A stretch of 64,000 bases of DNA from Cyanobacteriota bacterium. GTDB lineage: Bacteria; Cyanobacteriota; Cyanobacteriia; Cyanobacteriales; Nostocaceae. The DNA lies in NCBI GenBank assembly GCA_046045965.1, contig JBJOKS010000005.1:32001-96000 (forward strand), given 5' to 3'. The notes under the pieces are model-generated. The model made no database searches. It worked only from the letters and a program-made list of their open reading frames with translations, and was not told where the DNA came from. Of this stretch, positions 1-64,000 are shown in pieces; position 1 is the first letter of the stretch, and each line of letters begins with the position of its first letter. Position numbers and translations under genes: made by a program.

Positions 1-270
1 GAGGATGCGTTTTTGTAAATAGGTGCGATCTGCCATTTTCCCTATTTCCCCACCTAAAGCGTCTACTTCGTGGGTAAGTTGGGACTTAGCTGGTCCACCG
101 ACTGCTGGGTTACAAGGTTGCCAAGCAATTTTATCTAAGTTAAGGGTTAACAGCAGAGTGCGACAACCGAGGCGGGCGGTAGCTAAAGCTGCTTCACAAC
201 CGGAGTGACCTGCACCGACTACAATCACATCATAAGCGTCTTGGAATTGAACAGCATTTTGCATGGTCAT
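1..270 (-). CDS. mnmG: tRNA uridine-5-carboxymethylaminomethyl modification enzyme MnmG/GidA, N-terminal part (runs off window edge)
   Basis: Manual translation of the minus strand from ATG 270: [74 protein letters not shown], the GidA FAD-binding N-terminus. Confidence 0.95.
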
Positions 271-340
271 GAGGAGTTAGGAATTAAAAGTTAAAAGTTA
301 AAAAGGTCGTTACTGTTAGGTATTTTAGCGTATGTTTTGG

Positions 341-386
341 TTAATTGTCAGAATCAGGATGTCCAGGATTAAAGGATTTACAGGAT
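341..386 (+). repeat. Dispersed ~45-bp repeat, copy 1 (TGTCAGAATCAGGATgTCCAGGATTaAAGGATTTACAGGAT)
   Basis: Near-identical copies at 1304-1349 and 41381-41421. Confidence 0.85.
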
Positions 387-507
387 ATTTATCTAATCCC
401 TTTCTACTCCAAAATTTCTGATCTTTTTTCTCTGTGTTCTCTGCGTCCTCTGCGGTTCGTTATTCCAAAAATCAAACAAAAAATTAAAAATATTTACAAT
501 GGTGAGA

Positions 508-810
508 TTAGGATATCTGAATTGGTGACATTTTAATCTCTATTTTTTGGTTTAACGCTGCGGCAATTCTAGCTAACATAGACAAAGAATGTCCTTCATA
601 GTCAGCATCTTCTAATCTAGCAATAACCGATTGAGTAGTACCCACTAAATCTGCTAGTTGTTGCTGGGTTAACCCTGCTTGTTTACGTGCATCATAGATG
701 ATTTGAGATACTTGAGCATTTAAAGATGATTCTCTCACCATTTCTTGTAATTCTGGATCTGCTTTCATCATTTTATTAATGATTTTCAGTGCATCATTTG
801 TTTTCTTCAT
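508..810 (-). CDS. HigA-like XRE/HTH antitoxin
   Basis: HTH motif ARKQAGLTQQQLADLVGTTQSVIARLE; downstream of and overlapping the toxin gene; ATG 810 preferred over TTG 831. Confidence 0.85.
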   Translation of the reverse strand: MKKTNDALKIINKMMKADPELQEMVRESSLNAQVSQIIYDARKQAGLTQQQLADLVGTTQSVIARLEDADYEGHSLSMLARIAAALNQKIEIKMSPIQIS

Positions 811-1201
811 CTGTTTCTTCCTCTGGTTCAAGATAAGTATGTATTTCTGAATTAAGGATAAATAAATTTTTGTATTTTAATGCTAAGTCAATATCTTGAT
901 CGGGGACTTCATTATTTTCTTTAATAATTGCATGAGCTAAAATTATCACATTTTGACCGTGGAAAAAGTATAAAATTCTATATTGTACTTTTAGGTGCTT
1001 TGCTCGAAGTTCATAAATACCATCACGGAGAAAATCTGCTGCTGGTCTTCTCAGTTCAAAACCATATTCGGCCAACTGTTGAATCCTAGCAATGCAGTTA
1101 GCATATCCTTTTTTATCTTGTTTGAGTAATTTTTTTAGCCATTTTAAAACGGGAACTTCTCCTTTATCGTCTTGAAAGAAAATAATCCGTGTTTCTGGCA
1201 T
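794..1201 (-). CDS. RelE/ParE-superfamily (HigB/Gp49-like) toxin
   Basis: LRRP..DFLRDGIYELR...YRILYFF...IILAHAIIK pattern; toxin-first gene order. Confidence 0.85.
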   Translation of the reverse strand: MPETRIIFFQDDKGEVPVLKWLKKLLKQDKKGYANCIARIQQLAEYGFELRRPAADFLRDGIYELRAKHLKVQYRILYFFHGQNVIILAHAIIKENNEVPDQDIDLALKYKNLFILNSEIHTYLEPEEETDEENK

Positions 1202-1233
1202 TGTTTGGGATAGATTTACACATACGATTAATT

Positions 1234-1253
1234 ATATCGCAAAAATGCGATAT
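1234..1253. promoter_or_regulatory. Putative antitoxin operator, perfect 8-4-8 palindrome ATATCGCA-AAAA-TGCGATAT
   Basis: Perfect inverted repeat about 33 bp upstream of the toxin start. Confidence 0.6.
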
Positions 1254-1303
1254 TGTATAGTAACATAAGTCAGATATCCTTAAATTTTTTGGTCATCAAG
1301 CAA

Positions 1304-1349
1304 TTAACTGTCAGAATCAGGATATCCAGGATTTAAGGATTTACAGGAT
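1304..1349 (+). repeat. Dispersed ~45-bp repeat, copy 2
   Basis: TTAACTGTCAGAATCAGGATATCCAGGATTTAAGGATTTACAGGAT matches 341-386 with 3 mismatches. Confidence 0.85.
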
Positions 1350-1422
1350 GTAGTTCTGGAATGTTAATATAGAATCCGATAACATTAGATAATATCTTTT
1401 GTATGTACAATCAACTGAAATT

Positions 1423-2670
1423 ATGAAAATTAATCAATTTAGCTACTATGACTCTAATCAAAAATGGCAGTTTGAAAATATCAATTTTTCTGACTTCAAT
1501 CTTTTAGTAGGTGTTTCCGGTGTTGGTAAATCTAAAATTATTAATGCTATTGTAAATTTACAGCTTATAGCTAAGGGCATTTCTATTAATGGAGTGAAAT
1601 GGGATTTAAAATTTACATTAGATGGTAACAGTTTTTGCTGGCAAGGAGAATTTGAAAATATTCAAACAATAGATATTTTATCACCTGGTAAAATTGGGTT
1701 TAAAATAATTAGTGAATACCTTTATAAAGAAGATGTAGCAATTATAGAAAGAAATAAAGATGGAATTATGTTTAATGGTAATTTAATTCCAAAATTTTCA
1801 CCTCTTCAAAGTGTAATTAGTATTTTATATACAGAAGAAGCAATATCACCTTTTTATAAAGGTATGTTGCAAATATCTAAACATGATTCAGCAGGTATAC
1901 TACAAATATTTAAACATAATTCAGAAGGCGATTTTTTGGCATCTAAGAATTTGTATAATTCCATTATTACTGGAATTATTAAATTAACGAATCAACAAGT
2001 AAATGATAAACGCAACGAAGAAGATTTTAACATTTTGCTTAACCTTATAGGTACAAATATTATTCCAATTGGTTACAAAATAATTTTCGTTTATGATAAA
2101 TACCCAAAATTGTTCCAAACAATCAAAGAATCTTTTATAAAGATATTTGAACAAGTAGAAGATATCAGAATAGAAGAAAGTAACTATAATTTAATTAATA
2201 CAGCAGCTTACAATTTAGTTGATAGCGCAATCTTAGAAAAAGATAATAACCTAAATCTTGAACAAGAAACATTTATAATTAGCATAAAAGAAAAAGGTAT
2301 TGATGAATGGATAAAACAAAGTGAAATATCATCAGGAATGCTAAAAACATTTATGTTAATTAGTGAACTTTATTTATCTGCTGAAGGAACAGTAATTTTA
2401 ATTGATGAATTTGAAAATAGCTTAGGTGTCAACTGTATTGACATTATCAGTGATTTACTTTTAGAAAATAGAAATTTGCAATTTATCATTACCAGTCACC
2501 ATCCCTACATTATCAATAATATTGGGATGGAACATTGGAAAATAATCACCCGCAAAGGTGGGGTAGTAACTGCTAGAGATGCTAAAGATTTAAACTTAGG
2601 AAAATCACGACATCAAGCATTTATGCAATTAATGAATCTTGAGGAATATAGAGAAGGAATTACAGCATAA
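1423..2670 (+). CDS. ABC-type (AAA_15/AAA_21-like) ATPase
   Basis: Walker A GVSGVGKS, signature-like ISSGMLK, Walker B ILIDEFEN, H-loop ITSHHP; ATG 1423 likely start. Confidence 0.85.
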   Translation: MKINQFSYYDSNQKWQFENINFSDFNLLVGVSGVGKSKIINAIVNLQLIAKGISINGVKWDLKFTLDGNSFCWQGEFENIQTIDILSPGKIGFKIISEYLYKEDVAIIERNKDGIMFNGNLIPKFSPLQSVISILYTEEAISPFYKGMLQISKHDSAGILQIFKHNSEGDFLASKNLYNSIITGIIKLTNQQVNDKRNEEDFNILLNLIGTNIIPIGYKIIFVYDKYPKLFQTIKESFIKIFEQVEDIRIEESNYNLINTAAYNLVDSAILEKDNNLNLEQETFIISIKEKGIDEWIKQSEISSGMLKTFMLISELYLSAEGTVILIDEFENSLGVNCIDIISDLLLENRNLQFIITSHHPYIINNIGMEHWKIITRKGGVVTARDAKDLNLGKSRHQAFMQLMNLEEYREGITA

Positions 2671-3359
2671 TGAACCTTTATTTTCTTGTAGAAGGTAAAA
2701 GAACAGAAAACAAAGTTTATCCAGCTTGGTTAAAACATCTTTTACCAGAACTACAACAAGTTAAAAATTTCGATGAAGTAGATAAGAATAATTTTTATTT
2801 GTTCAGTGCTAATGGTTATCCTTCCATAATTTATGATCATCTTCCTAACGCTATTTTAGATATTCAAGAAAATGGTAAATATAACTATCTTGTGCTTTGT
2901 TTAGATGCTGAAGAAAATGCAGTTAGTGAAATTAAACAAGAAATTTACGATTTTCTGGCAACTGAAAAACCAGAAATGGGTAATATTGAACTGGTACTAA
3001 TTATCCAAAATCGTTGTTTAGAAACTTGGTTTTTAGGAAATCGTAAAATATACACTAGAAACCCGCAAGATAACCTATTATTAGAATACACTCGTTATTA
3101 TGATGTTTCTATAGATTGTCCTGAATTGATGGGACAATATCAAAGTTTTAACACTCATGCTCAATTTCATGAAGCTTATGTAAAAGAATTATTTAGAGCT
3201 AAAAATATTAATTATTCTAAAAGAAATCCTGGTGATGTCGTTAAGCAATTTTACTTACAACAACTCATAGAAAGGATAGAATCAGAAAATACACATCTTC
3301 CCACTTTTCAAACATTTCTAGAATTTTGTTATATGATTAAATCGCAGTTATTCCCATAA
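2670..3359 (+). CDS. TOPRIM-like (DUF4276/RloB-like) putative nuclease, partner of the ATPase
   Basis: YFLVEGKRTE, LCLDAE and CLETWFL acidic motifs; TAATG stop/start overlap with the ATPase gene. Confidence 0.65.
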   Translation: MNLYFLVEGKRTENKVYPAWLKHLLPELQQVKNFDEVDKNNFYLFSANGYPSIIYDHLPNAILDIQENGKYNYLVLCLDAEENAVSEIKQEIYDFLATEKPEMGNIELVLIIQNRCLETWFLGNRKIYTRNPQDNLLLEYTRYYDVSIDCPELMGQYQSFNTHAQFHEAYVKELFRAKNINYSKRNPGDVVKQFYLQQLIERIESENTHLPTFQTFLEFCYMIKSQLFP

Positions 3360-3370
3360 TTAATTTTCCC

Positions 3371-4192
3371 ATGAAACGTCAATCTAAACTCAAACGCCGC
3401 ATCAGAAAACTAACATTTATTTCTATCATTATCTTCCTATTTTTTACCATAGTTGGCAGCAGTAGTATTAATCACTATCAGCCAATTCAACATACTGTAA
3501 TGAGAAATAACATCAATACACCATCTACTATACCTTTTATTCCTGATCAACAATTAGATGATCAACAACGGTTTTTAGCTACAATAACTCATCAAATACC
3601 AAATACTCCCCAACCTAACACCTATGAATATATTTTACTTCGTGCCTATGGTACGGTATTTATTAATCAAAACCCAGAAGTTAAATTACCACCAAAAGTT
3701 ATTTTAGACAACGAAGACGAAACCATAAACTTTCAGGATAATTTACAATTAACCTTAGTGGAAGGTACACAAGAATGTTATTTACAAAAAGCCGCCGCAG
3801 ATGCGTTTAACCAAGCCAGAAGTATATTAGATATACCTTTAAAATCTGGTTACTCTGGTGATTGTACACGCAGTTTTGCTACTAATTTAAGGTTTTGGCG
3901 AAAATACACTAATAATCAAACTTTAGAACGAGTAAAACAAGGAATAGAAACTACAATTCTTGGTGTAGTTGCACCCCCAGGAACTTCACAACATCTGTGG
4001 GGTTTAGCACTTGATTTAAGTGTATCAAATTCTGCCCAAAGGGAAGCATTAAACCAAAATGGTTGGTTTCAAACAGTAGAAAATGATGTTCCTCATTGGA
4101 CTTATCTCGGTTGGGATGAAGAGAGTTTACCGAAATTTGGTTTACAGGCGAAAATAGCAAGAGGTATCACTTATTGGTTGACACCAATTTAA
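3371..4192 (+). CDS. D-alanyl-D-alanine carboxypeptidase (VanY/M15 family)
   Basis: N-terminal TM; VAPPGTSQHLWGLALD and DVPHW motifs. Confidence 0.85.
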   Translation: MKRQSKLKRRIRKLTFISIIIFLFFTIVGSSSINHYQPIQHTVMRNNINTPSTIPFIPDQQLDDQQRFLATITHQIPNTPQPNTYEYILLRAYGTVFINQNPEVKLPPKVILDNEDETINFQDNLQLTLVEGTQECYLQKAAADAFNQARSILDIPLKSGYSGDCTRSFATNLRFWRKYTNNQTLERVKQGIETTILGVVAPPGTSQHLWGLALDLSVSNSAQREALNQNGWFQTVENDVPHWTYLGWDEESLPKFGLQAKIARGITYWLTPI

Positions 4193-4234
4193 GAAAAAAT
4201 TAAAGTTAAAAATAGAACATTTTTAGCAATTACA

Positions 4235-4426
4235 TTAAAGTTCTATATAGTAGAATTCTGTAGTTTTAGTAACTTCATCAAGTCCTTCTAAATAGTCTTT
4301 AATTACATATTTTATCTTATCTAATGCTTCCTGTTCTGTATCACCTACTGTCCAGCATCCAGGTAAAGCAGGACACCAAATAGCGTATACTTTATCTATT
4401 TTATTCAACTTAACTTGATAACGCAT
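4235..4426 (-). CDS. HicB-family (UPF0150) antitoxin-like small protein
   Basis: CPALPGCWTVGDTEQEAL motif. Confidence 0.75.
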   Translation of the reverse strand: MRYQVKLNKIDKVYAIWCPALPGCWTVGDTEQEALDKIKYVIKDYLEGLDEVTKTTEFYYIEL

Positions 4427-4727
4427 ATCTCAATTATCGCTAGTAGATGTAATTCTATATTATTAATTAAGATTAAAAGGAATCCCTTGATACTGCACTA
4501 GATCAGAGTTTTGCTAAATCAAGGGAAAAATATAAAATTAATCGTTATCTATAGACTGATGATACAAATTTAATAATTAAAAATTTAAGGTGATTATGTT
4601 CATGTTTATAGTAAGAGGTTTAAAATAAAATTTTATCAATAATTAGTTCAGGAATTACGGAAGTGCCAATGTTGATAATAATTATTACAATAAAATAATC
4701 ACACCCCCTAAATTTGGAGTTATCACA

Positions 4728-5303
4728 GTGGGTTTATTTGATGACTTAAGTCGGTTTTTAGAAGATCGTTTAGAAGAATTCTTGCGAAAGAACCCCCACC
4801 TGGAGTTAGAGATGCTGTTAGAACAGCTACGGGAGCAGGAAGAAGATACACTAAAACTGATTGCAGATTTACAATTACAGGAAAAGCGATCGCAAGAGGA
4901 AATTCTCTCCACCGCGCAAGAAATACAACGTTGGCACATCCGTATTCAAAAAGCAAAAGCCGCAGGTAGAGAAGATTTAGCCGCACCAGCACAAGCACGA
5001 GAAGACGCACTTCTGAGAGAGGGAAATCAACAATGGGGACAAATGCAAGGCTTAAAAGAACGCATTACCCAATCCCAAGAACTACTAAGCAAAATTCAAC
5101 AGCGTCGTCAAGAAGTACAAGCTAAAGCAGTAGAAGCAGAAACAGCACGCGCAAAATCTCAAACTCAACAACGTTTAGAAACTAATACTTGGCAAACTCC
5201 AGCTAGTAGTTATTCTAGCAAATTTGACGACTTAGAAGAACAGTTTCGCCGTTGGGAAACTCAAGATGAGTTAGAACAAATGAAACGAAATATGGGTAAA
5301 TAA
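4728..5303 (+). CDS. PspA/Vipp1-like coiled-coil protein (TIGR04376-type)
   Basis: MGLFDDLSRFLEDRLEEFL N-terminus; AKAAGREDLA; coiled coil throughout. Confidence 0.8.
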   Translation: MGLFDDLSRFLEDRLEEFLRKNPHLELEMLLEQLREQEEDTLKLIADLQLQEKRSQEEILSTAQEIQRWHIRIQKAKAAGREDLAAPAQAREDALLREGNQQWGQMQGLKERITQSQELLSKIQQRRQEVQAKAVEAETARAKSQTQQRLETNTWQTPASSYSSKFDDLEEQFRRWETQDELEQMKRNMGK

Positions 5304-5386
5304 TTTAGCTGACCATCATTGAATGTAACTATTGTGGGGTGGGTATCCTGCCCGCCCTTGATGTACTTTATTAAAAGTGCAACAGC

Positions 5387-6790
5387 TTATCTCACCCTAC
5401 GAATTGCACCTTGCCACCTCAGAGTTTGTTGTGTAGAGCGTCCACCTAAAGAACGTATTGCTACTAATTCAATCTCAACATTTGTACCAGAACTAAGGGC
5501 ATCACTAGGAATTTTCAACTTACCTAAATTCAGAGTAAAACGATTATAATCACGAGTCACCAATGTAGCAGGAATTTCTCCTTCATAAAAAGTTTGATAA
5601 TCAAAAGCACCAGAAAAGTTATCCCTTGCCCGGTATTTTACTTTAAACTGAGTATTGATTAAATCAGACTTTGCTGCTAAATCAACAATTTTCAAATTGA
5701 GGTTTTCTCCTGCACCAGAAAACTCGGAGACGGCTAACCGCGTCACCTCTTGTTTAGGAATTGCATAATTAACAGTAAACTCTGTCAATTTATCCTGAAT
5801 ATTAGAACTACCATCAACCCACATATCTTCAGGAAAGGCAATTTCTACTTGTTGATTATCATTTAAAGTGAGTGTGACATTTTGATTAGCAAAGTTAGCA
5901 ATAGGCTGTTTTTCTTGCCAAATTAATTTAAAAGTTCCTTCTAAACGCCGTTCAAATTCTCGATATTCATCAGCAATAACAGAACCAGCAGCTAATAAAT
6001 AAACTGCACCTTGACGCTGTAGCCATTTATTTTTAGAAAGGTTGAATTGTTGATTTCCTAGTTCAGAAATGGCTACTTTCCGAGACGGTGAATCATTTAC
6101 TAATGGTTCTTTGCTATTAATTATGCTTAAAGTTCCTAAACTTCCTCGTTTACCGTCTCGTCCATCACTCCCATCACTGCCATTTCTACCGTCATAACAT
6201 CTGTAAACTTTATTAGTACACTTATGATCAGGAGTACCAGGAGTTCCTTTGCAGGTTTTTACTTCCCAACTCCTGCGACGACAGTTACAACCCGCTGTTC
6301 CTTGACCACCACGGCCACCCCGTCCACCTTCTCCCCCAGTTGCACGGATGAAAATTTGCTTTAAATCTGCCAAATTGCTGTAATAAACTGTGAGGGAACC
6401 ACCATTTCCCCCATCTCCACCTCTCCCACCAGCACCACCATTACCACCGTCAGCAGCATGAATATCCCTGTTAGCTTTATCACTGTAGTCTCTACCACAT
6501 CTGGGACGATAACCGTTTTCTCCATCTTCCCCATCTTCACCATTTGTACCTGATAGGTCAAGATTTACTGGTGAACCAGCAGAAATAGTTTGGTTCTGTC
6601 CACTGCGTCCATCTCTTCCCCCACGGCCATTACTCCCTCTATCCCCATCTCGGTCGTAACGTTCAGCTATTTTAAAGTCTCCTTTACCAATTTCAGTTGA
6701 ACAAACATCAACAGCAGCAGCAGGTAAGAAACTATTAAATAAGCAAAAAGTCAGTAAAAGCGGTAGTTTTCTAGCAAAATCGTGAAGCAT
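5387..6790 (-). CDS. Exported collagen-like (Gly-X-Y repeat) protein
   Basis: Signal peptide; several G-X-Y tracts separated by Cys-containing segments. Confidence 0.75.
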   Translation of the reverse strand: MLHDFARKLPLLLTFCLFNSFLPAAAVDVCSTEIGKGDFKIAERYDRDGDRGSNGRGGRDGRSGQNQTISAGSPVNLDLSGTNGEDGEDGENGYRPRCGRDYSDKANRDIHAADGGNGGAGGRGGDGGNGGSLTVYYSNLADLKQIFIRATGGEGGRGGRGGQGTAGCNCRRRSWEVKTCKGTPGTPDHKCTNKVYRCYDGRNGSDGSDGRDGKRGSLGTLSIINSKEPLVNDSPSRKVAISELGNQQFNLSKNKWLQRQGAVYLLAAGSVIADEYREFERRLEGTFKLIWQEKQPIANFANQNVTLTLNDNQQVEIAFPEDMWVDGSSNIQDKLTEFTVNYAIPKQEVTRLAVSEFSGAGENLNLKIVDLAAKSDLINTQFKVKYRARDNFSGAFDYQTFYEGEIPATLVTRDYNRFTLNLGKLKIPSDALSSGTNVEIELVAIRSLGGRSTQQTLRWQGAIRRVR

Positions 6791-6934
6791 AGAAATTAAA
6801 CCCCTATCTAGAATTAATATACAATTACTGACGCTGATTTTCGCTCATTTGCTCCCTAAATCTACTGAAATAAACAAAAAAAGTGGCTCTGTACACAACA
6901 GAACCACCAAGATTTTTACAAAATTTAGATGAAA

Positions 6935-8011
6935 TTAGCGAGCTTGTCCATGAGCCGCAACTGCATCAATGGGCTTCATCAGGTATAGGTTTAATAACTG
7001 CCAACCATGAGAAACGTAAATTGGCAATTTTTGGAAGAATTGCAGGAATTTGGGAGTATTAGAGTTGGAAATTGCTGTCAATTTTTCGTTATTTTTGACA
7101 CAAACATCCAAACGCTGATAAAACTCTGGATTATCAACATCTAACATGAGTGGGAAGACTCGGCCTGCGGTTTCGTTGGTCTTCTTAATTACATAGATGT
7201 CATATTCTCTAGCATCTAAGCCAAGGGAAGCGTAGAAATCTTTGCGTTGAATATCATTGAGATACATGGTGGCAAACACTGACAACAAGAAGAACCGACT
7301 CCATAGTTTAGCCTTCCAATCATTCAGCATTTGAGGTTGCGCTCTCATGATGGCATCAAAGAAGTCACCATGACGGTTTTCATCCTGACACCAATTTTCA
7401 AAGAAGCGGAAAATTGGATAAATTCGATCTTCAGGATGGGATTCTAAATGACGATAAATGGTGATATAGCGCCAATAACCAATCTTCTCAGAAAGATAAG
7501 TAGCGTAAAAGATGAATTTGGGCTTAAAGAAGGTATAACTGCGGCTCTTGGTCAAAAACCCTAAATCTAGGGATAGATTAAAGTCTGACATTGCCTTGTT
7601 TAAAAATCCAGCATGACGCGCTTCGTCCCGTGACATGAGGTTAAAGCATTCTGCCAATACAGGGCTTTTATCTTTTAAGCGGCGACCGAGTTCTTTGTAC
7701 AGCAAGAAGCCGGAAAATTCCGCAGTACAGGAACGTTCCAGAAATTCAATGAACAACTGGCGAGTTTCCCCATCAATATGATCCCAGGATTGTTCAAACT
7801 CGGCATCCCGAACAAAGTGATGGCGGTTGTAGTCTACCCGAAATTCTTCGAGGATGGCCATTAACTCGTCTTCGTTGACGGAGATATCCATCCGTGCCAT
7901 TTCATCAAAATCAGTTGTGTAAAACCGGGGTGTTAAAAGGGTTTCCCTGGAGGGTACTTTTACCCCAGGACGCATTTCTTCAAAGCCTGGTTTTTTTAGG
8001 GAATCTACCAT
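6935..8011 (-). CDS. acsF: Mg-protoporphyrin IX monomethyl ester oxidative cyclase
   Basis: [12 protein letters not shown]; diiron motifs DEARH and DENRH. Confidence 0.97.
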
Positions 8012-8325
8012 TTCTTGATTGCTCTTTTGTTTTTCTTAATTTTGAGTACACCAGACAGCTAAAGCTTATGCTCTCACAAGGTGCAGCTCCCGGACAATAA
8101 TTACATTTGTATGAAATCCAGTGTAACAAGGTCTAGATGCGAAAAAAGCAAATAAAAGGTTAAGAGTTGCAACAAATCTTGAGTTATTACGGAATCAGGA
8201 TCTGAAAATTGGTAGTCAGCTAAGATTATCAATCCCATGCTTAACGTTAAATGTTGAAGTAACATGGGTAAGAATTAGCTTAAATGAAAATAAATTTATA
8301 ACATAACACGCAGATTAGAAACAAT

Positions 8326-8820
8326 ATGAATACACAAAACAAGCCCAATAAAGACCGTCTTGCTGCTTCTTATATATTGTGTGCTGCTGGTTTCTTGGGT
8401 GTTGGCGGCTTGCACCGCTTGTACAATGGCAAGATCGGAACTGGTTTATTATGGTTTTGTACTTTCGGTTTATTTTACATAGGGCAGATTGTAGATTTAC
8501 TGCTAATTCCGGGTATGGTTGATGAATATGAACAAAATTTGCGACTCAAAGCAGGTTTGTCACCTCTGGGTTTACCACTCAATCAACCAATCGTCAATTC
8601 CCAAGTTTACCGCCCAACTGGCAACCAATTAATGGTTCAATTGCTGGAAGCCGCAGAAAGCAAGGGTGGTTATTTAACTGTGACTCAAGGTGTAAAGTCC
8701 ACTGGTGCTAGTTTTGCGGAAGTGGAAAAGGCGCTAAAAGAAATGATGAAATCAGGTTATGTGCGAATAGACAACGACCCCATTACTGGAGCCGTTACCT
8801 ACCATTTTCATGAGTTGTAA
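8326..8820 (+). CDS. TM2/NINE-domain membrane protein
   Basis: GVGGLHRLYNGKIGTGLLW..TFG...DLLLIP. Confidence 0.85.
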   Translation: MNTQNKPNKDRLAASYILCAAGFLGVGGLHRLYNGKIGTGLLWFCTFGLFYIGQIVDLLLIPGMVDEYEQNLRLKAGLSPLGLPLNQPIVNSQVYRPTGNQLMVQLLEAAESKGGYLTVTQGVKSTGASFAEVEKALKEMMKSGYVRIDNDPITGAVTYHFHEL

Positions 8821-8821
8821 A

Positions 8822-8997
8822 TATAGCCTTCAGCAGTCAGCTATCAGGAATCAGCTTTTCAAAACTCCTATCTGACAGGAGTTAAGGTCTTTTAGCTTGT
8901 ATGAATCCGTACATAATCTAGATGGCAACCTATATACAAAGCCAGTTTTACTCCTGTACGGGCGAACGGCCGTTCGCCCCTCCTGACTCCTGCTGTA
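8822..8997. mobile_element. MITE-like intergenic element with STRR arms and a nested 20-bp perfect palindrome (GGGCGAACGGCCGTTCGCCC, 8960-8979)
   Basis: Ends TATAGC...GCTGTA; minus strand shares CAGGAGTAAAACTGGCTTTGTRTATAGGTT with the element at 20114-20241. Confidence 0.6.
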
Positions 8998-8998
8998 A

Positions 8999-9562
8999 TT
9001 AATTTCTACCTAGCCATTTTTGACCGTTTAAACGGTAGACTAGGCGAGATACTAATAAATCAAGGGTAATTTTGCGCTCATCAATTAAGAATGACTCTAG
9101 GGTGCTGGGTTTTTTCCCTTCGTTACAGGAAAATCCCTTTTTCCCTTGAATGTCTGCTTCGGGGAAATAGACGTTAAACTGTCGTTGTCCATTTTGCCAA
9201 GAGCCGATAATTTGCCAGCATTCTTCCGCTGAGTTAAAACCAATAATCGGATACTTCTCTTTGGCAAAAGTCAACTGTACATCGGGAACTCCTTCCTGTG
9301 CGATCGCCTTTTGCAAAGCTGGTAAGTATTCTTGCTGGATAAACTCTTCAAATGGCTTATCTTCCACAGCGGGAGGTTTTTCCTTTTTGGCAGCTTTAGC
9401 AGCAGCGGGTTTTTCTCCAGCGGGTGCAGCAGCGTTGGGGTTAACTGCTGGGTTTGCGGCTTTGGGGTCTGGTGTGTTAGCTGTAGGTAGGTTTGACGCT
9501 ACTGGTGCATCATTGCTGGGAGCTGCTTCTCCCGATAGATTTTGATTGGTTTCTTCTGCCAT
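8999..9562 (-). CDS. DUF2996 family protein
   Basis: KPPAVEDKPF...STLESFLIDERKITLDLLV...QKWLGRN. Confidence 0.85.
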   Translation of the reverse strand: MAEETNQNLSGEAAPSNDAPVASNLPTANTPDPKAANPAVNPNAAAPAGEKPAAAKAAKKEKPPAVEDKPFEEFIQQEYLPALQKAIAQEGVPDVQLTFAKEKYPIIGFNSAEECWQIIGSWQNGQRQFNVYFPEADIQGKKGFSCNEGKKPSTLESFLIDERKITLDLLVSRLVYRLNGQKWLGRN

Positions 9563-9752
9563 TGCTCAGGTCAATCCTTTAATCTAGCTTTTAGAGCGAG
9601 TTGCTCACCTTGTGATAGCTCATTTACCTTTATTTTGACATACTGCAAATTTTATTCTGATCGCAGTTTGTGAATTTGAACTGATAGCATAAAAAATAAT
9701 CTGGAATGGCAAGAACAACTGATACCACCCAGATCATAATATCTAAAATATC

Positions 9753-10028
9753 TCAACCACCTGCAACAGCAGGAACTATACTTACTTCATCACCATCTTT
9801 CAATGTTGTTTCTGTCCCTTCTAAAAAACGGATGTCTTCGCTATTAACATACAAGTTCAGAAAGCGGCGTGGTTTTCCGGCTTCATCGCACAAACGCGAC
9901 TTGATACCAGGACAAGCTTTCTCTAAAGAGTCAAATAATTCGGAAATGTTGCTACCACTGCATTCTAAGACAGCTTGATTATTTGTAAATTTTTGGAGAG
10001 CAGTAGGGACTAAAACTGTTACGGCCAT
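9753..10028 (-). CDS. MoaD/ThiS-family sulfur carrier (ubiquitin-like)
   Basis: C-terminal [17 protein letters not shown]. Confidence 0.9.
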
Positions 10029-10122
10029 GGTTAATTATCAGTTATCAATTATCAATTATCAATTATCAGTGGTCATTGATCATTTCTTGATTTGCTCATC
10101 ACCAATGACCACTGACTAAGGA

Positions 10123-11427
10123 CTAAACAAGAACTTGTTGCCATTCTAGGCGATCCAGTGTGCGGGATCTTTCTAGGGCCCGTTCAAAACTATCGAGTTT
10201 AGCATCAATGGTCAAAGGTTCACCAACGTAACCTTGTACTGCTTCTTGGGTTTTCAACCCGTTACCAGTGATGTACACAACTGTAGTTTCATCTGGATCA
10301 ATTTTGCCAGCTTCGACTAATTTTTTTAGCACTGCTATGGTTGTACCACCTGCTGTTTCGGTGAAGATACCTTCGGTTTCTGCTAACAGTTTGATACCTT
10401 CGATAATTTCTGCATCGGTGACAGATTCAATGTTACCGCCTGTTTTTTGTGCGATTTCTACAGCATAAACCCCATCGGCTGGGTTGCCAATAGCAATAGA
10501 TTTAGCAATGGTGTTAGGTTTAACGGGTTGAATAAAGTCTCTTCCTTCTTTAAAGGCTGTAGCGATGGGGGAACAGCCTTCTGCTTGAGCGCCGCTGAAA
10601 CGGACATTTTTACCTTCTACTAAACCAACTTCTACAAATTCGTTGAAACCTTTATAAATCTTGGTAAACAGAGAACCAGAAGCTAGAGGTGCAACTATAT
10701 GATCAGGTAGTTCCCAACCTAGTTGTTCTGCAACTTCAAAGCCTAGTGTTTTAGAACCTTCGGAATAATAAGGACGTAAGTTAATATTGACAAACCCCCA
10801 ACCGTGTGTATTAGCAACTTCTGAACAAAGACGGTTAACTTGATCGTAATTGCCTTTTACAGCCATCAGGGTAGGACTGTATATTAAGCTACCCAATACT
10901 TTACCAGCTTCTAAGTCTGAAGGAATGAATACACAACAGTCTAAACCAGCATGGGCAGCGATCGCAGCGGTTGAATTTGCCAAGTTGCCGGTACTAGCGC
11001 AGGAAACTGTCGTAAACCCTAATTCTCTGGCTCTGCTTAGTGCCACGGACACCACCCGATCCTTAAAGCTCAGGGTGGGCATATTAACGGCATCATTTTT
11101 AATATAAAGTTTATTTAAACCCAGGCGACGGGCAAGACGGTGGGAACGCACCAGGGGAGTCATACCTGTTCCCACATCTATATAATTGTCGGTAGCAACG
11201 GGTAAAAAGTGACGGTAACGCCAAATAGAGTTGGGACCAGCTTCAATAGTTTCTCGACTGACAGACTGACGCAAAACATCATAGTCATACTTGACTTCCA
11301 ATGGACCGAAGCATAACTCACAAACATGACTAGCTTGGAGTTCGTATTCCGCACCACATTCTTTACACTTCAATGCTTTCAATATAGAAGTGTTGGCTTT
11401 GTTTAAGTTTGCGATGGCCTGAGTCAT
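10123..11427 (-). CDS. thrC: Threonine synthase-family PLP enzyme
   Basis: PTLSFKDR (PLP lysine), CASTGN, N-terminal Zn ribbon CKECG...CELC. Confidence 0.85.
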   Translation of the reverse strand: MTQAIANLNKANTSILKALKCKECGAEYELQASHVCELCFGPLEVKYDYDVLRQSVSRETIEAGPNSIWRYRHFLPVATDNYIDVGTGMTPLVRSHRLARRLGLNKLYIKNDAVNMPTLSFKDRVVSVALSRARELGFTTVSCASTGNLANSTAAIAAHAGLDCCVFIPSDLEAGKVLGSLIYSPTLMAVKGNYDQVNRLCSEVANTHGWGFVNINLRPYYSEGSKTLGFEVAEQLGWELPDHIVAPLASGSLFTKIYKGFNEFVEVGLVEGKNVRFSGAQAEGCSPIATAFKEGRDFIQPVKPNTIAKSIAIGNPADGVYAVEIAQKTGGNIESVTDAEIIEGIKLLAETEGIFTETAGGTTIAVLKKLVEAGKIDPDETTVVYITGNGLKTQEAVQGYVGEPLTIDAKLDSFERALERSRTLDRLEWQQVLV

Positions 11428-11464
11428 AAACTAGCTTTCCCCGTATATCCGTCAACTTTGGATT

Positions 11465-11520
11465 ACTCTAACACGACCAAAAATACACGTCAAACATACC
11501 CGATAAAAATAGTCGGGTAT
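11465..11520 (-). promoter_or_regulatory. sigma70-type promoter (TTGACG-17 nt-TAGAGT) with adjacent Rrf2/IscR-like palindrome ATACCCGACTATTTTTATCGGGTAT
   Basis: -35 at 11488-11493, -10 at 11465-11470, 8-bp perfect inverted repeat at 11496-11520. Confidence 0.6.
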
Positions 11521-11521
11521 C

Positions 11522-11627
11522 GGGGACTGGGGACTGGGGACTGGTACAAATCTTTTCTTCCCCTGCCTCCCCTGCCTCCCCTGCCTCCCCTGCTTCCCCT
11601 GCCTCTTGCCTCCTGCCTCCTGCCTCC
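11522..11627. repeat. STRR arrays (GGGGACT)n and (CCCCTGCCT)/(CCTCCTG)n
   Basis: Directly visible tandem repeats. Confidence 0.9.
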
Positions 11628-11888
11628 TCAACCACCGCTTACGGGGGGAATGAGTACGACTTCATCACCGTTTTTGAGAGGTGTGTCTGGTTCCACAAAG
11701 ATCAGATTAATGCCAAAGCGGGTAACATCACGCCATTTGCTGAGGTTTGGGTGTTCGGAGATGAGGCGATCGCACACTGCTTTGACTGGTGTATCATGAG
11801 GAAATTCCAGCATTAGTTCCGTAAGACCATAAGCCTCTTGATAGGCAGCGAACAATTTAACGGTTACAGTGATTACAGATTGAGACAT
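11628..11888 (-). CDS. moaD: Molybdopterin synthase sulfur carrier subunit MoaD-like
   Basis: VKLFAAYQEA...GDEVVLIPPVSGG. Confidence 0.8.
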   Translation of the reverse strand: MSQSVITVTVKLFAAYQEAYGLTELMLEFPHDTPVKAVCDRLISEHPNLSKWRDVTRFGINLIFVEPDTPLKNGDEVVLIPPVSGG

Positions 11889-11938
11889 ACGATAATTTTT
11901 TTTACACCCTGGTTTACTGAATTATTAAAAGAAGTGGA

Positions 11939-13267
11939 ATGCAAGCCGAATTTAACTTTTTTCAGCACTGGTATCCTCTCTCACCAATTGAAGACCTTGA
12001 TCCACAGCAGCCAGTTCCCGTAACTTTATTAGGAATTAGATTAGTTATTTGCAAGCCGAGATCATCTGAGAATTACCGGGTATTTTTAGATCAGTGTCCT
12101 CACCGTCTAGCACCCTTAAGCGAGGGTCGTATTGATGACAAAACGGGTAATTTGATGTGTAGTTATCATGGTTGGCAATTTGATCAGCAAGGTATCTGTA
12201 CTCATATTCCCCAAGCTGAAAATCCTGAAATTGTTGCTAAAAATCAACAAAATTTTTGTGTAGTTTCCCTACCAGTGCGTCAGGAACAAGATTTACTTTG
12301 GGTCTGGCCTGATGCTAAAACAGCAGAATTAGCTGCAACTACACCCCTACCTTTATCACCACAAATAGACGCTAACAAAGGTTTTGTCTGGTTTTCTTAT
12401 GTGCGTGATTTAGAATATGATTGGCAGACTTTGGTAGAAAATATAGCAGATCCTAGTCATGTACCTTTTGCTCATCATGGGGTACAAGGGACGCGGGAAC
12501 AAGGAAAGCCCATATTCATGGAAATTGTGCAATCAAACGCAAATTTAATTAAAGTAAATACTACTGGAGGCTTCCAAATAGCACTTACTTTTGAACCACC
12601 TTGTCGTTTAGAATATGAAGTTGTTATTCATAATACAGATAAACAAATTGGAATAGTTGCTTACTGTATTCCTATAGCGCCAGGTAAATGTAGAATTGTC
12701 GGTCAATTCTGCCGAAACTTTGCTCAAACAAAGCATCGTTTCACACCCCGTTGGTGGGATCATATCAAAATAAGAAATTTGGTTTTTGATGGTGATATGA
12801 TGCTGTTAAATCAGCAAGAATATTTATTGCAACAAAAACAATCAAGGGAAAGTTGGAAAACTGCCTATAAACTACCTACAAGTGCAGACCGTTTAGTAAT
12901 TGAATTTAGAACTTGGTTTGATAAATATTGTCAAGGTCAGCTACCTTGGAATGAGATAGGTATTAGTAATACAGAATCCAAAATCAATAATAAACGTCTT
13001 GAGATGTTGGATCGTTACCAACAACATACTCAGCATTGTAGTAGTTGTCGCCATGCACTGAAAAATTTCCAACGTTTGCAAATTGCTCTTTTGTCCTATT
13101 TTGTAGTTGCTGTATCTGGAGTTGCTATCCTTCCTGATGATTTGCGTATTCAGGTAGGTTTACCATTAATAATTACAGCACTTTTAGGCATGGGAGTTTA
13201 TGCTGGGTTGAAATTTTGGCTCATCCCTAAATTCTACTTTGTAGATTATGTTCACGCCAAGAAGTGA
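11939..13267 (+). CDS. Rieske [2Fe-2S] oxygenase, PaO/Tic55 family
   Basis: CPHRLAPLS...CSYHGW, ENIADPSHVPFAH, C-terminal HCSSC and TM helices. Confidence 0.9.
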   Translation: MQAEFNFFQHWYPLSPIEDLDPQQPVPVTLLGIRLVICKPRSSENYRVFLDQCPHRLAPLSEGRIDDKTGNLMCSYHGWQFDQQGICTHIPQAENPEIVAKNQQNFCVVSLPVRQEQDLLWVWPDAKTAELAATTPLPLSPQIDANKGFVWFSYVRDLEYDWQTLVENIADPSHVPFAHHGVQGTREQGKPIFMEIVQSNANLIKVNTTGGFQIALTFEPPCRLEYEVVIHNTDKQIGIVAYCIPIAPGKCRIVGQFCRNFAQTKHRFTPRWWDHIKIRNLVFDGDMMLLNQQEYLLQQKQSRESWKTAYKLPTSADRLVIEFRTWFDKYCQGQLPWNEIGISNTESKINNKRLEMLDRYQQHTQHCSSCRHALKNFQRLQIALLSYFVVAVSGVAILPDDLRIQVGLPLIITALLGMGVYAGLKFWLIPKFYFVDYVHAKK

Positions 13268-13304
13268 GCCAAAGAAATTAGTGGAAAAGCAGAAAATATG
13301 CAAT

Positions 13305-13919
13305 TTAGAATTTAATCCCCAAACGTTCAAAATCGCGCTGGACTTCGTTAAACAGAGCTTTATTGTGAGGATCTGTCTTGATAGCCTTTTTCAGATAAAT
13401 TCTGGCTTTTGGCAATTGTTTTTCAGCAATGAGCGCCCTGCCCCAGATTTGATAAGATATGGCTTGCCATTGTTTGACTTCCATATCACCTGGTAATCTA
13501 GCTGCTAAAGCCTCAACTAGAGCGATCGCTTGAGGAAAACGTTTTTCTTGTAAAAACCGCTGCAACTGCTCATAAGTCTTCCACTTTAACCGCTGTTCTA
13601 TATCCTCTACCGTGGGTGGATGTGGCATCACCGTTGTTGTTGATGCTGACTCCTGGGGTGTTACCTCAGTGTAACTACCCACAGAAGTTGCTGAAGTAAA
13701 GGAAATATGTGATTTTTCGGCTATTTCCTCCAGCGGTACTACCGTTTGTAGGAGTTTGTAAGCTTCAGTCAAGGCAATAAATTTGTCTTTAGATTTTTCA
13801 TCATCTGGGTTGATATCGGGATGATATTGCTGTACCAGTCGGCGGTAAGACGCTTTGATTTCAGCAAAAGAGGCTCCTGACCTTAACCCCAATAAACGGT
13901 AGCAATCTCCGAGATCCAT
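13305..13919 (-). CDS. J-domain protein with C-terminal TPR
   Basis: HPD motif; TPR-like C-terminus. Confidence 0.85.
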   Translation of the reverse strand: MDLGDCYRLLGLRSGASFAEIKASYRRLVQQYHPDINPDDEKSKDKFIALTEAYKLLQTVVPLEEIAEKSHISFTSATSVGSYTEVTPQESASTTTVMPHPPTVEDIEQRLKWKTYEQLQRFLQEKRFPQAIALVEALAARLPGDMEVKQWQAISYQIWGRALIAEKQLPKARIYLKKAIKTDPHNKALFNEVQRDFERLGIKF

Positions 13920-14018
13920 GTTTCGTTACTCCAATTCAAAATTCAAAATTAAAAATTCAAAATGAAGAATTCCTAGTTTTGAATTTTCAACTTTGAATTT
14001 TGAATCTATTTTCCCTTT

Positions 14019-14612
14019 TTAGATGCGTTCTTCAATCACACGGTCAATTAAACCATATTCCTTGGCTTCTTGAGCAGACATGAAGAAATCACGATCCATG
14101 TCTTTTTCAATTTTGGACAAAGCTTGACCAGTGTTATCAGCATAAATCTGATTTAGCTGACTACGAATTCGCAGAATTTCTCTGGCTTCAATTTCGATAT
14201 CAGAAGCTTGTCCGCGAGTACCACCGGAAGGTTGGTGAATCATGATCCGGGAGTGGGGTAAAGCCAAGCGTTTGCCCTTAGCGCCAGCTGTCAACAAGAA
14301 AGAACCCATTGAAGCAGCCAATCCAACGCATATTGTGACAACATCAGATTTGATGTGCTGCATGGTGTCATAAATCGCCAAACCAGATGTCACCATCCCA
14401 CCGGGGGAATTGATGTATAAATAAATATCCTTACCTGGGTCATCGGAATCCAAATAAAGCATAACAGCGATAATTTGGTTAGCAATTTCGTCATCCACAT
14501 CCCGTCCCAGGAAAATAATTCTCTCCCGGTACAGACGGTCATAAATGCTAATCCAATCAGTATACTGTCCTCCGGGCATCCGGTAAGGAACTTTAGGAAC
14601 GCCTATAGGCAT
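14019..14612 (-). CDS. clpP: ATP-dependent Clp protease proteolytic subunit (ClpP3-type)
   Basis: [17 protein letters not shown] catalytic Ser; IMIHQP. Confidence 0.95.
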
Positions 14613-14648
14613 TTTTCGGTACTCCGTTTGTAATTAGTTATTAGTCAA

Positions 14649-14762
14649 GGGGACTGGGGACTGGGGACTGGAGACTGGGGACTGGGGACTGGGGACTGGG
14701 GACTGGGAAAGAATTTTCTCTCCTGCCTCCTGCCTCCTGCCTCCTGCCTCCTGCCTCCTGCC
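14649..14762. repeat. STRR arrays (GGGGACT)n and (TCCTGCC)n
   Basis: Heptamer tandem repeats between clpR and clpP. Confidence 0.95.
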
Positions 14763-14765
14763 TTC

Positions 14766-15428
14766 TTAAAGCACACTTGCAGGAAGTGGAGGGTTGGCGA
14801 GTTCTTCTTTTTCAAACACGCGGTCAATTAAACCATACTCCTTGGCTTGATAAGGAGTCATGTAGAAGAGGCGATCCATATCTTTGGTAATTTTTTCTAC
14901 CTGCTGACCAGTGGTGTGAGACAGAATATCAACCATTGATACCTTGTTTGCCAAAACTTCCCTAGCTCGAATTTGAATATCCGTTGCTTGGCCTTGGGCG
15001 TAGCTCTTGGGCTGATGCAGGATAATGTTGGAGTTGGGCAAACTAGCACGACAGCCCTTTGTCCCAGCACTGAGAAGCATTGCTGCCATACCCATCGCCG
15101 AACCGATGCAAATGGTGTGGATGGGGGGCTTGATGTATTTCATGGTGTCATAGATAGCGAAGGCTTCGGTTTCAAAACCGATAGGTTCGCCACTGTAACC
15201 AGAAGTACCGGTGGAGTTGATGTAGATTTTAATTGGCTTTTCGGGGTCGTCGGATTGTAAAAATAGCAATTCAGCGATGATTAATTCCGTGACAGCAGGA
15301 ACTAATGGCATCCCCAGATAAACTATTCTCTCCTTTAGTAGCAGGGAAGGTAAATCTGGTGGCGGTGTCCGGTAGGAGCTATCGCCGTAATAGGGGGCTT
15401 GTACAGCCTTGATGGGGGAAATGTCCAT
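14766..15428 (-). CDS. clpR: Non-catalytic Clp subunit ClpR
   Basis: RTPPPDLPSLLL; catalytic Ser replaced (SAMGMAA); upstream of clpP3. Confidence 0.9.
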   Translation of the reverse strand: MDISPIKAVQAPYYGDSSYRTPPPDLPSLLLKERIVYLGMPLVPAVTELIIAELLFLQSDDPEKPIKIYINSTGTSGYSGEPIGFETEAFAIYDTMKYIKPPIHTICIGSAMGMAAMLLSAGTKGCRASLPNSNIILHQPKSYAQGQATDIQIRAREVLANKVSMVDILSHTTGQQVEKITKDMDRLFYMTPYQAKEYGLIDRVFEKEELANPPLPASVL

Positions 15429-15714
15429 AGCAACTGAATCGCCTGAAACTATGCCGTTAACTGTATTACATCCTAGCGCGATGCTAACTTTATTAGGGTG
15501 TGGATTTCTCTCTCGTGGTCAAGAAAGCTAGGTTGCCATAGCCATCCTCAACCAATTGTGATATCGCTTATAAAAAGTGTACAGCGCACATAATTTTCCC
15601 GGATACTGTTCATTTATTCAGAGAATAGGGAATGATAGGCATATATGTTGAAGTCCGTTAGTAGTGACTACTTCCAGCTTTTTGATAGTTATTGAGACCG
15701 AGAATATTTGACCT

Positions 15715-16680
15715 ATGGCTTATTATCAGTGGAAAATATCTATCTACCTATCCCAAAAACAAGGGGTATCATTGATACTTGTGTTGACAATGCTGCTTTT
15801 TAGTCCGGGATGTTCTAGTCAGGAAAATAAAACCTTTCCCAGTCTAGACTCCTCAGTAACTAGTCAGGAGTCTGCTGTAGATAAACAATCAGAAACACTG
15901 CACATTGCGGTGATACCTGCTCAATCTTCTCAGAAACAAGCTGAACAATTAAAAGCTTTGGCTGAATATTTAGCAAAAAGTATAGGACGCAAATTTGATA
16001 TTCAGGTGCAGAAAGATTATGAAACAGCTGTAAACTTGTTAGTTACAGAAAAAGTACAGATTGCTTATTTGGGTCCACTCAGTTATGTCAAAGCCAAGCA
16101 AAAAAATCCTCAGATTGAACCGATAGTTGCACCAATTACTAAAGCCACTGGTAGACCTTGGCATACTAGCATGATTATTGCTAATGCGACGAAGATCAAA
16201 ACTGTAAAAGATTTGCCAAATAAACGATTTGGATTTGTCAGTAAGTCTTCTACCACAGGTTTTTTAGTTCCTTCAGTAGAGTTATTTAAAAAAGAAAAAA
16301 TAGAGCCTGAAAAAACTTTTAGTGAAGTTAAATATTTGGGTAGTCATGATAAAGCTTTAGCAGCGTTAATTGCTGGAGAAGTTGATGCTGTAGCTGTGGA
16401 ACAAGAAGCTTATGTAAAAGCACAGCAAGAAAAAAAACTTGACCAAACAAAGTATATTAAAATTTGGGAATCATCGCCATTACCAACAGCACCAATTGTT
16501 ATATCCACTAAGCTTGCTCCCAAATTAATTAATTCTCTCAAGAAAGCACTAATTGATGCTCCAGATGGGATTGTAGCAGTTTCAGGAGTGGAAACCGCAG
16601 GATATACCCTTGTAGATGATATGAGCTATGAACCAATTAGGCAGTTGCAAGCAAAGTTAGATGAAAAAACTCAAAAATAA
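15715..16680 (+). CDS. PhnD-like phosphate/phosphite/phosphonate substrate-binding protein
   Basis: Lipoprotein-like signal (FSPGC); AYLGPLSY, SSTTGFLVP, GSHD. Confidence 0.85.
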   Translation: MAYYQWKISIYLSQKQGVSLILVLTMLLFSPGCSSQENKTFPSLDSSVTSQESAVDKQSETLHIAVIPAQSSQKQAEQLKALAEYLAKSIGRKFDIQVQKDYETAVNLLVTEKVQIAYLGPLSYVKAKQKNPQIEPIVAPITKATGRPWHTSMIIANATKIKTVKDLPNKRFGFVSKSSTTGFLVPSVELFKKEKIEPEKTFSEVKYLGSHDKALAALIAGEVDAVAVEQEAYVKAQQEKKLDQTKYIKIWESSPLPTAPIVISTKLAPKLINSLKKALIDAPDGIVAVSGVETAGYTLVDDMSYEPIRQLQAKLDEKTQK

Positions 16681-18478
16681 TTCTACCAAATCAAATAAAA
16701 ATTCAATTATTACTATGAAGATTTGGCAAAAATTTTTGGTTTCTTCCACAATATTAGCAGGTTTAATCTGTCTGATGGGTAGTAGTGTCTTTCGTCTATA
16801 TCAAGCAGAAATAGCTGCCGAAAAAATTCAGAGAAAAACTGCGGATGCACTCAATATTACTCATGAATTAGAAAAATCTTTAAAAGATCAAGCATTAGCA
16901 CTCAAAGATTTTGTTGTCCTAGATTACAACACTACAAATATGGTGCAATTTCAGAAAGTCAGGTCTGATTTTTTGATTTCACTTAATAACTTAGAATTTG
17001 TGATGGATGCAGTACCAGAATTATCACTGGTGCGTCGTCGTCACGCTTTTTTAACACATTTAGCAAATAGTTTAGATACTACAAATAATTTAGACAAATC
17101 CCAGCAGGATTTACAAGCAATTAACTCTTACGTAAAAGATATTACATTTTATTTATCGATAATTTCTCAGAAAGCTAAAAAACAGAATTATGCAGCTAAT
17201 GAGAGAGTTGATAAAATCAGAAAACTGAATACAAATTTTATGTTTATTGGCATTATTTGTATATTTTTATTATTCTTATTTCAGCTGATACTGATTGTAA
17301 TTCCCGTGATTCACTCACTACATAAACTTCAAATTGGTGTGGCTAAAATTGGTGCAGGAAATTTAAATTATCATTTAGATATTAAAACTAATGATGAAAT
17401 TGAAAGGTTAGCAGATGATTTTAATCAAATGACTGTAAAATTGAGAGATTTTTATTATTCTTTAGAATCTAGAGTTGCTGAAAGAACTTCTGAACTTTTT
17501 GAACTCAATCAAGATTTACAAACCGAAATAGTTGAGAGAAGACAAACAGAAAATTTGCTAACACAATCTCAAATTCAATTAACACAAAAAGCTCAAGAAC
17601 TGGAACAAACTCTCCAAGAACTTCAACAAACTCAAACCCAATTAATTCAAACTGAAAAGATGTCAAGTTTGGGACAGCTAGTTGCTGGTGTAGCTCATGA
17701 AATTAATAATCCTGTTAACTTTATTCATGGCAATATTACACCACTCAATGAATATTTCGAGAATTTGATTAAATTAATAAATTTGTATCAAACCTACTAT
17801 CCCCACGCTGCGGATGAGATTCAATACTACATAGAAGATATAGATTTACCTTTCATGCTTGAAGATACCAGCAAAATATTTTCTTCTTTGGAAGTAGGAA
17901 CTACAAGAATTAGAGAAATTGTTTTGTCTCTCAGAAACTTTTCTCGACTTGATGAAGCAGAAATGAAAGAAGTAAATATTCATGAGGGAATAGATAATAC
18001 ACTTTTAATTCTCCAACATCGAATTAAAGGAAAACCTCAACAAGCTGAAATTGAAGTGATCAAAGATTATGGTGATTTACCCTTGGTTGAATGTTACCCA
18101 GGTCAACTAAATCAAGTATTTATGAATATTATTAGTAATGCTATTGATGCGCTAGAAGAACATAGATATCAAAATTATTTACCAGATGTAAACACTTGTA
18201 ATCATCAAATTTGTATTCACACTAAACTGATTGAAAATGATTGGATAGCTATTCATATTGTAGACAATGGTATGGGAATACCAGCAGAAAGTCGCGATCG
18301 CATATTTGATCCTTTCTTCACAACCAAACCTATTGGGAAAGGAACGGGTTTAGGTTTATCAATCAGTTATCAAATTGTCACTGCAAAACATAAAGGTAAT
18401 CTGCATTATACTACTACACCAGGAAAGGGAACAGAATTTATTATTGAAGTTCCAATTAAGCAACATGATATCAATTAA
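16661..18478 (+). CDS. Membrane HAMP histidine kinase
   Basis: Two TMs, HAMP, H-box VAHEINNP, G-box [15 protein letters not shown]; start may be 16715. Confidence 0.9.
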
Positions 18479-18611
18479 TCATTATTCAGGATTCAACGGT
18501 CAGAATGTTTGGTAAATTGGCAGATTATTAACGTGGTAATTGCTAATAAATAATATACCATATATAATAGAAAAGGAATTAAAGCTTAGTAAATTTACAT
18601 TTTGCATTTTT

Positions 18612-19421
18612 ATGAAACTCAATTTATTAAAACCATTAGCTTTTATTGATTTAGAAACCACAGGAATAGATATAACTAAAGATAGAATTGTGCAAATTGC
18701 TGTCCTCAAAGTATTTCCCGACGGGAGTGAAGAACTCAAATCTCAAATAATTAATCCTACAATTTCTATTCCTCTGACTGTTTCATTAGTACATGGAATT
18801 TATGATGATGATGTTCAAGATGCACCTACCTTTGCTGAAGTTGCTGTTGACTATTTAAATTTTCTTGATAATAGTGACTTAGCTGGTTTCAATTCCAATA
18901 GATTTGATATTCCTCTCATTGTAGAAGAATTTTTACGTGCAGGAATATGTTTTAAATTACCAGGTAGAAATTTAGTAGATGTGCAAACCATTTTTCACAC
19001 AATGGAACGACGCAATTTAAGAGCAGCTTATAGGTTTTATTGTGATCAAGATTTAGAGGGAGCGCATGATGCAGCGGTTGATATTCGTGCTACTTATGAA
19101 GTTCTCAAAGCACAAATTCAACGTTATGAAAATGTAGAATATAGTAATGATGGTTCTCCTGTAACTGTACCAATTAAAAATGATATCAATATTTTAAGTC
19201 AATTGACTACATTTAATTTTTTAGACCCTACAGGTAAACTAATTTATGATGATCAGAAACAAGCAATTTTGTTTAACTTTGGTAAATATAAAGGTAAAAG
19301 TTTGTTAGAGGTTTTTTCCAAAGATCCCGGTTATTATGATTGGATGATAAACAAAGGAGACTTTTCATTATCTACTAAAAAAGTCTTAAAACGAGCTTGG
19401 AAAGCAATTCGTAATTCATAA
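18612..19421 (+). CDS. DEDDh 3'-5' exonuclease (DnaQ-like)
   Basis: FIDLETTG, FNSNRFD, AHDAAVD, C-terminal FNFGKYKG. Confidence 0.9.
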   Translation: MKLNLLKPLAFIDLETTGIDITKDRIVQIAVLKVFPDGSEELKSQIINPTISIPLTVSLVHGIYDDDVQDAPTFAEVAVDYLNFLDNSDLAGFNSNRFDIPLIVEEFLRAGICFKLPGRNLVDVQTIFHTMERRNLRAAYRFYCDQDLEGAHDAAVDIRATYEVLKAQIQRYENVEYSNDGSPVTVPIKNDINILSQLTTFNFLDPTGKLIYDDQKQAILFNFGKYKGKSLLEVFSKDPGYYDWMINKGDFSLSTKKVLKRAWKAIRNS

Positions 19422-19462
19422 TTTAAAAACTCCTAAACTCCTGATTAATAAAGCGATTATCT

Positions 19463-20209
19463 ATGTCTAAAAACAACCTATTACATATTTTATTGCATCA
19501 TTGGGAAAATACACTTAAACCTTTTAATGTTGACCCAATGATATCAAATAAAGCATTCTTTCAGCTTGTTTCAATTTACTCTCACCCCAGTCGATACTAT
19601 CACTCATTACAACATATTCATTCTGTTCTGACTACAATTGATATTTTAAATGATATTTTAAAACCCTCTGTTCAAGATTTGTCTTCTGTACAACTTGCAG
19701 CTTGGTTTCATGATGTAGTATATAACACTCAGATTCAAGATAATGAAGAAAAAAGTGCTGAATATGCTGCTGAGATGTTGAAAAATTTAGCAATTCCAGT
19801 TAGGAACATTACTAAAATTCAACATCTAATCTTGTGTACTAAAAATCATCAAGCAGATGATATAGATAGTCAAGTTTTACTGGATGCAGATTTAGCAATT
19901 TTAGCTGCTGATGCGGTTCAATATCAAGAATATTCTCAAGCTATTCGTCAAGAATATGCTTGGGTTTCAGAAGCTGAATATATCGCAGGTAGACGAAAAA
20001 TATTAGAAAGCTTTTTGCAGCGTCCATCTATCTATTTTACACCTTTTATGTTAGAATATGCTGAAGAATTAGCTCGGTTAAATATCAGCACAGAATTAAA
20101 AAATCAACTTACATACAGCAGAATATGGCTTACGCCACGCTACGCTATCAGGAGTCAGGAGTCAGGAGTCAGGAGTAAAACTGGCTTTGTGTATAGGTTT
20201 CAATTTTGA
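19463..20209 (+). CDS. HD-superfamily phosphohydrolase (COG4339-like); C-terminus encoded by a repeat element
   Basis: RYYHSLQH, WFHDVVY, NEEKSA, LLDADL. Confidence 0.85.
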   Translation: MSKNNLLHILLHHWENTLKPFNVDPMISNKAFFQLVSIYSHPSRYYHSLQHIHSVLTTIDILNDILKPSVQDLSSVQLAAWFHDVVYNTQIQDNEEKSAEYAAEMLKNLAIPVRNITKIQHLILCTKNHQADDIDSQVLLDADLAILAADAVQYQEYSQAIRQEYAWVSEAEYIAGRRKILESFLQRPSIYFTPFMLEYAEELARLNISTELKNQLTYSRIWLTPRYAIRSQESGVRSKTGFVYRFQF

Positions 20210-20241
20210 TGCTGTACCTCATTGATCTGTAATCTGCTATA
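20114..20241. mobile_element. MITE-like element (ends TACAGCAGA...TCTGCTATA) with nested SDR-type insert and (CAGGAGT)n
   Basis: 9-bp imperfect terminal inverted repeats; core shared with 8822-8997 and 56846-56957. Confidence 0.65.
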
Positions 20242-20267
20242 ATAACATATATAAAAATATTATTTAT

Positions 20268-21902
20268 ATGGTAATTCTACACACATTATCAGATTTTATT
20301 AACCCAAATATTGCAATTACTCCCACATCTCCCAGCTATTATTATGAGGGAAAATGTCCTCAAACTGGGGAAGTGCTGAAATTACCCCGCACCGCTTTAA
20401 GTGAAGCTATAGCTAAAGGTTTAATGCAACAAATATGTCAAGATCAAATTTATAACCATGAAGGTAAAATGTATGGGATTTTATTAGTTGAATTACCCAA
20501 CGGTGAACAAAGAATTATTAAAGCATTTTCCGGTCTTTTGCATGGTTGTAGTGTAGTAGAAGGTTGGGTGACACCTATTCCCGGACGTGAAGAAGTTGCT
20601 TTAGTAGAAACTCACACTTTAACTGAATTGGAAAAAATTAAACAAGAAATAATTACTCTCAAACAAATTCCAGAAAGAGAAGAATATGCAACTTTAGCTG
20701 CTGAATTTAAACAGCAGTTACAAATAATGAATTTACAACATCATCAAAGTCAACAACAACGACAGGAAAAACGTCAACAATACCAGCAAAACCTCACAGG
20801 AGAAACCCTAGAAATTGCTTTAGCAGAATTAGAAGCCGAAAGCCGTCAGCAGGGAATTGAGAGAAAATATCTCAAACGTTATCAAAATCAAATTCTACAG
20901 CCTTTACAAGAGCTAATCACAGCCGCAGATGACAAAATTAGAGAACTCAAACAACAGCGAAAAGAACTATCAAGACAACTGCAAACACAAATGCACGAAG
21001 CTTATAGATTAACTAATTTTTATGGAAAATCTCTATCTTTACAACAATTACTACCAGGAGGAACACCCACAGGAACAGGGGAATGTTGCGCTCCTAAATT
21101 GTTACATTATGCTGCAACTCATCAATTAAAACCTCTCGCAATGGCAGAATTTTGGTGGGGTGAATCTTCAGTACAGGATAAAATTCAAGGAGAATTTTAC
21201 GGTGCTTGTGTAGAAAGATGTCAACCTTTAATGGGGTTTTTGCTATCAGGTTTAAAAACCAAACTTGCTGATTTTCAAAAGTTAGAAATTATTTATGAAG
21301 ATCAATGGTTAATTGCTGTGAATAAACCTCCAGGATTATTATCTGTACCTGGACGTTATCATTATAATCAAGATAGTGTTCTCAGTCGGTTACGAAATTT
21401 GTATGATCTGGAATTGATGAGTGTACATCGTTTAGATCAAGAAACTTCTGGTATTTTGATCTTAGCACGAGATCAAAGCACCTATTCACAACTAAATCAA
21501 CAATTTGCCAAAGGACAAATACATAAAATTTATGAAGCCGTTCTTGCAGGTTCACTCACCATAAACCAAGGTATAATTGATTTACCATTGTGGGGAAATC
21601 CTGAAAACAGACCTTATCAAAAAGTTGATTTTGAACGAGGTAAACCCAGTGTAACCGAGTTTCGAGTTATCGGAAAACAAGGAAATTACACCCGTGTAGA
21701 ATTTATTCCCCTCACAGGAAGAACCCATCAATTACGAGTTCATGCTGCGGATGTGCGAGGATTGGGAGCAAAAATTTTAGGCGATCGCTTATATGGTTGC
21801 AATGCGGATGCTAGTCGATTACATCTACACGCCAGAGAAATCACTTTTCAACATCCACATTTAGGCGTAAATCTGCATTTACAGACAAAAACACCATTTT
21901 AA
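20268..21902 (+). CDS. RluA-family pseudouridine synthase with long N-terminal extension
   Basis: VNKPPGLLS, VHRLDQETSG, TGRTHQLRVH. Confidence 0.9.
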   Translation: MVILHTLSDFINPNIAITPTSPSYYYEGKCPQTGEVLKLPRTALSEAIAKGLMQQICQDQIYNHEGKMYGILLVELPNGEQRIIKAFSGLLHGCSVVEGWVTPIPGREEVALVETHTLTELEKIKQEIITLKQIPEREEYATLAAEFKQQLQIMNLQHHQSQQQRQEKRQQYQQNLTGETLEIALAELEAESRQQGIERKYLKRYQNQILQPLQELITAADDKIRELKQQRKELSRQLQTQMHEAYRLTNFYGKSLSLQQLLPGGTPTGTGECCAPKLLHYAATHQLKPLAMAEFWWGESSVQDKIQGEFYGACVERCQPLMGFLLSGLKTKLADFQKLEIIYEDQWLIAVNKPPGLLSVPGRYHYNQDSVLSRLRNLYDLELMSVHRLDQETSGILILARDQSTYSQLNQQFAKGQIHKIYEAVLAGSLTINQGIIDLPLWGNPENRPYQKVDFERGKPSVTEFRVIGKQGNYTRVEFIPLTGRTHQLRVHAADVRGLGAKILGDRLYGCNADASRLHLHAREITFQHPHLGVNLHLQTKTPF

Positions 21903-21929
21903 TTCGTAATTCATAATTGAGTTATTAAC

Positions 21930-21969
<40 letters not shown>

Positions 21970-22036
21970 TCATTTACGAATGCCACCTTTATCGGTAAAC
22001 TCTTATATTGCATATTCAAAACTGGAGATCAAAACT

Positions 22037-22675
22037 TTGGGCATAGAATTACGCAGTTTCGTATTTCTAGACAATCTGCAACCGCAACACGCCGCATATA
22101 TGGGAACAGTAGCCCAAGGTTTCTTACCATTACCAGGGGATACATCCCTGTGGATTGAAATCTCACCCGGTATCGAAATCAATAAAATTACAGACGTAGC
22201 CCTCAAATCTGCCTCTGTCCGTCCGGGAGTACAGGTAGTAGAAAGGCTGTATGGACTCTTAGAAGTACATTCTGGTTCTCAAGGGGAAACACGAGCCGCA
22301 GGCCAAGCTATTTTAGCCATGCTGGGAGTGAAAAAAGAAGACTGTCTCAAACCCCGTGTGGTTTCTAGCCAGATTATTCGCAACATTGACGCTTACCAAA
22401 CCCAACTCATCAACCGTACCCGTCGCGGACAGCTACTACTCGCAGGACAAACCCTGTACGTTTTAGAAGTTGAACCAGCGGCTTATGCAGCCCTAGCAGC
22501 CAACGAAGCTGAGAAAGCAGCACAAATCAACATTTTAGAGGTGCAAGCTGTAGGCAGCTTTGGCCGACTTTATTTAGGCGGGGAAGAACGGGATATTTTA
22601 GCCGGTGCAGCGGGAGCTTTAGCCGCGATTGAAAATGTACCAGGCCGCACACCACAAAGTCAGCGTCAGGAATAG
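22037..22675 (+). CDS. ccmP: Carboxysome shell protein CcmP (tandem BMC)
   Basis: (M)[20 protein letters not shown]...[10 protein letters not shown]...[12 protein letters not shown] start 22037 after GGAG. Confidence 0.9.
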
Positions 22676-22686
22676 AAGGAGAGAAA

Positions 22687-23493
22687 ATGGCAAGTCGAGA
22701 GCATTTAACTTTACTCCAAGCAGGTGCAGTCACCTGGACAGGATGGAGAAAAGAAAACCCCGAAATTGAAATTGACCTGAGTACCGCTAATTTAGAAGGA
22801 GAAAACTTTCGTGGTGCAAATCTCCAAGGTGTGAATTTAAATAAGGTAAATTTAAGTCACGCTTTGCTAGTGCGAACAAATTTGAGTGGTGCAAATTTAA
22901 GTAGTGCTAATCTGTCTCAAGCCAAGTTGATAGAAGCTAACCTCTCTCAAGCTAATTTGACTATTGCTAATTTACAAGGTGTAATCTTAACACAGGCAAA
23001 TTTAAATCAGGTTATTTTAATTGGTGCTGATTTGAGAGATGCAAATCTCAGAGGTGCAGTTATTACAGATGCTAATTTAATTGGGACTGATTTGAGCTAC
23101 GCTAATTTAAAAGATACCGATTTAGCAGGATCGCAACTCATCCGCAGTAATCTGAGTTTTGCTAATTTGATTGGTGCTAATTTAATTTCTGCTAACTTGA
23201 GTGAAGCCAATTTATATGAAGCCGAAATAATGCAAGCTTACCTTTACCAAGGTAATTTGTATAAGGCTAATTTAACGAAATCACATTTAGGAAGTTCATA
23301 CTTATTTAGAGCTAATTTAATAGAGGCTAATTTAACAAATGCTGATTTAACTTGGGCTAATTTAAAGTATGCAAATTTAGCAGGTGCTAATTTAACAGGT
23401 GCTAACCTCAAGGGTGCGAATTTAACAGGTGCTAACCTCAAGGGTGCGAATTTACAAGATGCAATTATGCCAAGTCTTTTAGAGTGTGATTAG
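22687..23493 (+). CDS. Pentapeptide repeat protein
   Basis: A(N/D)LxX repeats throughout. Confidence 0.95.
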   Translation: MASREHLTLLQAGAVTWTGWRKENPEIEIDLSTANLEGENFRGANLQGVNLNKVNLSHALLVRTNLSGANLSSANLSQAKLIEANLSQANLTIANLQGVILTQANLNQVILIGADLRDANLRGAVITDANLIGTDLSYANLKDTDLAGSQLIRSNLSFANLIGANLISANLSEANLYEAEIMQAYLYQGNLYKANLTKSHLGSSYLFRANLIEANLTNADLTWANLKYANLAGANLTGANLKGANLTGANLKGANLQDAIMPSLLECD

Positions 23494-23685
23494 AATCAGC
23501 AAAGTATATTGCCAGTAACGATAAGTTATTTATATCTAATTTTGGCAAAAAAGATTTTCCTCTACTTTTTAATCAAAATTATTGAGAATTTCTCGCAAAT
23601 ACCCCAACGATTTTACTAGGGTCTTGACTTCTTGACTGGTTATGGTAATATGCTATTTAAATAATCCAAGGGTTTATTATATCTA

Positions 23686-23852
23686 ATAGCATTTCTTTAT
23701 GAGGCTGCGCCGAATTTCCTCACCTTGTCTTTCCTTCTCTGCGTCGCGCCAGTTGCTACAAGTCGGGGAACCCGCCCATCGCACTGGCTTCTCTGCGTCT
23801 CTGCGGTTAGTTTATCTTTAAAATTGAGCGCATCTTTATACAGAATTGGTAT
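23686..23852. mobile_element. MITE-like element with ~25-bp imperfect terminal inverted repeats
   Basis: ATAGCATTTCTTTATGAGGCTGCGC vs reverse complement of the right end ATACCAATTCTGTATAAAGATGCGC (19/25). Confidence 0.6.
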
Positions 23853-24058
23853 AAGTCAGGATTGATGGTTTGCACCACGCTACGCTATCAGACAAAAAAC
23901 CAATCCTAAAAATCCTGATATGGTTTGCATCACGCTACGCTATCAGACAGAAAATAAATAAGAGTTATCCTAAATTAAGTCCTGGTGATAATTACACAAT
24001 ATAAGAGGTAAATATTATCACGATTACTTTGTATCCTAAAATAAAATAGGAGTTCTGG

Positions 24059-27000
24059 ATGCAGAATATTTTAGCTTTTAATTACTATATACCCCACGGA
24101 CATTGCTATTTATGGCAAACTCCCCTGGTAGCATTGCATTTAGTGAGTGATGGGTTAATTGCGATCGCCTATTTTTCCATCCCAGCAATGCTGATCTATT
24201 TTGTCAGCAAGCGCGGTGACATTCCCTTTTCCAAAGTTTTTATATTATTCGGTGCCTTTATTGTCCTCTGTGGTACGGGTCATCTCCTGGATATTTGGAC
24301 ACTATGGCATCCAGATTACTGGGTTACTGGCATTGAAAGGGCTTTCACAGCTTTAGTTTCTTGCTATACAGCCTTACAATTAGTCGAACTGCTGCCACAA
24401 TTTTTATCATTGCGAACACCAGACCAACTAGAAACCATCAACCAGGAATTAGAACAGCAAATAGCAGAACGAGAAAATACAGAAGAAACCCTGAGAATGA
24501 TTGTAGCGGGAACTGCCTCTGTAACTGGTGACGATTTTTTTCCGGCTTTGGTAAAGAACCTAGCCGCAGCTTTAGATGTAAGTTATGTTTTGTTGTCGGA
24601 GAAAGCTGATAGTTCTCTACAAAGCTTGCGAACCCTGGCTATGTGGTCAGTGGATAATTTCTCAGAAAACATTGAATATGATTTAGCTGGTACTCCTTGC
24701 AAAGTTGTAGTTGAGGAGAAATTGCTGTGTTCTTATGAAAATAGCCTACAGGATTTGTTTCCCAATGCCTCATTGCTCCAACAAATTAATGCCCAAAGTT
24801 ATGTAGGTGTACCATTACTGAATCTAAATCAAGAAGTAATTGGTAATCTCTGCATTATTGATGTTAAAACCTTCCACACAGACGAGCGAACCAAAGCACT
24901 TCTGAGCGTCTTCGCTGCTAGAGCTGCTGCTGAACTACAACGTAAATGGGCAGAAGATGAAAAACGCCAAGCTTACGAAGATTTGGAATTTCGAGTTAAG
25001 GAACGCACGACGGCACTTGTAGCTACTAATAAAACCCTAGAAACTGAAATTAGTGAACGTATCGCCGCAGAAGCCTCCATGAGAGTGATGGCAGAAAGGG
25101 AAAAAGCCATCAACGGCATCATTTTACGAATGCGACAGACCCTCAATATAGAATCTATTTTCAATGTCACCACCACAGAATTAAGACAAGCAGTAAGTTG
25201 CGATCGCGTCCTCATATATCGTTTCCAACCAGACTGGAGTGGAGAATTAGTCTCTGAGTCTGTGAGTGAAAATTGGAATATTATACTACCCGCACGGGCA
25301 AATGATCCCAAACTGACCCAGAAAGCTATAGATCGACCGGACTGTGTGACAACTCAACTGAGCAGTGCGGAGATTTTAAGCCGTGATACTTATTTACAGG
25401 ACAATAAAGGCGGGACATTACGCCAAAAAAACAGCTATTGCTGTGTGAGCGACATCTACACCGCAGGATTTGATTCCTGCTATCTTAATCTTTTAGAAGA
25501 ATTACAAGCAAGAGCTTATATTATTACCCCCATCTTTTGTAAACAGCAAATTTGGGGTTTGTTAGCAGTGTATCAAAATGGTGAACCCCGACAATGGCAA
25601 CAAGCAGAAATAGGAATTGTCACCCAAATAGGTAATCAGCTAGGGGTAGCAGTCCAACAAGCAGAACTATTTGCTCAAACTCAGCAACAAGCAGAAGAAC
25701 TCAAAGTAGCTAAAGATGCAGCAGACAAGGCTAACCGGGCAAAAAGTGAGTTTCTAGCGAATATGAGCCATGAACTGCGTACCCCCCTCAACGCTATTCT
25801 GGGTTTTACTCAATTAATGCAGCAGGATCAATCCTTAGCTGTTGGCCATCGCAGGTATATTGAAATCATTAACAACAGTGGTGAACATCTATTATCACTG
25901 ATTAATGATGTACTAGAGATGTCAAAAATCGAAGCTGGAAGAATCACACTCTATGAAACAGACTTTGATTTACACAAATTGCTCTCTAGTTTAGCAGCCA
26001 TGCTGCAACTAAAAACACAATCCAAGGGAATACAACTGACTTTTGATGTAAATCCTTCAGTACCACAGTACATCAAAACCGATGAGAATAAACTGAGTCA
26101 AGTATTAATCAATCTGTTAGGTAATGCCATCAAATTTACTGAACAAGGTAGTGTCACCCTGCGAGTTACAAAAGAGGCAGGGAGCAGAAGCACAGACCAG
26201 GGGGAAAAATATCTATCACCTCTTCAAAGTCCCCAATTCCCAATCACCAATCTTTGGTTTGAAGTTGAAGACACAGGTCCAGGAATTGCCCCAGAAGAAC
26301 TTGGTCATTTATTTCAAGCATTTGAGCAAACACGAGCCGGACAGAAATCTAAACAAGGTACAGGTTTGGGGCTAAAGATTAGTCAGAAGTTTGTAGAGTT
26401 GATGGGCGGTGAAATTGCTGTTAGTAGTAAACTAGGTGAAGGTAGTTGTTTCCGGTTTTACATTCAGGCTGGTTTAGCTCCAGCAATTCCCACTACTAAT
26501 TCATTTACCCCAGATGATGTAGTTAGCATTGTTCCGGGGCAGAAATATCGAATTTTGATTGTTGAAGATAATGGTACTAACCGATTGCTACTAAGTAAAA
26601 TTCTCAAAGATATCGGGCTGGAAGTGCAGGAAGCTGAAAACGGACAAATTGCGATCGCTCTCTGGCAGCAATGGCAACCTCACCTCATTTTTATGGATAT
26701 GCAAATGCCGATCCTCGATGGTTATGCCGCTACTCGACAAATTCGCCTTTGGGAACAAGAACGGGAACAAGAATTAGCACCAGGGCAAATTTCCCACACC
26801 ACAAAAATTATCGCCTTGACTGCCAGCGCCTTTGCTGAACAGCGAGAGGACAGCTTGGCCGCAGGTTGTGACGACTTTGTTAGCAAACCATTCCGCAGAG
26901 AAGAAATTTTAGCAACTTTGTCTCACCATTTACAAATAAAATACTTGCATAAACCAACTGCCACAAATCAGATCACCCCTAACTCATTAGAACACCAACC

Positions 27001-27211
27001 AGAGTTTATTCTTGATACCCATGCCTTGGATATTATGCCAGATGAATGGATCGCTCAATTATATTTCGCCGCAGCCCAAGGAAACGATACCAGATGTCTT
27101 CACCTCATTGAGCAAATCCCACCGGAACATACTTTGTTAATTGCAGCTTTAAACATATTGATTGAAACCTATCAGTTTGACCACTTGATGCAACTAACTC
27201 AACCAAAATAA
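24059..27211 (+). CDS. Hybrid histidine kinase: ethylene-binding-like TM domain, GAF, cyanobacteriochrome GAF, HisKA/HATPase, receiver
   Basis: SDGLIAIAYFSIP...FIVLCGTGHLL (ETR1-like); RDTYLQ...DIYTAGFDSCY; SHELRTPLN; IFMDMQMP. Confidence 0.9.
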   Translation: MQNILAFNYYIPHGHCYLWQTPLVALHLVSDGLIAIAYFSIPAMLIYFVSKRGDIPFSKVFILFGAFIVLCGTGHLLDIWTLWHPDYWVTGIERAFTALVSCYTALQLVELLPQFLSLRTPDQLETINQELEQQIAERENTEETLRMIVAGTASVTGDDFFPALVKNLAAALDVSYVLLSEKADSSLQSLRTLAMWSVDNFSENIEYDLAGTPCKVVVEEKLLCSYENSLQDLFPNASLLQQINAQSYVGVPLLNLNQEVIGNLCIIDVKTFHTDERTKALLSVFAARAAAELQRKWAEDEKRQAYEDLEFRVKERTTALVATNKTLETEISERIAAEASMRVMAEREKAINGIILRMRQTLNIESIFNVTTTELRQAVSCDRVLIYRFQPDWSGELVSESVSENWNIILPARANDPKLTQKAIDRPDCVTTQLSSAEILSRDTYLQDNKGGTLRQKNSYCCVSDIYTAGFDSCYLNLLEELQARAYIITPIFCKQQIWGLLAVYQNGEPRQWQQAEIGIVTQIGNQLGVAVQQAELFAQTQQQAEELKVAKDAADKANRAKSEFLANMSHELRTPLNAILGFTQLMQQDQSLAVGHRRYIEIINNSGEHLLSLINDVLEMSKIEAGRITLYETDFDLHKLLSSLAAMLQLKTQSKGIQLTFDVNPSVPQYIKTDENKLSQVLINLLGNAIKFTEQGSVTLRVTKEAGSRSTDQGEKYLSPLQSPQFPITNLWFEVEDTGPGIAPEELGHLFQAFEQTRAGQKSKQGTGLGLKISQKFVELMGGEIAVSSKLGEGSCFRFYIQAGLAPAIPTTNSFTPDDVVSIVPGQKYRILIVEDNGTNRLLLSKILKDIGLEVQEAENGQIAIALWQQWQPHLIFMDMQMPILDGYAATRQIRLWEQEREQELAPGQISHTTKIIALTASAFAEQREDSLAAGCDDFVSKPFRREEILATLSHHLQIKYLHKPTATNQITPNSLEHQPEFILDTHALDIMPDEWIAQLYFAAAQGNDTRCLHLIEQIPPEHTLLIAALNILIETYQFDHLMQLTQPK

Positions 27212-27398
27212 ACAGGTTACAGGCTTCGCCGTGAGCGTTAGCCATACGGTTACAGTTATCAGTTAAGTGGGTAGGAACAGTTAAACATAATTATGTGAAG
27301 AAAAATTAACGAAGCTCAAACCCTCTTCCCTCCTGCCTCCTGCCTCCTGCCTCCTGCCCCCTGCCTCCTGCCCCCTGCACCCTACCCTCACCAAATTC

Positions 27399-27890
27399 AT
27401 GAATAATCACAGTACATCAGCGCAAATTTCCCCACCAGCTATTCAAACTAATATTCTGGTTGTTGATGATCTTCTAGAAAATGTTCGTCTCCTCTCTAGC
27501 ATTTTGGAGCGTCATGGATACCAAACCCGTAAAGCAATTAGTGGGGAAATGACTCTAACTACTGTGCAAGCATCTCCACCCAGTCTAATTTTGTTAGATA
27601 TCAGAATGCCTGGTATGAGTGGCTATGAAGTTTGTCAACTATTAAAATCAAACCCGAAAACTGCCCATATTCCCATCATTTTCTTAAGTGCATCTGAGGA
27701 TATTGCTGATAAAGTACAAGCTTTTCAAGTAGGTGGTGCAGACTATATTACTAAGCCATTTTATATAGAAGAAGTTTTGGCACGGGTTGAACATCAGTTA
27801 ACCATTATTCAAGCTCGACAAACAATTTGTGATCTAAATGCAAAGCTGGAAGAACTTACCAATTTGCTCAACTCAAACTTATGCAGTTAA
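27399..27890 (+). CDS. Response regulator (receiver plus short coiled coil)
   Basis: ILVVDD, LILLDIRMP, DYITKPF. Confidence 0.9.
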   Translation: MNNHSTSAQISPPAIQTNILVVDDLLENVRLLSSILERHGYQTRKAISGEMTLTTVQASPPSLILLDIRMPGMSGYEVCQLLKSNPKTAHIPIIFLSASEDIADKVQAFQVGGADYITKPFYIEEVLARVEHQLTIIQARQTICDLNAKLEELTNLLNSNLCS

Positions 27891-28101
27891 TTGATGAAAT
27901 TTTAGCATGACAGGAGTCAGGAGTCAGGAGTAAAAGCGTTTTTTAGCACGAGTTTCATGATTAATTGATGTGCCGGTGCGAGGAAGTCAGCACTATTATA
28001 TACACATATACTATAATGGTAATACAATTAAATTTTTTTTTTGTTTTAATCCATTTAATTGAAATTCCCTTAATTTAAGTCGAAGACCATAGGATAATAA
28101 T

Positions 28102-29388
28102 ATGTCAATACAGGTTAAAACATTTCTAGCCGACATCCTCATTGTCGATGACAAGCTAGAAAATATTCGCTTTTTATCTGATTTTTTATCTAAACATAAT
28201 TATCAAGTTCGCAAAGCTATCAACGGACAGGCTGCATTAATGGCGGTTAAAACACTGTCCCCCGATTTAATTCTACTAGATATCAATATGCCAGGAATGG
28301 GAGGTTATGAGGTATGCGAATTTTTAAAGAATGATTACAAAACCAGGTCAATTCCTGTTATTTTCTTAAGTGCTGGTGATGACGTTAGTGATAAAGTCAG
28401 AGCATTTCAAGTTGGAGGAATTGACTACATTACTAAACCATTTTATTTAGATGAAGTTTTGGTAAGAATTCAGACTCAGTTAAATATCAAACACCTCCAG
28501 AAAGAGTTAGAATCTCGTAATGAACAGCTACAAAATACCCTCGTAGCTTTACAAAAAACTCAAGCTGAACTAATTCAAAAAGAAAAGCTAGTTAACGCAG
28601 GTCGAATTGCTGCGGGAATTTCTCATGAAATTAACAATCCTCTGAGTTTTATTATTGGTAATCTTCGTCCTGCATCTGAATATAGTCAAAAACTGATTGG
28701 TTTAATTCAGCTTTATCAACAAGCATTCCCAGAAGCTACTCCAGAAATTATCAATTTTATTAATGAGATTGATTTAGATTTTATTAATTATGATTTTATT
28801 AAAATTATTGATTCCATGCACGTGGGAGCAGAAAGAATTCGTTCGGTTATTCAAGCTTTACATATTTTCTCTCGTCTGGATCAGTCAGGAATTAAACCGT
28901 TTGATATTCATGAAAGTATAGATAGTATTTTCATGACACTAGGCTATCAGCTTGGGTTAAAAAATGGTTCAGTTAATATTGAAATTATTAAGGATTATCA
29001 AGATAATATACCAGAGATATTGGGATATGGAAACCTATTCAATCAAGCTGTGCTAAATATTTTACAAAATGCTATTGAGGCACTTGAATTAAGACTAAAT
29101 TCAAATCTTGATGTTTCATTTAAACCTACAATCTGGATTAATACTCAAATCAGTCTGAAAAATAAAATAAAAATCAGCATCAAAGACAATGGTATAGGTA
29201 TTACTGAAGCAAATAAACCTCATATATTTGAGCCATTTTTTACTACCAAATTAGTAAAACAAGGAGTAGGATTAGGTTTATTTACTAGCTACCAAATCAT
29301 CAATGATATTCACAAAGGTAGTTTGATGTATCAAGACTGTCCTGAAGGATGTTCAGAATTTATTATTGAAATTCCTGTATCTAAGTAA
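28102..29388 (+). CDS. Receiver-histidine kinase hybrid
   Basis: ILIVDD, LLDINMP; SHEINNP; FFTTK..GVGLGL. Confidence 0.9.
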   Translation: MSIQVKTFLADILIVDDKLENIRFLSDFLSKHNYQVRKAINGQAALMAVKTLSPDLILLDINMPGMGGYEVCEFLKNDYKTRSIPVIFLSAGDDVSDKVRAFQVGGIDYITKPFYLDEVLVRIQTQLNIKHLQKELESRNEQLQNTLVALQKTQAELIQKEKLVNAGRIAAGISHEINNPLSFIIGNLRPASEYSQKLIGLIQLYQQAFPEATPEIINFINEIDLDFINYDFIKIIDSMHVGAERIRSVIQALHIFSRLDQSGIKPFDIHESIDSIFMTLGYQLGLKNGSVNIEIIKDYQDNIPEILGYGNLFNQAVLNILQNAIEALELRLNSNLDVSFKPTIWINTQISLKNKIKISIKDNGIGITEANKPHIFEPFFTTKLVKQGVGLGLFTSYQIINDIHKGSLMYQDCPEGCSEFIIEIPVSK

Positions 29389-29450
29389 TTCATAATTCAT
29401 AAATTTATAATTCATAATTTAAGTAAATATTAAGAGTTGTAAAGATAATC

Positions 29451-29476
29451 TAGACTCTATAGTAGACTAGAAGGTT
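29451..29476 (+). promoter_or_regulatory. MerR/CueR-like operator-promoter (TAGACT -35-like; ACTCTATAGT-AG-ACTAGAAGGT)
   Basis: Imperfect inverted repeat ending GAAGGT upstream of copper-related genes. Confidence 0.45.
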
Positions 29477-29523
29477 GAGGATAAATGTAACAGGACTCCC
29501 AGCCAAAAAGAGGTATAGGAGCT

Positions 29524-29742
29524 ATGGGGATGATGAATTTAGAATCTTTGGCAAATTCCCCTAACTTTGACCAGGAATTTTTGCGGAAGATGATTCATCA
29601 TCAGCAAATGTCTGTGAAAATGGCAAAAAAAGCTGCTGAAAATGCTAATGTGCCACAAATTCGCAATTTAGCTCAAGCTATGATCAAAACACAAACTGCC
29701 CAACTTCAGAAATTACAGCAGTTGTCTCCAGTTGAATCTTGA
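29524..29742 (+). CDS. Short DUF305/CopM-like protein (single half-domain, possibly truncated)
   Basis: FDQEFLRKMIHHQQMSVKMA...IRNLAQAMIKTQ. Confidence 0.65.
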   Translation: MGMMNLESLANSPNFDQEFLRKMIHHQQMSVKMAKKAAENANVPQIRNLAQAMIKTQTAQLQKLQQLSPVES

Positions 29743-29773
29743 TTTTTTGTTCACTCTCTTCTTTTTTAAAGTT

Positions 29774-29968
29774 ATGACAATCAAACTTACAGTTCCGGGA
29801 ATGGCTTGTTCTGCTTGTGCCAACAATATTACCAATGCGGTTAAGGCTGTAGATGCTAACGCTAACGTTGAAGCTGATCCCAAAACTAAACTTGTAAATG
29901 TAGATACTCAAGCTTCAGAAACTGCTATTAAAGAAGCTTTAGTTACTGCTGGTTATCCTCCAGCTTAA
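29774..29968 (+). CDS. Copper chaperone CopZ/Atx1 (HMA domain)
   Basis: MTIKLTVPGMACSAC...AGY. Confidence 0.9.
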   Translation: MTIKLTVPGMACSACANNITNAVKAVDANANVEADPKTKLVNVDTQASETAIKEALVTAGYPPA

Positions 29969-30103
29969 TAGTTGGGGACTGGGGAGATGGGGAGGGAGAA
30001 ATTTCTTCTATTCCCTATTTCCTACTCTAAGAGGTTGTTTTAAAAGTTTTGGATGGTGATGTTAGACACTTGCAGATCCCCCCTAACCCCCCTTATTAAG
30101 GGG

Positions 30104-30276
30104 GGAACTAGTGTGCTGCTTATTTTTATTCTTTATTTGTCACACTTTTCCCTAGTTTTTTTGTTGCCCAAGGTTTAGAACCTCATGTTTATTATGAAGT
30201 TGCTGCAATGGTTGTAACTTTAATTATTTTGGCACGTTTTTTGGAACATCGCGCCAAAAGCAGTTGTCTATCTTGA
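30104..30276 (+). pseudogene. Internal fragment of a Cu(I) P1B-type ATPase (CopA/PacS-like)
   Basis: Manual translation: GTS-(frameshift)-AAYFYSLFVTLFPSFFVAQGLEPHVYYEVAAMVVTLIILARFLEHRAK then stop; no start codon or remainder of the gene. Confidence 0.75.
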
Positions 30277-30448
30277 ATTAACACGGCAGATTTTCCTCAC
30301 TCTTGTTTTGATTATAACATCCGGCTTAGTATTGAGTAATAATTGATAATTACCAATTATGAATTATCCAGTACCGAAAATAACTGTTTTTATGAGCTTG
30401 GCATGATATTTCTAGATTAACCGCTTGACTACAAGTAAAACTCTAAAA

Positions 30449-31552
30449 ATGAATGTCAACGCTGAAAATGTGAACTACGCACGGAAACCTAAAATTTTCA
30501 ATCAACCAGAGCGTTTTATTGAGGGTTGGTACTGGGTAATTCCCTCTAGAAAATTGCGAGTTGGTGAAGTCAAACCTGTGACAATTTTGGGAAAAGATTT
30601 AGCAATTTATCGTGGTGAAGATCAACGAGCAGTTATTTTTGATGCTTACTGTCCACACATGGGCTCTCATCTTGGGGAAGGCAAAGTTGAGGGTAATGAA
30701 TTACGCTGTTCTTTTCATCATTGGAAATATGATACAGAAGGGTTCTGTGTAGAGGTTCCTTGTTTGAATGAACCAATTAATGTTAAAGCTAAAACTTGGC
30801 CTACTGCTGAAAAATATGGTTTAGTTTGGGTTTGGACTGGAGAAACACCACAACAACCTTTACCTTTTATTCCTGAGTTAGAACTGGAAGAATGTGATAG
30901 TGCTTTTGGTTCCCGGTTTATTACTAACTGTCACCCAAATGTTGTCATGGTTCATGCTATTGATGGTCAACATTTTCATACGGTTCATAAGTTGTTATCA
31001 GAATTTAATTTTGCCAAACAGGAACTGAATGAAAATGCTATTACTTTCAGCAATACTACACAGGAAAATTCTGATTCTTTTTTAATTAAACTCATTCGTT
31101 CTTTCCACAAAAAACCTATAAATCACAGTCTTTGTTATTGGTATGGTACTACGGGGATGGTGACGGTTGGTACTGAATTTTTACATTTACATATTATGTT
31201 TACTTTGCGTTTAATTGACGGTGGTAAAACTGAAGGAATGACTATATTTATTACTAAAAAACGTCATGGTATTATTGGTCGTTTATATAATCGTTTGATC
31301 TTGTGGTTAAGTAAATTTGTTGCTCAATACTTGATCAATAATAATCGTAAAATTTTCCAGACTATTCAGTTTAATTTAAAATCTCCCATCGAAATTGATG
31401 AGCCAATTCTACAATTTATTAATCATTTGGAAAGACAGAAAGCTTTAAAATGGGGAAGTTGGAATTTAGATAGAGTACGTGATACTGAAGTGCGAGATCC
31501 AGAAAAACGGGAAAAACGCGAAAAATGGAGCGATGAGCTAGTTAATGATTGA
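30449..31552 (+). CDS. Rieske aromatic ring-hydroxylating oxygenase alpha-like protein
   Basis: CPHMGSHL...CSFHHW; DGQHFHTVH. Confidence 0.85.
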   Translation: MNVNAENVNYARKPKIFNQPERFIEGWYWVIPSRKLRVGEVKPVTILGKDLAIYRGEDQRAVIFDAYCPHMGSHLGEGKVEGNELRCSFHHWKYDTEGFCVEVPCLNEPINVKAKTWPTAEKYGLVWVWTGETPQQPLPFIPELELEECDSAFGSRFITNCHPNVVMVHAIDGQHFHTVHKLLSEFNFAKQELNENAITFSNTTQENSDSFLIKLIRSFHKKPINHSLCYWYGTTGMVTVGTEFLHLHIMFTLRLIDGGKTEGMTIFITKKRHGIIGRLYNRLILWLSKFVAQYLINNNRKIFQTIQFNLKSPIEIDEPILQFINHLERQKALKWGSWNLDRVRDTEVRDPEKREKREKWSDELVND

Positions 31553-31587
31553 AAATTCCCCATTTAGGCAATAAATAGCCAATAAAA

Positions 31588-31610
31588 ATGAAGTGGTCTG
31601 GCCACTTCAT
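31588..31610 (+). terminator. Hairpin ATGAAGTGG-TCTGG-CCACTTCAT
   Basis: Perfect 9-bp stem downstream of the Rieske gene. Confidence 0.45.
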
Positions 31611-32107
31611 CAATTCCCAGGTAGAACCTTAAGCAATGAGTATAACGACTAAATTATTTTAAAATCGTATAAAATGAGACAGAATTGAAAATTCTGCTAT
31701 ATGTCAAATCTTTTTCCTTCCCCTTGACAAAATGTTAAGGTGCGATGCTTGTGGCAGACTTAGCCATAGCATCAATCTTACCAGTAGGACGGCTATTGTC
31801 ATCCTGATTTATTAAGAATAATCGTAATAACCTACCCTACTATACAGGATTTACTCATCTAATAAGTAAATTTTTTACAGGCAATAGGCAAGAGGGAATA
31901 GGTAATAAGTAATAGGTAATAGGTAATAGGGAAGAAAGAAGATAAATGGGTAGCTATTTTGTACAAAAATCAAATAGAAGTCTTATATTAAATTAATAAC
32001 CCATCAAAATTTTTGTCAATCACATACAAATTCATGTAAATTTAATCATGTCAAGGCATTAAATTTTTTCTCGACTTAGAAACCTAGTTTAGTATAAAAT
32101 AAAAAAC

Positions 32108-33802
32108 ATGAAAGAATATGATGTTGTAATTATCGGCGCAGGACACAATGGTTTAGTGTGTGCTGCTTATTTGCTCAAAGCTGGCTATAGCGTCCTGCTA
32201 CTAGAAAAGCGTTCTGTTCCCGGTGGTGCGGCTACAACAGAAGAATGTATACCAGACAAAGCACCAGGGTTTAAATTTAATCTCTGTGCTATTGACCATG
32301 AATTTATTCATCTCGGTCCAGTCGTTCAGGAATTAGAACTGGAAAAATATGGCTTAGAATATCTACAATGTGATCCCGTTGTTTTCTGTCCCCATCCTGA
32401 TGGTAAGTATTTTTTAGCTCATAAATCATTAGAAAAAACCTGTGCAGAAATAGCGAGGTATAATGAAAGAGACGCTAAAAAATACGCCGAGTTTACCCAA
32501 TATTGGCAACGGGCAATTAACGCCATGATGCCCATGTTTAACGCTCCACCTAAATCAATTATAGACATTTTTGGTAACTACAACCTGCAAAAATTCAAAG
32601 ATTTATTTTCTGTCATTGGATCTACCCAAAAAAGTTTAGATTTTGTGCGAACAATGCTCACCAGTGCCGAAGATATTTTAAATGAATGGTTTGATGAAGA
32701 ATTTCTCAAAGCACCTCTTTCTAGACTAGCATCAGAACTAGGAGCGCCTCCATCACAAAAAAACCTGGCCATAGGTGTCATGATGATGTCCATGCGTCAT
32801 CATCCGGGAATGACTAGACCCCGTGGAGGAACAGGTGCATTAGTCAAAGCATTAGTGAATTTAGTCACAGCAAAAGGTGGCGAAATTCTCACAGATCAGC
32901 AAGTAGAAAAAGTCTTAATTGATGATGGTCAAGCCGTAGGTGTGCGGGTTGCTTCTGGTGAAGAATATCGGGCAAAATGTGGAGTAATTTCTAATATTGA
33001 TGCCAAAAGATTATTTTTACAATTAATGGATGCTCAAGAAGTTGATCATGCTGATCCAGAATTACGAGAAAGATTAGAACGGCGCATAGTTAATAATAAT
33101 GAAACTATCTTAAAGATAGATTTAGCATTAGATGAACCCTTGCGTTTTCCTTACCATGAACATAAAGACGAATATCTCATTGGTTCAATTTTAATTGCAG
33201 ATTCCATGAATCATGTAGAACAGGCGCATAGTAAATGTACAATCGGAGAAATACCTGATAGTGATCCCTCAATGTATGTGGTAGTTCCTAGTTTTCTTGA
33301 TCCGACTTTAGCACCACCAGGAAAACATACAGTTTGGATTGAATTTTTTGCCCCTTATCAAATTGCTGGTGCGGAAGGTACAGGTTTAAAAGGTACAGGT
33401 TGGACTGATGAATTGAAAAATCAAGTTGCAGATAAAGTAGTTGATAAACTAGCAACTTACTCCCCCAATGTGAAAACCGCAACCATCGCTAGAAGGGTAG
33501 AAAGTCCAGCTGAATTAGGAGAAAGATTAGGGGCTTATAAAGGCAATTATTACCATATTGATATGACATTAGATCAAATGGTATTTTTCAGACCTTTACC
33601 AGAATTAGCAAATTATAAAACCCCCATTGATAATCTATTTTTAACAGGTGCGGGAACTCATCCCGGTGGATCAATTTCAGGAATGCCAGGACGTAATTGT
33701 GCGAGAGTATTTTTGCAGTCCAAACACCCAATTACTCAGACATTAAAGGATGCTGGAAATTCAATTAAGTCTACTGTGGGATCTGTATTTGGCATTAGTT
33801 AA
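32108..33802 (+). CDS. crtO: Beta-carotene ketolase (CrtO, phytoene-dehydrogenase-like)
   Basis: GAGHNGLVCAAYL; FNLCAIDHEFIHLGPV; GTHPGGSISGMPGRNCA. Confidence 0.9.
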   Translation: MKEYDVVIIGAGHNGLVCAAYLLKAGYSVLLLEKRSVPGGAATTEECIPDKAPGFKFNLCAIDHEFIHLGPVVQELELEKYGLEYLQCDPVVFCPHPDGKYFLAHKSLEKTCAEIARYNERDAKKYAEFTQYWQRAINAMMPMFNAPPKSIIDIFGNYNLQKFKDLFSVIGSTQKSLDFVRTMLTSAEDILNEWFDEEFLKAPLSRLASELGAPPSQKNLAIGVMMMSMRHHPGMTRPRGGTGALVKALVNLVTAKGGEILTDQQVEKVLIDDGQAVGVRVASGEEYRAKCGVISNIDAKRLFLQLMDAQEVDHADPELRERLERRIVNNNETILKIDLALDEPLRFPYHEHKDEYLIGSILIADSMNHVEQAHSKCTIGEIPDSDPSMYVVVPSFLDPTLAPPGKHTVWIEFFAPYQIAGAEGTGLKGTGWTDELKNQVADKVVDKLATYSPNVKTATIARRVESPAELGERLGAYKGNYYHIDMTLDQMVFFRPLPELANYKTPIDNLFLTGAGTHPGGSISGMPGRNCARVFLQSKHPITQTLKDAGNSIKSTVGSVFGIS

Positions 33803-33842
33803 GTAGATGGGATAAAAAAATACACTAACTAAATAATAACCT

Positions 33843-33880
33843 GATCCCCGACCTCTTTGATCTTTGAGAAGTCGGGGATC
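33843..33880. repeat. Inverted-repeat element GATCCCCGAC...GTCGGGGATC (REP-like or terminator)
   Basis: 10-bp perfect arms after the crtO stop. Confidence 0.6.
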
Positions 33881-34030
33881 TAGATTTTGGGTGTTTATCA
33901 TTGCTCAACTCCTACTGACTTCTGACTCCTAAATTGTGCTGTAAGTATTTAATCAGACATGGTATGATTAAGATTGTGATTATCAAGAGTGAATGTATAT
34001 TCACCAAAAAAATACATTTAGGAAAAAAGT

Positions 34031-34936
34031 ATGGAAAACGAAAAGCAGCAATGGTTTCAACTTGCGTTCCAGATTAAAGGATCTGTAATTACCTCAATTT
34101 ATAAAAGAGTTATCGGGTGTGGAATATTTGGAATATTAATTTCCGTTCTTTACTATTTTAAAGTACCAGTTTCTCAACCAATTTTAGGGAGTGTTATTCC
34201 CAGCATTGTGTTAGGTTTATTATTAGTTTTTAGAACCAATACAGCTTATGAAAGATTTTGGGAAGGAAGAAAAATTTGGGGTTCAATAGTTAATACAGTC
34301 CGCAATATTGCCCGACAAATTTGGGTATCTGTGGATGAAATTGCTATTGAAGATAAAAAGAAGAAAATTGAAGCATTGAAATTATTAATAGCTTTTGCCG
34401 TAGCTACTAAACTGCATTTAAGAAACGAACCTGTCAATAAAGAGTTAGAAGAATTAATGCCAGCATCTTATTATATTAACCTCAAAACAATGAATAATCC
34501 ACCCCTTGAGGTAGCTTTTTGGATTAGTGATTATTTACAAAAGCAATACAATCGTAATTGCATCAATAGCTATCAGTTATCGGCAATGCAGCAATTAGTC
34601 AATATTTTAGTAGATAATTTAGGAGCTTGTGAAAGAATTTTGAAAACGCCCATTCCTTTAGCTTATGCTATTCATCTCAAACAATTGTTATTACTGTATT
34701 GTTTATTATTACCATTTCAATTGGTTGCAAGTCTGGGTTGGTGGACAGGGTTTATTTCTGCTTTAGTTAGCTTTACTTTATTGGGTATTGAAGCCATTGG
34801 GTTAGAAATTGAAAATCCCTTTGGTTATGATCCTAACGATTTACCATTAGATAAAATTTGTGACACCATGAAACGGAATCTTGATGATTTAATTAGTTTG
34901 ACTCCTAGTGTGCATTCAAGGCAAGAAGATGTATGA
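34031..34936 (+). CDS. Bestrophin-family ion channel (YneE-like)
   Basis: LLVFRTNTAYERFWEGR; EIENPFGYDPNDLP. Confidence 0.92.
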   Translation: MENEKQQWFQLAFQIKGSVITSIYKRVIGCGIFGILISVLYYFKVPVSQPILGSVIPSIVLGLLLVFRTNTAYERFWEGRKIWGSIVNTVRNIARQIWVSVDEIAIEDKKKKIEALKLLIAFAVATKLHLRNEPVNKELEELMPASYYINLKTMNNPPLEVAFWISDYLQKQYNRNCINSYQLSAMQQLVNILVDNLGACERILKTPIPLAYAIHLKQLLLLYCLLLPFQLVASLGWWTGFISALVSFTLLGIEAIGLEIENPFGYDPNDLPLDKICDTMKRNLDDLISLTPSVHSRQEDV

Positions 34937-34977
34937 GGGTAATATTATGAGACAGGATATTTTCAATCAACAGCAAT

Positions 34978-36774
34978 TTACCTGACTAAAGTGTAAGCGA
35001 TCGCTCGATCTCTTCCTTTATTCTTCGCTGCATAAAGCGCCTCATCTGCTTTAGCAATTAAATCCTCTAGGCTAATTTCTGCCATCGGAATTAAACTAGC
35101 TACACCTAAACTCAATGTCACATAATTACTTACCTCTGATTTAAAATGAGGAATAGCCAAGGAAGCGATCGCTGTTCGCATTGACTCTGCAACTATTAAG
35201 GCTCCTTCAGTATTAGTATTAGGCAAAATCACCGCAAATTCTTCACCACCATAACGCGCAACCAAATCTGTAGGACGTTGGGGAACTTTCGCAAGAGTTT
35301 GAGCTACTTTTTCTAAACATTCATCTCCTCCTTGATGTCCATAATAATCATTATAACCTTTAAAATAATCAATATCTGCAAGAATTAAAGCCAGAGGTTT
35401 TTGTTCACGCAGATGTCTTTGCCATTCTGTTGCTAAATAGTCATCAAAGCGACGACGATTAGCAATTTGCGTTAAAGAATCTAAATTATTTAGTCTTTCT
35501 AAACTAGAATTTGCTTTTTCTAATTCTTGATTAATATAAATCAATTTTTGCGCTTGTATTTTAGAATTCTCTAAAAGTTCTGAATGTTCTAAAGCTACAC
35601 TAAATTGAGCCGCCAATTGTTTAACAAATTGCACTTCCTCTGTTTGCCAGATGCGTGGAGAACTACATTGATGCACACACAAAAGCCCCCATAGTTTATT
35701 TCCTTTGAGCAGTGGAACTAAAATTTGAGCTTTAATTTCAAATTGCTGGAGTATTTGCAAATGACATTCTTGGAGATTCGCGTCATCAACATTGTTAATC
35801 ACTTGAGAGCTTCCTTGTTGATAAAGTACAGCATAACTCTCGCCAAAACAACTATCTTTAACTTTGACATCTATGGCTGAATCATAAATAGGTAAAACAC
35901 TTTCAGCCATAAATTCACCACAACAAAAGTTAGATTCTGGATCAAATTTAAAAATACCCACCCTATCGACTTGTAGAGCTTTCCTGATTTCTCTAACTGT
36001 AGTGTTAAATAAAACATTCATATCTAGGGATTCTCTGATTTCTGCCACTAAATCAAATAAAATCTGTTGTCTTTGACTTGCTTGATTTAATTCATTAACT
36101 TTTCTTTCCATTGCTGTTAAAAATTCTGCCTGTTGCAAAGCAAACCCTAATTGTGATGCAACTTGAGTTAAAAAGTGAATGTCTGATTTTTGCCAATTAT
36201 ACGGTTGAGAATGTTGATATGCTGATAATATACCCCATAATTTTTGTCCAATGAAAATTGGTGCAGTAGCATAGGCTCTAATGTAAAACTGCTCTAAAAT
36301 TTCTATATGACATTGTGATAAATTGGCTGTATAAATATCAGAAACATACAAAGTTTCATTTTGGCGATATCTTCCCCCTTGATGTTGTTGCAGATAAGAA
36401 TCATTCCAGATAGTATTCTTACCTATATTTTCAATATGATCAACATCTGGTTCAACAAACTCAAAATCGCTGACAAATTCTCCACCCCAATCTTCATTAA
36501 AACGATAAACCGCTATTCTCTCAACACGCAGTAATTTACAAGTTTCTTTGGTAGTAGTTCTAAAAATAGTATCTACATTTAAAGAGGCGCGTATTTTGCT
36601 GATCACTCGATATAGTGCTTTTTCTTTTTCTTCTTTTTGCTGTAATTCTAGATTTTTGTGATTAATTTGTGATTGTAATTCACTAATAGTAGGTAAATTT
36701 AGCAAAGTACAAATTAAATCAATAAATTTTTTAGAGATGACCTTTACAGGCGATCTGGAATTGTGAGGACACAT
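34978..36774 (-). CDS. Diguanylate cyclase with two cyanobacteriochrome GAF domains
   Basis: GAF1 WNDSYLQ...SQCH; GAF2 DSCF...QECH; RPTD I-site and GGEEF. Confidence 0.9.
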   Translation of the reverse strand: MCPHNSRSPVKVISKKFIDLICTLLNLPTISELQSQINHKNLELQQKEEKEKALYRVISKIRASLNVDTIFRTTTKETCKLLRVERIAVYRFNEDWGGEFVSDFEFVEPDVDHIENIGKNTIWNDSYLQQHQGGRYRQNETLYVSDIYTANLSQCHIEILEQFYIRAYATAPIFIGQKLWGILSAYQHSQPYNWQKSDIHFLTQVASQLGFALQQAEFLTAMERKVNELNQASQRQQILFDLVAEIRESLDMNVLFNTTVREIRKALQVDRVGIFKFDPESNFCCGEFMAESVLPIYDSAIDVKVKDSCFGESYAVLYQQGSSQVINNVDDANLQECHLQILQQFEIKAQILVPLLKGNKLWGLLCVHQCSSPRIWQTEEVQFVKQLAAQFSVALEHSELLENSKIQAQKLIYINQELEKANSSLERLNNLDSLTQIANRRRFDDYLATEWQRHLREQKPLALILADIDYFKGYNDYYGHQGGDECLEKVAQTLAKVPQRPTDLVARYGGEEFAVILPNTNTEGALIVAESMRTAIASLAIPHFKSEVSNYVTLSLGVASLIPMAEISLEDLIAKADEALYAAKNKGRDRAIAYTLVR

Positions 36775-36942
36775 AAAATGTAGTATGATATTATGATCAT
36801 GTCTAAACTTGTTAGTTTAATAAACATTGATTATATCGTATATTTTCGTATTTTTAATACGAATTCGAGATAAAGTATTAATAATAAGATTAGCGAATTC
36901 ACTAACAATTAGGATATTTTTCGTTTAAACTTTTATTCAACT

Positions 36943-37791
36943 TTACAAAAGCCTAATACCGCTTTCTAAACCCTCACAAACACCAGTCAGAAAATCTAAA
37001 TCCAAACTAGCAATAGTATCACTCGGTTTGTGATAATTAGGATTTCTTAAAAATGCCGTATCTGTCACCATAATTGCTGGATAACCTTGATCCCAAAAAG
37101 GTGCATGATCACTTAGTCGAGTTTGGGGAACCAGTAAACCCCGATTAGGTGCTGGTAGCCATTGACTAGGTACACCGACTTTACTAATACTGCGACTGAG
37201 ACTAATTAAATCTCCTAAAGTCCGTAAATTACCAATTAAACCAATAAAATCGCCGGTATTGGGGTAAAACTTATCTAAAAAAGCTGGATATCTTTGCGAA
37301 CCAGGACTAGAATCACGATATCCCAACATCTCCAAAGAAATCATTAAACGTAGACGTTGCTTTTGTTGGTGTAGCAAAGCTGCATAATCAGCACTACCCA
37401 ACAAACCATATTCTTCCATATCAAAAGCAACCAAGCGCAAAGGATATCTAGCAGGTGCTTGGGCGAAATTTCTGGCAAATTCTAATAAAACTGCCACACC
37501 CGTAGCATTATCATCAGCGGCCACAGTACCAGGTACACCATCATAGTGAGCGCCAATTAAAATAGGTGGTAAATTAGATTTTTGTCTTTTTGGTTGGGAG
37601 GGTAAATTTAAAATCAGGTTATTACAACTTTTACTCCCCACTTTAAAGGTGTGGATTTCCACACTTCCCCATTGTCCTAATTGGTGGCGGATGTATTCTT
37701 GAACAAAGAAATGTCCCGCACTGGCCATATAGGGATCGCGTTCCCGTGCGATTTCTTGCAGATGATTTTGTAATCTTTGTTTTAAAGTCAA
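36943..37791 (-). CDS. M28 family peptidase
   Basis: GAHYD, ADDNATG, FDMEE, SDHAPFW, YH; true start probably TTG 37791 because the upstream ORF residues are translated STRR. Confidence 0.85.
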   Translation of the reverse strand: MTLKQRLQNHLQEIARERDPYMASAGHFFVQEYIRHQLGQWGSVEIHTFKVGSKSCNNLILNLPSQPKRQKSNLPPILIGAHYDGVPGTVAADDNATGVAVLLEFARNFAQAPARYPLRLVAFDMEEYGLLGSADYAALLHQQKQRLRLMISLEMLGYRDSSPGSQRYPAFLDKFYPNTGDFIGLIGNLRTLGDLISLSRSISKVGVPSQWLPAPNRGLLVPQTRLSDHAPFWDQGYPAIMVTDTAFLRNPNYHKPSDTIASLDLDFLTGVCEGLESGIRLL

Positions 37792-37793
37792 GA

Positions 37794-37925
37794 TGGTGAT
37801 TGGTGATTGGTGATTGGTGATTGGTGATTGGTGATTGGTGACTGGTGACTGGTGACTGGGAAAATACAAATTATTTCCCCCTGCTCCCTGCTCCCTGCTC
37901 CCCTGCTCCCCTGCCTCTCTCCCTG
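37794..37925. repeat. STRR arrays (TGGTGAT/TGGTGAC)n and (CCCTGCT)n
   Basis: Visible tandem heptamers. Confidence 0.9.
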
Positions 37926-38113
37926 TTCCCTCTCTACAAATGCTATCCTAGTTTGGCAAGTAGCACCTTAAGCTAAAATTTCTCTAATTATGGAATTAAT
38001 GATGATAATTATACCATTGGGCGGTTTTCATCATTGAGCAGCAAGCTAGAGACAATGCTACCCAATAATAATATATAGATGTAGTAAGACACGCAGCAGG
38101 AGAAGAGGAACGC

Positions 38114-40192
38114 ATGGGCAAGGTAGTCGGCATCGACTTGGGTACAACCAACTCAGTAGTCGCCGTGATGGAGGGTGGCAAGCCGGTGGTGATTGCCAAT
38201 GCAGAAGGTATGCGAACCACCCCCTCTGTTGTCGGCTTCAGCAAAGAAGGGGAAAGGGTGGTTGGGCAGATGGCCAGACGGCAAACGGTTCTGAATCCCC
38301 AAAATACCTTTTTTGCAGTTAAACGCTTCATTGGGCGCAGGTACGCTGAACTTAACCCCGATTCCAAGCGTGTACCCTACACTATTCGTAAAGATGAAAT
38401 GGGCAATATTAAAGTTGCCTGTCCTCGGTTAAATAAAGAATTTGCCCCGGAAGAAATTTCAGCAATGGTGCTGAAGAAATTAGCGGCTGATGCGAGTCGT
38501 TATTTGGGTGAACCTGTCACCGGGGCTGTAATTACTGTTCCGGCTTATTTTAATGATTCTCAACGTCAAGCCACCCGCGATGCTGGCAGAATTGCTGGTT
38601 TAGAAGTGCTACGCATTCTCAATGAACCCACAGCCGCTTCCCTCGCTTACGGATTGGATCGAGGTGATTTAGAAACAATCCTCGTTTTTGACTTGGGTGG
38701 TGGTACTTTTGATGTTTCGATTTTGGAAGTAGGTGACGGCATCTTTGAAGTTAAAGCCACTAGTGGAGATACCCAGCTAGGTGGTAATGATTTTGACAGA
38801 AAAATAGTTGATTGGTTAGCGGAACAATTTTTAGAGACAGAAGGGGTAGATTTAAGACGCGATCGCCAAGCTTTGCAGCGTTTAATGGAAGCCGCAGAAA
38901 AAGCCAAAATCGAACTTTCTGCCGTCAGCGTCACTGATATTAACTTACCCTTCATCACCGCTACAGAGGATGGTCCAAAACATTTAGAAACTCGCCTCAC
39001 CCGTTCCCAGTTTGAAGGCTTGTGTACTGATTTAATTAGCAGAATACGCACACCAGTAAAACGGGCGCTCAAAGATGCCGGACTCTCCCCTGTAGATATT
39101 GAAGAAGTTGTATTAGTAGGTGGTTCCACTAGAATGCCAATGGTGAAACAGCTAGTACAGGATTTAATTGGCATCGAAGCCAGCGAAAACGTCAACCCTG
39201 ATGAAGTGGTGGCCGTGGGTGCAGCAATTCAAGCGGGCATTCTGGCGGGGGAAATGAAAGATGTACTACTCTTAGATGTCACACCTTTATCCTTGGGATT
39301 AGAAACCATTGGTGGCGTGATGAAAAAACTAATTCCCCGGAACACAACAATACCCGTAAGGCGATCTGATATTTTTTCTACCTCGGAAAATAACCAAAAC
39401 AGTGTAGAAATTCACGTTGTCCAAGGGGAAAGGGAAATGGCAGCTGATAACAAATCCTTGGGACGGTTTAAGCTGTATGGTATCCCCCCAGCCCCTAGAG
39501 GTATACCCCAAGTTCAAGTATCTTTTGATATAGATGCCAACGGGATTTTACAGGTAACGGCTTTAGATCGCACCACTGGCAGAGAGCAGAGTATCACAAT
39601 TCAAGGCGCTTCTACCTTGAGTGAATCAGAAATTAATCGCATGATTCAGGATGCTCAGAAATATGCTGATATTGACCGGGAACGGAAAGAAAGAGTAGAA
39701 AAACGGACTCGTTCAGAGGCTTTGATTTTACAAGCAGAACGGCAACTGCGGGAAGTAGCCTTAGAAATGGGTATGCAGTTTGCCCGTAACCGTCGTCAGC
39801 GCATTGACAATATTTGCCGCGAATTGCGAGAGAGTTTAAAAGATGATGATGATCGGGGCATTGATCAGGCTTACTCTGACTTGCAAGATGCTCTCTATGA
39901 GCTAAATCGAGAAGTCCGTGAGTATTATGCTGAAGATGAAGACGAAGACTTATTTGGTGCTATCCGTGACATCTTCACTGGTGATAAAGAAAAGGAACGA
40001 GATTATTCTCCCAGAGAAACTTATCGGGAACGCGATTCTTATAACAGAGACTACAGCCGGGACTCTGGTAGAGACTATGGTAGAGACTATGGTAGAGAAA
40101 ATCGTTCTTCACCCTCCTATGATAGTCCTCCACCACGTCGCAGCCGTCCCAGCTACCAGGATAACTGGGATGATGACGATGATTGGCTCTAA
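38114..40192 (+). CDS. dnaK: Chaperone DnaK (DnaK3-type with acidic WDDDDDWL tail)
   Basis: [18 protein letters not shown]-terminal WDDDDDWL; followed by dnaJ. Confidence 0.97.
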
Positions 40193-40212
40193 GGTAATTT
40201 TAGATTTGAGAT

Positions 40213-40348
<136 letters not shown>

Positions 40349-40375
40349 ATTCCCACTGATAACTGATAACTGATT

Positions 40376-41374
40376 ATGCAAAATTTGCAAAATTTCCGCG
40401 ATTATTACGAGATTTTGGGAGTAACGAAAGAAGCCTCTAGCGAAGAAATTAAAAAAGTTTATCGCAGGTTAGCAAGGCAATACCACCCTGATCTTAATCC
40501 AGGTAACAAAGAAGCAGAAGAAAAATTTAAGACTATCGGTGAGGCTTATGAAATTCTTTCCGATCCGAGTCGGCGATCGCAATACGACCAGTTTAGCCGC
40601 TACTGGAAGCAAAAAGGTTTTGCCGGTGGTGGTAAACAGTCACCTAAACCAAAGGGTTGGGGAGATAATCGCACCAACACCCGTACTAGTCAAGAAGTAG
40701 ATCCGAGCGAGTTTCCTGATTTTGAAAGTTTTATTAATACAGTCATCGGTGTCAGCAGTCGCAAAGATACCAGAACTACCCCAGGAAATACAGCCACTAG
40801 CGACCCGTTTCGCACTCCTAGAACTAAAGTTGCTTATACAGTTAACACCCCACCCCGTACTAATCGCAGGGATATAGAAGCGAGGTTAACTTTACCTTTA
40901 GAAAAAGCTTATCAAGGTGGTAATGAAAGAATACGTTTAGAAGATGGGCGATCGCTCGAAGTAACTATGCCCCCAGCTATGGTGACAGGTCAAACCATCC
41001 GCTTGCGAAATCAAGGCATTGGTGGTGGAGATTTATACTTAAAAATTACCGTTGACCCTCATCCGTTATTTAAATTAGAAGGTGCTAATATTTTCTGTCA
41101 AATTCCTGTAACTCCTAGTGAAGCGGTTTTAGGAGGACAAGTAGAAGCACCTACTTTAGATGGTCCTGTAAAAATGACCATTCCTCCCGCAGTTAGATCC
41201 GGTCAAAGGTTTAGATTAGCTAATAAAGGTTATCCTGGTGAAAACGGGAAACGTGGTGATCAATTAGTGGAAATTCAGATAGTTACACCGAAAAATATTA
41301 CAGATGAAGAAAGACAGCTTTATGAAAAATTGCGGGAAGTTGAAAGTTTTAAACCAAGGGCTGATTTAATTTAA
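40376..41374 (+). CDS. dnaJ: DnaJ class II (CbpA-like) co-chaperone
   Basis: J domain with HPD, C-terminal DnaJ_C, no Zn finger. Confidence 0.9.
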
Positions 41375-41380
41375 TTAATA

Positions 41381-41421
41381 GTCAGAATCAGGATGTCCAG
41401 GATTTTCAGGATTAACAGGAT
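41381..41421 (+). repeat. Dispersed ~45-bp repeat, copy 3
   Basis: GTCAGAATCAGGATGTCCAGGATTTTCAGGATTAACAGGAT. Confidence 0.8.
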
Positions 41422-41461
41422 GATAGAGATTTGTGCGTAAATTAACCACATCTTGATTAAA

Positions 41462-41700
41462 TTATTCTTCTACGTTAAAGTCAACTTTATCGTAGATATC
41501 ACCTAACGAAATTTGACAGATAATAGATTTATTATCACCAATTTTGCAGTATTGCTCAACGTGCATTGAGTCTTGGTAAATTAAAATATATTCTTGAAAA
41601 GTGGTAATAGTGCGATAAGCAGCAAATTTTTCGTCTTGATCATAACTTTTGCTTGAATTTGATAATACCTCAGTAATCATTACTGGATTAGTAATAGGCT
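41462..41700 (-). pseudogene. Uma2-family endonuclease remnant (C-terminal part, internally shortened)
   Basis: NPVMITEVLSNSSKSYDQDEKFAAYR...QEYILI...ISLGDIYDKVDF; N-terminal half missing. Confidence 0.75.
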
Positions 41701-41900
41701 GAAGGCTGATAACTGAACTGCTAAGTCGGCGGAGCGTCGGCTGAATGCTTACGTAATGGCTTTCCGTCCGATTCATAAAAATTTATACAAACTTTTGAGA
41801 AAAAGCAAATTAAAACATGGCTGTTGTGGTAAATTACATCTAAATTATCTCAACTAATTACTACATCTAAATACCAATCTTCAATACTCTATTTTTTCCT

Positions 41901-42581
41901 ATGGATGAACAACTACAGCAACTACTTCAAGCATTCTTGACAACAGCGAGTGGTAGTATAGAAGATCAACAAGTTATAGCCAAAATACTGAAATTAATTC
42001 CTCATTTACCAGGAGTTCGCAAACACAATGATCCTCGGATTGATTATGAAGAAGCTTTTAATCTCTCATTGCAGGGGGTTTGGAAAGGAATAAGAAGATT
42101 TGCTGAGAACTCTTCCGAAAGGATTCTTAACAAAAGCGCAGAAATTAATCGGCGATTTTTTGTAGCTTGGTTCAACAGAATTTTAATGAACAAAATTTAT
42201 GATATGTATCGTCAGCAGGGAAACCAACCCTTCAGCTTAGATGCAAATATGAATGATGATAATACATTTTTAGATAATTTAGCAGATAACATCAATATAA
42301 ATACTATTGATAAATTAATTGAACAAGAAAATTTGAAAAAAAATCAGGAAATAGAAAATAAAATAAAATCTGATTTAGAAAAAAATTTAGAACAATTAAA
42401 CTGTCATCCAAGAAATTGCCCTGAATGTACCTGTCGAGAACTGATTAACAGGAGATTGTTAAAAAAACCTCCAGAAAGATGGCAAGATATTGGTGAATAT
42501 TTCCAAATCAAGTGGAAAGCTATTGAATCACATTGGAGAAGAACTTGTTTACCACTTCTACCACAATTAGGAAATATTTAA
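41901..42581 (+). CDS. Sigma-70/ECF-like factor (cyanobacterial type)
   Basis: Region-2-like YEEA...FVAWFNRILMNKIYDMYR; SLD motif; C-terminal HTH WQDIGEYFQIKWKAIESHWRR. Confidence 0.7.
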   Translation: MDEQLQQLLQAFLTTASGSIEDQQVIAKILKLIPHLPGVRKHNDPRIDYEEAFNLSLQGVWKGIRRFAENSSERILNKSAEINRRFFVAWFNRILMNKIYDMYRQQGNQPFSLDANMNDDNTFLDNLADNININTIDKLIEQENLKKNQEIENKIKSDLEKNLEQLNCHPRNCPECTCRELINRRLLKKPPERWQDIGEYFQIKWKAIESHWRRTCLPLLPQLGNI

Positions 42582-42613
42582 AGTTTTTTAATATTAAATC
42601 AGGAGCAAATGAA

Positions 42614-43564
42614 ATGACAACAAATGCCGAACTATTTTTATTAACCGTTCCTCTCACCGCAGCGAATCATGAATGTGCTAAAAGATTTGCGTCTGAACAA
42701 TCTTCTCGTGAGAAATTTAAACAAGTATATCTCAACACTTTGGCGGTTTTAGCAGTAGATAGATTTTTACGTTGGATGGAATTTGAAACAGACTTAAATG
42801 CAGCCGATAGTTGGAATCCCATAATTCGTCGTTTTAATAATGTAGCAGATTTAATGCTTCCTGAATTGGGAAGAGTAGAATGTCGTCCTATTTTACCTAC
42901 AGAAGATGTGATGATTTTACCTCCTGAAGTAATAGGAGATAGAATTGCTTATATAGCTGTAAAATTTGCTGAGAATTTAAAGCAAGTTGAATTACTAGGA
43001 TTTTTACCTGCTTCGGAAAGTATAGAAGAATCTGATATTATTGATCTTGCTGATTTGCAACCGTTAGAAGAATTAACAGATTTTTTGCTAAATTTAGATC
43101 CTATTTCTGAGGATGATTTTGAAGAAGAAGAGGATGATGAAACAGAAGGGAATAATTTGTCAATAGAAGTTTTAAGACGTTGGTTAGAACAAAATTATGG
43201 AGAAGGTTGGAAAGCTTATGAAGAAATACAGGGAGAGGGAGGATATCGTAGTGATGATAATTTTGAAGAAATCCGCCGTCGTGCTAAAGTTATAGAAATA
43301 GAAGATTATTCAGTTGTTTTATCAGTTTTATTTACTTCAGAACATAGAGAAGATTTTCGGTTAATATTTAAACTAGAGCCAGAAAAATTTGAATATGAAC
43401 TGCCAGAGGGTGTTGAACTACAATTATTAGATCAAAATGGACAATTAATACAAGAAGATAATTCAGAAGAACCTGAAATTGAATGGAATGCAAAAATAGG
43501 TACTTTGTTTAATATACAAATAATTCTTGGAGAAGCTAGATTTATAGAACAGTTTCAAATTTGA
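42614..43564 (+). CDS. DUF1822 family protein
   Basis: QVYLNTLAVLAV...DSWNP...VADL..LGRVECRP; C-terminal LPEGVELQLLD...FIEQFQI; AGGAG RBS at 42601. Confidence 0.8.
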   Translation: MTTNAELFLLTVPLTAANHECAKRFASEQSSREKFKQVYLNTLAVLAVDRFLRWMEFETDLNAADSWNPIIRRFNNVADLMLPELGRVECRPILPTEDVMILPPEVIGDRIAYIAVKFAENLKQVELLGFLPASESIEESDIIDLADLQPLEELTDFLLNLDPISEDDFEEEEDDETEGNNLSIEVLRRWLEQNYGEGWKAYEEIQGEGGYRSDDNFEEIRRRAKVIEIEDYSVVLSVLFTSEHREDFRLIFKLEPEKFEYELPEGVELQLLDQNGQLIQEDNSEEPEIEWNAKIGTLFNIQIILGEARFIEQFQI

Positions 43565-43608
43565 TTTCAAGATTGTGTATACAATTTATAGCCAAAGATT
43601 TAGATATT

Positions 43609-46600
43609 ATGCAACCAGTAATAGTTCTATATTTTGAAACAGGAAATTTTGAACAAGGATTCGTCATTAAATTACAGAGTATAAATTTCAACCAAGAATT
43701 AGTAGGAAGATTGTCAGCAAATCCTGAAATTGAAGAAGTATATCGAGAAATAAACTCTCTATATGAGGATTATCGTAAAATAAAGAGCAAATCTTTAAAG
43801 CAAAAACTTAATGAAAAATATAGTTATTTTGAAAACCAATTAAATGAATGGTTAAACTCAGAGTCATTTCAGATTATTCGTTCAGAAATAATTCAAATAT
43901 TTACTCATAATCAAAATTCCAGATTATTTATTCAAGCAACCCATCCTGTTATCTGGCAGTTACCTTGGCATCAGTGGAATATTTTGCGCGAATTAGAAAG
44001 TGTAGAAGTTACTTTATGCTTTCCTATAACTCAACAAATTAAACTATTTACACCTTCTCCATTACGAAACCGAGTGAGAATTTTAACAGTAATTGGTAAT
44101 ACTAAAGGAATTAAGGTTGAAGATGATATTACAGAAATAAATAATATAATTATTGAAAATAAAACTGAAATTAAAATAATTCCAGAACGAAATCCACAAG
44201 AATTAAATGAGATAGAACAAGATGCATCACACAAACAACAAATACAACTTTCTCGCAGAGAATTATATGATGTACTTTGGGAATATCAACAATCAGAGAT
44301 TAACGAAGATTCAGAAAAGCAGGTAAATGAAGAATCTTTTCATCCAAAAGATGTTAAATTTAACAAGAATAACATAGGATGGGATATCTTAATATTTACT
44401 GGACATAGTAAAACTGAATGGTTTAAAGATAGAAAGGGAGTTTTACAAATAAATTCTCAAGAATGGTTGAGTATAGCAGAATTACGTTCAGCAATAAAAT
44501 CAGCATTAGCTTTTGGTTTAAAATTCGTTATTTTTAACTCCTGTGATGGTTTGGGTTTAGCTAAAAATTTGGCAGATTTACAAATTCCTTATGTGATTGT
44601 GATGCGTGAGGAAGTTCATGACAACGTAGCTTCAAATTTTATCAAGAATTTCTTAAAAGAATTTGTCCAAAATGGTGAACCAATTCATATAGCATTAAGC
44701 AAAGCAAGAACCGAATTAGCAAAAATTGAAAAAAATTATCCTCTAGCTAGTTGGCTACCTGTTCTCTGTCAAAGTTCACCAAATATAACCTTAACTTGGG
44801 AAGAATTATCACAGAGTATTAATAAAAAACCTGATTGGTCAGGATGTTGTTTAACATTATTTACGTTAGATGCTCTACAACGGTTACAAAATAATATTCT
44901 GACTAAAAATAAAGGTGTAGAGATTGAAGATATTTATGTTGCACCGAATTTAGGATTACTGCAAAAATTAAAACCAGGGGATTTACAAACTCAAGTCCAA
45001 AAGCAAGTACAAATTCCTATTTATGGTGATTATCAACTTACTCAAAAGTATCAACTAAAAGAGTTTTTAGAAAAAGTAGTTCGTCGTAGAAATAGCCCTG
45101 TTAGCCAAGGTAAGCGACTAGCAATTATTGGTGAAGCTGGAGCAGGTAAAAGTTTATTGTTACAAAGGATTGGAGATTGGATTTATTGGGATTTAAACAG
45201 GCTGGTAATTTGGGTTTCTTTAGCAAGTGTCAATCGAAAACAAACATTAGATAATTATTTACTAACAACATGGCTAAACAGAGTCAAAACAGAAGCTAAA
45301 ATGTCCTGGGTTAATCAGGAACAAATAGTAGATTTATTTGCTAGTGGAAATGTCTGGCTGTTGCTAGATGGAGTTGATGAAATGAATACTAATTTTGGTG
45401 AGCCTTTAGGAGAAATAACACGCCAGATTAGTCAGTCTAATTTCATATCTCAGTCAAATATTATTTTAACTTGTCGTCTTAATGTATGGGAAGCAAATAA
45501 AAAGATATTGCAACAGTTTGATGTATTTCGTGTTTTGGACTTTACCACAGACGATACCAGCAATATGTTTAGGACAGAAAATGGTCAGGTAACTTTTTTC
45601 ATAGAACGTTGGTTTGCTAGTAATCCCAATAAAGGACAAGAACTAATTCAAAATTTGAGAATGGATAGTAATAAACAAATTAGAGATTTATCTACGAATC
45701 CTCTGCGACTATCTTTATTATGTTTAGTTTGGGAAACAGAAACTAATACAAAGGAAAAATCATTTGAAGTTTTAGAAGAACCAGAAATTTCAAAGAATAC
45801 AGATGAAGAACAAAAGTCAGAAAAAGATAAAAGATTATCAGATTTTTTAAATTCTAGAGCGGCTTTATATGATAGATTTGTACAATCCATTTATGAATGG
45901 AAAGAGAGATTATTTCGTAAAGAAAGTAGCATTATTGTTAGAACTAATGAACGTTTAACTTTAGATCAGGGTAAAATAGAACAACTAAATCGAGATTTAG
46001 CTATTTTAGCCAAAAAAGCATTTGAACATAAACTAATCCATAAATTTACATTATCCGAATTAGAAAAAGTTGCCGAAACTCAACATCCAGTTACCAAATT
46101 TATCTTACCTGTAATTAAGAATGTAGTCGCTAAAAGTGGTATAGAACAATATGATTCGCCATTTCATATTCCTCATGTGATGGCTAGTATAATCTTAAAA
46201 TCTAATTTAAATTTAGCACTGCAATTAGGTTGGCTTAACCAAGTGGGAACATCAAGATATAACTCAAATGAACCAATTTATGCTTTCTTCCATCCCACAT
46301 TTCATCAATACTTTGCTGCTAAAGCAATTGATGAAGATGAATATCAATTTTTTATAAAACACAGTACCGTTTTACCCCCACCTTATGGAACTTATCGAGC
46401 GTTTGATGCTAAATGGCAAGAAGTAATGTTGTTATGGTTTGGGAGAGAAGATGTTTTAGACCTTTATAAACAATTGTTAATTGAAGGATTATGGAAATTT
46501 AAAGATGGATGTGGTGGTTTTTATACATATCAAGCAAAGTTTTTAGCAGCAGCAGCATTGGCTGAATTTAAAAATTGTGGTGAGTTAGAAGAGCAATTAA

Positions 46601-49140
46601 CAGACAATTATGAGAAGACTAAAGTTACGGTTGGTGAAATTATAGATGAAATTGGTAAAACCAGTTTTGTATATGAAAATGAGGCAGATGAGGATGATTT
46701 GTCTTTACCATTTAAGGCATTTCAAAAACGAGCAAAAATAGCATTTGCAAGAACTAATTCTGAATTAGCTGAAAAATGGTTAATCAATTTAATTAATAAA
46801 ATTACACTAGAATCTAGTATTGCTCCTGCATTATTTTTAGATAATCTAGCTCCTGCACATAAATCAGTTATTAAGACCTTGCTAGAAGATTTTAAACAAA
46901 CTTTTGATGAAGAGTTAAACGATAACAATAAGAAAGATGCTACAGAAAGATATAAATATAATTTAATTATAAATTTAATTTTCAATGCCAAAGGTAATAA
47001 AGAAGTAATTAATCAATTGATTAAATTTCTGTCAAATCAAACCAATGAAGAGACACAGATTGAAACATTATTAGTTTTAGGCTGTATTGCTAATACTGAC
47101 GACAGAATGACAATTAATGCAACTAAATCAGTATTAGTTATAATTGAAGCTATTGATAAAATAATTCAGTTTTTTGAAAAAAATCTGATCGGTAGCGATA
47201 GTACATCTTCCAAAATTAGCAAATATAGTAGTTACTTTGGAATTATGGCTGAAGAAAATCCAAATATTGTTAATTATTTAATTAATAAACTTACTCAACT
47301 ATTGGAGAAATTATTACAACAAACTGACAAAACAGGTTATGAACAATACATAATTTTGGAAAATAAATTACATATTGCTCAAGAATTATTAGAAATTTCC
47401 CCAGTTAATCAACTGGCAATGAATACCTTAATTGAGCTTGCTTTAACTTATACTGACTACGATAGTGACACTCTAGTTTTTGGGTGTTGGAAAAAAGTTG
47501 GTAAAGATAATCCTTTCATGATTCATTCCCTCTGTAGTTATATTCAGGAATTTGATGAAACAAAGGGAACATATCGTTTTTTCTCGAAAACTTTTGATGT
47601 TTTGGGAGAAATTGGTTTTGGTGAACCTATCGTCATTGATTTTCTAAACCACCATTTAGAAATTACAGAAGATGATTCACTGCATTTTACTATTGCTAAA
47701 AATTTATTAAAAATTGATCCAGATAATATCAAAGCTATTAATACTCTCCAGGATTTAATGAAAAATGCTCCTAGTGTAGATTCGCGTGTAAGAGCAGCAA
47801 AATTATTAGCAGAATTATCTGAACAACATCGGGAAGAAGTAATTAATACTTTAATTTCTTGGCAAAAACAATATTATCAAGAAGTAATGGAATTTTTAGC
47901 CAAATCATCTATTAATACAAACGATATAGATAAATGTCTATCTAATTTAGCAAAAGAATCTGAAGCAGAATACGGGAGAGATGCAGAAAAAAGTTTATAC
48001 TTGAGAAATCTACAGCGCAAGTTTTTCTTGATTAGTGATATTTTTGGTAATTTTACTTTCCAGAAAATTGCTCGTAATTATCCACAAGTAATTGCTGCTT
48101 TAACTGAATTAATTTTGAATATTCCTGCTTCTTACACTCAATATTCTTTAGTCAAAAGTTTAGGAATGATTGATCCTGGGAATCCTTTTTGCATTAAGAT
48201 GTGGATGCAGTTCTATGATAATGAAGTAAAAGAAGATGAGCGTAAACACATTGCTACTAGCTTTTGGTCTAGAGTTTATCATGAGTGGGTGACAGAAGTA
48301 GGGGATAGAAACCGTCGTCAAATGATTATTGACGCATTAACTAAAATTATTCAATCTACAGAAGATAAAAAATTACAGTTGGATGCTGCAAAAACATTAG
48401 GTAAGTTTGATTCTGGCAATTCGTTAGCAATTTCTACATTAATTGGCTTGGTGCTTGATGGATATCCTGGGCATTTTTCCCATCCAGTAGCAGCATTACA
48501 AGAAATTATTCAGGGTGAAAAGGCAGAGATAGTTGCTATAGAAATTGTGAGAAATTTGCAGGAATTACTCAATGAAACTCATGATAATTTGGCTAAAGAT
48601 GATAATTATGATCGGCTTGAATATTTACTGGAACTATTTTGGGTTTGTGCTGAAACTTTACCATATCCTGAGTTTTATAGGGTTTGGCGAAATCTGCCTA
48701 AAAATTATCACCTTAAACCAATATATGTGGGTCTTAGTCAGTTCATGTCTGCGGCTAATTTTGCATTTGGTATTACTTATTATATTCTCCATCCTCGTGA
48801 TTTACTAATTAAGATATTCTCGATTATATTGAGTATATTGAAAGGCTTATTTTTATTGGTTGTCAATAGCTTTTCATTTCTGATTCTAGTAATCATTGCA
48901 GTAACATATCCTATATCTTGGTTTGCTAACAAATATTTAAGAATTAATATAAAACGAACTTTAATGAGCGTATTAGGTTTATTTATAGGTATTATAGGAG
49001 GCAGTATTATTTATATTATTTTACCAGCTATTGTAATGCTTGTATCGCTACCTTTAGTATTAGGATTAGCTGTAATTGCTATTCCTATAGGTTTAATTGT
49101 AATGGCAATTATTTGGATTTGGAAAAAATTTAGACGATAA
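43609..49140 (+). CDS. CHAT (caspase-like) protease - NACHT NTPase - HEAT-like repeats - C-terminal TM helices
   Basis: QLPWHQW, IFTGHS (His), IFNSCDGL (Cys), WLPVLCQ; Walker A GEAGAGKS, Walker B LLLDGVDE, NPLRLSLLC, FFHPTF; AAKTLGKFD-type repeats; hydrophobic tail ending KKFRR. Confidence 0.85.
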   Translation: MQPVIVLYFETGNFEQGFVIKLQSINFNQELVGRLSANPEIEEVYREINSLYEDYRKIKSKSLKQKLNEKYSYFENQLNEWLNSESFQIIRSEIIQIFTHNQNSRLFIQATHPVIWQLPWHQWNILRELESVEVTLCFPITQQIKLFTPSPLRNRVRILTVIGNTKGIKVEDDITEINNIIIENKTEIKIIPERNPQELNEIEQDASHKQQIQLSRRELYDVLWEYQQSEINEDSEKQVNEESFHPKDVKFNKNNIGWDILIFTGHSKTEWFKDRKGVLQINSQEWLSIAELRSAIKSALAFGLKFVIFNSCDGLGLAKNLADLQIPYVIVMREEVHDNVASNFIKNFLKEFVQNGEPIHIALSKARTELAKIEKNYPLASWLPVLCQSSPNITLTWEELSQSINKKPDWSGCCLTLFTLDALQRLQNNILTKNKGVEIEDIYVAPNLGLLQKLKPGDLQTQVQKQVQIPIYGDYQLTQKYQLKEFLEKVVRRRNSPVSQGKRLAIIGEAGAGKSLLLQRIGDWIYWDLNRLVIWVSLASVNRKQTLDNYLLTTWLNRVKTEAKMSWVNQEQIVDLFASGNVWLLLDGVDEMNTNFGEPLGEITRQISQSNFISQSNIILTCRLNVWEANKKILQQFDVFRVLDFTTDDTSNMFRTENGQVTFFIERWFASNPNKGQELIQNLRMDSNKQIRDLSTNPLRLSLLCLVWETETNTKEKSFEVLEEPEISKNTDEEQKSEKDKRLSDFLNSRAALYDRFVQSIYEWKERLFRKESSIIVRTNERLTLDQGKIEQLNRDLAILAKKAFEHKLIHKFTLSELEKVAETQHPVTKFILPVIKNVVAKSGIEQYDSPFHIPHVMASIILKSNLNLALQLGWLNQVGTSRYNSNEPIYAFFHPTFHQYFAAKAIDEDEYQFFIKHSTVLPPPYGTYRAFDAKWQEVMLLWFGREDVLDLYKQLLIEGLWKFKDGCGGFYTYQAKFLAAAALAEFKNCGELEEQLTDNYEKTKVTVGEIIDEIGKTSFVYENEADEDDLSLPFKAFQKRAKIAFARTNSELAEKWLINLINKITLESSIAPALFLDNLAPAHKSVIKTLLEDFKQTFDEELNDNNKKDATERYKYNLIINLIFNAKGNKEVINQLIKFLSNQTNEETQIETLLVLGCIANTDDRMTINATKSVLVIIEAIDKIIQFFEKNLIGSDSTSSKISKYSSYFGIMAEENPNIVNYLINKLTQLLEKLLQQTDKTGYEQYIILENKLHIAQELLEISPVNQLAMNTLIELALTYTDYDSDTLVFGCWKKVGKDNPFMIHSLCSYIQEFDETKGTYRFFSKTFDVLGEIGFGEPIVIDFLNHHLEITEDDSLHFTIAKNLLKIDPDNIKAINTLQDLMKNAPSVDSRVRAAKLLAELSEQHREEVINTLISWQKQYYQEVMEFLAKSSINTNDIDKCLSNLAKESEAEYGRDAEKSLYLRNLQRKFFLISDIFGNFTFQKIARNYPQVIAALTELILNIPASYTQYSLVKSLGMIDPGNPFCIKMWMQFYDNEVKEDERKHIATSFWSRVYHEWVTEVGDRNRRQMIIDALTKIIQSTEDKKLQLDAAKTLGKFDSGNSLAISTLIGLVLDGYPGHFSHPVAALQEIIQGEKAEIVAIEIVRNLQELLNETHDNLAKDDNYDRLEYLLELFWVCAETLPYPEFYRVWRNLPKNYHLKPIYVGLSQFMSAANFAFGITYYILHPRDLLIKIFSIILSILKGLFLLVVNSFSFLILVIIAVTYPISWFANKYLRINIKRTLMSVLGLFIGIIGGSIIYIILPAIVMLVSLPLVLGLAVIAIPIGLIVMAIIWIWKKFRR

Positions 49141-49210
49141 AGATTGAGTAATTGAACAATAACATCCCTAACTTCTTGAATATCCGGTTTCCAAAACCCT
49201 TGTATATACT

Positions 49211-49250
49211 TTTTATGAAACATTTATACGTTTTATGAAATATTTATACG
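49211..49250 (+). repeat. Tandem 20-bp duplication TTTTATGAAA(C/T)ATTTATACG x2
   Basis: Directly visible, 1 mismatch. Confidence 0.85.
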
Positions 49251-49810
49251 TTATTGGTCAGAAATATCCAAAATTACAGTATAAGTATAAAAAAATACTT
49301 TGCATAACTATTTTAGTTTTTCCGTTGCCTAACCTAATTATATCAATTCCCCATTCTCAAACCTGATTTTACCATAGGTATTAACACATAAAATCATCAG
49401 GTTGGAAGTAGAAAACAAAAGAAAAAATAAAAATTATGCCAAGGTTTTATAAAAATGATTTATGCTGCTAACATAGAAAAAAAGAGAAGTTGATCATCTT
49501 CTCTGAAACTACAGTTTGACACCAACCAAATAACTGTTATTATTTATTAATATCTTTGCGTCTCATCTCAATTCATACTTCTGAATCTTTGCGATTACTA
49601 TTATTATCTAAATACTTACTAACGAATTAGTAGGTATAGGAAAGTGAATAGCTAATTTTCGCAACATCAAAAATTTTTCCAGTAAATGAATAAAAAGAAA
49701 ATATTAAGCCAATAGCTATCTTAATGGTTTATATATTTTCGCTGACTTAATTTTTACTATCTGAGTCGCTACCAACCAACAAACAACATCAATTATCAGG
49801 ATAAATGCCA

Positions 49811-50173
49811 ATGAATATCACAGGAAAAAAAGCCCTGTTCAACAACCAAAGCATCTTACAAAATTTTGCTTTTGGTGAAGAAATTGACGAACAGGCTGCG
49901 GAAATCATTTCTGGTGGTGTGGAGAGATTCACTCTGAAAAATGCCACACAACAAGCGATTATTTACACAGTAGATGACGTTGCATGGATCATACAACCTG
50001 GCGAAGAACATAGAGTTAGTACCGACATGGGGGGGAAAATAAGATTTGATGGAGATACTCGAGACAATAGATTAAGCGCAAAAGGATATAACCTCAGAGA
50101 TTCTGGAAGATATGTATTTTACAACTCTTCCCAGAATAATTCTAATAGAATTGACTTATATCGTGAAGCTTAA
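49811..50173 (+). CDS. Double-glycine-leader secreted protein 1
   Basis: 36-aa leader ending EEIDEQAAEIISGG; start 49811 chosen by alignment with its paralog. Confidence 0.8.
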   Translation: MNITGKKALFNNQSILQNFAFGEEIDEQAAEIISGGVERFTLKNATQQAIIYTVDDVAWIIQPGEEHRVSTDMGGKIRFDGDTRDNRLSAKGYNLRDSGRYVFYNSSQNNSNRIDLYREA

Positions 50174-50291
50174 TCTTCTGGAAAAATTGCCGTTGGTTTT
50201 TGATTAAAGCCAACATCATTTATTTCATTTGTTTGCAACCGACCGAGAAATATTGACCAATAAACTCAACTAGATTTCAGGAGTAACTGAA

Positions 50292-50657
50292 GTGAGTATT
50301 ACTATTGCCTCCTCTTTTTTACACAACCAAAGAATTTTAGAAAATATTGCTTTGGTAGAAGAAATTGACGAACAAGCAGCAGAAATCATTTCTGGAGGTC
50401 AATCTGCAAATTTGCTGAGTAAAGAAATATATGCTTTGGATGATGGAAACGAGGAACCAAAATTATACAATCCCAATAATCCCAATAATCCCAATAATCC
50501 TGAAGAACGTGAAGATCCTGAAGACCCTAATCAATCTGCTTCACAACTATTGGGAGGATCTGTGCAGCAAGCTAATTTTGGATTTGGCCAGGACAGAAGA
50601 GGGAGAAGAAGATACGGATACAGAGATAGAAACAGAAACAGAAATCGTTACTGTTAA
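50292..50657 (+). CDS. Double-glycine-leader secreted protein 2 (low-complexity core)
   Basis: GTG start after AGGAG; 36-aa leader with identical EEIDEQAAEIISGG. Confidence 0.8.
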   Translation: MSITIASSFLHNQRILENIALVEEIDEQAAEIISGGQSANLLSKEIYALDDGNEEPKLYNPNNPNNPNNPEEREDPEDPNQSASQLLGGSVQQANFGFGQDRRGRRRYGYRDRNRNRNRYC

Positions 50658-50781
50658 TTAGGGTTTGTTTATAACGATCAACCCTCAAGTTCTACAGATT
50701 CATAACAGCCAATAATCACTTTTTTGACTGCGTAAATCCTCTTCTTTCACTGTATTTTCGCTTCCAGAATTACGCCAGTCA

Positions 50782-52938
50782 ATGAAATATCAAATTGTCT
50801 TACAACACAGTGAAGAAGACTGTGGTGCAGCTGCTTTAGCTACAATTGCCAAATATTACGGACGCACTTTTACCCTCAACCGTGTACGTGAAGCTGTGGG
50901 TACTGGTGCAAGAGGAACTACTTTATTAGGATTAAAGCGGGGTGCGGAAACATTAGGATTTCATACCCGACAAGTTAAAGCTACTCCTGAACTCATTAAC
51001 CAATTAAATCAAGCGCCTTTACCTGCTATCATTCATTGGAAAGGCTACCATTGGGTAGTATTATACGGACAAAAGGGCAAAAAATATATCATTGCTGACC
51101 CTGGTGTGGGTATCCGTTACCTGACTCACCAAGAGTTAATCACAGGTTGGAGTAATGGGGTGATGTTGTTACTCCTTCCTGATGAAAGTCGTTTTTATCA
51201 ACAAGAATCAGATAATATTGGCGGTTTGGGGCGTTATTTGCAACGGGTTTATCCCTATCGGTTTATTTTAGCCCAGGCGATCGCCATGAATATCGCCATC
51301 GGTATGCTTTCTCTCGCATCACCTTTTATGATGCAGTTACTCACCGATGATGTTCTCGTGCGGGGAGATACCCAACTATTAACTACCGTCGCTATCGGTG
51401 TAATTACCCTCAATTTAATTAAAAGCGCCATTAGTTTAGTACAATCTCATTTGATTGGTCATTTTGGACAAAGATTACAATTAGGATTAATCCTAGAATA
51501 TGGACGTAAACTCTTACATTTACCCTTAGCTTATTTTGAAGGAAGACGTAGTGGAGAAGTAGTAAGTCGCATTGCAGATGTTCACGCTGTAAATAATTTA
51601 GTTTCTCAAATTGTCTTAGGATTACCTAGTCAATTTTTTATTGCTATAGTTTCCTTGGGTTTTATGCTTTTTTACAGTTGGGAATTAACTATAGCTTCCA
51701 TATTTGCATTTATGATTATTACTGGTATTAACTTATTATTCTTACCAGCAATCCGCAGAAAAACTCGCAATATGATTGTTTCTGGTACAGAAAATCAAGG
51801 TTTTTTAGTAGAAACATTTAGAGGAGTACAAGTTTTAAAAACCACCCAAGCTACACCCCAAGCGTGGGAAGAATATCAAGGTAATTTTGGTCGTCTTGCT
51901 AACTTGGGTTGGAGTACGATGCAATTAGGACTTTATAGCAGTACAATCACAAATATTCTTTCTACATTTATTAATATCGGTATTCTTTGGATTGGTAGTT
52001 ATTTAGTCATTAATCGTCATTTAACTATCGGACAATTGATTGCTTATAATAGCATGAGTGGCAATTTTCTCGGCTTTTTAAGTTCGGGAATTGACTTAGT
52101 AGATGAATTTATCACTTCTCAAATAGTTATTCAACGTCTGACAGAAGTTATTGAAGCTACCCCAGAAGATGAAAATGATGTCAAAAAGCAATGGGTAGAA
52201 ATTCCTGAAAATGCAGATATTACTTGCACGGAAGTTAATTTTCATCATACAGGTAGAGTAGATTTATTGCAAGATTTTTCTGTAATTATTCCCGGCGGTC
52301 AAGTAATTGCTTTAATTGGTAAATCTGGATGTGGTAAAAGTACCTTAGCTAAATTGATTACAGGATTATATCAAATTCAATCAGGCAATATTCGTTATGG
52401 TTGTTATAATCAACAAGATTTAGCTTTAGAATGTTTACGAAATCAGGTAGTTTTAATTCCCCAAGAACCCCATTTCTGGAGTCGTTCAATTTTAGATAAT
52501 TTCTTATTTAGTTATGCTCATATTAGTTTTGAGGAAGTTGTAAAAGCCTGTCATATTACGGGTGCTGACGATTTTATCAGCGAATTACCAGATAAATATC
52601 AAACTGTTTTAGGAGAATTTGGTGCTAATCTTTCTGGGGGACAAAAGCAAAGATTAGCCATAGCGAGAGCGATAGTTACTGATCCACCAATATTGATTTT
52701 AGATGAATCTACTAGCGCCCTTGATCCAGTGAGTGAAGCACAAATATTAGACCAGCTTTTAGAGTATCGTCACGGTAAAACTACTATTTTAATTAGTCAC
52801 CGTCCGCGAGTCATTCGTCGTGCAGATTGGATTGTGTTTTTAGAAAAAGGACGTTTAAAAATTCAAGGTACACCAGGAGAGTTGTCTAAAGTTGCTGGTG
52901 AACATTTAGATTTTTTAGATGATGTTATTTTGAGATAA
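50782..52938 (+). CDS. Peptidase C39-containing ABC transporter (PCAT)
   Basis: QHSEEDCG (Cys), HWVVL (His), IADP (Asp); GKSGCGKS, LSGGQKQR, ILDE. Confidence 0.95.
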   Translation: MKYQIVLQHSEEDCGAAALATIAKYYGRTFTLNRVREAVGTGARGTTLLGLKRGAETLGFHTRQVKATPELINQLNQAPLPAIIHWKGYHWVVLYGQKGKKYIIADPGVGIRYLTHQELITGWSNGVMLLLLPDESRFYQQESDNIGGLGRYLQRVYPYRFILAQAIAMNIAIGMLSLASPFMMQLLTDDVLVRGDTQLLTTVAIGVITLNLIKSAISLVQSHLIGHFGQRLQLGLILEYGRKLLHLPLAYFEGRRSGEVVSRIADVHAVNNLVSQIVLGLPSQFFIAIVSLGFMLFYSWELTIASIFAFMIITGINLLFLPAIRRKTRNMIVSGTENQGFLVETFRGVQVLKTTQATPQAWEEYQGNFGRLANLGWSTMQLGLYSSTITNILSTFINIGILWIGSYLVINRHLTIGQLIAYNSMSGNFLGFLSSGIDLVDEFITSQIVIQRLTEVIEATPEDENDVKKQWVEIPENADITCTEVNFHHTGRVDLLQDFSVIIPGGQVIALIGKSGCGKSTLAKLITGLYQIQSGNIRYGCYNQQDLALECLRNQVVLIPQEPHFWSRSILDNFLFSYAHISFEEVVKACHITGADDFISELPDKYQTVLGEFGANLSGGQKQRLAIARAIVTDPPILILDESTSALDPVSEAQILDQLLEYRHGKTTILISHRPRVIRRADWIVFLEKGRLKIQGTPGELSKVAGEHLDFLDDVILR

Positions 52939-53112
52939 ATTAATTTTTACATTACTTTTTACATCTGCGTATTTTATGACTCCTCATTTTCAAACATTAG
53001 CCAAAAAATCAACAGATTATAAAATGTATTAAATATATTAAATATATTTTTTGTGTATCTATCTAATTTTGTTGTTTAATCATCATTAAAATTTAAAATG
53101 ATTGAGTTTCTG

Positions 53113-53229
53113 ATAACCAATAACTAATAACAAATAACCAATAACTAATAACTAATAACCAATAACCAATAACTAATAACTAATAACTAATAACTAATGA
53201 CTAATGACTAATGACTAATAACTAATAAC
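53113..53229. repeat. STRR (ACTAATA/ACCAATA/ACTAATG)n
   Basis: About 16 tandem heptamers. Confidence 0.9.
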
Positions 53230-53236
53230 TATAATT

Positions 53237-54739
53237 ATGGCTAAAGACTCTGACTCATTAAACCCCATTCAAACCGATGAATTTCTCCCACCTATTAGTC
53301 ATTGGACTACCTATGGTGGACTTTTTATTCTCTGTGTTTTAATATTAGCAATTCCCGTATCTGCACTGACAAAATATAAAGTCACAGTTAAAGGACAAGG
53401 AGTAGTTCGTCCATCAGGAGAATTGCGAATTGTGCAAGCGGCCACCGAAGGTCAAATTAGGCAAATTTATGTCAAAGAAAATCAAGTTGTGAAAACTGGA
53501 AATGCAATAGCTATTATTGATGACTCTCGGTTACAAACTAAAAAAAGTCAATTACAAACTAATATTCAACAAGCGAATTTACAACTTGTACAAATTCATG
53601 CTCAAATTCAAAATTTAAACTTGCAAATTAACGCCGAACTTGATAAAATTAATCGAATTATTAATGCTGCTGAAGCTGAATTGAGCGATCGCCTCCGTCA
53701 ATATCAGGATAAAAAAATTACCACAGATTCTGAACTTCAGGAAGCTCAAGCAAACGTTCAAATTGCTCAAGAAGAATTAAAAATAGGACTAGCCAGATTA
53801 AAAATAGAACAAGCAAATTTGCAATCAGCCGAAGCAGTTTTGAATACAGCAAAATCCAAGCAAGAAAGATATGAAAGCGTAGCGCAAGCAGGAGCATTAT
53901 CGAAAAATCAAGTAGAAGAAGCACAACTAGCGACTAAACAGCAAGAACAAGCAGTAAAAGCCCAAAAATCAGTAATTGAAGCCCAAAAACAAACAATTAC
54001 CAAACTAGAGAAAGCTGTATATGTTGCCATCACCAGAAAACAGCGTGCTAAAGCAGCTATTAATCCCAGTCATGCAGAAGTAAAAATCGCCATTGAACGT
54101 ATAGCCCAAGAAAAAGCAGCAGGAGAAAGTAACAAAGCAGCCTTAGAAAAAGAACGTCAAATGACAATTAAACAAAAAGTAGAAATTGAAAAACAGCTAG
54201 AACGGGATATTAGAGAACTCAAACAAGTAGACATAGAAATAAATCAGACCACTATTACCGCAACAGCGGATGGTATAATTACGCAAATAAACCTGCGTAA
54301 CCCTGGACAAACCGTGCGAACTGGGGAAGAAATATTACAAATAGTCCCCAGTGATGCGAAACAGATCATCAAAGCAGCAGTAGCATCAGAAGATAAAAAC
54401 AAACTGAAAATTGGTCAACCCGTGCAGATGCGAGTTACCGCTTGTCCTTACCCGGATTATGGTACACTTAATGGTAAAGTTGAAGCAATTTCACCAGATG
54501 CCATTGCACCGCCAAAAAAATCAACAGAGGAATCAGTTACTAATAACACCAGTCCCAAAGCCACAGTACCAGGTACAATTTATGAAGTGACCATTGAACC
54601 ACAAAACCTAGTTTTAGGTACAGGTAAAAATTTGTGTCACATTCAACTAGGAATGGAAGGAAGAGTAGATATAATTTCCCGTGAAGAAAGCGTACTGCAA
54701 TTTTTCTTGAGAAAAGCCAGATTAATAGCAGATTTGTGA
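53237..54739 (+). CDS. HlyD-family membrane fusion protein
   Basis: N-terminal TM, VQAATEG, long coiled coil, CPYPDYGTL.G.V..ISPD. Confidence 0.93.
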   Translation: MAKDSDSLNPIQTDEFLPPISHWTTYGGLFILCVLILAIPVSALTKYKVTVKGQGVVRPSGELRIVQAATEGQIRQIYVKENQVVKTGNAIAIIDDSRLQTKKSQLQTNIQQANLQLVQIHAQIQNLNLQINAELDKINRIINAAEAELSDRLRQYQDKKITTDSELQEAQANVQIAQEELKIGLARLKIEQANLQSAEAVLNTAKSKQERYESVAQAGALSKNQVEEAQLATKQQEQAVKAQKSVIEAQKQTITKLEKAVYVAITRKQRAKAAINPSHAEVKIAIERIAQEKAAGESNKAALEKERQMTIKQKVEIEKQLERDIRELKQVDIEINQTTITATADGIITQINLRNPGQTVRTGEEILQIVPSDAKQIIKAAVASEDKNKLKIGQPVQMRVTACPYPDYGTLNGKVEAISPDAIAPPKKSTEESVTNNTSPKATVPGTIYEVTIEPQNLVLGTGKNLCHIQLGMEGRVDIISREESVLQFFLRKARLIADL

Positions 54740-54765
54740 TAGTGTTTTCTCATCATCAGGAAAAC

Positions 54766-54925
54766 GGCAGCATCCCAAATGTGTAAGTTTATTTTTTTGA
54801 ATCTTGCAATTGCTACAAAGCTTGATATGAATGAAGCGCAAAGAACGCAAAGAACACAAAGTTAAGAGGGTTCAAAAGAGTTTTTGGTGTTGCTGTGGTT
54901 ATGTTTTCAAAATTGGGATGCTCCC
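54766..54925. mobile_element. MITE-like element with terminal inverted repeats AGCATCCCAA / TTGGGATGCT
   Basis: Perfect 10-bp inverted ends about 150 bp apart; internal (AACGCAAAG)-like repeats. Confidence 0.6.
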
Positions 54926-55020
54926 AGAAAAACATTATCTGCGTTTATCTGTGTTTATCTGCGTTTAATGCCAAATTTCTGCACCTCACTAGGACGGGAA
55001 AAGTAGTCATAATTTAAAAT

Positions 55021-55455
55021 TTGACACTCCCCGACCTAAACGTGCGGGGATTCTTGGTTCAACGAGTCCACTTAGATTAGAACCCTTGCGGTGTCTAAGC
55101 CAGAGGTGGTTCTCTCCCCAAGCGTTACTTTCCCTCTGCCCGAAGGTAGTTGTATTGCTACAAATTTTGCTTGAGTTAATTCTGTGTCGTCTAGTACCTG
55201 TAAATCTTTTACCTACTTCCAGGTGATACCAGAACTACGAAGTAGAACCCCATAGATTTAGTTGTCAAGGTACAGATTGCCGTTAGGCAGTTAGGTTTTA
55301 TACAGGTTGATTACCGTTCCTGTTGAGATAATTATAGCATAGGTGACTGAGGCGTAAACGCCTCAACTGGTTTTCATCCCTGCTATCAAGGAAGGTTAAG
55401 TTTTGGAGCGTGGCGGAAAAACTTAACCTCAAGGGTTTTCAGCCTATTTTCTTAT
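55021..55455 (-). mobile_element. Non-autonomous IS200/IS605(tnpB)-derived element with no ORF
   Basis: Minus strand ends AAGAATCCCCGCACGTTTAGGTCGGGGAGTGTCAA (tnpB-type right-end hairpin) preceded by tnpB-3'-like ACTACCTTCGGGCAGAGGGAAAGTAACGCTTGGGGAGA; left-end-like AAAACCCTTG...CAGGGATGAAAA. Confidence 0.7.
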
Positions 55456-55488
55456 AAAATAAAGATGTGATCAAAGTAAATCAAAACC

Positions 55489-56025
55489 GTGAGTCAAACT
55501 GAGACACAGCCACAAAGCAGTAACACTACAACATATTACACCCTCTTGGGACTGCATCCCTCAGCGTCAGTCATAGATATACGTCGCGCATATCGGGAAC
55601 TGAGTAAACAGTATCACCCAGATACCACAGAATTACCTGATACAGTTGCTACTGCCAAATTTCAGGAAATTAACGAAGCCTATGCTACTTTAAGTCATCC
55701 AGAGCGCCGTTTAAGTTATGATTTAAAGATAGGTTATTCTCGATTTGGGGTAATTCAAACACCAACGGATTTAAATCATCCTGTGAATAAACCCTATGAT
55801 TACTCAAAATCAATGTATTTGGATGCGAGCGATCGCCCCCTATCATCTGGAGAAATCTTTGTATTATTTGTGTTAAGCTTAACCCTTGTGGGTTGTTTAT
55901 TACTAGCGATCGCTGTCGCTGTTATACGTGGTGAACCTAGTTTACAAAACCAACTCACCCAACCGCAAATTACCCATATTTCTCAATTCCCACTCCCTAA
56001 AGAACCCAAACTCCATCTTTTTTAA
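55489..56025 (+). CDS. J-domain membrane protein
   Basis: YHPD; C-terminal TM. Confidence 0.85.
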   Translation: MSQTETQPQSSNTTTYYTLLGLHPSASVIDIRRAYRELSKQYHPDTTELPDTVATAKFQEINEAYATLSHPERRLSYDLKIGYSRFGVIQTPTDLNHPVNKPYDYSKSMYLDASDRPLSSGEIFVLFVLSLTLVGCLLLAIAVAVIRGEPSLQNQLTQPQITHISQFPLPKEPKLHLF

Positions 56026-56051
56026 TTTTAATTATTAATTTTCAGCTGCTT

Positions 56052-56318
56052 ATGCTTCCTTCGTACACACCACTATATAATCACCCTTTGCCACAAATTG
56101 AACAGTGGCTCAAAGACCAAGGTTGTCAACAAGATGAAAAGGAACTACATTGTTGGCGAATACAGCGACCTAGTTGGGAAGCAGAACTATGGCTGGATAT
56201 CGAGCAAATTACAGTTAGATATATCCAACTCGGAGAAAACAGTCAAGAAATCCAACGTTCCTTTAAATATTCTCTGAGTCGGGAAGATATTCAAGCAGCA
56301 ATTTTTGCAGGTCCATAA
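56052..56318 (+). CDS. DUF3143 family protein
   Basis: TPLYNHPLPQIEQWL...FKYSLSREDI.AA. Confidence 0.8.
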   Translation: MLPSYTPLYNHPLPQIEQWLKDQGCQQDEKELHCWRIQRPSWEAELWLDIEQITVRYIQLGENSQEIQRSFKYSLSREDIQAAIFAGP

Positions 56319-56379
56319 ATCCAATTTCAGCATCGCTTTTGCATCCTAATAAAACAAACTCATGACAAAAATATTCAGC

Positions 56380-56820
56380 TTAATCATGCTCCCAAAAGTT
56401 AGAATTTAGGAGTATTTCTAAATCCGATGAATACGGCCATTCCGAAGGAAAATTGACTGATTTATACTCACTGCTGACATTAGCTAAACTTCGTCGCCAA
56501 GCGTCCTGAAAACTCGTATCCCATAGAGACTTGAGACTGGGTACTTGGGTAATTAATACATCAAGTTCAGTTCGTTGGGTCCGAATTGTGCGTTCCCAGC
56601 CATTATAATCGTAGGGTAAGTCAACATATAATCGCTTGAGTAAATGTTCTAGTAATACAATTAAACGACTCAGTAGTTCTCTTTTTTGCGAAGTTCCCAA
56701 AGCCTCTACTTCCTCAATCAGATTTTCAATATCCAAGGTTTCAAAATCCCGTGCTTTGAGCTTCGCAACAGTATCTTCAACCCAGAGTAAAATATCTTGA
56801 TCATACAGAGATGGTGTCAT
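56380..56820 (-). CDS. DUF29 family protein
   Basis: LYDQDILLW...LDIENLIEEVEALG...LLEHLLK...W..TI..QR. Confidence 0.85.
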   Translation of the reverse strand: MTPSLYDQDILLWVEDTVAKLKARDFETLDIENLIEEVEALGTSQKRELLSRLIVLLEHLLKRLYVDLPYDYNGWERTIRTQRTELDVLITQVPSLKSLWDTSFQDAWRRSLANVSSEYKSVNFPSEWPYSSDLEILLNSNFWEHD

Positions 56821-56845
56821 ATTTAATTTTTCTCCCAAATCTTAC

Positions 56846-56957
56846 TATGGCAGGAGGCAGGAGGCAGGAGGCAGAGGGCAGGAGGCAGTAGGGAAAACCT
56901 GATCCTGTATGATTTTTAATTTTCAGTTTGTATCTCATTCAACTGCATACCGCTTTA
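56846..56957. mobile_element. MITE-like element with (CAGGAGG)n arm
   Basis: 3' part TGTATCTCATTCAACTGCATACCGCTTTA resembles TGTACCTCATTGATCTGTAATCTGCTATA at 20213-20241. Confidence 0.5.
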
Positions 56958-56976
56958 TTGAATATAGCATTATTTC

Positions 56977-57726
56977 CTAAACCTTACCAAACCGCCGTTC
57001 TCGTTGTTGGTAAGCACATAAAGCGCGGTGAAATTCTTTTCTATCAAAATCTGGCCAGAGAGTATCAGTAATATAAATTTCTCCATAGGCCATTTGCCAA
57101 AGTAAGAAATTCGATAACCGCATTTCTCCACTGGTGCGGATCAGTAAATCTGGATCGGTTATTCCGGCCGTATATAAATGACTTTCAAATAATTCTTCAG
57201 AAATTTCATCAGGATTTAATATACCTTGCTGCACCTTTTGCGCGATCGCCCTACAAGCTTGTAAAATTTCCTGTCTACCACCATAATTAGTAGCTACTGT
57301 AAACTTAATACTTTGATTATTCTTAGTTTCTGCCATTGAGCGAGAAATTTCTTCTTGCAGGGATTTTGGTAAAGCTTGCAAATTACCCACAAACTGAATC
57401 TGCACATTCTCCTCTACCATTTCCCGTAATTCTTGCCGCAAAACCCGCTGAAACAGACTCATCAAAAACTCCACCTCTTCCTGTGGCCTTTTCCAATTTT
57501 CCGTAGAAAAAGCATAAGCAGTTAAAGCCTTAATACCCCAATCCTTACAACAGCGTAGCAAATCCTTGAGAGCATCAACACCCCGCTTATGCCCCATAAT
57601 TCTGGGTAGACCTTGACGTTTAGCCCATCGGCCATTGCCATCCATAATCACCGCAACGTGCTGGGGAAGTAATTCTTGTTTTAAATCAGGGGGCAAATAT
57701 TGCAGTTCAGTATGTTGTGTTGTCAT
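56977..57726 (-). CDS. uppS: Undecaprenyl diphosphate synthase (isoprenyl transferase)
   Basis: [30 protein letters not shown]. Confidence 0.95.
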
Positions 57727-57735
57727 TTTTCGGTC

Positions 57736-58662
57736 TTATTTTTTTGGCGAGAAGCGATCTGATGCTAATCTGAGTAAACGTAAAACAAATGCTAGTGTCT
57801 GATCCCTAATTTGACGAATAAAACTGAAAAGACCAGGTGCGACTGCTTCCCGATCTACAGTTGGCGAAAATCGAGCCTCTAAAGACTCTTTTAACTTTCT
57901 AATCGTCAGTGGTCTATATAAAGTTCCTCTTTCCGCTAGAGAAATAGAACCCGTTTCTTCTGATACAACGACACAAATACAATTTTCGACCCGTTCAGTA
58001 ATTCCCATTGCTGCCCGATGGCGTGTACCCAGCTGGCGAGAGGCTGTGCGTCCCGAAAGTGGTAAAATTATACCCGATGATACAATCCGCGAACCACGGA
58101 TCAAGGTTGCCCCATCATGCAATAAAGTTTTTGGCTGAAAAATTGTCTGGATCAGTTCTTTTGAAACTTCCGCATTTAACTTTACTCCAGGTACGGAAAA
58201 ATCTCGCTCATCAATTGGACCGGAAGTTTCCAAAATCAGCAAAGCGCCAATCCGATTTTTTGACAGTTCTTTGACGGCATCGACAATTTCATCAATCACG
58301 CTATCAGATTTAGGCACTGCCAAACGGTTGGGTTGAAATAACAGTCTGAACTCACCCCGTCCCAATTGCTCCAAAAATCGGCGAAACTCTGATTGCAGTG
58401 CTACGGCCATAGCTACAGCACAACCAATTACCAGCTTTTCCAGAACGAAATTGAGTAGAGGTAGTCCTAAAGTGCCACTGAATGCTGAAGCCAACATCAA
58501 AAGTATGAATCCCCGCACCATCCACAGCGTTCGGCGTTCACTAATAATCACCAGGATCATGTATGTCAACGCCAGCACTAACAGAATATCCAGAGTCCTA
58601 AGCAGCAAGGACTGTGACCATCCCATGTTTGTCGTCAGCCATTGCTTCCACCAATCTCTCAT
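57736..58662 (-). CDS. cdaA: Diadenylate cyclase CdaA
   Basis: Three TMs; LHDGA and GTRHRAA motifs. Confidence 0.93.
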   Translation of the reverse strand: MRDWWKQWLTTNMGWSQSLLLRTLDILLVLALTYMILVIISERRTLWMVRGFILLMLASAFSGTLGLPLLNFVLEKLVIGCAVAMAVALQSEFRRFLEQLGRGEFRLLFQPNRLAVPKSDSVIDEIVDAVKELSKNRIGALLILETSGPIDERDFSVPGVKLNAEVSKELIQTIFQPKTLLHDGATLIRGSRIVSSGIILPLSGRTASRQLGTRHRAAMGITERVENCICVVVSEETGSISLAERGTLYRPLTIRKLKESLEARFSPTVDREAVAPGLFSFIRQIRDQTLAFVLRLLRLASDRFSPKK

Positions 58663-58751
58663 GACATCTGGATTCTAATAGTCATTTGTCATTTGTCATT
58701 TGTCATTAGTCATTGGTTCTTAGCTAATAACTAATGACCAAGGACTACTGA

Positions 58752-60143
58752 CTATTTAAGTCTTTCTGGTAGGCAATCTTGGCGAATGATGTCTTGATAA
58801 GTTTCGCGCTGCAAAATTAAATTCGCTTCGCCATTTGCCACTAGAACAGCTGCCGGTCGGGGCAAGCGGTTGTAGTTAGATGCCATACTGTAATTGTATG
58901 CACCAGTTCCCATAACTACGAGAATATCGCCTGGTTCAGTTTTCGGTAGTTGAGCGTTTTTAATCAGGATATCTCCTGATTCGCAATGTTTACCCGCTAA
59001 TGTGACTGTTTGGGTCAAAGGAGCGGACATTTTATTAGCCACTACTGACCTATAAACTGATTGATATGTTATGGGGCGGGGATTATCAGACATTCCCCCA
59101 TCAATTGTGACATAAGTACGAATATCGGGAATGGTTTTCGCTGAACCAATAGTGTAGGCAGTAACGCAAGCTGTGGCAATGAGCGATCGCCCTGGTTCAC
59201 AGAGTAGTTTGGGTAGAGGCAAATTTTCAGCCGCACAAGCTTCTTGTACTACTTCACAAATTGCCTTTGACCATTCTTCAATGCTTGGGGGATCGTCTGA
59301 TTCTGTGTATTTAATACCTAATCCACCACCAACATTTAACTCTGTCAATTCTAAATTATATTTAGCTGCATCCCGCAACCACTGTACCATTACAGCGGCT
59401 AAATCACGATGGGGTTGACGTTCAAAAATTTGTGAACCAATATGAGCGTGTAAACCCACACAGTTTAAACCTGGTTGTTTACTGACAAAGGCAAATACCT
59501 CTTCTAAATCATTGGGGTCAAAACCAAATTTACTATCTAAATGTCCAGTGCGAATATACTCATGGGTATGGCATTCTATCCCTGGAGTTAACCGCAGCAT
59601 AATCCGGATGGCTGCATCTGTGGTTGCCAGTTCTACCAAAGTATGTAATTCATACCAGTTATCAACAACAATGGTACAACCTGACTCAATCGCCAAAATT
59701 AGCTCATCACGAGATTTATTATTGCCGTGGAGGTAGATTTTATCTGGACTTACACCGGCTTCTAAAGCTGTGTAAAGTTCACCACCAGATACTACATCTA
59801 TTCCTAAACCTTCTGAGGCGACAATGGCACAAACTGCTAAACAATTCCATGCCTTAGAAGCATACAATATTTGAGATTCACCTTTGTAGTATTGTTTAAA
59901 TGTATCCCGGTATTGTTGGCAAGCTGTCCGCAGTGTTGCTTCATCCAAAATATATAGAGGTGAACCAAACTGCTGAACCAGCGTTGTGACATCACACCCA
60001 CCGATTTCCAGAAAATCATGACGATTCACTCTAGCAGTCAAGGGTAAGAGTTCTTGATTTGGAGAAATATTTGTACTACTGGGGCTTTGAGATAGATATT
60101 GATTGCCAGAAGGTTGAACCTTGACGGGGTGAGTCGATACCAT
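58752..60143 (-). CDS. lysA: Diaminopimelate decarboxylase
   Basis: YASKA, HIGSQ, EPGRS, CESGD. Confidence 0.96.
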   Translation of the reverse strand: MVSTHPVKVQPSGNQYLSQSPSSTNISPNQELLPLTARVNRHDFLEIGGCDVTTLVQQFGSPLYILDEATLRTACQQYRDTFKQYYKGESQILYASKAWNCLAVCAIVASEGLGIDVVSGGELYTALEAGVSPDKIYLHGNNKSRDELILAIESGCTIVVDNWYELHTLVELATTDAAIRIMLRLTPGIECHTHEYIRTGHLDSKFGFDPNDLEEVFAFVSKQPGLNCVGLHAHIGSQIFERQPHRDLAAVMVQWLRDAAKYNLELTELNVGGGLGIKYTESDDPPSIEEWSKAICEVVQEACAAENLPLPKLLCEPGRSLIATACVTAYTIGSAKTIPDIRTYVTIDGGMSDNPRPITYQSVYRSVVANKMSAPLTQTVTLAGKHCESGDILIKNAQLPKTEPGDILVVMGTGAYNYSMASNYNRLPRPAAVLVANGEANLILQRETYQDIIRQDCLPERLK

Positions 60144-60361
60144 AACTAATAAAATCTGTCCTTGTTAAATTTACGAACGTGAGTTAAACTCCCGATTCTA
60201 AGTTTACAGCTTTGCTGGTAATGGGTAATGGGTGATTGAATTTTGGATTTTAGATTTTGGATTTTGGATTTCGGATTGTATTTAAAGAACTTCAATCTCA
60301 AATCTACAATTTTCCTACCCTGTTCCCTGTTAAGAGTTCCCTGTTAAGAGTTCCCTAAACC

Positions 60362-60919
60362 GTGAAACCATTAGATTTAAAAATCCAATCCTTGACTTTA
60401 GAGCATTTAAATGATTTGCTGGAACTTGACCAAGCTTGTTTTAATGGTTGGTGGACTATAGAAGGCTACCGTCGAGAGTTAGAGAGTCCCAACAGTCATT
60501 TTTTGGGTTTATTTTCCCCGTTTTCTAGCTCGGGTTTGCTGGGAATGGGTTGTTTTTGGTCAATTTTAGAAGAAGCGCATATTACAATTTTGGCGGTTCA
60601 TCCTGAATATCACCGTCAAGGTTTGGGACAGGCTTTATTGTATGCTCTATTGAAAACAGCAAGCGATCGCGGTTTGGAGAGAGCAACCCTCGAAGTCCGA
60701 GTTTCCAACCAGATGGCAATTTCTCTATATCAAAAATTTGGCTTTAAAACTGCTGGCAGACGACCCCGTTACTATAAAGATAATGATGAAGATGCCCTAA
60801 TTCTGTGGCTTTCTGACTTACAACAGCCAAATTTTCTCAAAAATTTAGATGATTGGCATAGTGTTGTTAGCGATCGCCTCAGTCAATCTTGTTGGTTATT
60901 AGAAGCAGAAAAAAGATAA
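60362..60919 (+). CDS. rimI: Ribosomal protein alanine N-acetyltransferase
   Basis: EAHITILAVHP..RQGLG, TLEVRVSN..AI.LY.KFGF. Confidence 0.88.
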   Translation: MKPLDLKIQSLTLEHLNDLLELDQACFNGWWTIEGYRRELESPNSHFLGLFSPFSSSGLLGMGCFWSILEEAHITILAVHPEYHRQGLGQALLYALLKTASDRGLERATLEVRVSNQMAISLYQKFGFKTAGRRPRYYKDNDEDALILWLSDLQQPNFLKNLDDWHSVVSDRLSQSCWLLEAEKR

Positions 60920-61344
60920 ATATCCTCCCCCATCTCCCCACCACCAGTTCTCCCCTAATGAGAAAAAATGCAATTTTTATGTAACTAAATTTTCATCAAG
61001 ATTCATGAGAATTTTAAAAGTTTTCTAGCATTTCGATAAAGCTAAATTATAATTAGCCCAATTTCTTGACAATGTAGCAGTCTCTATGATATTTATGTCG
61101 ATTTGGGATCAGATCAACAAAATCTCAACATCAATAGTCTATTGTTTGTGATTAGTCCCACAGAAGCTGGTAAATTCGACCTCCTCAGCACACTAGCTAC
61201 ACAAAAAGTAATAAAAATTTAGAAATTAACCCATCAACTTGTCTGGTGGCTAAAGGGTGTCTATATTCTTGATACAGATACCCAAAATTTTAGCCTGTGC
61301 TAAAATCAGCATACCGGCACGACGCAGGTGATGGGAAAAATGCC

Positions 61345-63816
61345 ATGTTTGAACGCTTCACAGAAAAAGCCATTAAGGTAATCATGCTGGCCCAAGAAGA
61401 GGCCCGCCGTTTAGGTCACAACTTTGTGGGAACCGAGCAGATCCTCCTGGGTCTGATCGGGGAAGGCACAGGAGTAGCCGCCAAGGTTCTAAAGTCAATG
61501 GGTGTCAATCTTAAAGATGCCCGCATTGAAGTTGAAAAGATCATAGGCCGAGGTTCCGGCTTTGTGGCCGTGGAAATTCCGTTTACACCACGGGCAAAGC
61601 GGGTTTTAGAACTATCCTTGGAAGAAGCACGCCAACTAGGGCATAACTACATTGGCACCGAGCATCTGCTGTTGGGCCTCATCCGCGAAGGGGAAGGTGT
61701 AGCAGCCAGGGTGCTAGAAAACCTGGGTGTAGATTTGTCTAAGGTGAGAACCCAAGTGATTCGGATGTTGGGAGAAACTGCGGAAGTTACTCCTGGCGGT
61801 CCTTCGGGTCGCACTAAAACCCCAACTTTGGATGAATTCGGCTCTAATTTGACCCAAATGGCCGTTGATAACAAGCTCGATCCTGTGGTGGGACGCGCCA
61901 AGGAAATCGAGCGTGTAATTCAAATTTTGGGTCGCCGGACTAAAAATAATCCAGTGCTGATTGGTGAACCTGGGGTTGGTAAAACAGCCATTGCTGAAGG
62001 TTTAGCCAGCCGCATCGCTAACAAAGATGTCCCGGACATCTTGGAAGATAAGCGTGTTGTCACTCTCGATATTGGGCTGCTAGTAGCAGGAACTAAGTAC
62101 CGGGGTGAATTTGAAGAACGCCTAAAGAAAATCATGGATGAGATCCGCCAAGCGGGTAATGTCATCCTGGTAATTGACGAGGTTCATACTTTAATCGGTG
62201 CTGGTGCGGCTGAAGGGGCGATTGATGCAGCGAATATCCTCAAACCAGCTTTGGCCAGGGGTGAGTTGCAATGTATCGGTGCGACTACTTTGGATGAGTA
62301 CCGCAAGCACATTGAACGGGATGCAGCGTTAGAAAGACGCTTTCAGCCTGTGATGGTGGGTGAGCCTTCCGTTGATGAAACAATTGAAATTTTATATGGT
62401 TTGCGCGATCGCTATGAAGCACACCACAAGTTAAAAATCTCTGATGAAGCTTTAGTAGCAGCGGCGAAATTGTCTGATCGATATATTAGCGATCGCTACC
62501 TCCCAGATAAAGCCATCGACTTGGTTGATGAAGCAGGTTCTCGCGTCCGCTTGATTAACTCCCAACTACCCCCAGCAGCGAAGGAGTTAGACAAGGAACT
62601 GCGGCAAATCTTAAAAGAAAAAGATGATGCTGTCCGTTCTCAGGACTTTGACAAAGCCGGTGAACTGCGCGACAGAGAAATGGAAATTAAAGCGGAAATC
62701 CGCACCATTGCTCAAACTAAAACCAATGCAGCTGGTGGTGATGGTGTTGAACCTGTGGTGACAGAGGAAGACATTGCTCACATTGTGGCTTCTTGGACTG
62801 GTGTACCAGTGAACAAACTCACTGAATCTGAATCCGAGAAGTTGCTGCACATGGAAGACACCTTACATCAGCGCCTCATCGGTCAAGATGACGCTGTGAA
62901 GGCTGTTTCCCGCGCTATTCGTCGCGCTCGTGTGGGATTGAAGAATCCTAACCGACCCATTGCGAGTTTTGTCTTCTCCGGGCCAACTGGGGTAGGTAAA
63001 ACCGAGTTGGCTAAGTCCTTGGCTTCTTACTTCTTCGGTTCTGAAGAAGCAATGATTCGCTTAGATATGTCCGAGTACATGGAGCGTCACACCGTCAGTA
63101 AGTTGATCGGTTCTCCTCCAGGTTACGTTGGTTATAACGAAGGTGGTCAGTTAACGGAAGCTGTACGCCGTCGTCCTTACACTGTGGTGCTGTTTGACGA
63201 AATCGAAAAAGCGCACCCTGATGTTTTCAATATGCTGCTGCAAATTTTAGAAGATGGTCGTTTGACTGATGCTAAAGGACGCACAGTAGACTTTAAGAAC
63301 ACTTTGTTAATTTTGACTTCTAACATTGGTTCTAAGGTAATTGAAAAAGGCGGTAGCGGTATTGGTTTCGAGTTTGCTGAGGATCAAACTGAGTCTCAAT
63401 ACAACCGGATTCGTTCTTTAGTGAATGAGGAACTGAAGCAATACTTCCGTCCTGAATTCTTGAACCGTTTGGATGAAATTATCGTCTTCCGTCAGTTGAA
63501 TAAGGCTGAAGTTACCGAAATCGCCGACATTATGCTTAAAGAAGTGTTTGGTCGGTTGACAGAAAAAGGCATTACTTTAGAAGTGAGCGATCGCTTCAAG
63601 GACCGCCTAATTCAAGAAGGTTACAGCCCCAGCTACGGTGCAAGACCATTACGTCGGGCAATTATGCGCTTGTTAGAAGATAGTTTGGCGGAAGAAATTC
63701 TGTCTGGACGCATCAAAGACGGTGATATTGCTTACGTTGATGTGGATGAAAATGGTGTTGTCCAAGTTACTGCTCAACAGCGTCGGGAGTTGTTAACCCC
63801 TGGTGTTGAGTTGTAG
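61345..63816 (+). CDS. clpC: ATP-dependent Clp protease ATP-binding subunit ClpC
   Basis: MFERFTEKA; two AAA+ modules ([16 protein letters not shown]); UVR domain. Confidence 0.97.
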
Positions 63817-63842
63817 TTAGGACTTTTTTAAATTGTTAATTG

Positions 63843-63880
63843 AACGGTGGAGGATGTAGGTTCTCTGCCGTTTTTTTTGT
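63843..63880 (+). terminator. Intrinsic terminator after clpC
   Basis: AACGGTGGAGGA...TTCTCTGCCGTT stem followed by a T-tract. Confidence 0.65.
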
Positions 63881-64000
63881 TTCGCGCAATCTCTCTTAGA
63901 GATCCCGCAGGGTAGACGCTAAGGAGCAAAGGCGCAAAGAGGAGGAAGGGAAAAGATCAAAGTTGAAATAAACTGAGTAATGATATAATGTAAGATCGGT

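Follow-up and report, generated by a model that had tools for sequence, protein, structure and literature searches.

The window analysed here is a stretch of 64,000 nucleotides from a cyanobacterium of the Nostocaceae, and its interval 41901-54739 holds seven open reading frames that all lie on the plus strand. The left flank is formed by dnaK and dnaJ, and a partial Uma2-family reading frame on the minus strand (41462..41776, 104 aa, a putative restriction endonuclease; PF05685, E 2.1e-8) covers only profile positions 81-145 of 172, while the right flank comprises genes for a J-domain protein and DUF3143, DUF29, uppS and DAC. Between the last of the seven genes, encoding HlyD, and the J-domain gene lies a MITE-like mosaic of dispersed short repeats (54745..55485) for which the genome has 46 more matches, among them a unit of ~320 bp in five copies (one partial, 72-92% identity) and a unit of ~160 bp in about nine copies (71-78% identity); the corresponding gap in the syntenic relative G098 measures 143 bp. 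A first-pass annotation had described seven co-oriented genes with these domains and flanks, and the analysis bears it out, including the partial Uma2 gene and the repeats, with the sigma assignment weaker than it was put there.

The first gene (41901..42581) encodes P0001, a protein of 226 residues that is assigned as a divergent ECF-like sigma factor. In Pfam and NCBIfam profile searches it passes no curated sigma cut-off (TIGR02937, E 6e-5, 22.7 bits, cut-off 42.9; Sigma70_r2, E 0.015), and the type III-E sigma model gives only E 1.1e-3 and 19 bits, where the cut-off is 100. Its identity is drawn instead from its family profile A1, which matches SigH (5zx2_F, E 5.6e-4), from Foldseek searches with its all-helical AF2 model (pLDDT 88.4), whose best rows are sigma factors, all at E of at least 6e-3, and from larger paralogues, likewise encoded upstream of DUF1822, which are recognised by Pfam Sigma70_r4 (e.g., with 56 bits). 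An orthologue in G660, a genome of another genus, is 56% identical, and motif searches could define no cognate promoter motif for P0001. The second gene (42533..43564) encodes the DUF1822 protein P0002 (PF08852, E 1.9e-56; none of the NCBIfam models matches its sequence), which probably starts at the ATG at 42614 (residue 28), because the alignment with the G660 orthologue begins at that residue. In its model (pLDDT 83.5), an N-terminal domain with a nuclease-like fold (residues 37-190), which offers the predicted sigma-binding surface, is followed by a disordered acidic linker (194-208) and a C-terminal beta-sandwich (247-342). The third reading frame opens at 43561 with 1859 codons, and its product is likely the 1843-residue protein starting at the conserved Met17 (43609..49140), which is also the length of the recorded gene product and agrees with the earlier estimate of ~1840 residues. 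Pfam places in the 1859-codon frame a CHAT domain (residues 116-398, E 1e-8), a NACHT NTPase domain (520-672, E 5e-14; Walker A GEAGAGKS, Walker B LLLDGVDE), HEAT repeats and NCC-H (1682-1709), preceded by an EACC2-type N-terminal module and followed by a hydrophobic tail (stretches within 1747-1857). The CHAT dyad is intact, as had been noted, with H282 kept in 33 and C328 in 31 of the 34 relatives aligned, and the closest relative of the protein is 55% identical.

The remaining four genes form an export cassette. Its first cargo protein, P0004 (49805..50173), consists of a 38-residue leader ending in GG and an 84-residue domain, matches no Pfam or NCBIfam model and falls in the Atlas only into unnamed cyanobacterial clusters. 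Homologues of it are present in 6 of the 301 sampled genomes of the phylum, a count that takes in G000, and all six belong to the same family. The second, P0005 (50292..50657), shares the leader ...EEIDEQAAEIISGG with P0004, continues in a low-complexity Asn/Pro- and Arg-rich tail, and has a leader that recurs in cargo paralogues of five other genomes. Downstream lie a Peptidase-C39 ABC exporter (PCAT) of 718 residues (50782..52938; PF03412, E 2.2e-36, with ABC_membrane and ABC_tran), whose N-terminus QHSEEDCGAAALATI carries the usual Cys, which we take to be the catalytic one, and a HlyD-family membrane fusion protein of 500 residues (53237..54739; HlyD_3, Biotin_lipoyl_2; TIGR01843, E 6.4e-43). 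The strongest sigma-70-like promoter candidate in the region (49516..49543, plus strand, TTGACA-16-TATTAT with TG) lies ~260 bp 5' of cargo 1; with 11 of 12 consensus positions it is the top plus-strand site, a match to consensus that does not imply function, and a consensus scan of the region found sigma-70-like sites not enriched over shuffles.

The first-pass annotation had regarded all seven genes as inserted, which holds for the sigma-like, DUF1822 and CHAT-NACHT genes, together with the Uma2 fragment, but not for the export genes. In blastn comparisons with the syntenic relatives G098 and G160, homology ends at 41415 and restarts at 49328, and the block in between (41416..49327) has a GC content of 0.28-0.33 against 0.40-0.46 in the flanks; direct repeats flanking it were looked for and none were found. 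Both relatives have the order dnaK-dnaJ, two or three cargo genes, PCAT, HlyD, J-protein, DUF3143, uppS and DAC, with 85-98% protein identity (PCAT 86-98%, HlyD 85-97%), and neither has a match to the sigma, DUF1822 or CHAT gene at the syntenic position. The four export genes are thus syntenic residents and only ~41416-49327 is inserted relative to the relatives, so that the cassette is older at this site than the block carrying the trio. The ~480 bp upstream of cargo 1 are 88-94% identical in G098, where the trio is missing at this position, and the sigma-70-like site is nearly unchanged there, which suggests that the upstream region and its promoter-like site predate the insertion. The block probably entered the genome as a single piece, and would adjoin the cassette by accident of insertion.

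In neighbourhood samples of 60 DUF1822-seeded and 64 CHAT-seeded loci (124 in total), the trio behaves as a unit. A sigma-like gene stands immediately 5' of DUF1822 in 59 of the 60 DUF1822-seeded loci, and downstream there is an N-terminal-CHAT protein in 39 and a TPR-CHAT protein in 8 more, hence CHAT in at least 47 of 60; conversely, DUF1822 lies immediately 5' of CHAT in 48 of the 64 CHAT-seeded loci, plus one more by Pfam. These counts support sigma, DUF1822 and CHAT as a conserved unit, in keeping with the earlier proposal that the three belong together. The closest trio, 55-58% identical, lies at a different place in G660. At two loci with the same CHAT-NACHT build (L113 and L115) no sigma or DUF1822 gene adjoins, and therefore the NACHT form does not always act through the sigma-DUF1822 pair. 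The trio is not an undescribed system, as had been claimed, since passages of Kaur, Iyer, Burroughs and Aravind (eLife 2021, PMC8195603) already describe computationally an EACC2-caspase with neighbouring ECF sigma and DUF1822 genes; three of the seven genes would form a cyanobacterial caspase-sigma switch of an already predicted kind.

The link between trio and cassette fares differently. All five other genomes that hold the cassette lack the trio beside it (G098 and G160 have the cassette at the same place, G034, G050 and G140 at others), the G660 trio has no export cassette in 34 kb, and the 20 kb examined at the second trio of the window's genome contain no exporter. A C39 exporter occurs within ~10 kb in 1 of 60 DUF1822-seeded and 3 of 64 CHAT-seeded loci (4/124), which is near the background of ~1% of 20-kb windows calculated from 295 C39 matches in 101 genomes, over which there may be a weak excess. 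Full C39 exporters lie near the trio at L107 (divergent), L162 (convergent) and L156, where HlyD, PCAT, TPR-CHAT, sigma, DUF1822 and CHAT are all on one strand. At L152 a C39 fragment only is present. Read-through from the trio into the cassette would be possible in the window, because the genes are co-oriented and the interval 49140-49805 showed no strong plus-strand terminator. A comparison of the sigma gene's own upstream region with those of the cassette found no specific two-part motif in common, only A/T runs. The first-pass annotation had tied its sensor circuit to double-glycine export and made this hinge on recurrent linkage in other genomes; the five cassettes without a trio and the 4 of 124 linked loci go against it, and the cargo upstream region kept in G098 speaks for two separate units where one system of seven genes had been assumed.

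The locus is therefore read, with fair though not full confidence, as two independent units side by side, namely a caspase-gated sigma switch (41.9-49.1 kb) and a resident peptide export cassette (49.8-54.7 kb) of two leader-bearing cargo proteins, C39 ABC exporter and HlyD, which would use its own, older promoter region. Within the switch, DUF1822 would hold the sigma factor through its predicted nuclease-fold domain. Co-folding of P0001 and P0002 gave a score of 0.80 over three runs (0.79-0.80) against 0.00 for the best of three controls; for comparison, 116 of 157 solved complexes attain this mark, as do 2 of 215 mismatched pairs, counts that hold only roughly here since the analyst's own alignments were used. 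The runs share at least 57% of their contacts with a partner pLDDT of at least 76, and the predicted interface places residues 89-113, 131-155 and 185-223 of the sigma factor against residues 37-186 of DUF1822, which would thereby wrap both sigma domains as anti-sigma factors do. Binding of the two proteins is thus supported at the level of models, and with it the earlier idea of DUF1822 as the holder of the sigma factor. The membrane-anchored CHAT-NACHT protein would sense a signal through its NTPase and HEAT repeats and oligomerise, as is established for STAND proteins as a class, whereby the N-terminal CHAT protease would become active and cut DUF1822, with the disordered acidic linker as the most plausible site, and so free the sigma factor to transcribe its targets; the mechanism as a whole is inferred. 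The C-terminal beta-domain of DUF1822 is present in 39 of 39 loci with an N-terminal-CHAT protease and absent from all 13 short forms, including all 8 TPR-CHAT loci; it thus tracks the protease type and may be where the constant N-terminal module of the protease docks.

An unlikely alternative worth weighing is that DUF1822 is itself the effector, a PD-(D/E)XK-type nuclease restrained or targeted to DNA by the sigma-like protein and released or activated by CHAT, with transcription control secondary or absent. The sigma-binding half (residues 53-194) is predicted to have a restriction-endonuclease-like, PD-(D/E)XK-like fold, as it matches the homing endonuclease I-Ssp6803I (VIA-align Z 9.8, rmsd 3.3, 118 aligned), Hjc resolvases (Z 8.3 and 8.2) and four more nucleases (Z 6.8-7.4), although Z values of 8-10 exceed the background of 7-8 stated for the tool by a modest margin only. 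Its motif is conserved in the family (D106 in 61, E116 and C117 in 62 and R118 in 52 of 62), which may point to enzymatic activity instead of a passive anti-sigma role, yet the motif was placed on catalytic positions by secondary structure only, without residue-level superposition, and its third position is Arg or Cys where Lys is usual. The divergence of P0001 from curated sigma models would fit, as would the restriction-endonuclease-fold domains that passages of Kaur et al. (2021) count among effectors of related conflict systems; the anti-sigma-like embrace and the bona fide Sigma70_r4 of the larger paralogues favour sigma control. It is improbable, too, that the protease acts on the sigma factor or only on itself, with DUF1822 as adaptor or protease inhibitor. 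The Haliangium PCaspase, once activated, cuts a sigma factor as well as a distinct inhibitor protein according to passages of a preprint (Steens et al. preprint), and "autopeptidase activation" is proposed in parts of Kaur et al. (2021), but the III-E and Calp precedents in the same preprint passages cut the partner of the sigma factor, and the disordered linker and co-varying C-terminal domain of DUF1822 fit a docked substrate. Despite co-orientation, the lack of a strong terminator and the three other loci with a nearby exporter, a single threat-induced secretion system, in which the freed sigma factor turns on the double-glycine proteins and their exporter, is very improbable beside the lone cassettes, the cassette-free G660 trio, the 120 of 124 loci with no C39 gene nearby, the older cargo upstream region and the lack of a specific two-part motif common to the upstream regions.

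Double-glycine export clusters are widespread in cyanobacteria; among 101 genomes of the order, 99 carry C39 domains. The resident cassette has their full set of parts: its C39 domain bears the usual Cys, and an ABC exporter, HlyD and two GG-leader substrates are present. It departs from them in its cargo domains, which fall into no named family and are confined to the six sampled genomes given above. For the two-unit reading, the switch has counterparts in other sensor-protease systems. In the CalpL/CalpT/CalpS system (SAVED-Lon protease, anti-sigma, ECF-like sigma) and in SAVED-CHAT/PCaspase/PCc-sigma, where PCaspase cuts PCc-sigma, the output of an immune sensor is likewise a sigma factor released or cut by a protease, whereas the sensors there are cyclic-oligoadenylate SAVED domains, the partner proteins differ, the systems are linked with type III CRISPR or CBASS and Calp uses another protease class, as far as passages of the preprint describe (Steens et al. 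preprint). A further counterpart is the type III-E Craspase, which in the same passages comprises TPR-CHAT (Csx29), Csx30, Csx31 and CASP-sigma/RpoE, and in which the cleaved partner frees the sigma factor (Steens et al. preprint). Both link a CHAT protease genetically to an ECF-like sigma factor and a sigma-binding partner, a predicted one in the case of DUF1822, and some DUF1822 loci even encode a TPR-CHAT protease with CHAT at the C-terminus. Unlike III-E, the window has no Cas effector (0 of 37 reading frames match any Cas effector model) and no CRISPR-like array, its trigger domain is a NACHT NTPase in place of an RNA-guided complex, and P0001 stays far below the cut-off of the III-E sigma model; no Csx30 chain appeared in the DUF1822 fold searches, although there may be a likeness. 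The switch is best assigned to the EACC2-caspase systems, which, in passages of Kaur et al. (2021), share with it the constant N-terminal module and the caspase/CHAT domain, a C-terminus that varies (the passages name STAND NTPases and multi-TM regions), the adjoining sigma and DUF1822 genes, the proposed logic from sensing through protease activation to a sigma-driven response and the enrichment in filamentous cyanobacteria. The window copy differs from them in combining NACHT, HEAT, NCC-H and a hydrophobic tail with an unusually divergent sigma factor. Where these passages call DUF1822 a TPR protein, the model here predicts a nuclease-like alpha/beta domain and a beta-sandwich, and the text passages contain no prediction of sigma-DUF1822 binding. 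What is new here is the co-folding in favour of that binding, the predicted nuclease-like fold of DUF1822 with its near-invariant D...E-C-R motif, and the tie of its C-terminal domain to the type of protease.

Seven co-oriented genes had been described for this region in the first-pass annotation, and seven plus-strand ORFs are present. The first three, hereafter the trio, are a sigma-like gene (41901-42581), a DUF1822 gene (42533-43564; Pfam PF08852, E 1.9e-56) and a CHAT-NACHT gene (43609-49140), whose 1859-codon ORF carries CHAT (residues 116-398), NACHT (520-672), HEAT repeats and NCC-H in Pfam searches. The remaining four form an export cassette, namely cargo 1 (49805-50173) and cargo 2 (50292-50657), both encoding small proteins with the common leader ...EEIDEQAAEIISGG and no family match in Pfam or NCBIfam searches, followed by a C39-peptidase ABC exporter (PCAT, 50782-52938) and an HlyD adaptor (53237-54739), both assigned with Pfam. 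The export unit is complete: the ABC exporter has a C39 domain, its N-terminus, QHSEEDCGAAALATI, includes the usual Cys (presumably the catalytic one), and it is accompanied by an adaptor and by substrates whose leader ends in GG. The flanks also agree with the earlier description, with dnaK, dnaJ and a partial Uma2 ORF on the left and a J-domain protein, DUF3143, DUF29, uppS and a DAC-domain gene on the right, and the GC content is 0.28-0.33 across ~41.5-50 kb versus 0.40-0.46 outside. Immediately 5' of the HlyD start, the heptamer ATAACTA is repeated 17 times (53113-53231), and many more 7-bp arrays occur in the intergenic gaps of the window. At 1399-3359, a 423-aa AAA ATPase matches defence models of the AbiLi, AriA and PtuA types (E 2e-19 for the best) and abuts a 229-aa ORF; 40 kb away from the trio and cassette, the two may constitute a small defence pair.

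All seven genes had been read as inserted between the dnaK-dnaJ and uppS blocks; the insertion, however, covers only the Uma2 fragment and the trio. In G098 and in G160 (same genus), the order dnaK-dnaJ-[cargo genes, PCAT, HlyD]-J-protein-DUF3143-uppS-DAC is kept at 85-98% protein identity, with only ~390 bp from dnaJ to the first cargo gene in G160. Nucleotide homology to G098 ends at 41415 and restarts at 49328, which places the insertion at ~41416-49327, and the export genes lie outside it, syntenic in both relatives. Relatives of cargo 1 occur in only 6 of 301 genomes of the phylum, the window's own genome included, all within the window's family, and the five other copies are each surrounded by the cargo-PCAT-HlyD cassette, with no sigma, DUF1822 or CHAT relative detected around any of them. 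The trio search was sensitive enough for this comparison, since the same queries find a second, much more divergent trio in the window's own genome (E 3e-8 to 6e-25). The export cassette is an ordinary resident that happens to neighbour the trio, and we regard the claimed seven-gene secretion circuit as an accident of insertion, an idea that can be dropped.

The ~480 bp 5' of cargo 1 match G098 at 88-94% identity and contain, at 49516-49543, the best sigma-70-like match of the 14-kb region (TTGACA-16-TATTAT with TG), which is nearly unaltered in G098; this site is a consensus match only, and the region shows no enrichment of such sites over shuffles. No direct repeats beyond chance flank the inserted block. 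Its right edge is marked by a ~70-bp element at 49328-49396, which is present once in the window and twice, ~200 bp apart, in G098 (at about 11310-11385 and about 11100 of the sampled locus L018), and which is adjoined by a 20-bp tandem repeat at 49205-49252.

Among 389 genomes of the family, the sole close relative of the window's DUF1822 protein is found in G660, a member of another genus, where the trio has the same order with identities of 56% (sigma), 58% (DUF1822) and 55% (CHAT-NACHT, 1810 aa). Its neighbours there, a STAND-TPR protein, xseA, a PIN protein and nadA, are unrelated to those in the window, and no relatives of dnaK3, cargo, PCAT or HlyD were found within 34 kb. Judged from these gene neighbourhoods, the trio moves independently of the cassette. 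The second trio of the window's own genome (L001, G000:C2:70001-90000, 5686-7997 and 8364-12920) encodes a sigma-like protein of 248 aa, a DUF1822 protein of 310 aa and a CHAT protein of 748 aa, with no exporter in the 20 kb examined. It is followed by a CAAX/Rce1-like protease and preceded by four co-oriented family-less ORFs (159-201 aa) and an ankyrin-repeat protein; these surrounding genes are possible accessory or target genes.

The association within the trio is recurrent, as seen in two samples of loci surveyed with HMMs iterated from the window's proteins. Sample 1 was drawn from 301 genomes of the order and comprises the 60 best non-self matches to DUF1822 with ~10 kb on each side, several loci ending early at contig ends. 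A sigma-like gene lies directly upstream of DUF1822 on the same strand in 59 of the 60 loci and is divergent in the 60th; an N-terminal-CHAT protein is encoded downstream in 39 and a TPR-...-CHAT protein in 8 more, so DUF1822 precedes CHAT in at least 47/60, and at least three of the 13 loci left without a downstream CHAT stop at a contig edge. A NACHT like that of the window is present in 0/60. For sample 2, 78 loci were collected with the CHAT-NACHT family as seed, and 64 of them have a CHAT ORF; DUF1822 lies directly upstream of it in 48/64, or 49/64 with L167, which was recognized by Pfam, and these counts are lower bounds, as the window-derived DUF1822 HMM missed at least this one canonical DUF1822. 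Two full-length CHAT-NACHT relatives lack both sigma and DUF1822, and the genes 5' of them, a family-less 150-aa ORF (L113) and a LuxR-HTH plus TPR protein (L115), may be alternative output partners. At four further loci (L063, L134, L153 and L187), several CHAT, DUF1822 and sigma genes are packed within 20 kb, which suggests local duplication of the module.

The proposed linkage of the trio to an exporter did not withstand the same survey, in which a C39 domain was found near only 4 of 124 loci: one of the 60 in sample 1 (L107, divergent) and three of the 64 in sample 2 (L152, a fragment; L162, convergent; L156, on one strand). With 295 C39 matches in 101 genomes of the order, the domain is expected by our own arithmetic in ~1% of 20-kb windows, and 4/124 is therefore at most a weak excess and no recurrent linkage. 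L156 (Nostoc linckia z4 scaffold35.1, 70-12325), the only other locus encountered in which an exporter adjoins a trio in the same orientation, carries on one strand HlyD, a C39 ABC exporter, TPR-CHAT, a sigma-like gene, DUF1822 and N-terminal-CHAT; its sigma-like protein has 547 aa and two Sigma70_r4 stretches.

Promoter searches gave little. The word TGCATAAA occurs in 16 of 63 regions 5' of sigma genes by k-mer counting, a count inflated by close relatives, and was rejected as a family-wide promoter motif, its contexts being inconsistent in spacing. A two-block motif search over 44 sigma upstream regions remaining after removal of near-duplicates returned nothing usable, a phylogenetic footprint of the sigma upstream region of the window versus that of G660 revealed no clear conserved block, and the two-part words common to sigma and cassette upstream regions were only A/T runs.

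The assignment of the first gene as sigma-like is supported at the level of the family profile, which matches SigH (E 5.6e-4), and not at that of curated models, as the protein itself falls below all curated sigma cut-offs (TIGR02937, E 6e-5 and 22.7 bits, under the cut-off of 42.9; Pfam Sigma70_r2, E 0.015). The model is all-helical (pLDDT 88.4), and its best Foldseek rows are sigma factors, yet at E >= 6e-3. Paralogues in the same position are Sigma70_r4-positive: where the window-derived sigma HMM failed at sample-2 loci, Pfam often identified larger sigma-like proteins with Sigma70_r4 above cut-off, at L132, L139, L155, L156, L162 and L167. Against NF041236, the III-E CASP-sigma model, the window's protein scores 19 bits (E 1.1e-3; cut-off 100), which places it outside that family. 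Residues 168-178 form a Cys/His cluster, C-H-P-R-N-C-P-E-C-T-C, immediately ahead of the predicted sigma-4 helices. C-H-P-R and one more Cys are retained in the family consensus, and the cluster may be a metal or redox site.

The protease component appears intact, as had been claimed: H282 and C328 (C312 in the 1843-aa product), the two residues of the CHAT dyad, are kept in 33/34 and 31/34 aligned relatives, respectively. Conserved positions, among them W97 and L98, also occur in the ~100 residues preceding CHAT, a module that we term EACC2-type by analogy. The DUF1822 ORF lies directly upstream of the CHAT ORF with a 4-base overlap; the Met at ORF residue 17 is conserved among the 34 relatives and is therefore the likely start, in agreement with the recorded 1843-aa product. 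The translation contains a Walker A motif (GEAGAGKS) and LLLDGVDE, and the final ~110 residues are strongly hydrophobic. The C-terminal sensor region of the window copy thus consists of NACHT, HEAT, NCC-H and a hydrophobic tail, in place of which relatives carry nSTAND1-WD40, pentapeptide, AAA_16, TPR or NACHT regions.

Binding of the sigma-like protein by DUF1822 is supported, short of proof, by co-folding. With DUF1822 residues 28-343, the predicted complex scored 0.80, versus 0.00 for the best of three controls, and three runs gave 0.79-0.80, shared at least 57% of contacts and had partner pLDDT of at least 76; 116 of 157 solved complexes and 2 of 215 mismatched pairs score as high as 0.80, a calibration that is approximate, since our own alignments were used. 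The predicted interface joins sigma residues 89-113, 131-155 and 185-223, that is, both sigma domains and the linker, with DUF1822 37-186 only; among the predicted contacts, sigma 185-194 faces DUF1822 97-102 and 130-136. In its model (pLDDT 83.5), DUF1822 has an alpha/beta N-domain, an acidic, disordered linker (194-208, pLDDT < 50) and a C-terminal beta-sandwich. Foldseek found no match to this model in the PDB at E <= 1e-3, the top rows being generic Ig-like sandwiches. In an exhaustive VIA-align search with residues 53-194, PD-(D/E)XK nucleases rank top and account for 7 of the 11 best rows; against the tool's best-Z background of 7-8, I-Ssp6803I (2ost_A) reaches Z 9.8, the Hjc resolvases 1ob8_A and 1gef_A reach 8.3 and 8.2, and four further nucleases 6.8-7.4. 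A search of profile A2 against PDB sequences gave a designed protein as its sole row, with no stretch passing alone, and was regarded as spurious.

Alignments of 61 sigma-like and 62 DUF1822 proteins were taken from the sampled loci, and in the latter D106 (61/62), E116 (62/62) and C117 (62/62) are nearly or fully invariant. D106 and E116 lie, in a mapping from secondary structure, on the beta-hairpin where PD-(D/E)XK enzymes bear D...(D/E)xK, and the third position is R118 in 52/62 and C in 8/62, not the K of (D/E)-x-K. Wherever the protease bears the N-terminal module (39 loci), DUF1822 has its C-terminal beta-sandwich, and the 13 short DUF1822 forms, those of all 8 TPR-CHAT loci among them, lack it; this apparent co-variation with protease type is suggestive only, because related sequences have such traits in common.

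The intact catalytic motifs, the conserved gene order and the displacement of the block as one piece can be read from the DNA. The most likely course of events is as follows. The DUF1822 N-domain is predicted to hold the sigma; by the precedent of STAND and CHAT families and CRISPR-linked systems, ligand-driven NACHT assembly would activate CHAT, which would cut DUF1822 at a site that probably lies in the linker, the beta-sandwich being docked on the constant module of the protease, and the sigma would then be released. A bolder joint reading, which we consider unlikely, would make DUF1822 a new anti-sigma class built on a restriction-endonuclease fold, maybe still catalytic: an NLR-like NACHT sensor would switch on its own caspase-like domain, and cleavage of the acidic linker would free two outputs, a private sigma and a nuclease whose active face the sigma had covered. 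If true, bacteria would possess in such a nuclease-fold anti-sigma system, independently of CRISPR, a counterpart of both Craspase signalling and NLR-caspase pathways. The predicted interface, which the modelling calls confident, names residues for mutation, and the nuclease-like fold and the domain/protease co-variation supply concrete hypotheses.

The trio is among the most frequent signalling modules of filamentous cyanobacteria that are still unexplored: DUF1822 occurs in 58 of the family's 61 genomes, with as many as 21 matches in one genome, and in 212 of 301 of the order. The window copy is a compact, intact and horizontally moved representative with a NACHT sensor. PADLOC models matched none of the region's first five proteins. 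The trio parallels the sigma factors released by proteases that have recently come to light in type III CRISPR systems. A preprint by Steens et al. names three studied cases in which a protease controls a sigma factor, in the context of type III CRISPR or of CBASS. The type III-E Craspase module, in contrast, is associated with a Cas7-11/gRAMP effector and a CRISPR array, neither of which is present in the 64-kb window: PADLOC models detected no Cas effector among 37 window ORFs, the sole Cas-labelled match being a generic DEDDh exonuclease model, and no CRISPR-like array was found. In the full-text literature covered, to which most subscription journals and supplements did not belong, no experimental study of the sigma-DUF1822-CHAT trio was found. 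It has nevertheless been predicted in print. The first-pass observation was largely right, and its reading as an undescribed seven-gene system was not. The relevant portions of Kaur, Iyer, Burroughs and Aravind (Kaur et al., 2021, eLife, PMC8195603) describe proteins in which a caspase domain is combined with a constant EACC2 module, together with a highly variable C-terminus for which STAND NTPases and multi-TM regions are named, and propose sensing, autopeptidase activation and a sigma-mediated step. Compared with these portions, the window trio shares a CHAT domain with His/Cys and an N-terminal module, a variable C-terminal sensor region (here NACHT/HEAT/NCC-H/tail) and an adjacent DUF1822 gene, and in the place of the adjacent ECF-type sigma it has a protein below curated cut-offs whose family profile matches SigH (E 5.6e-4). 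The window trio belongs to the kind already predicted there, as a form that has a NACHT sensor and a very divergent sigma.
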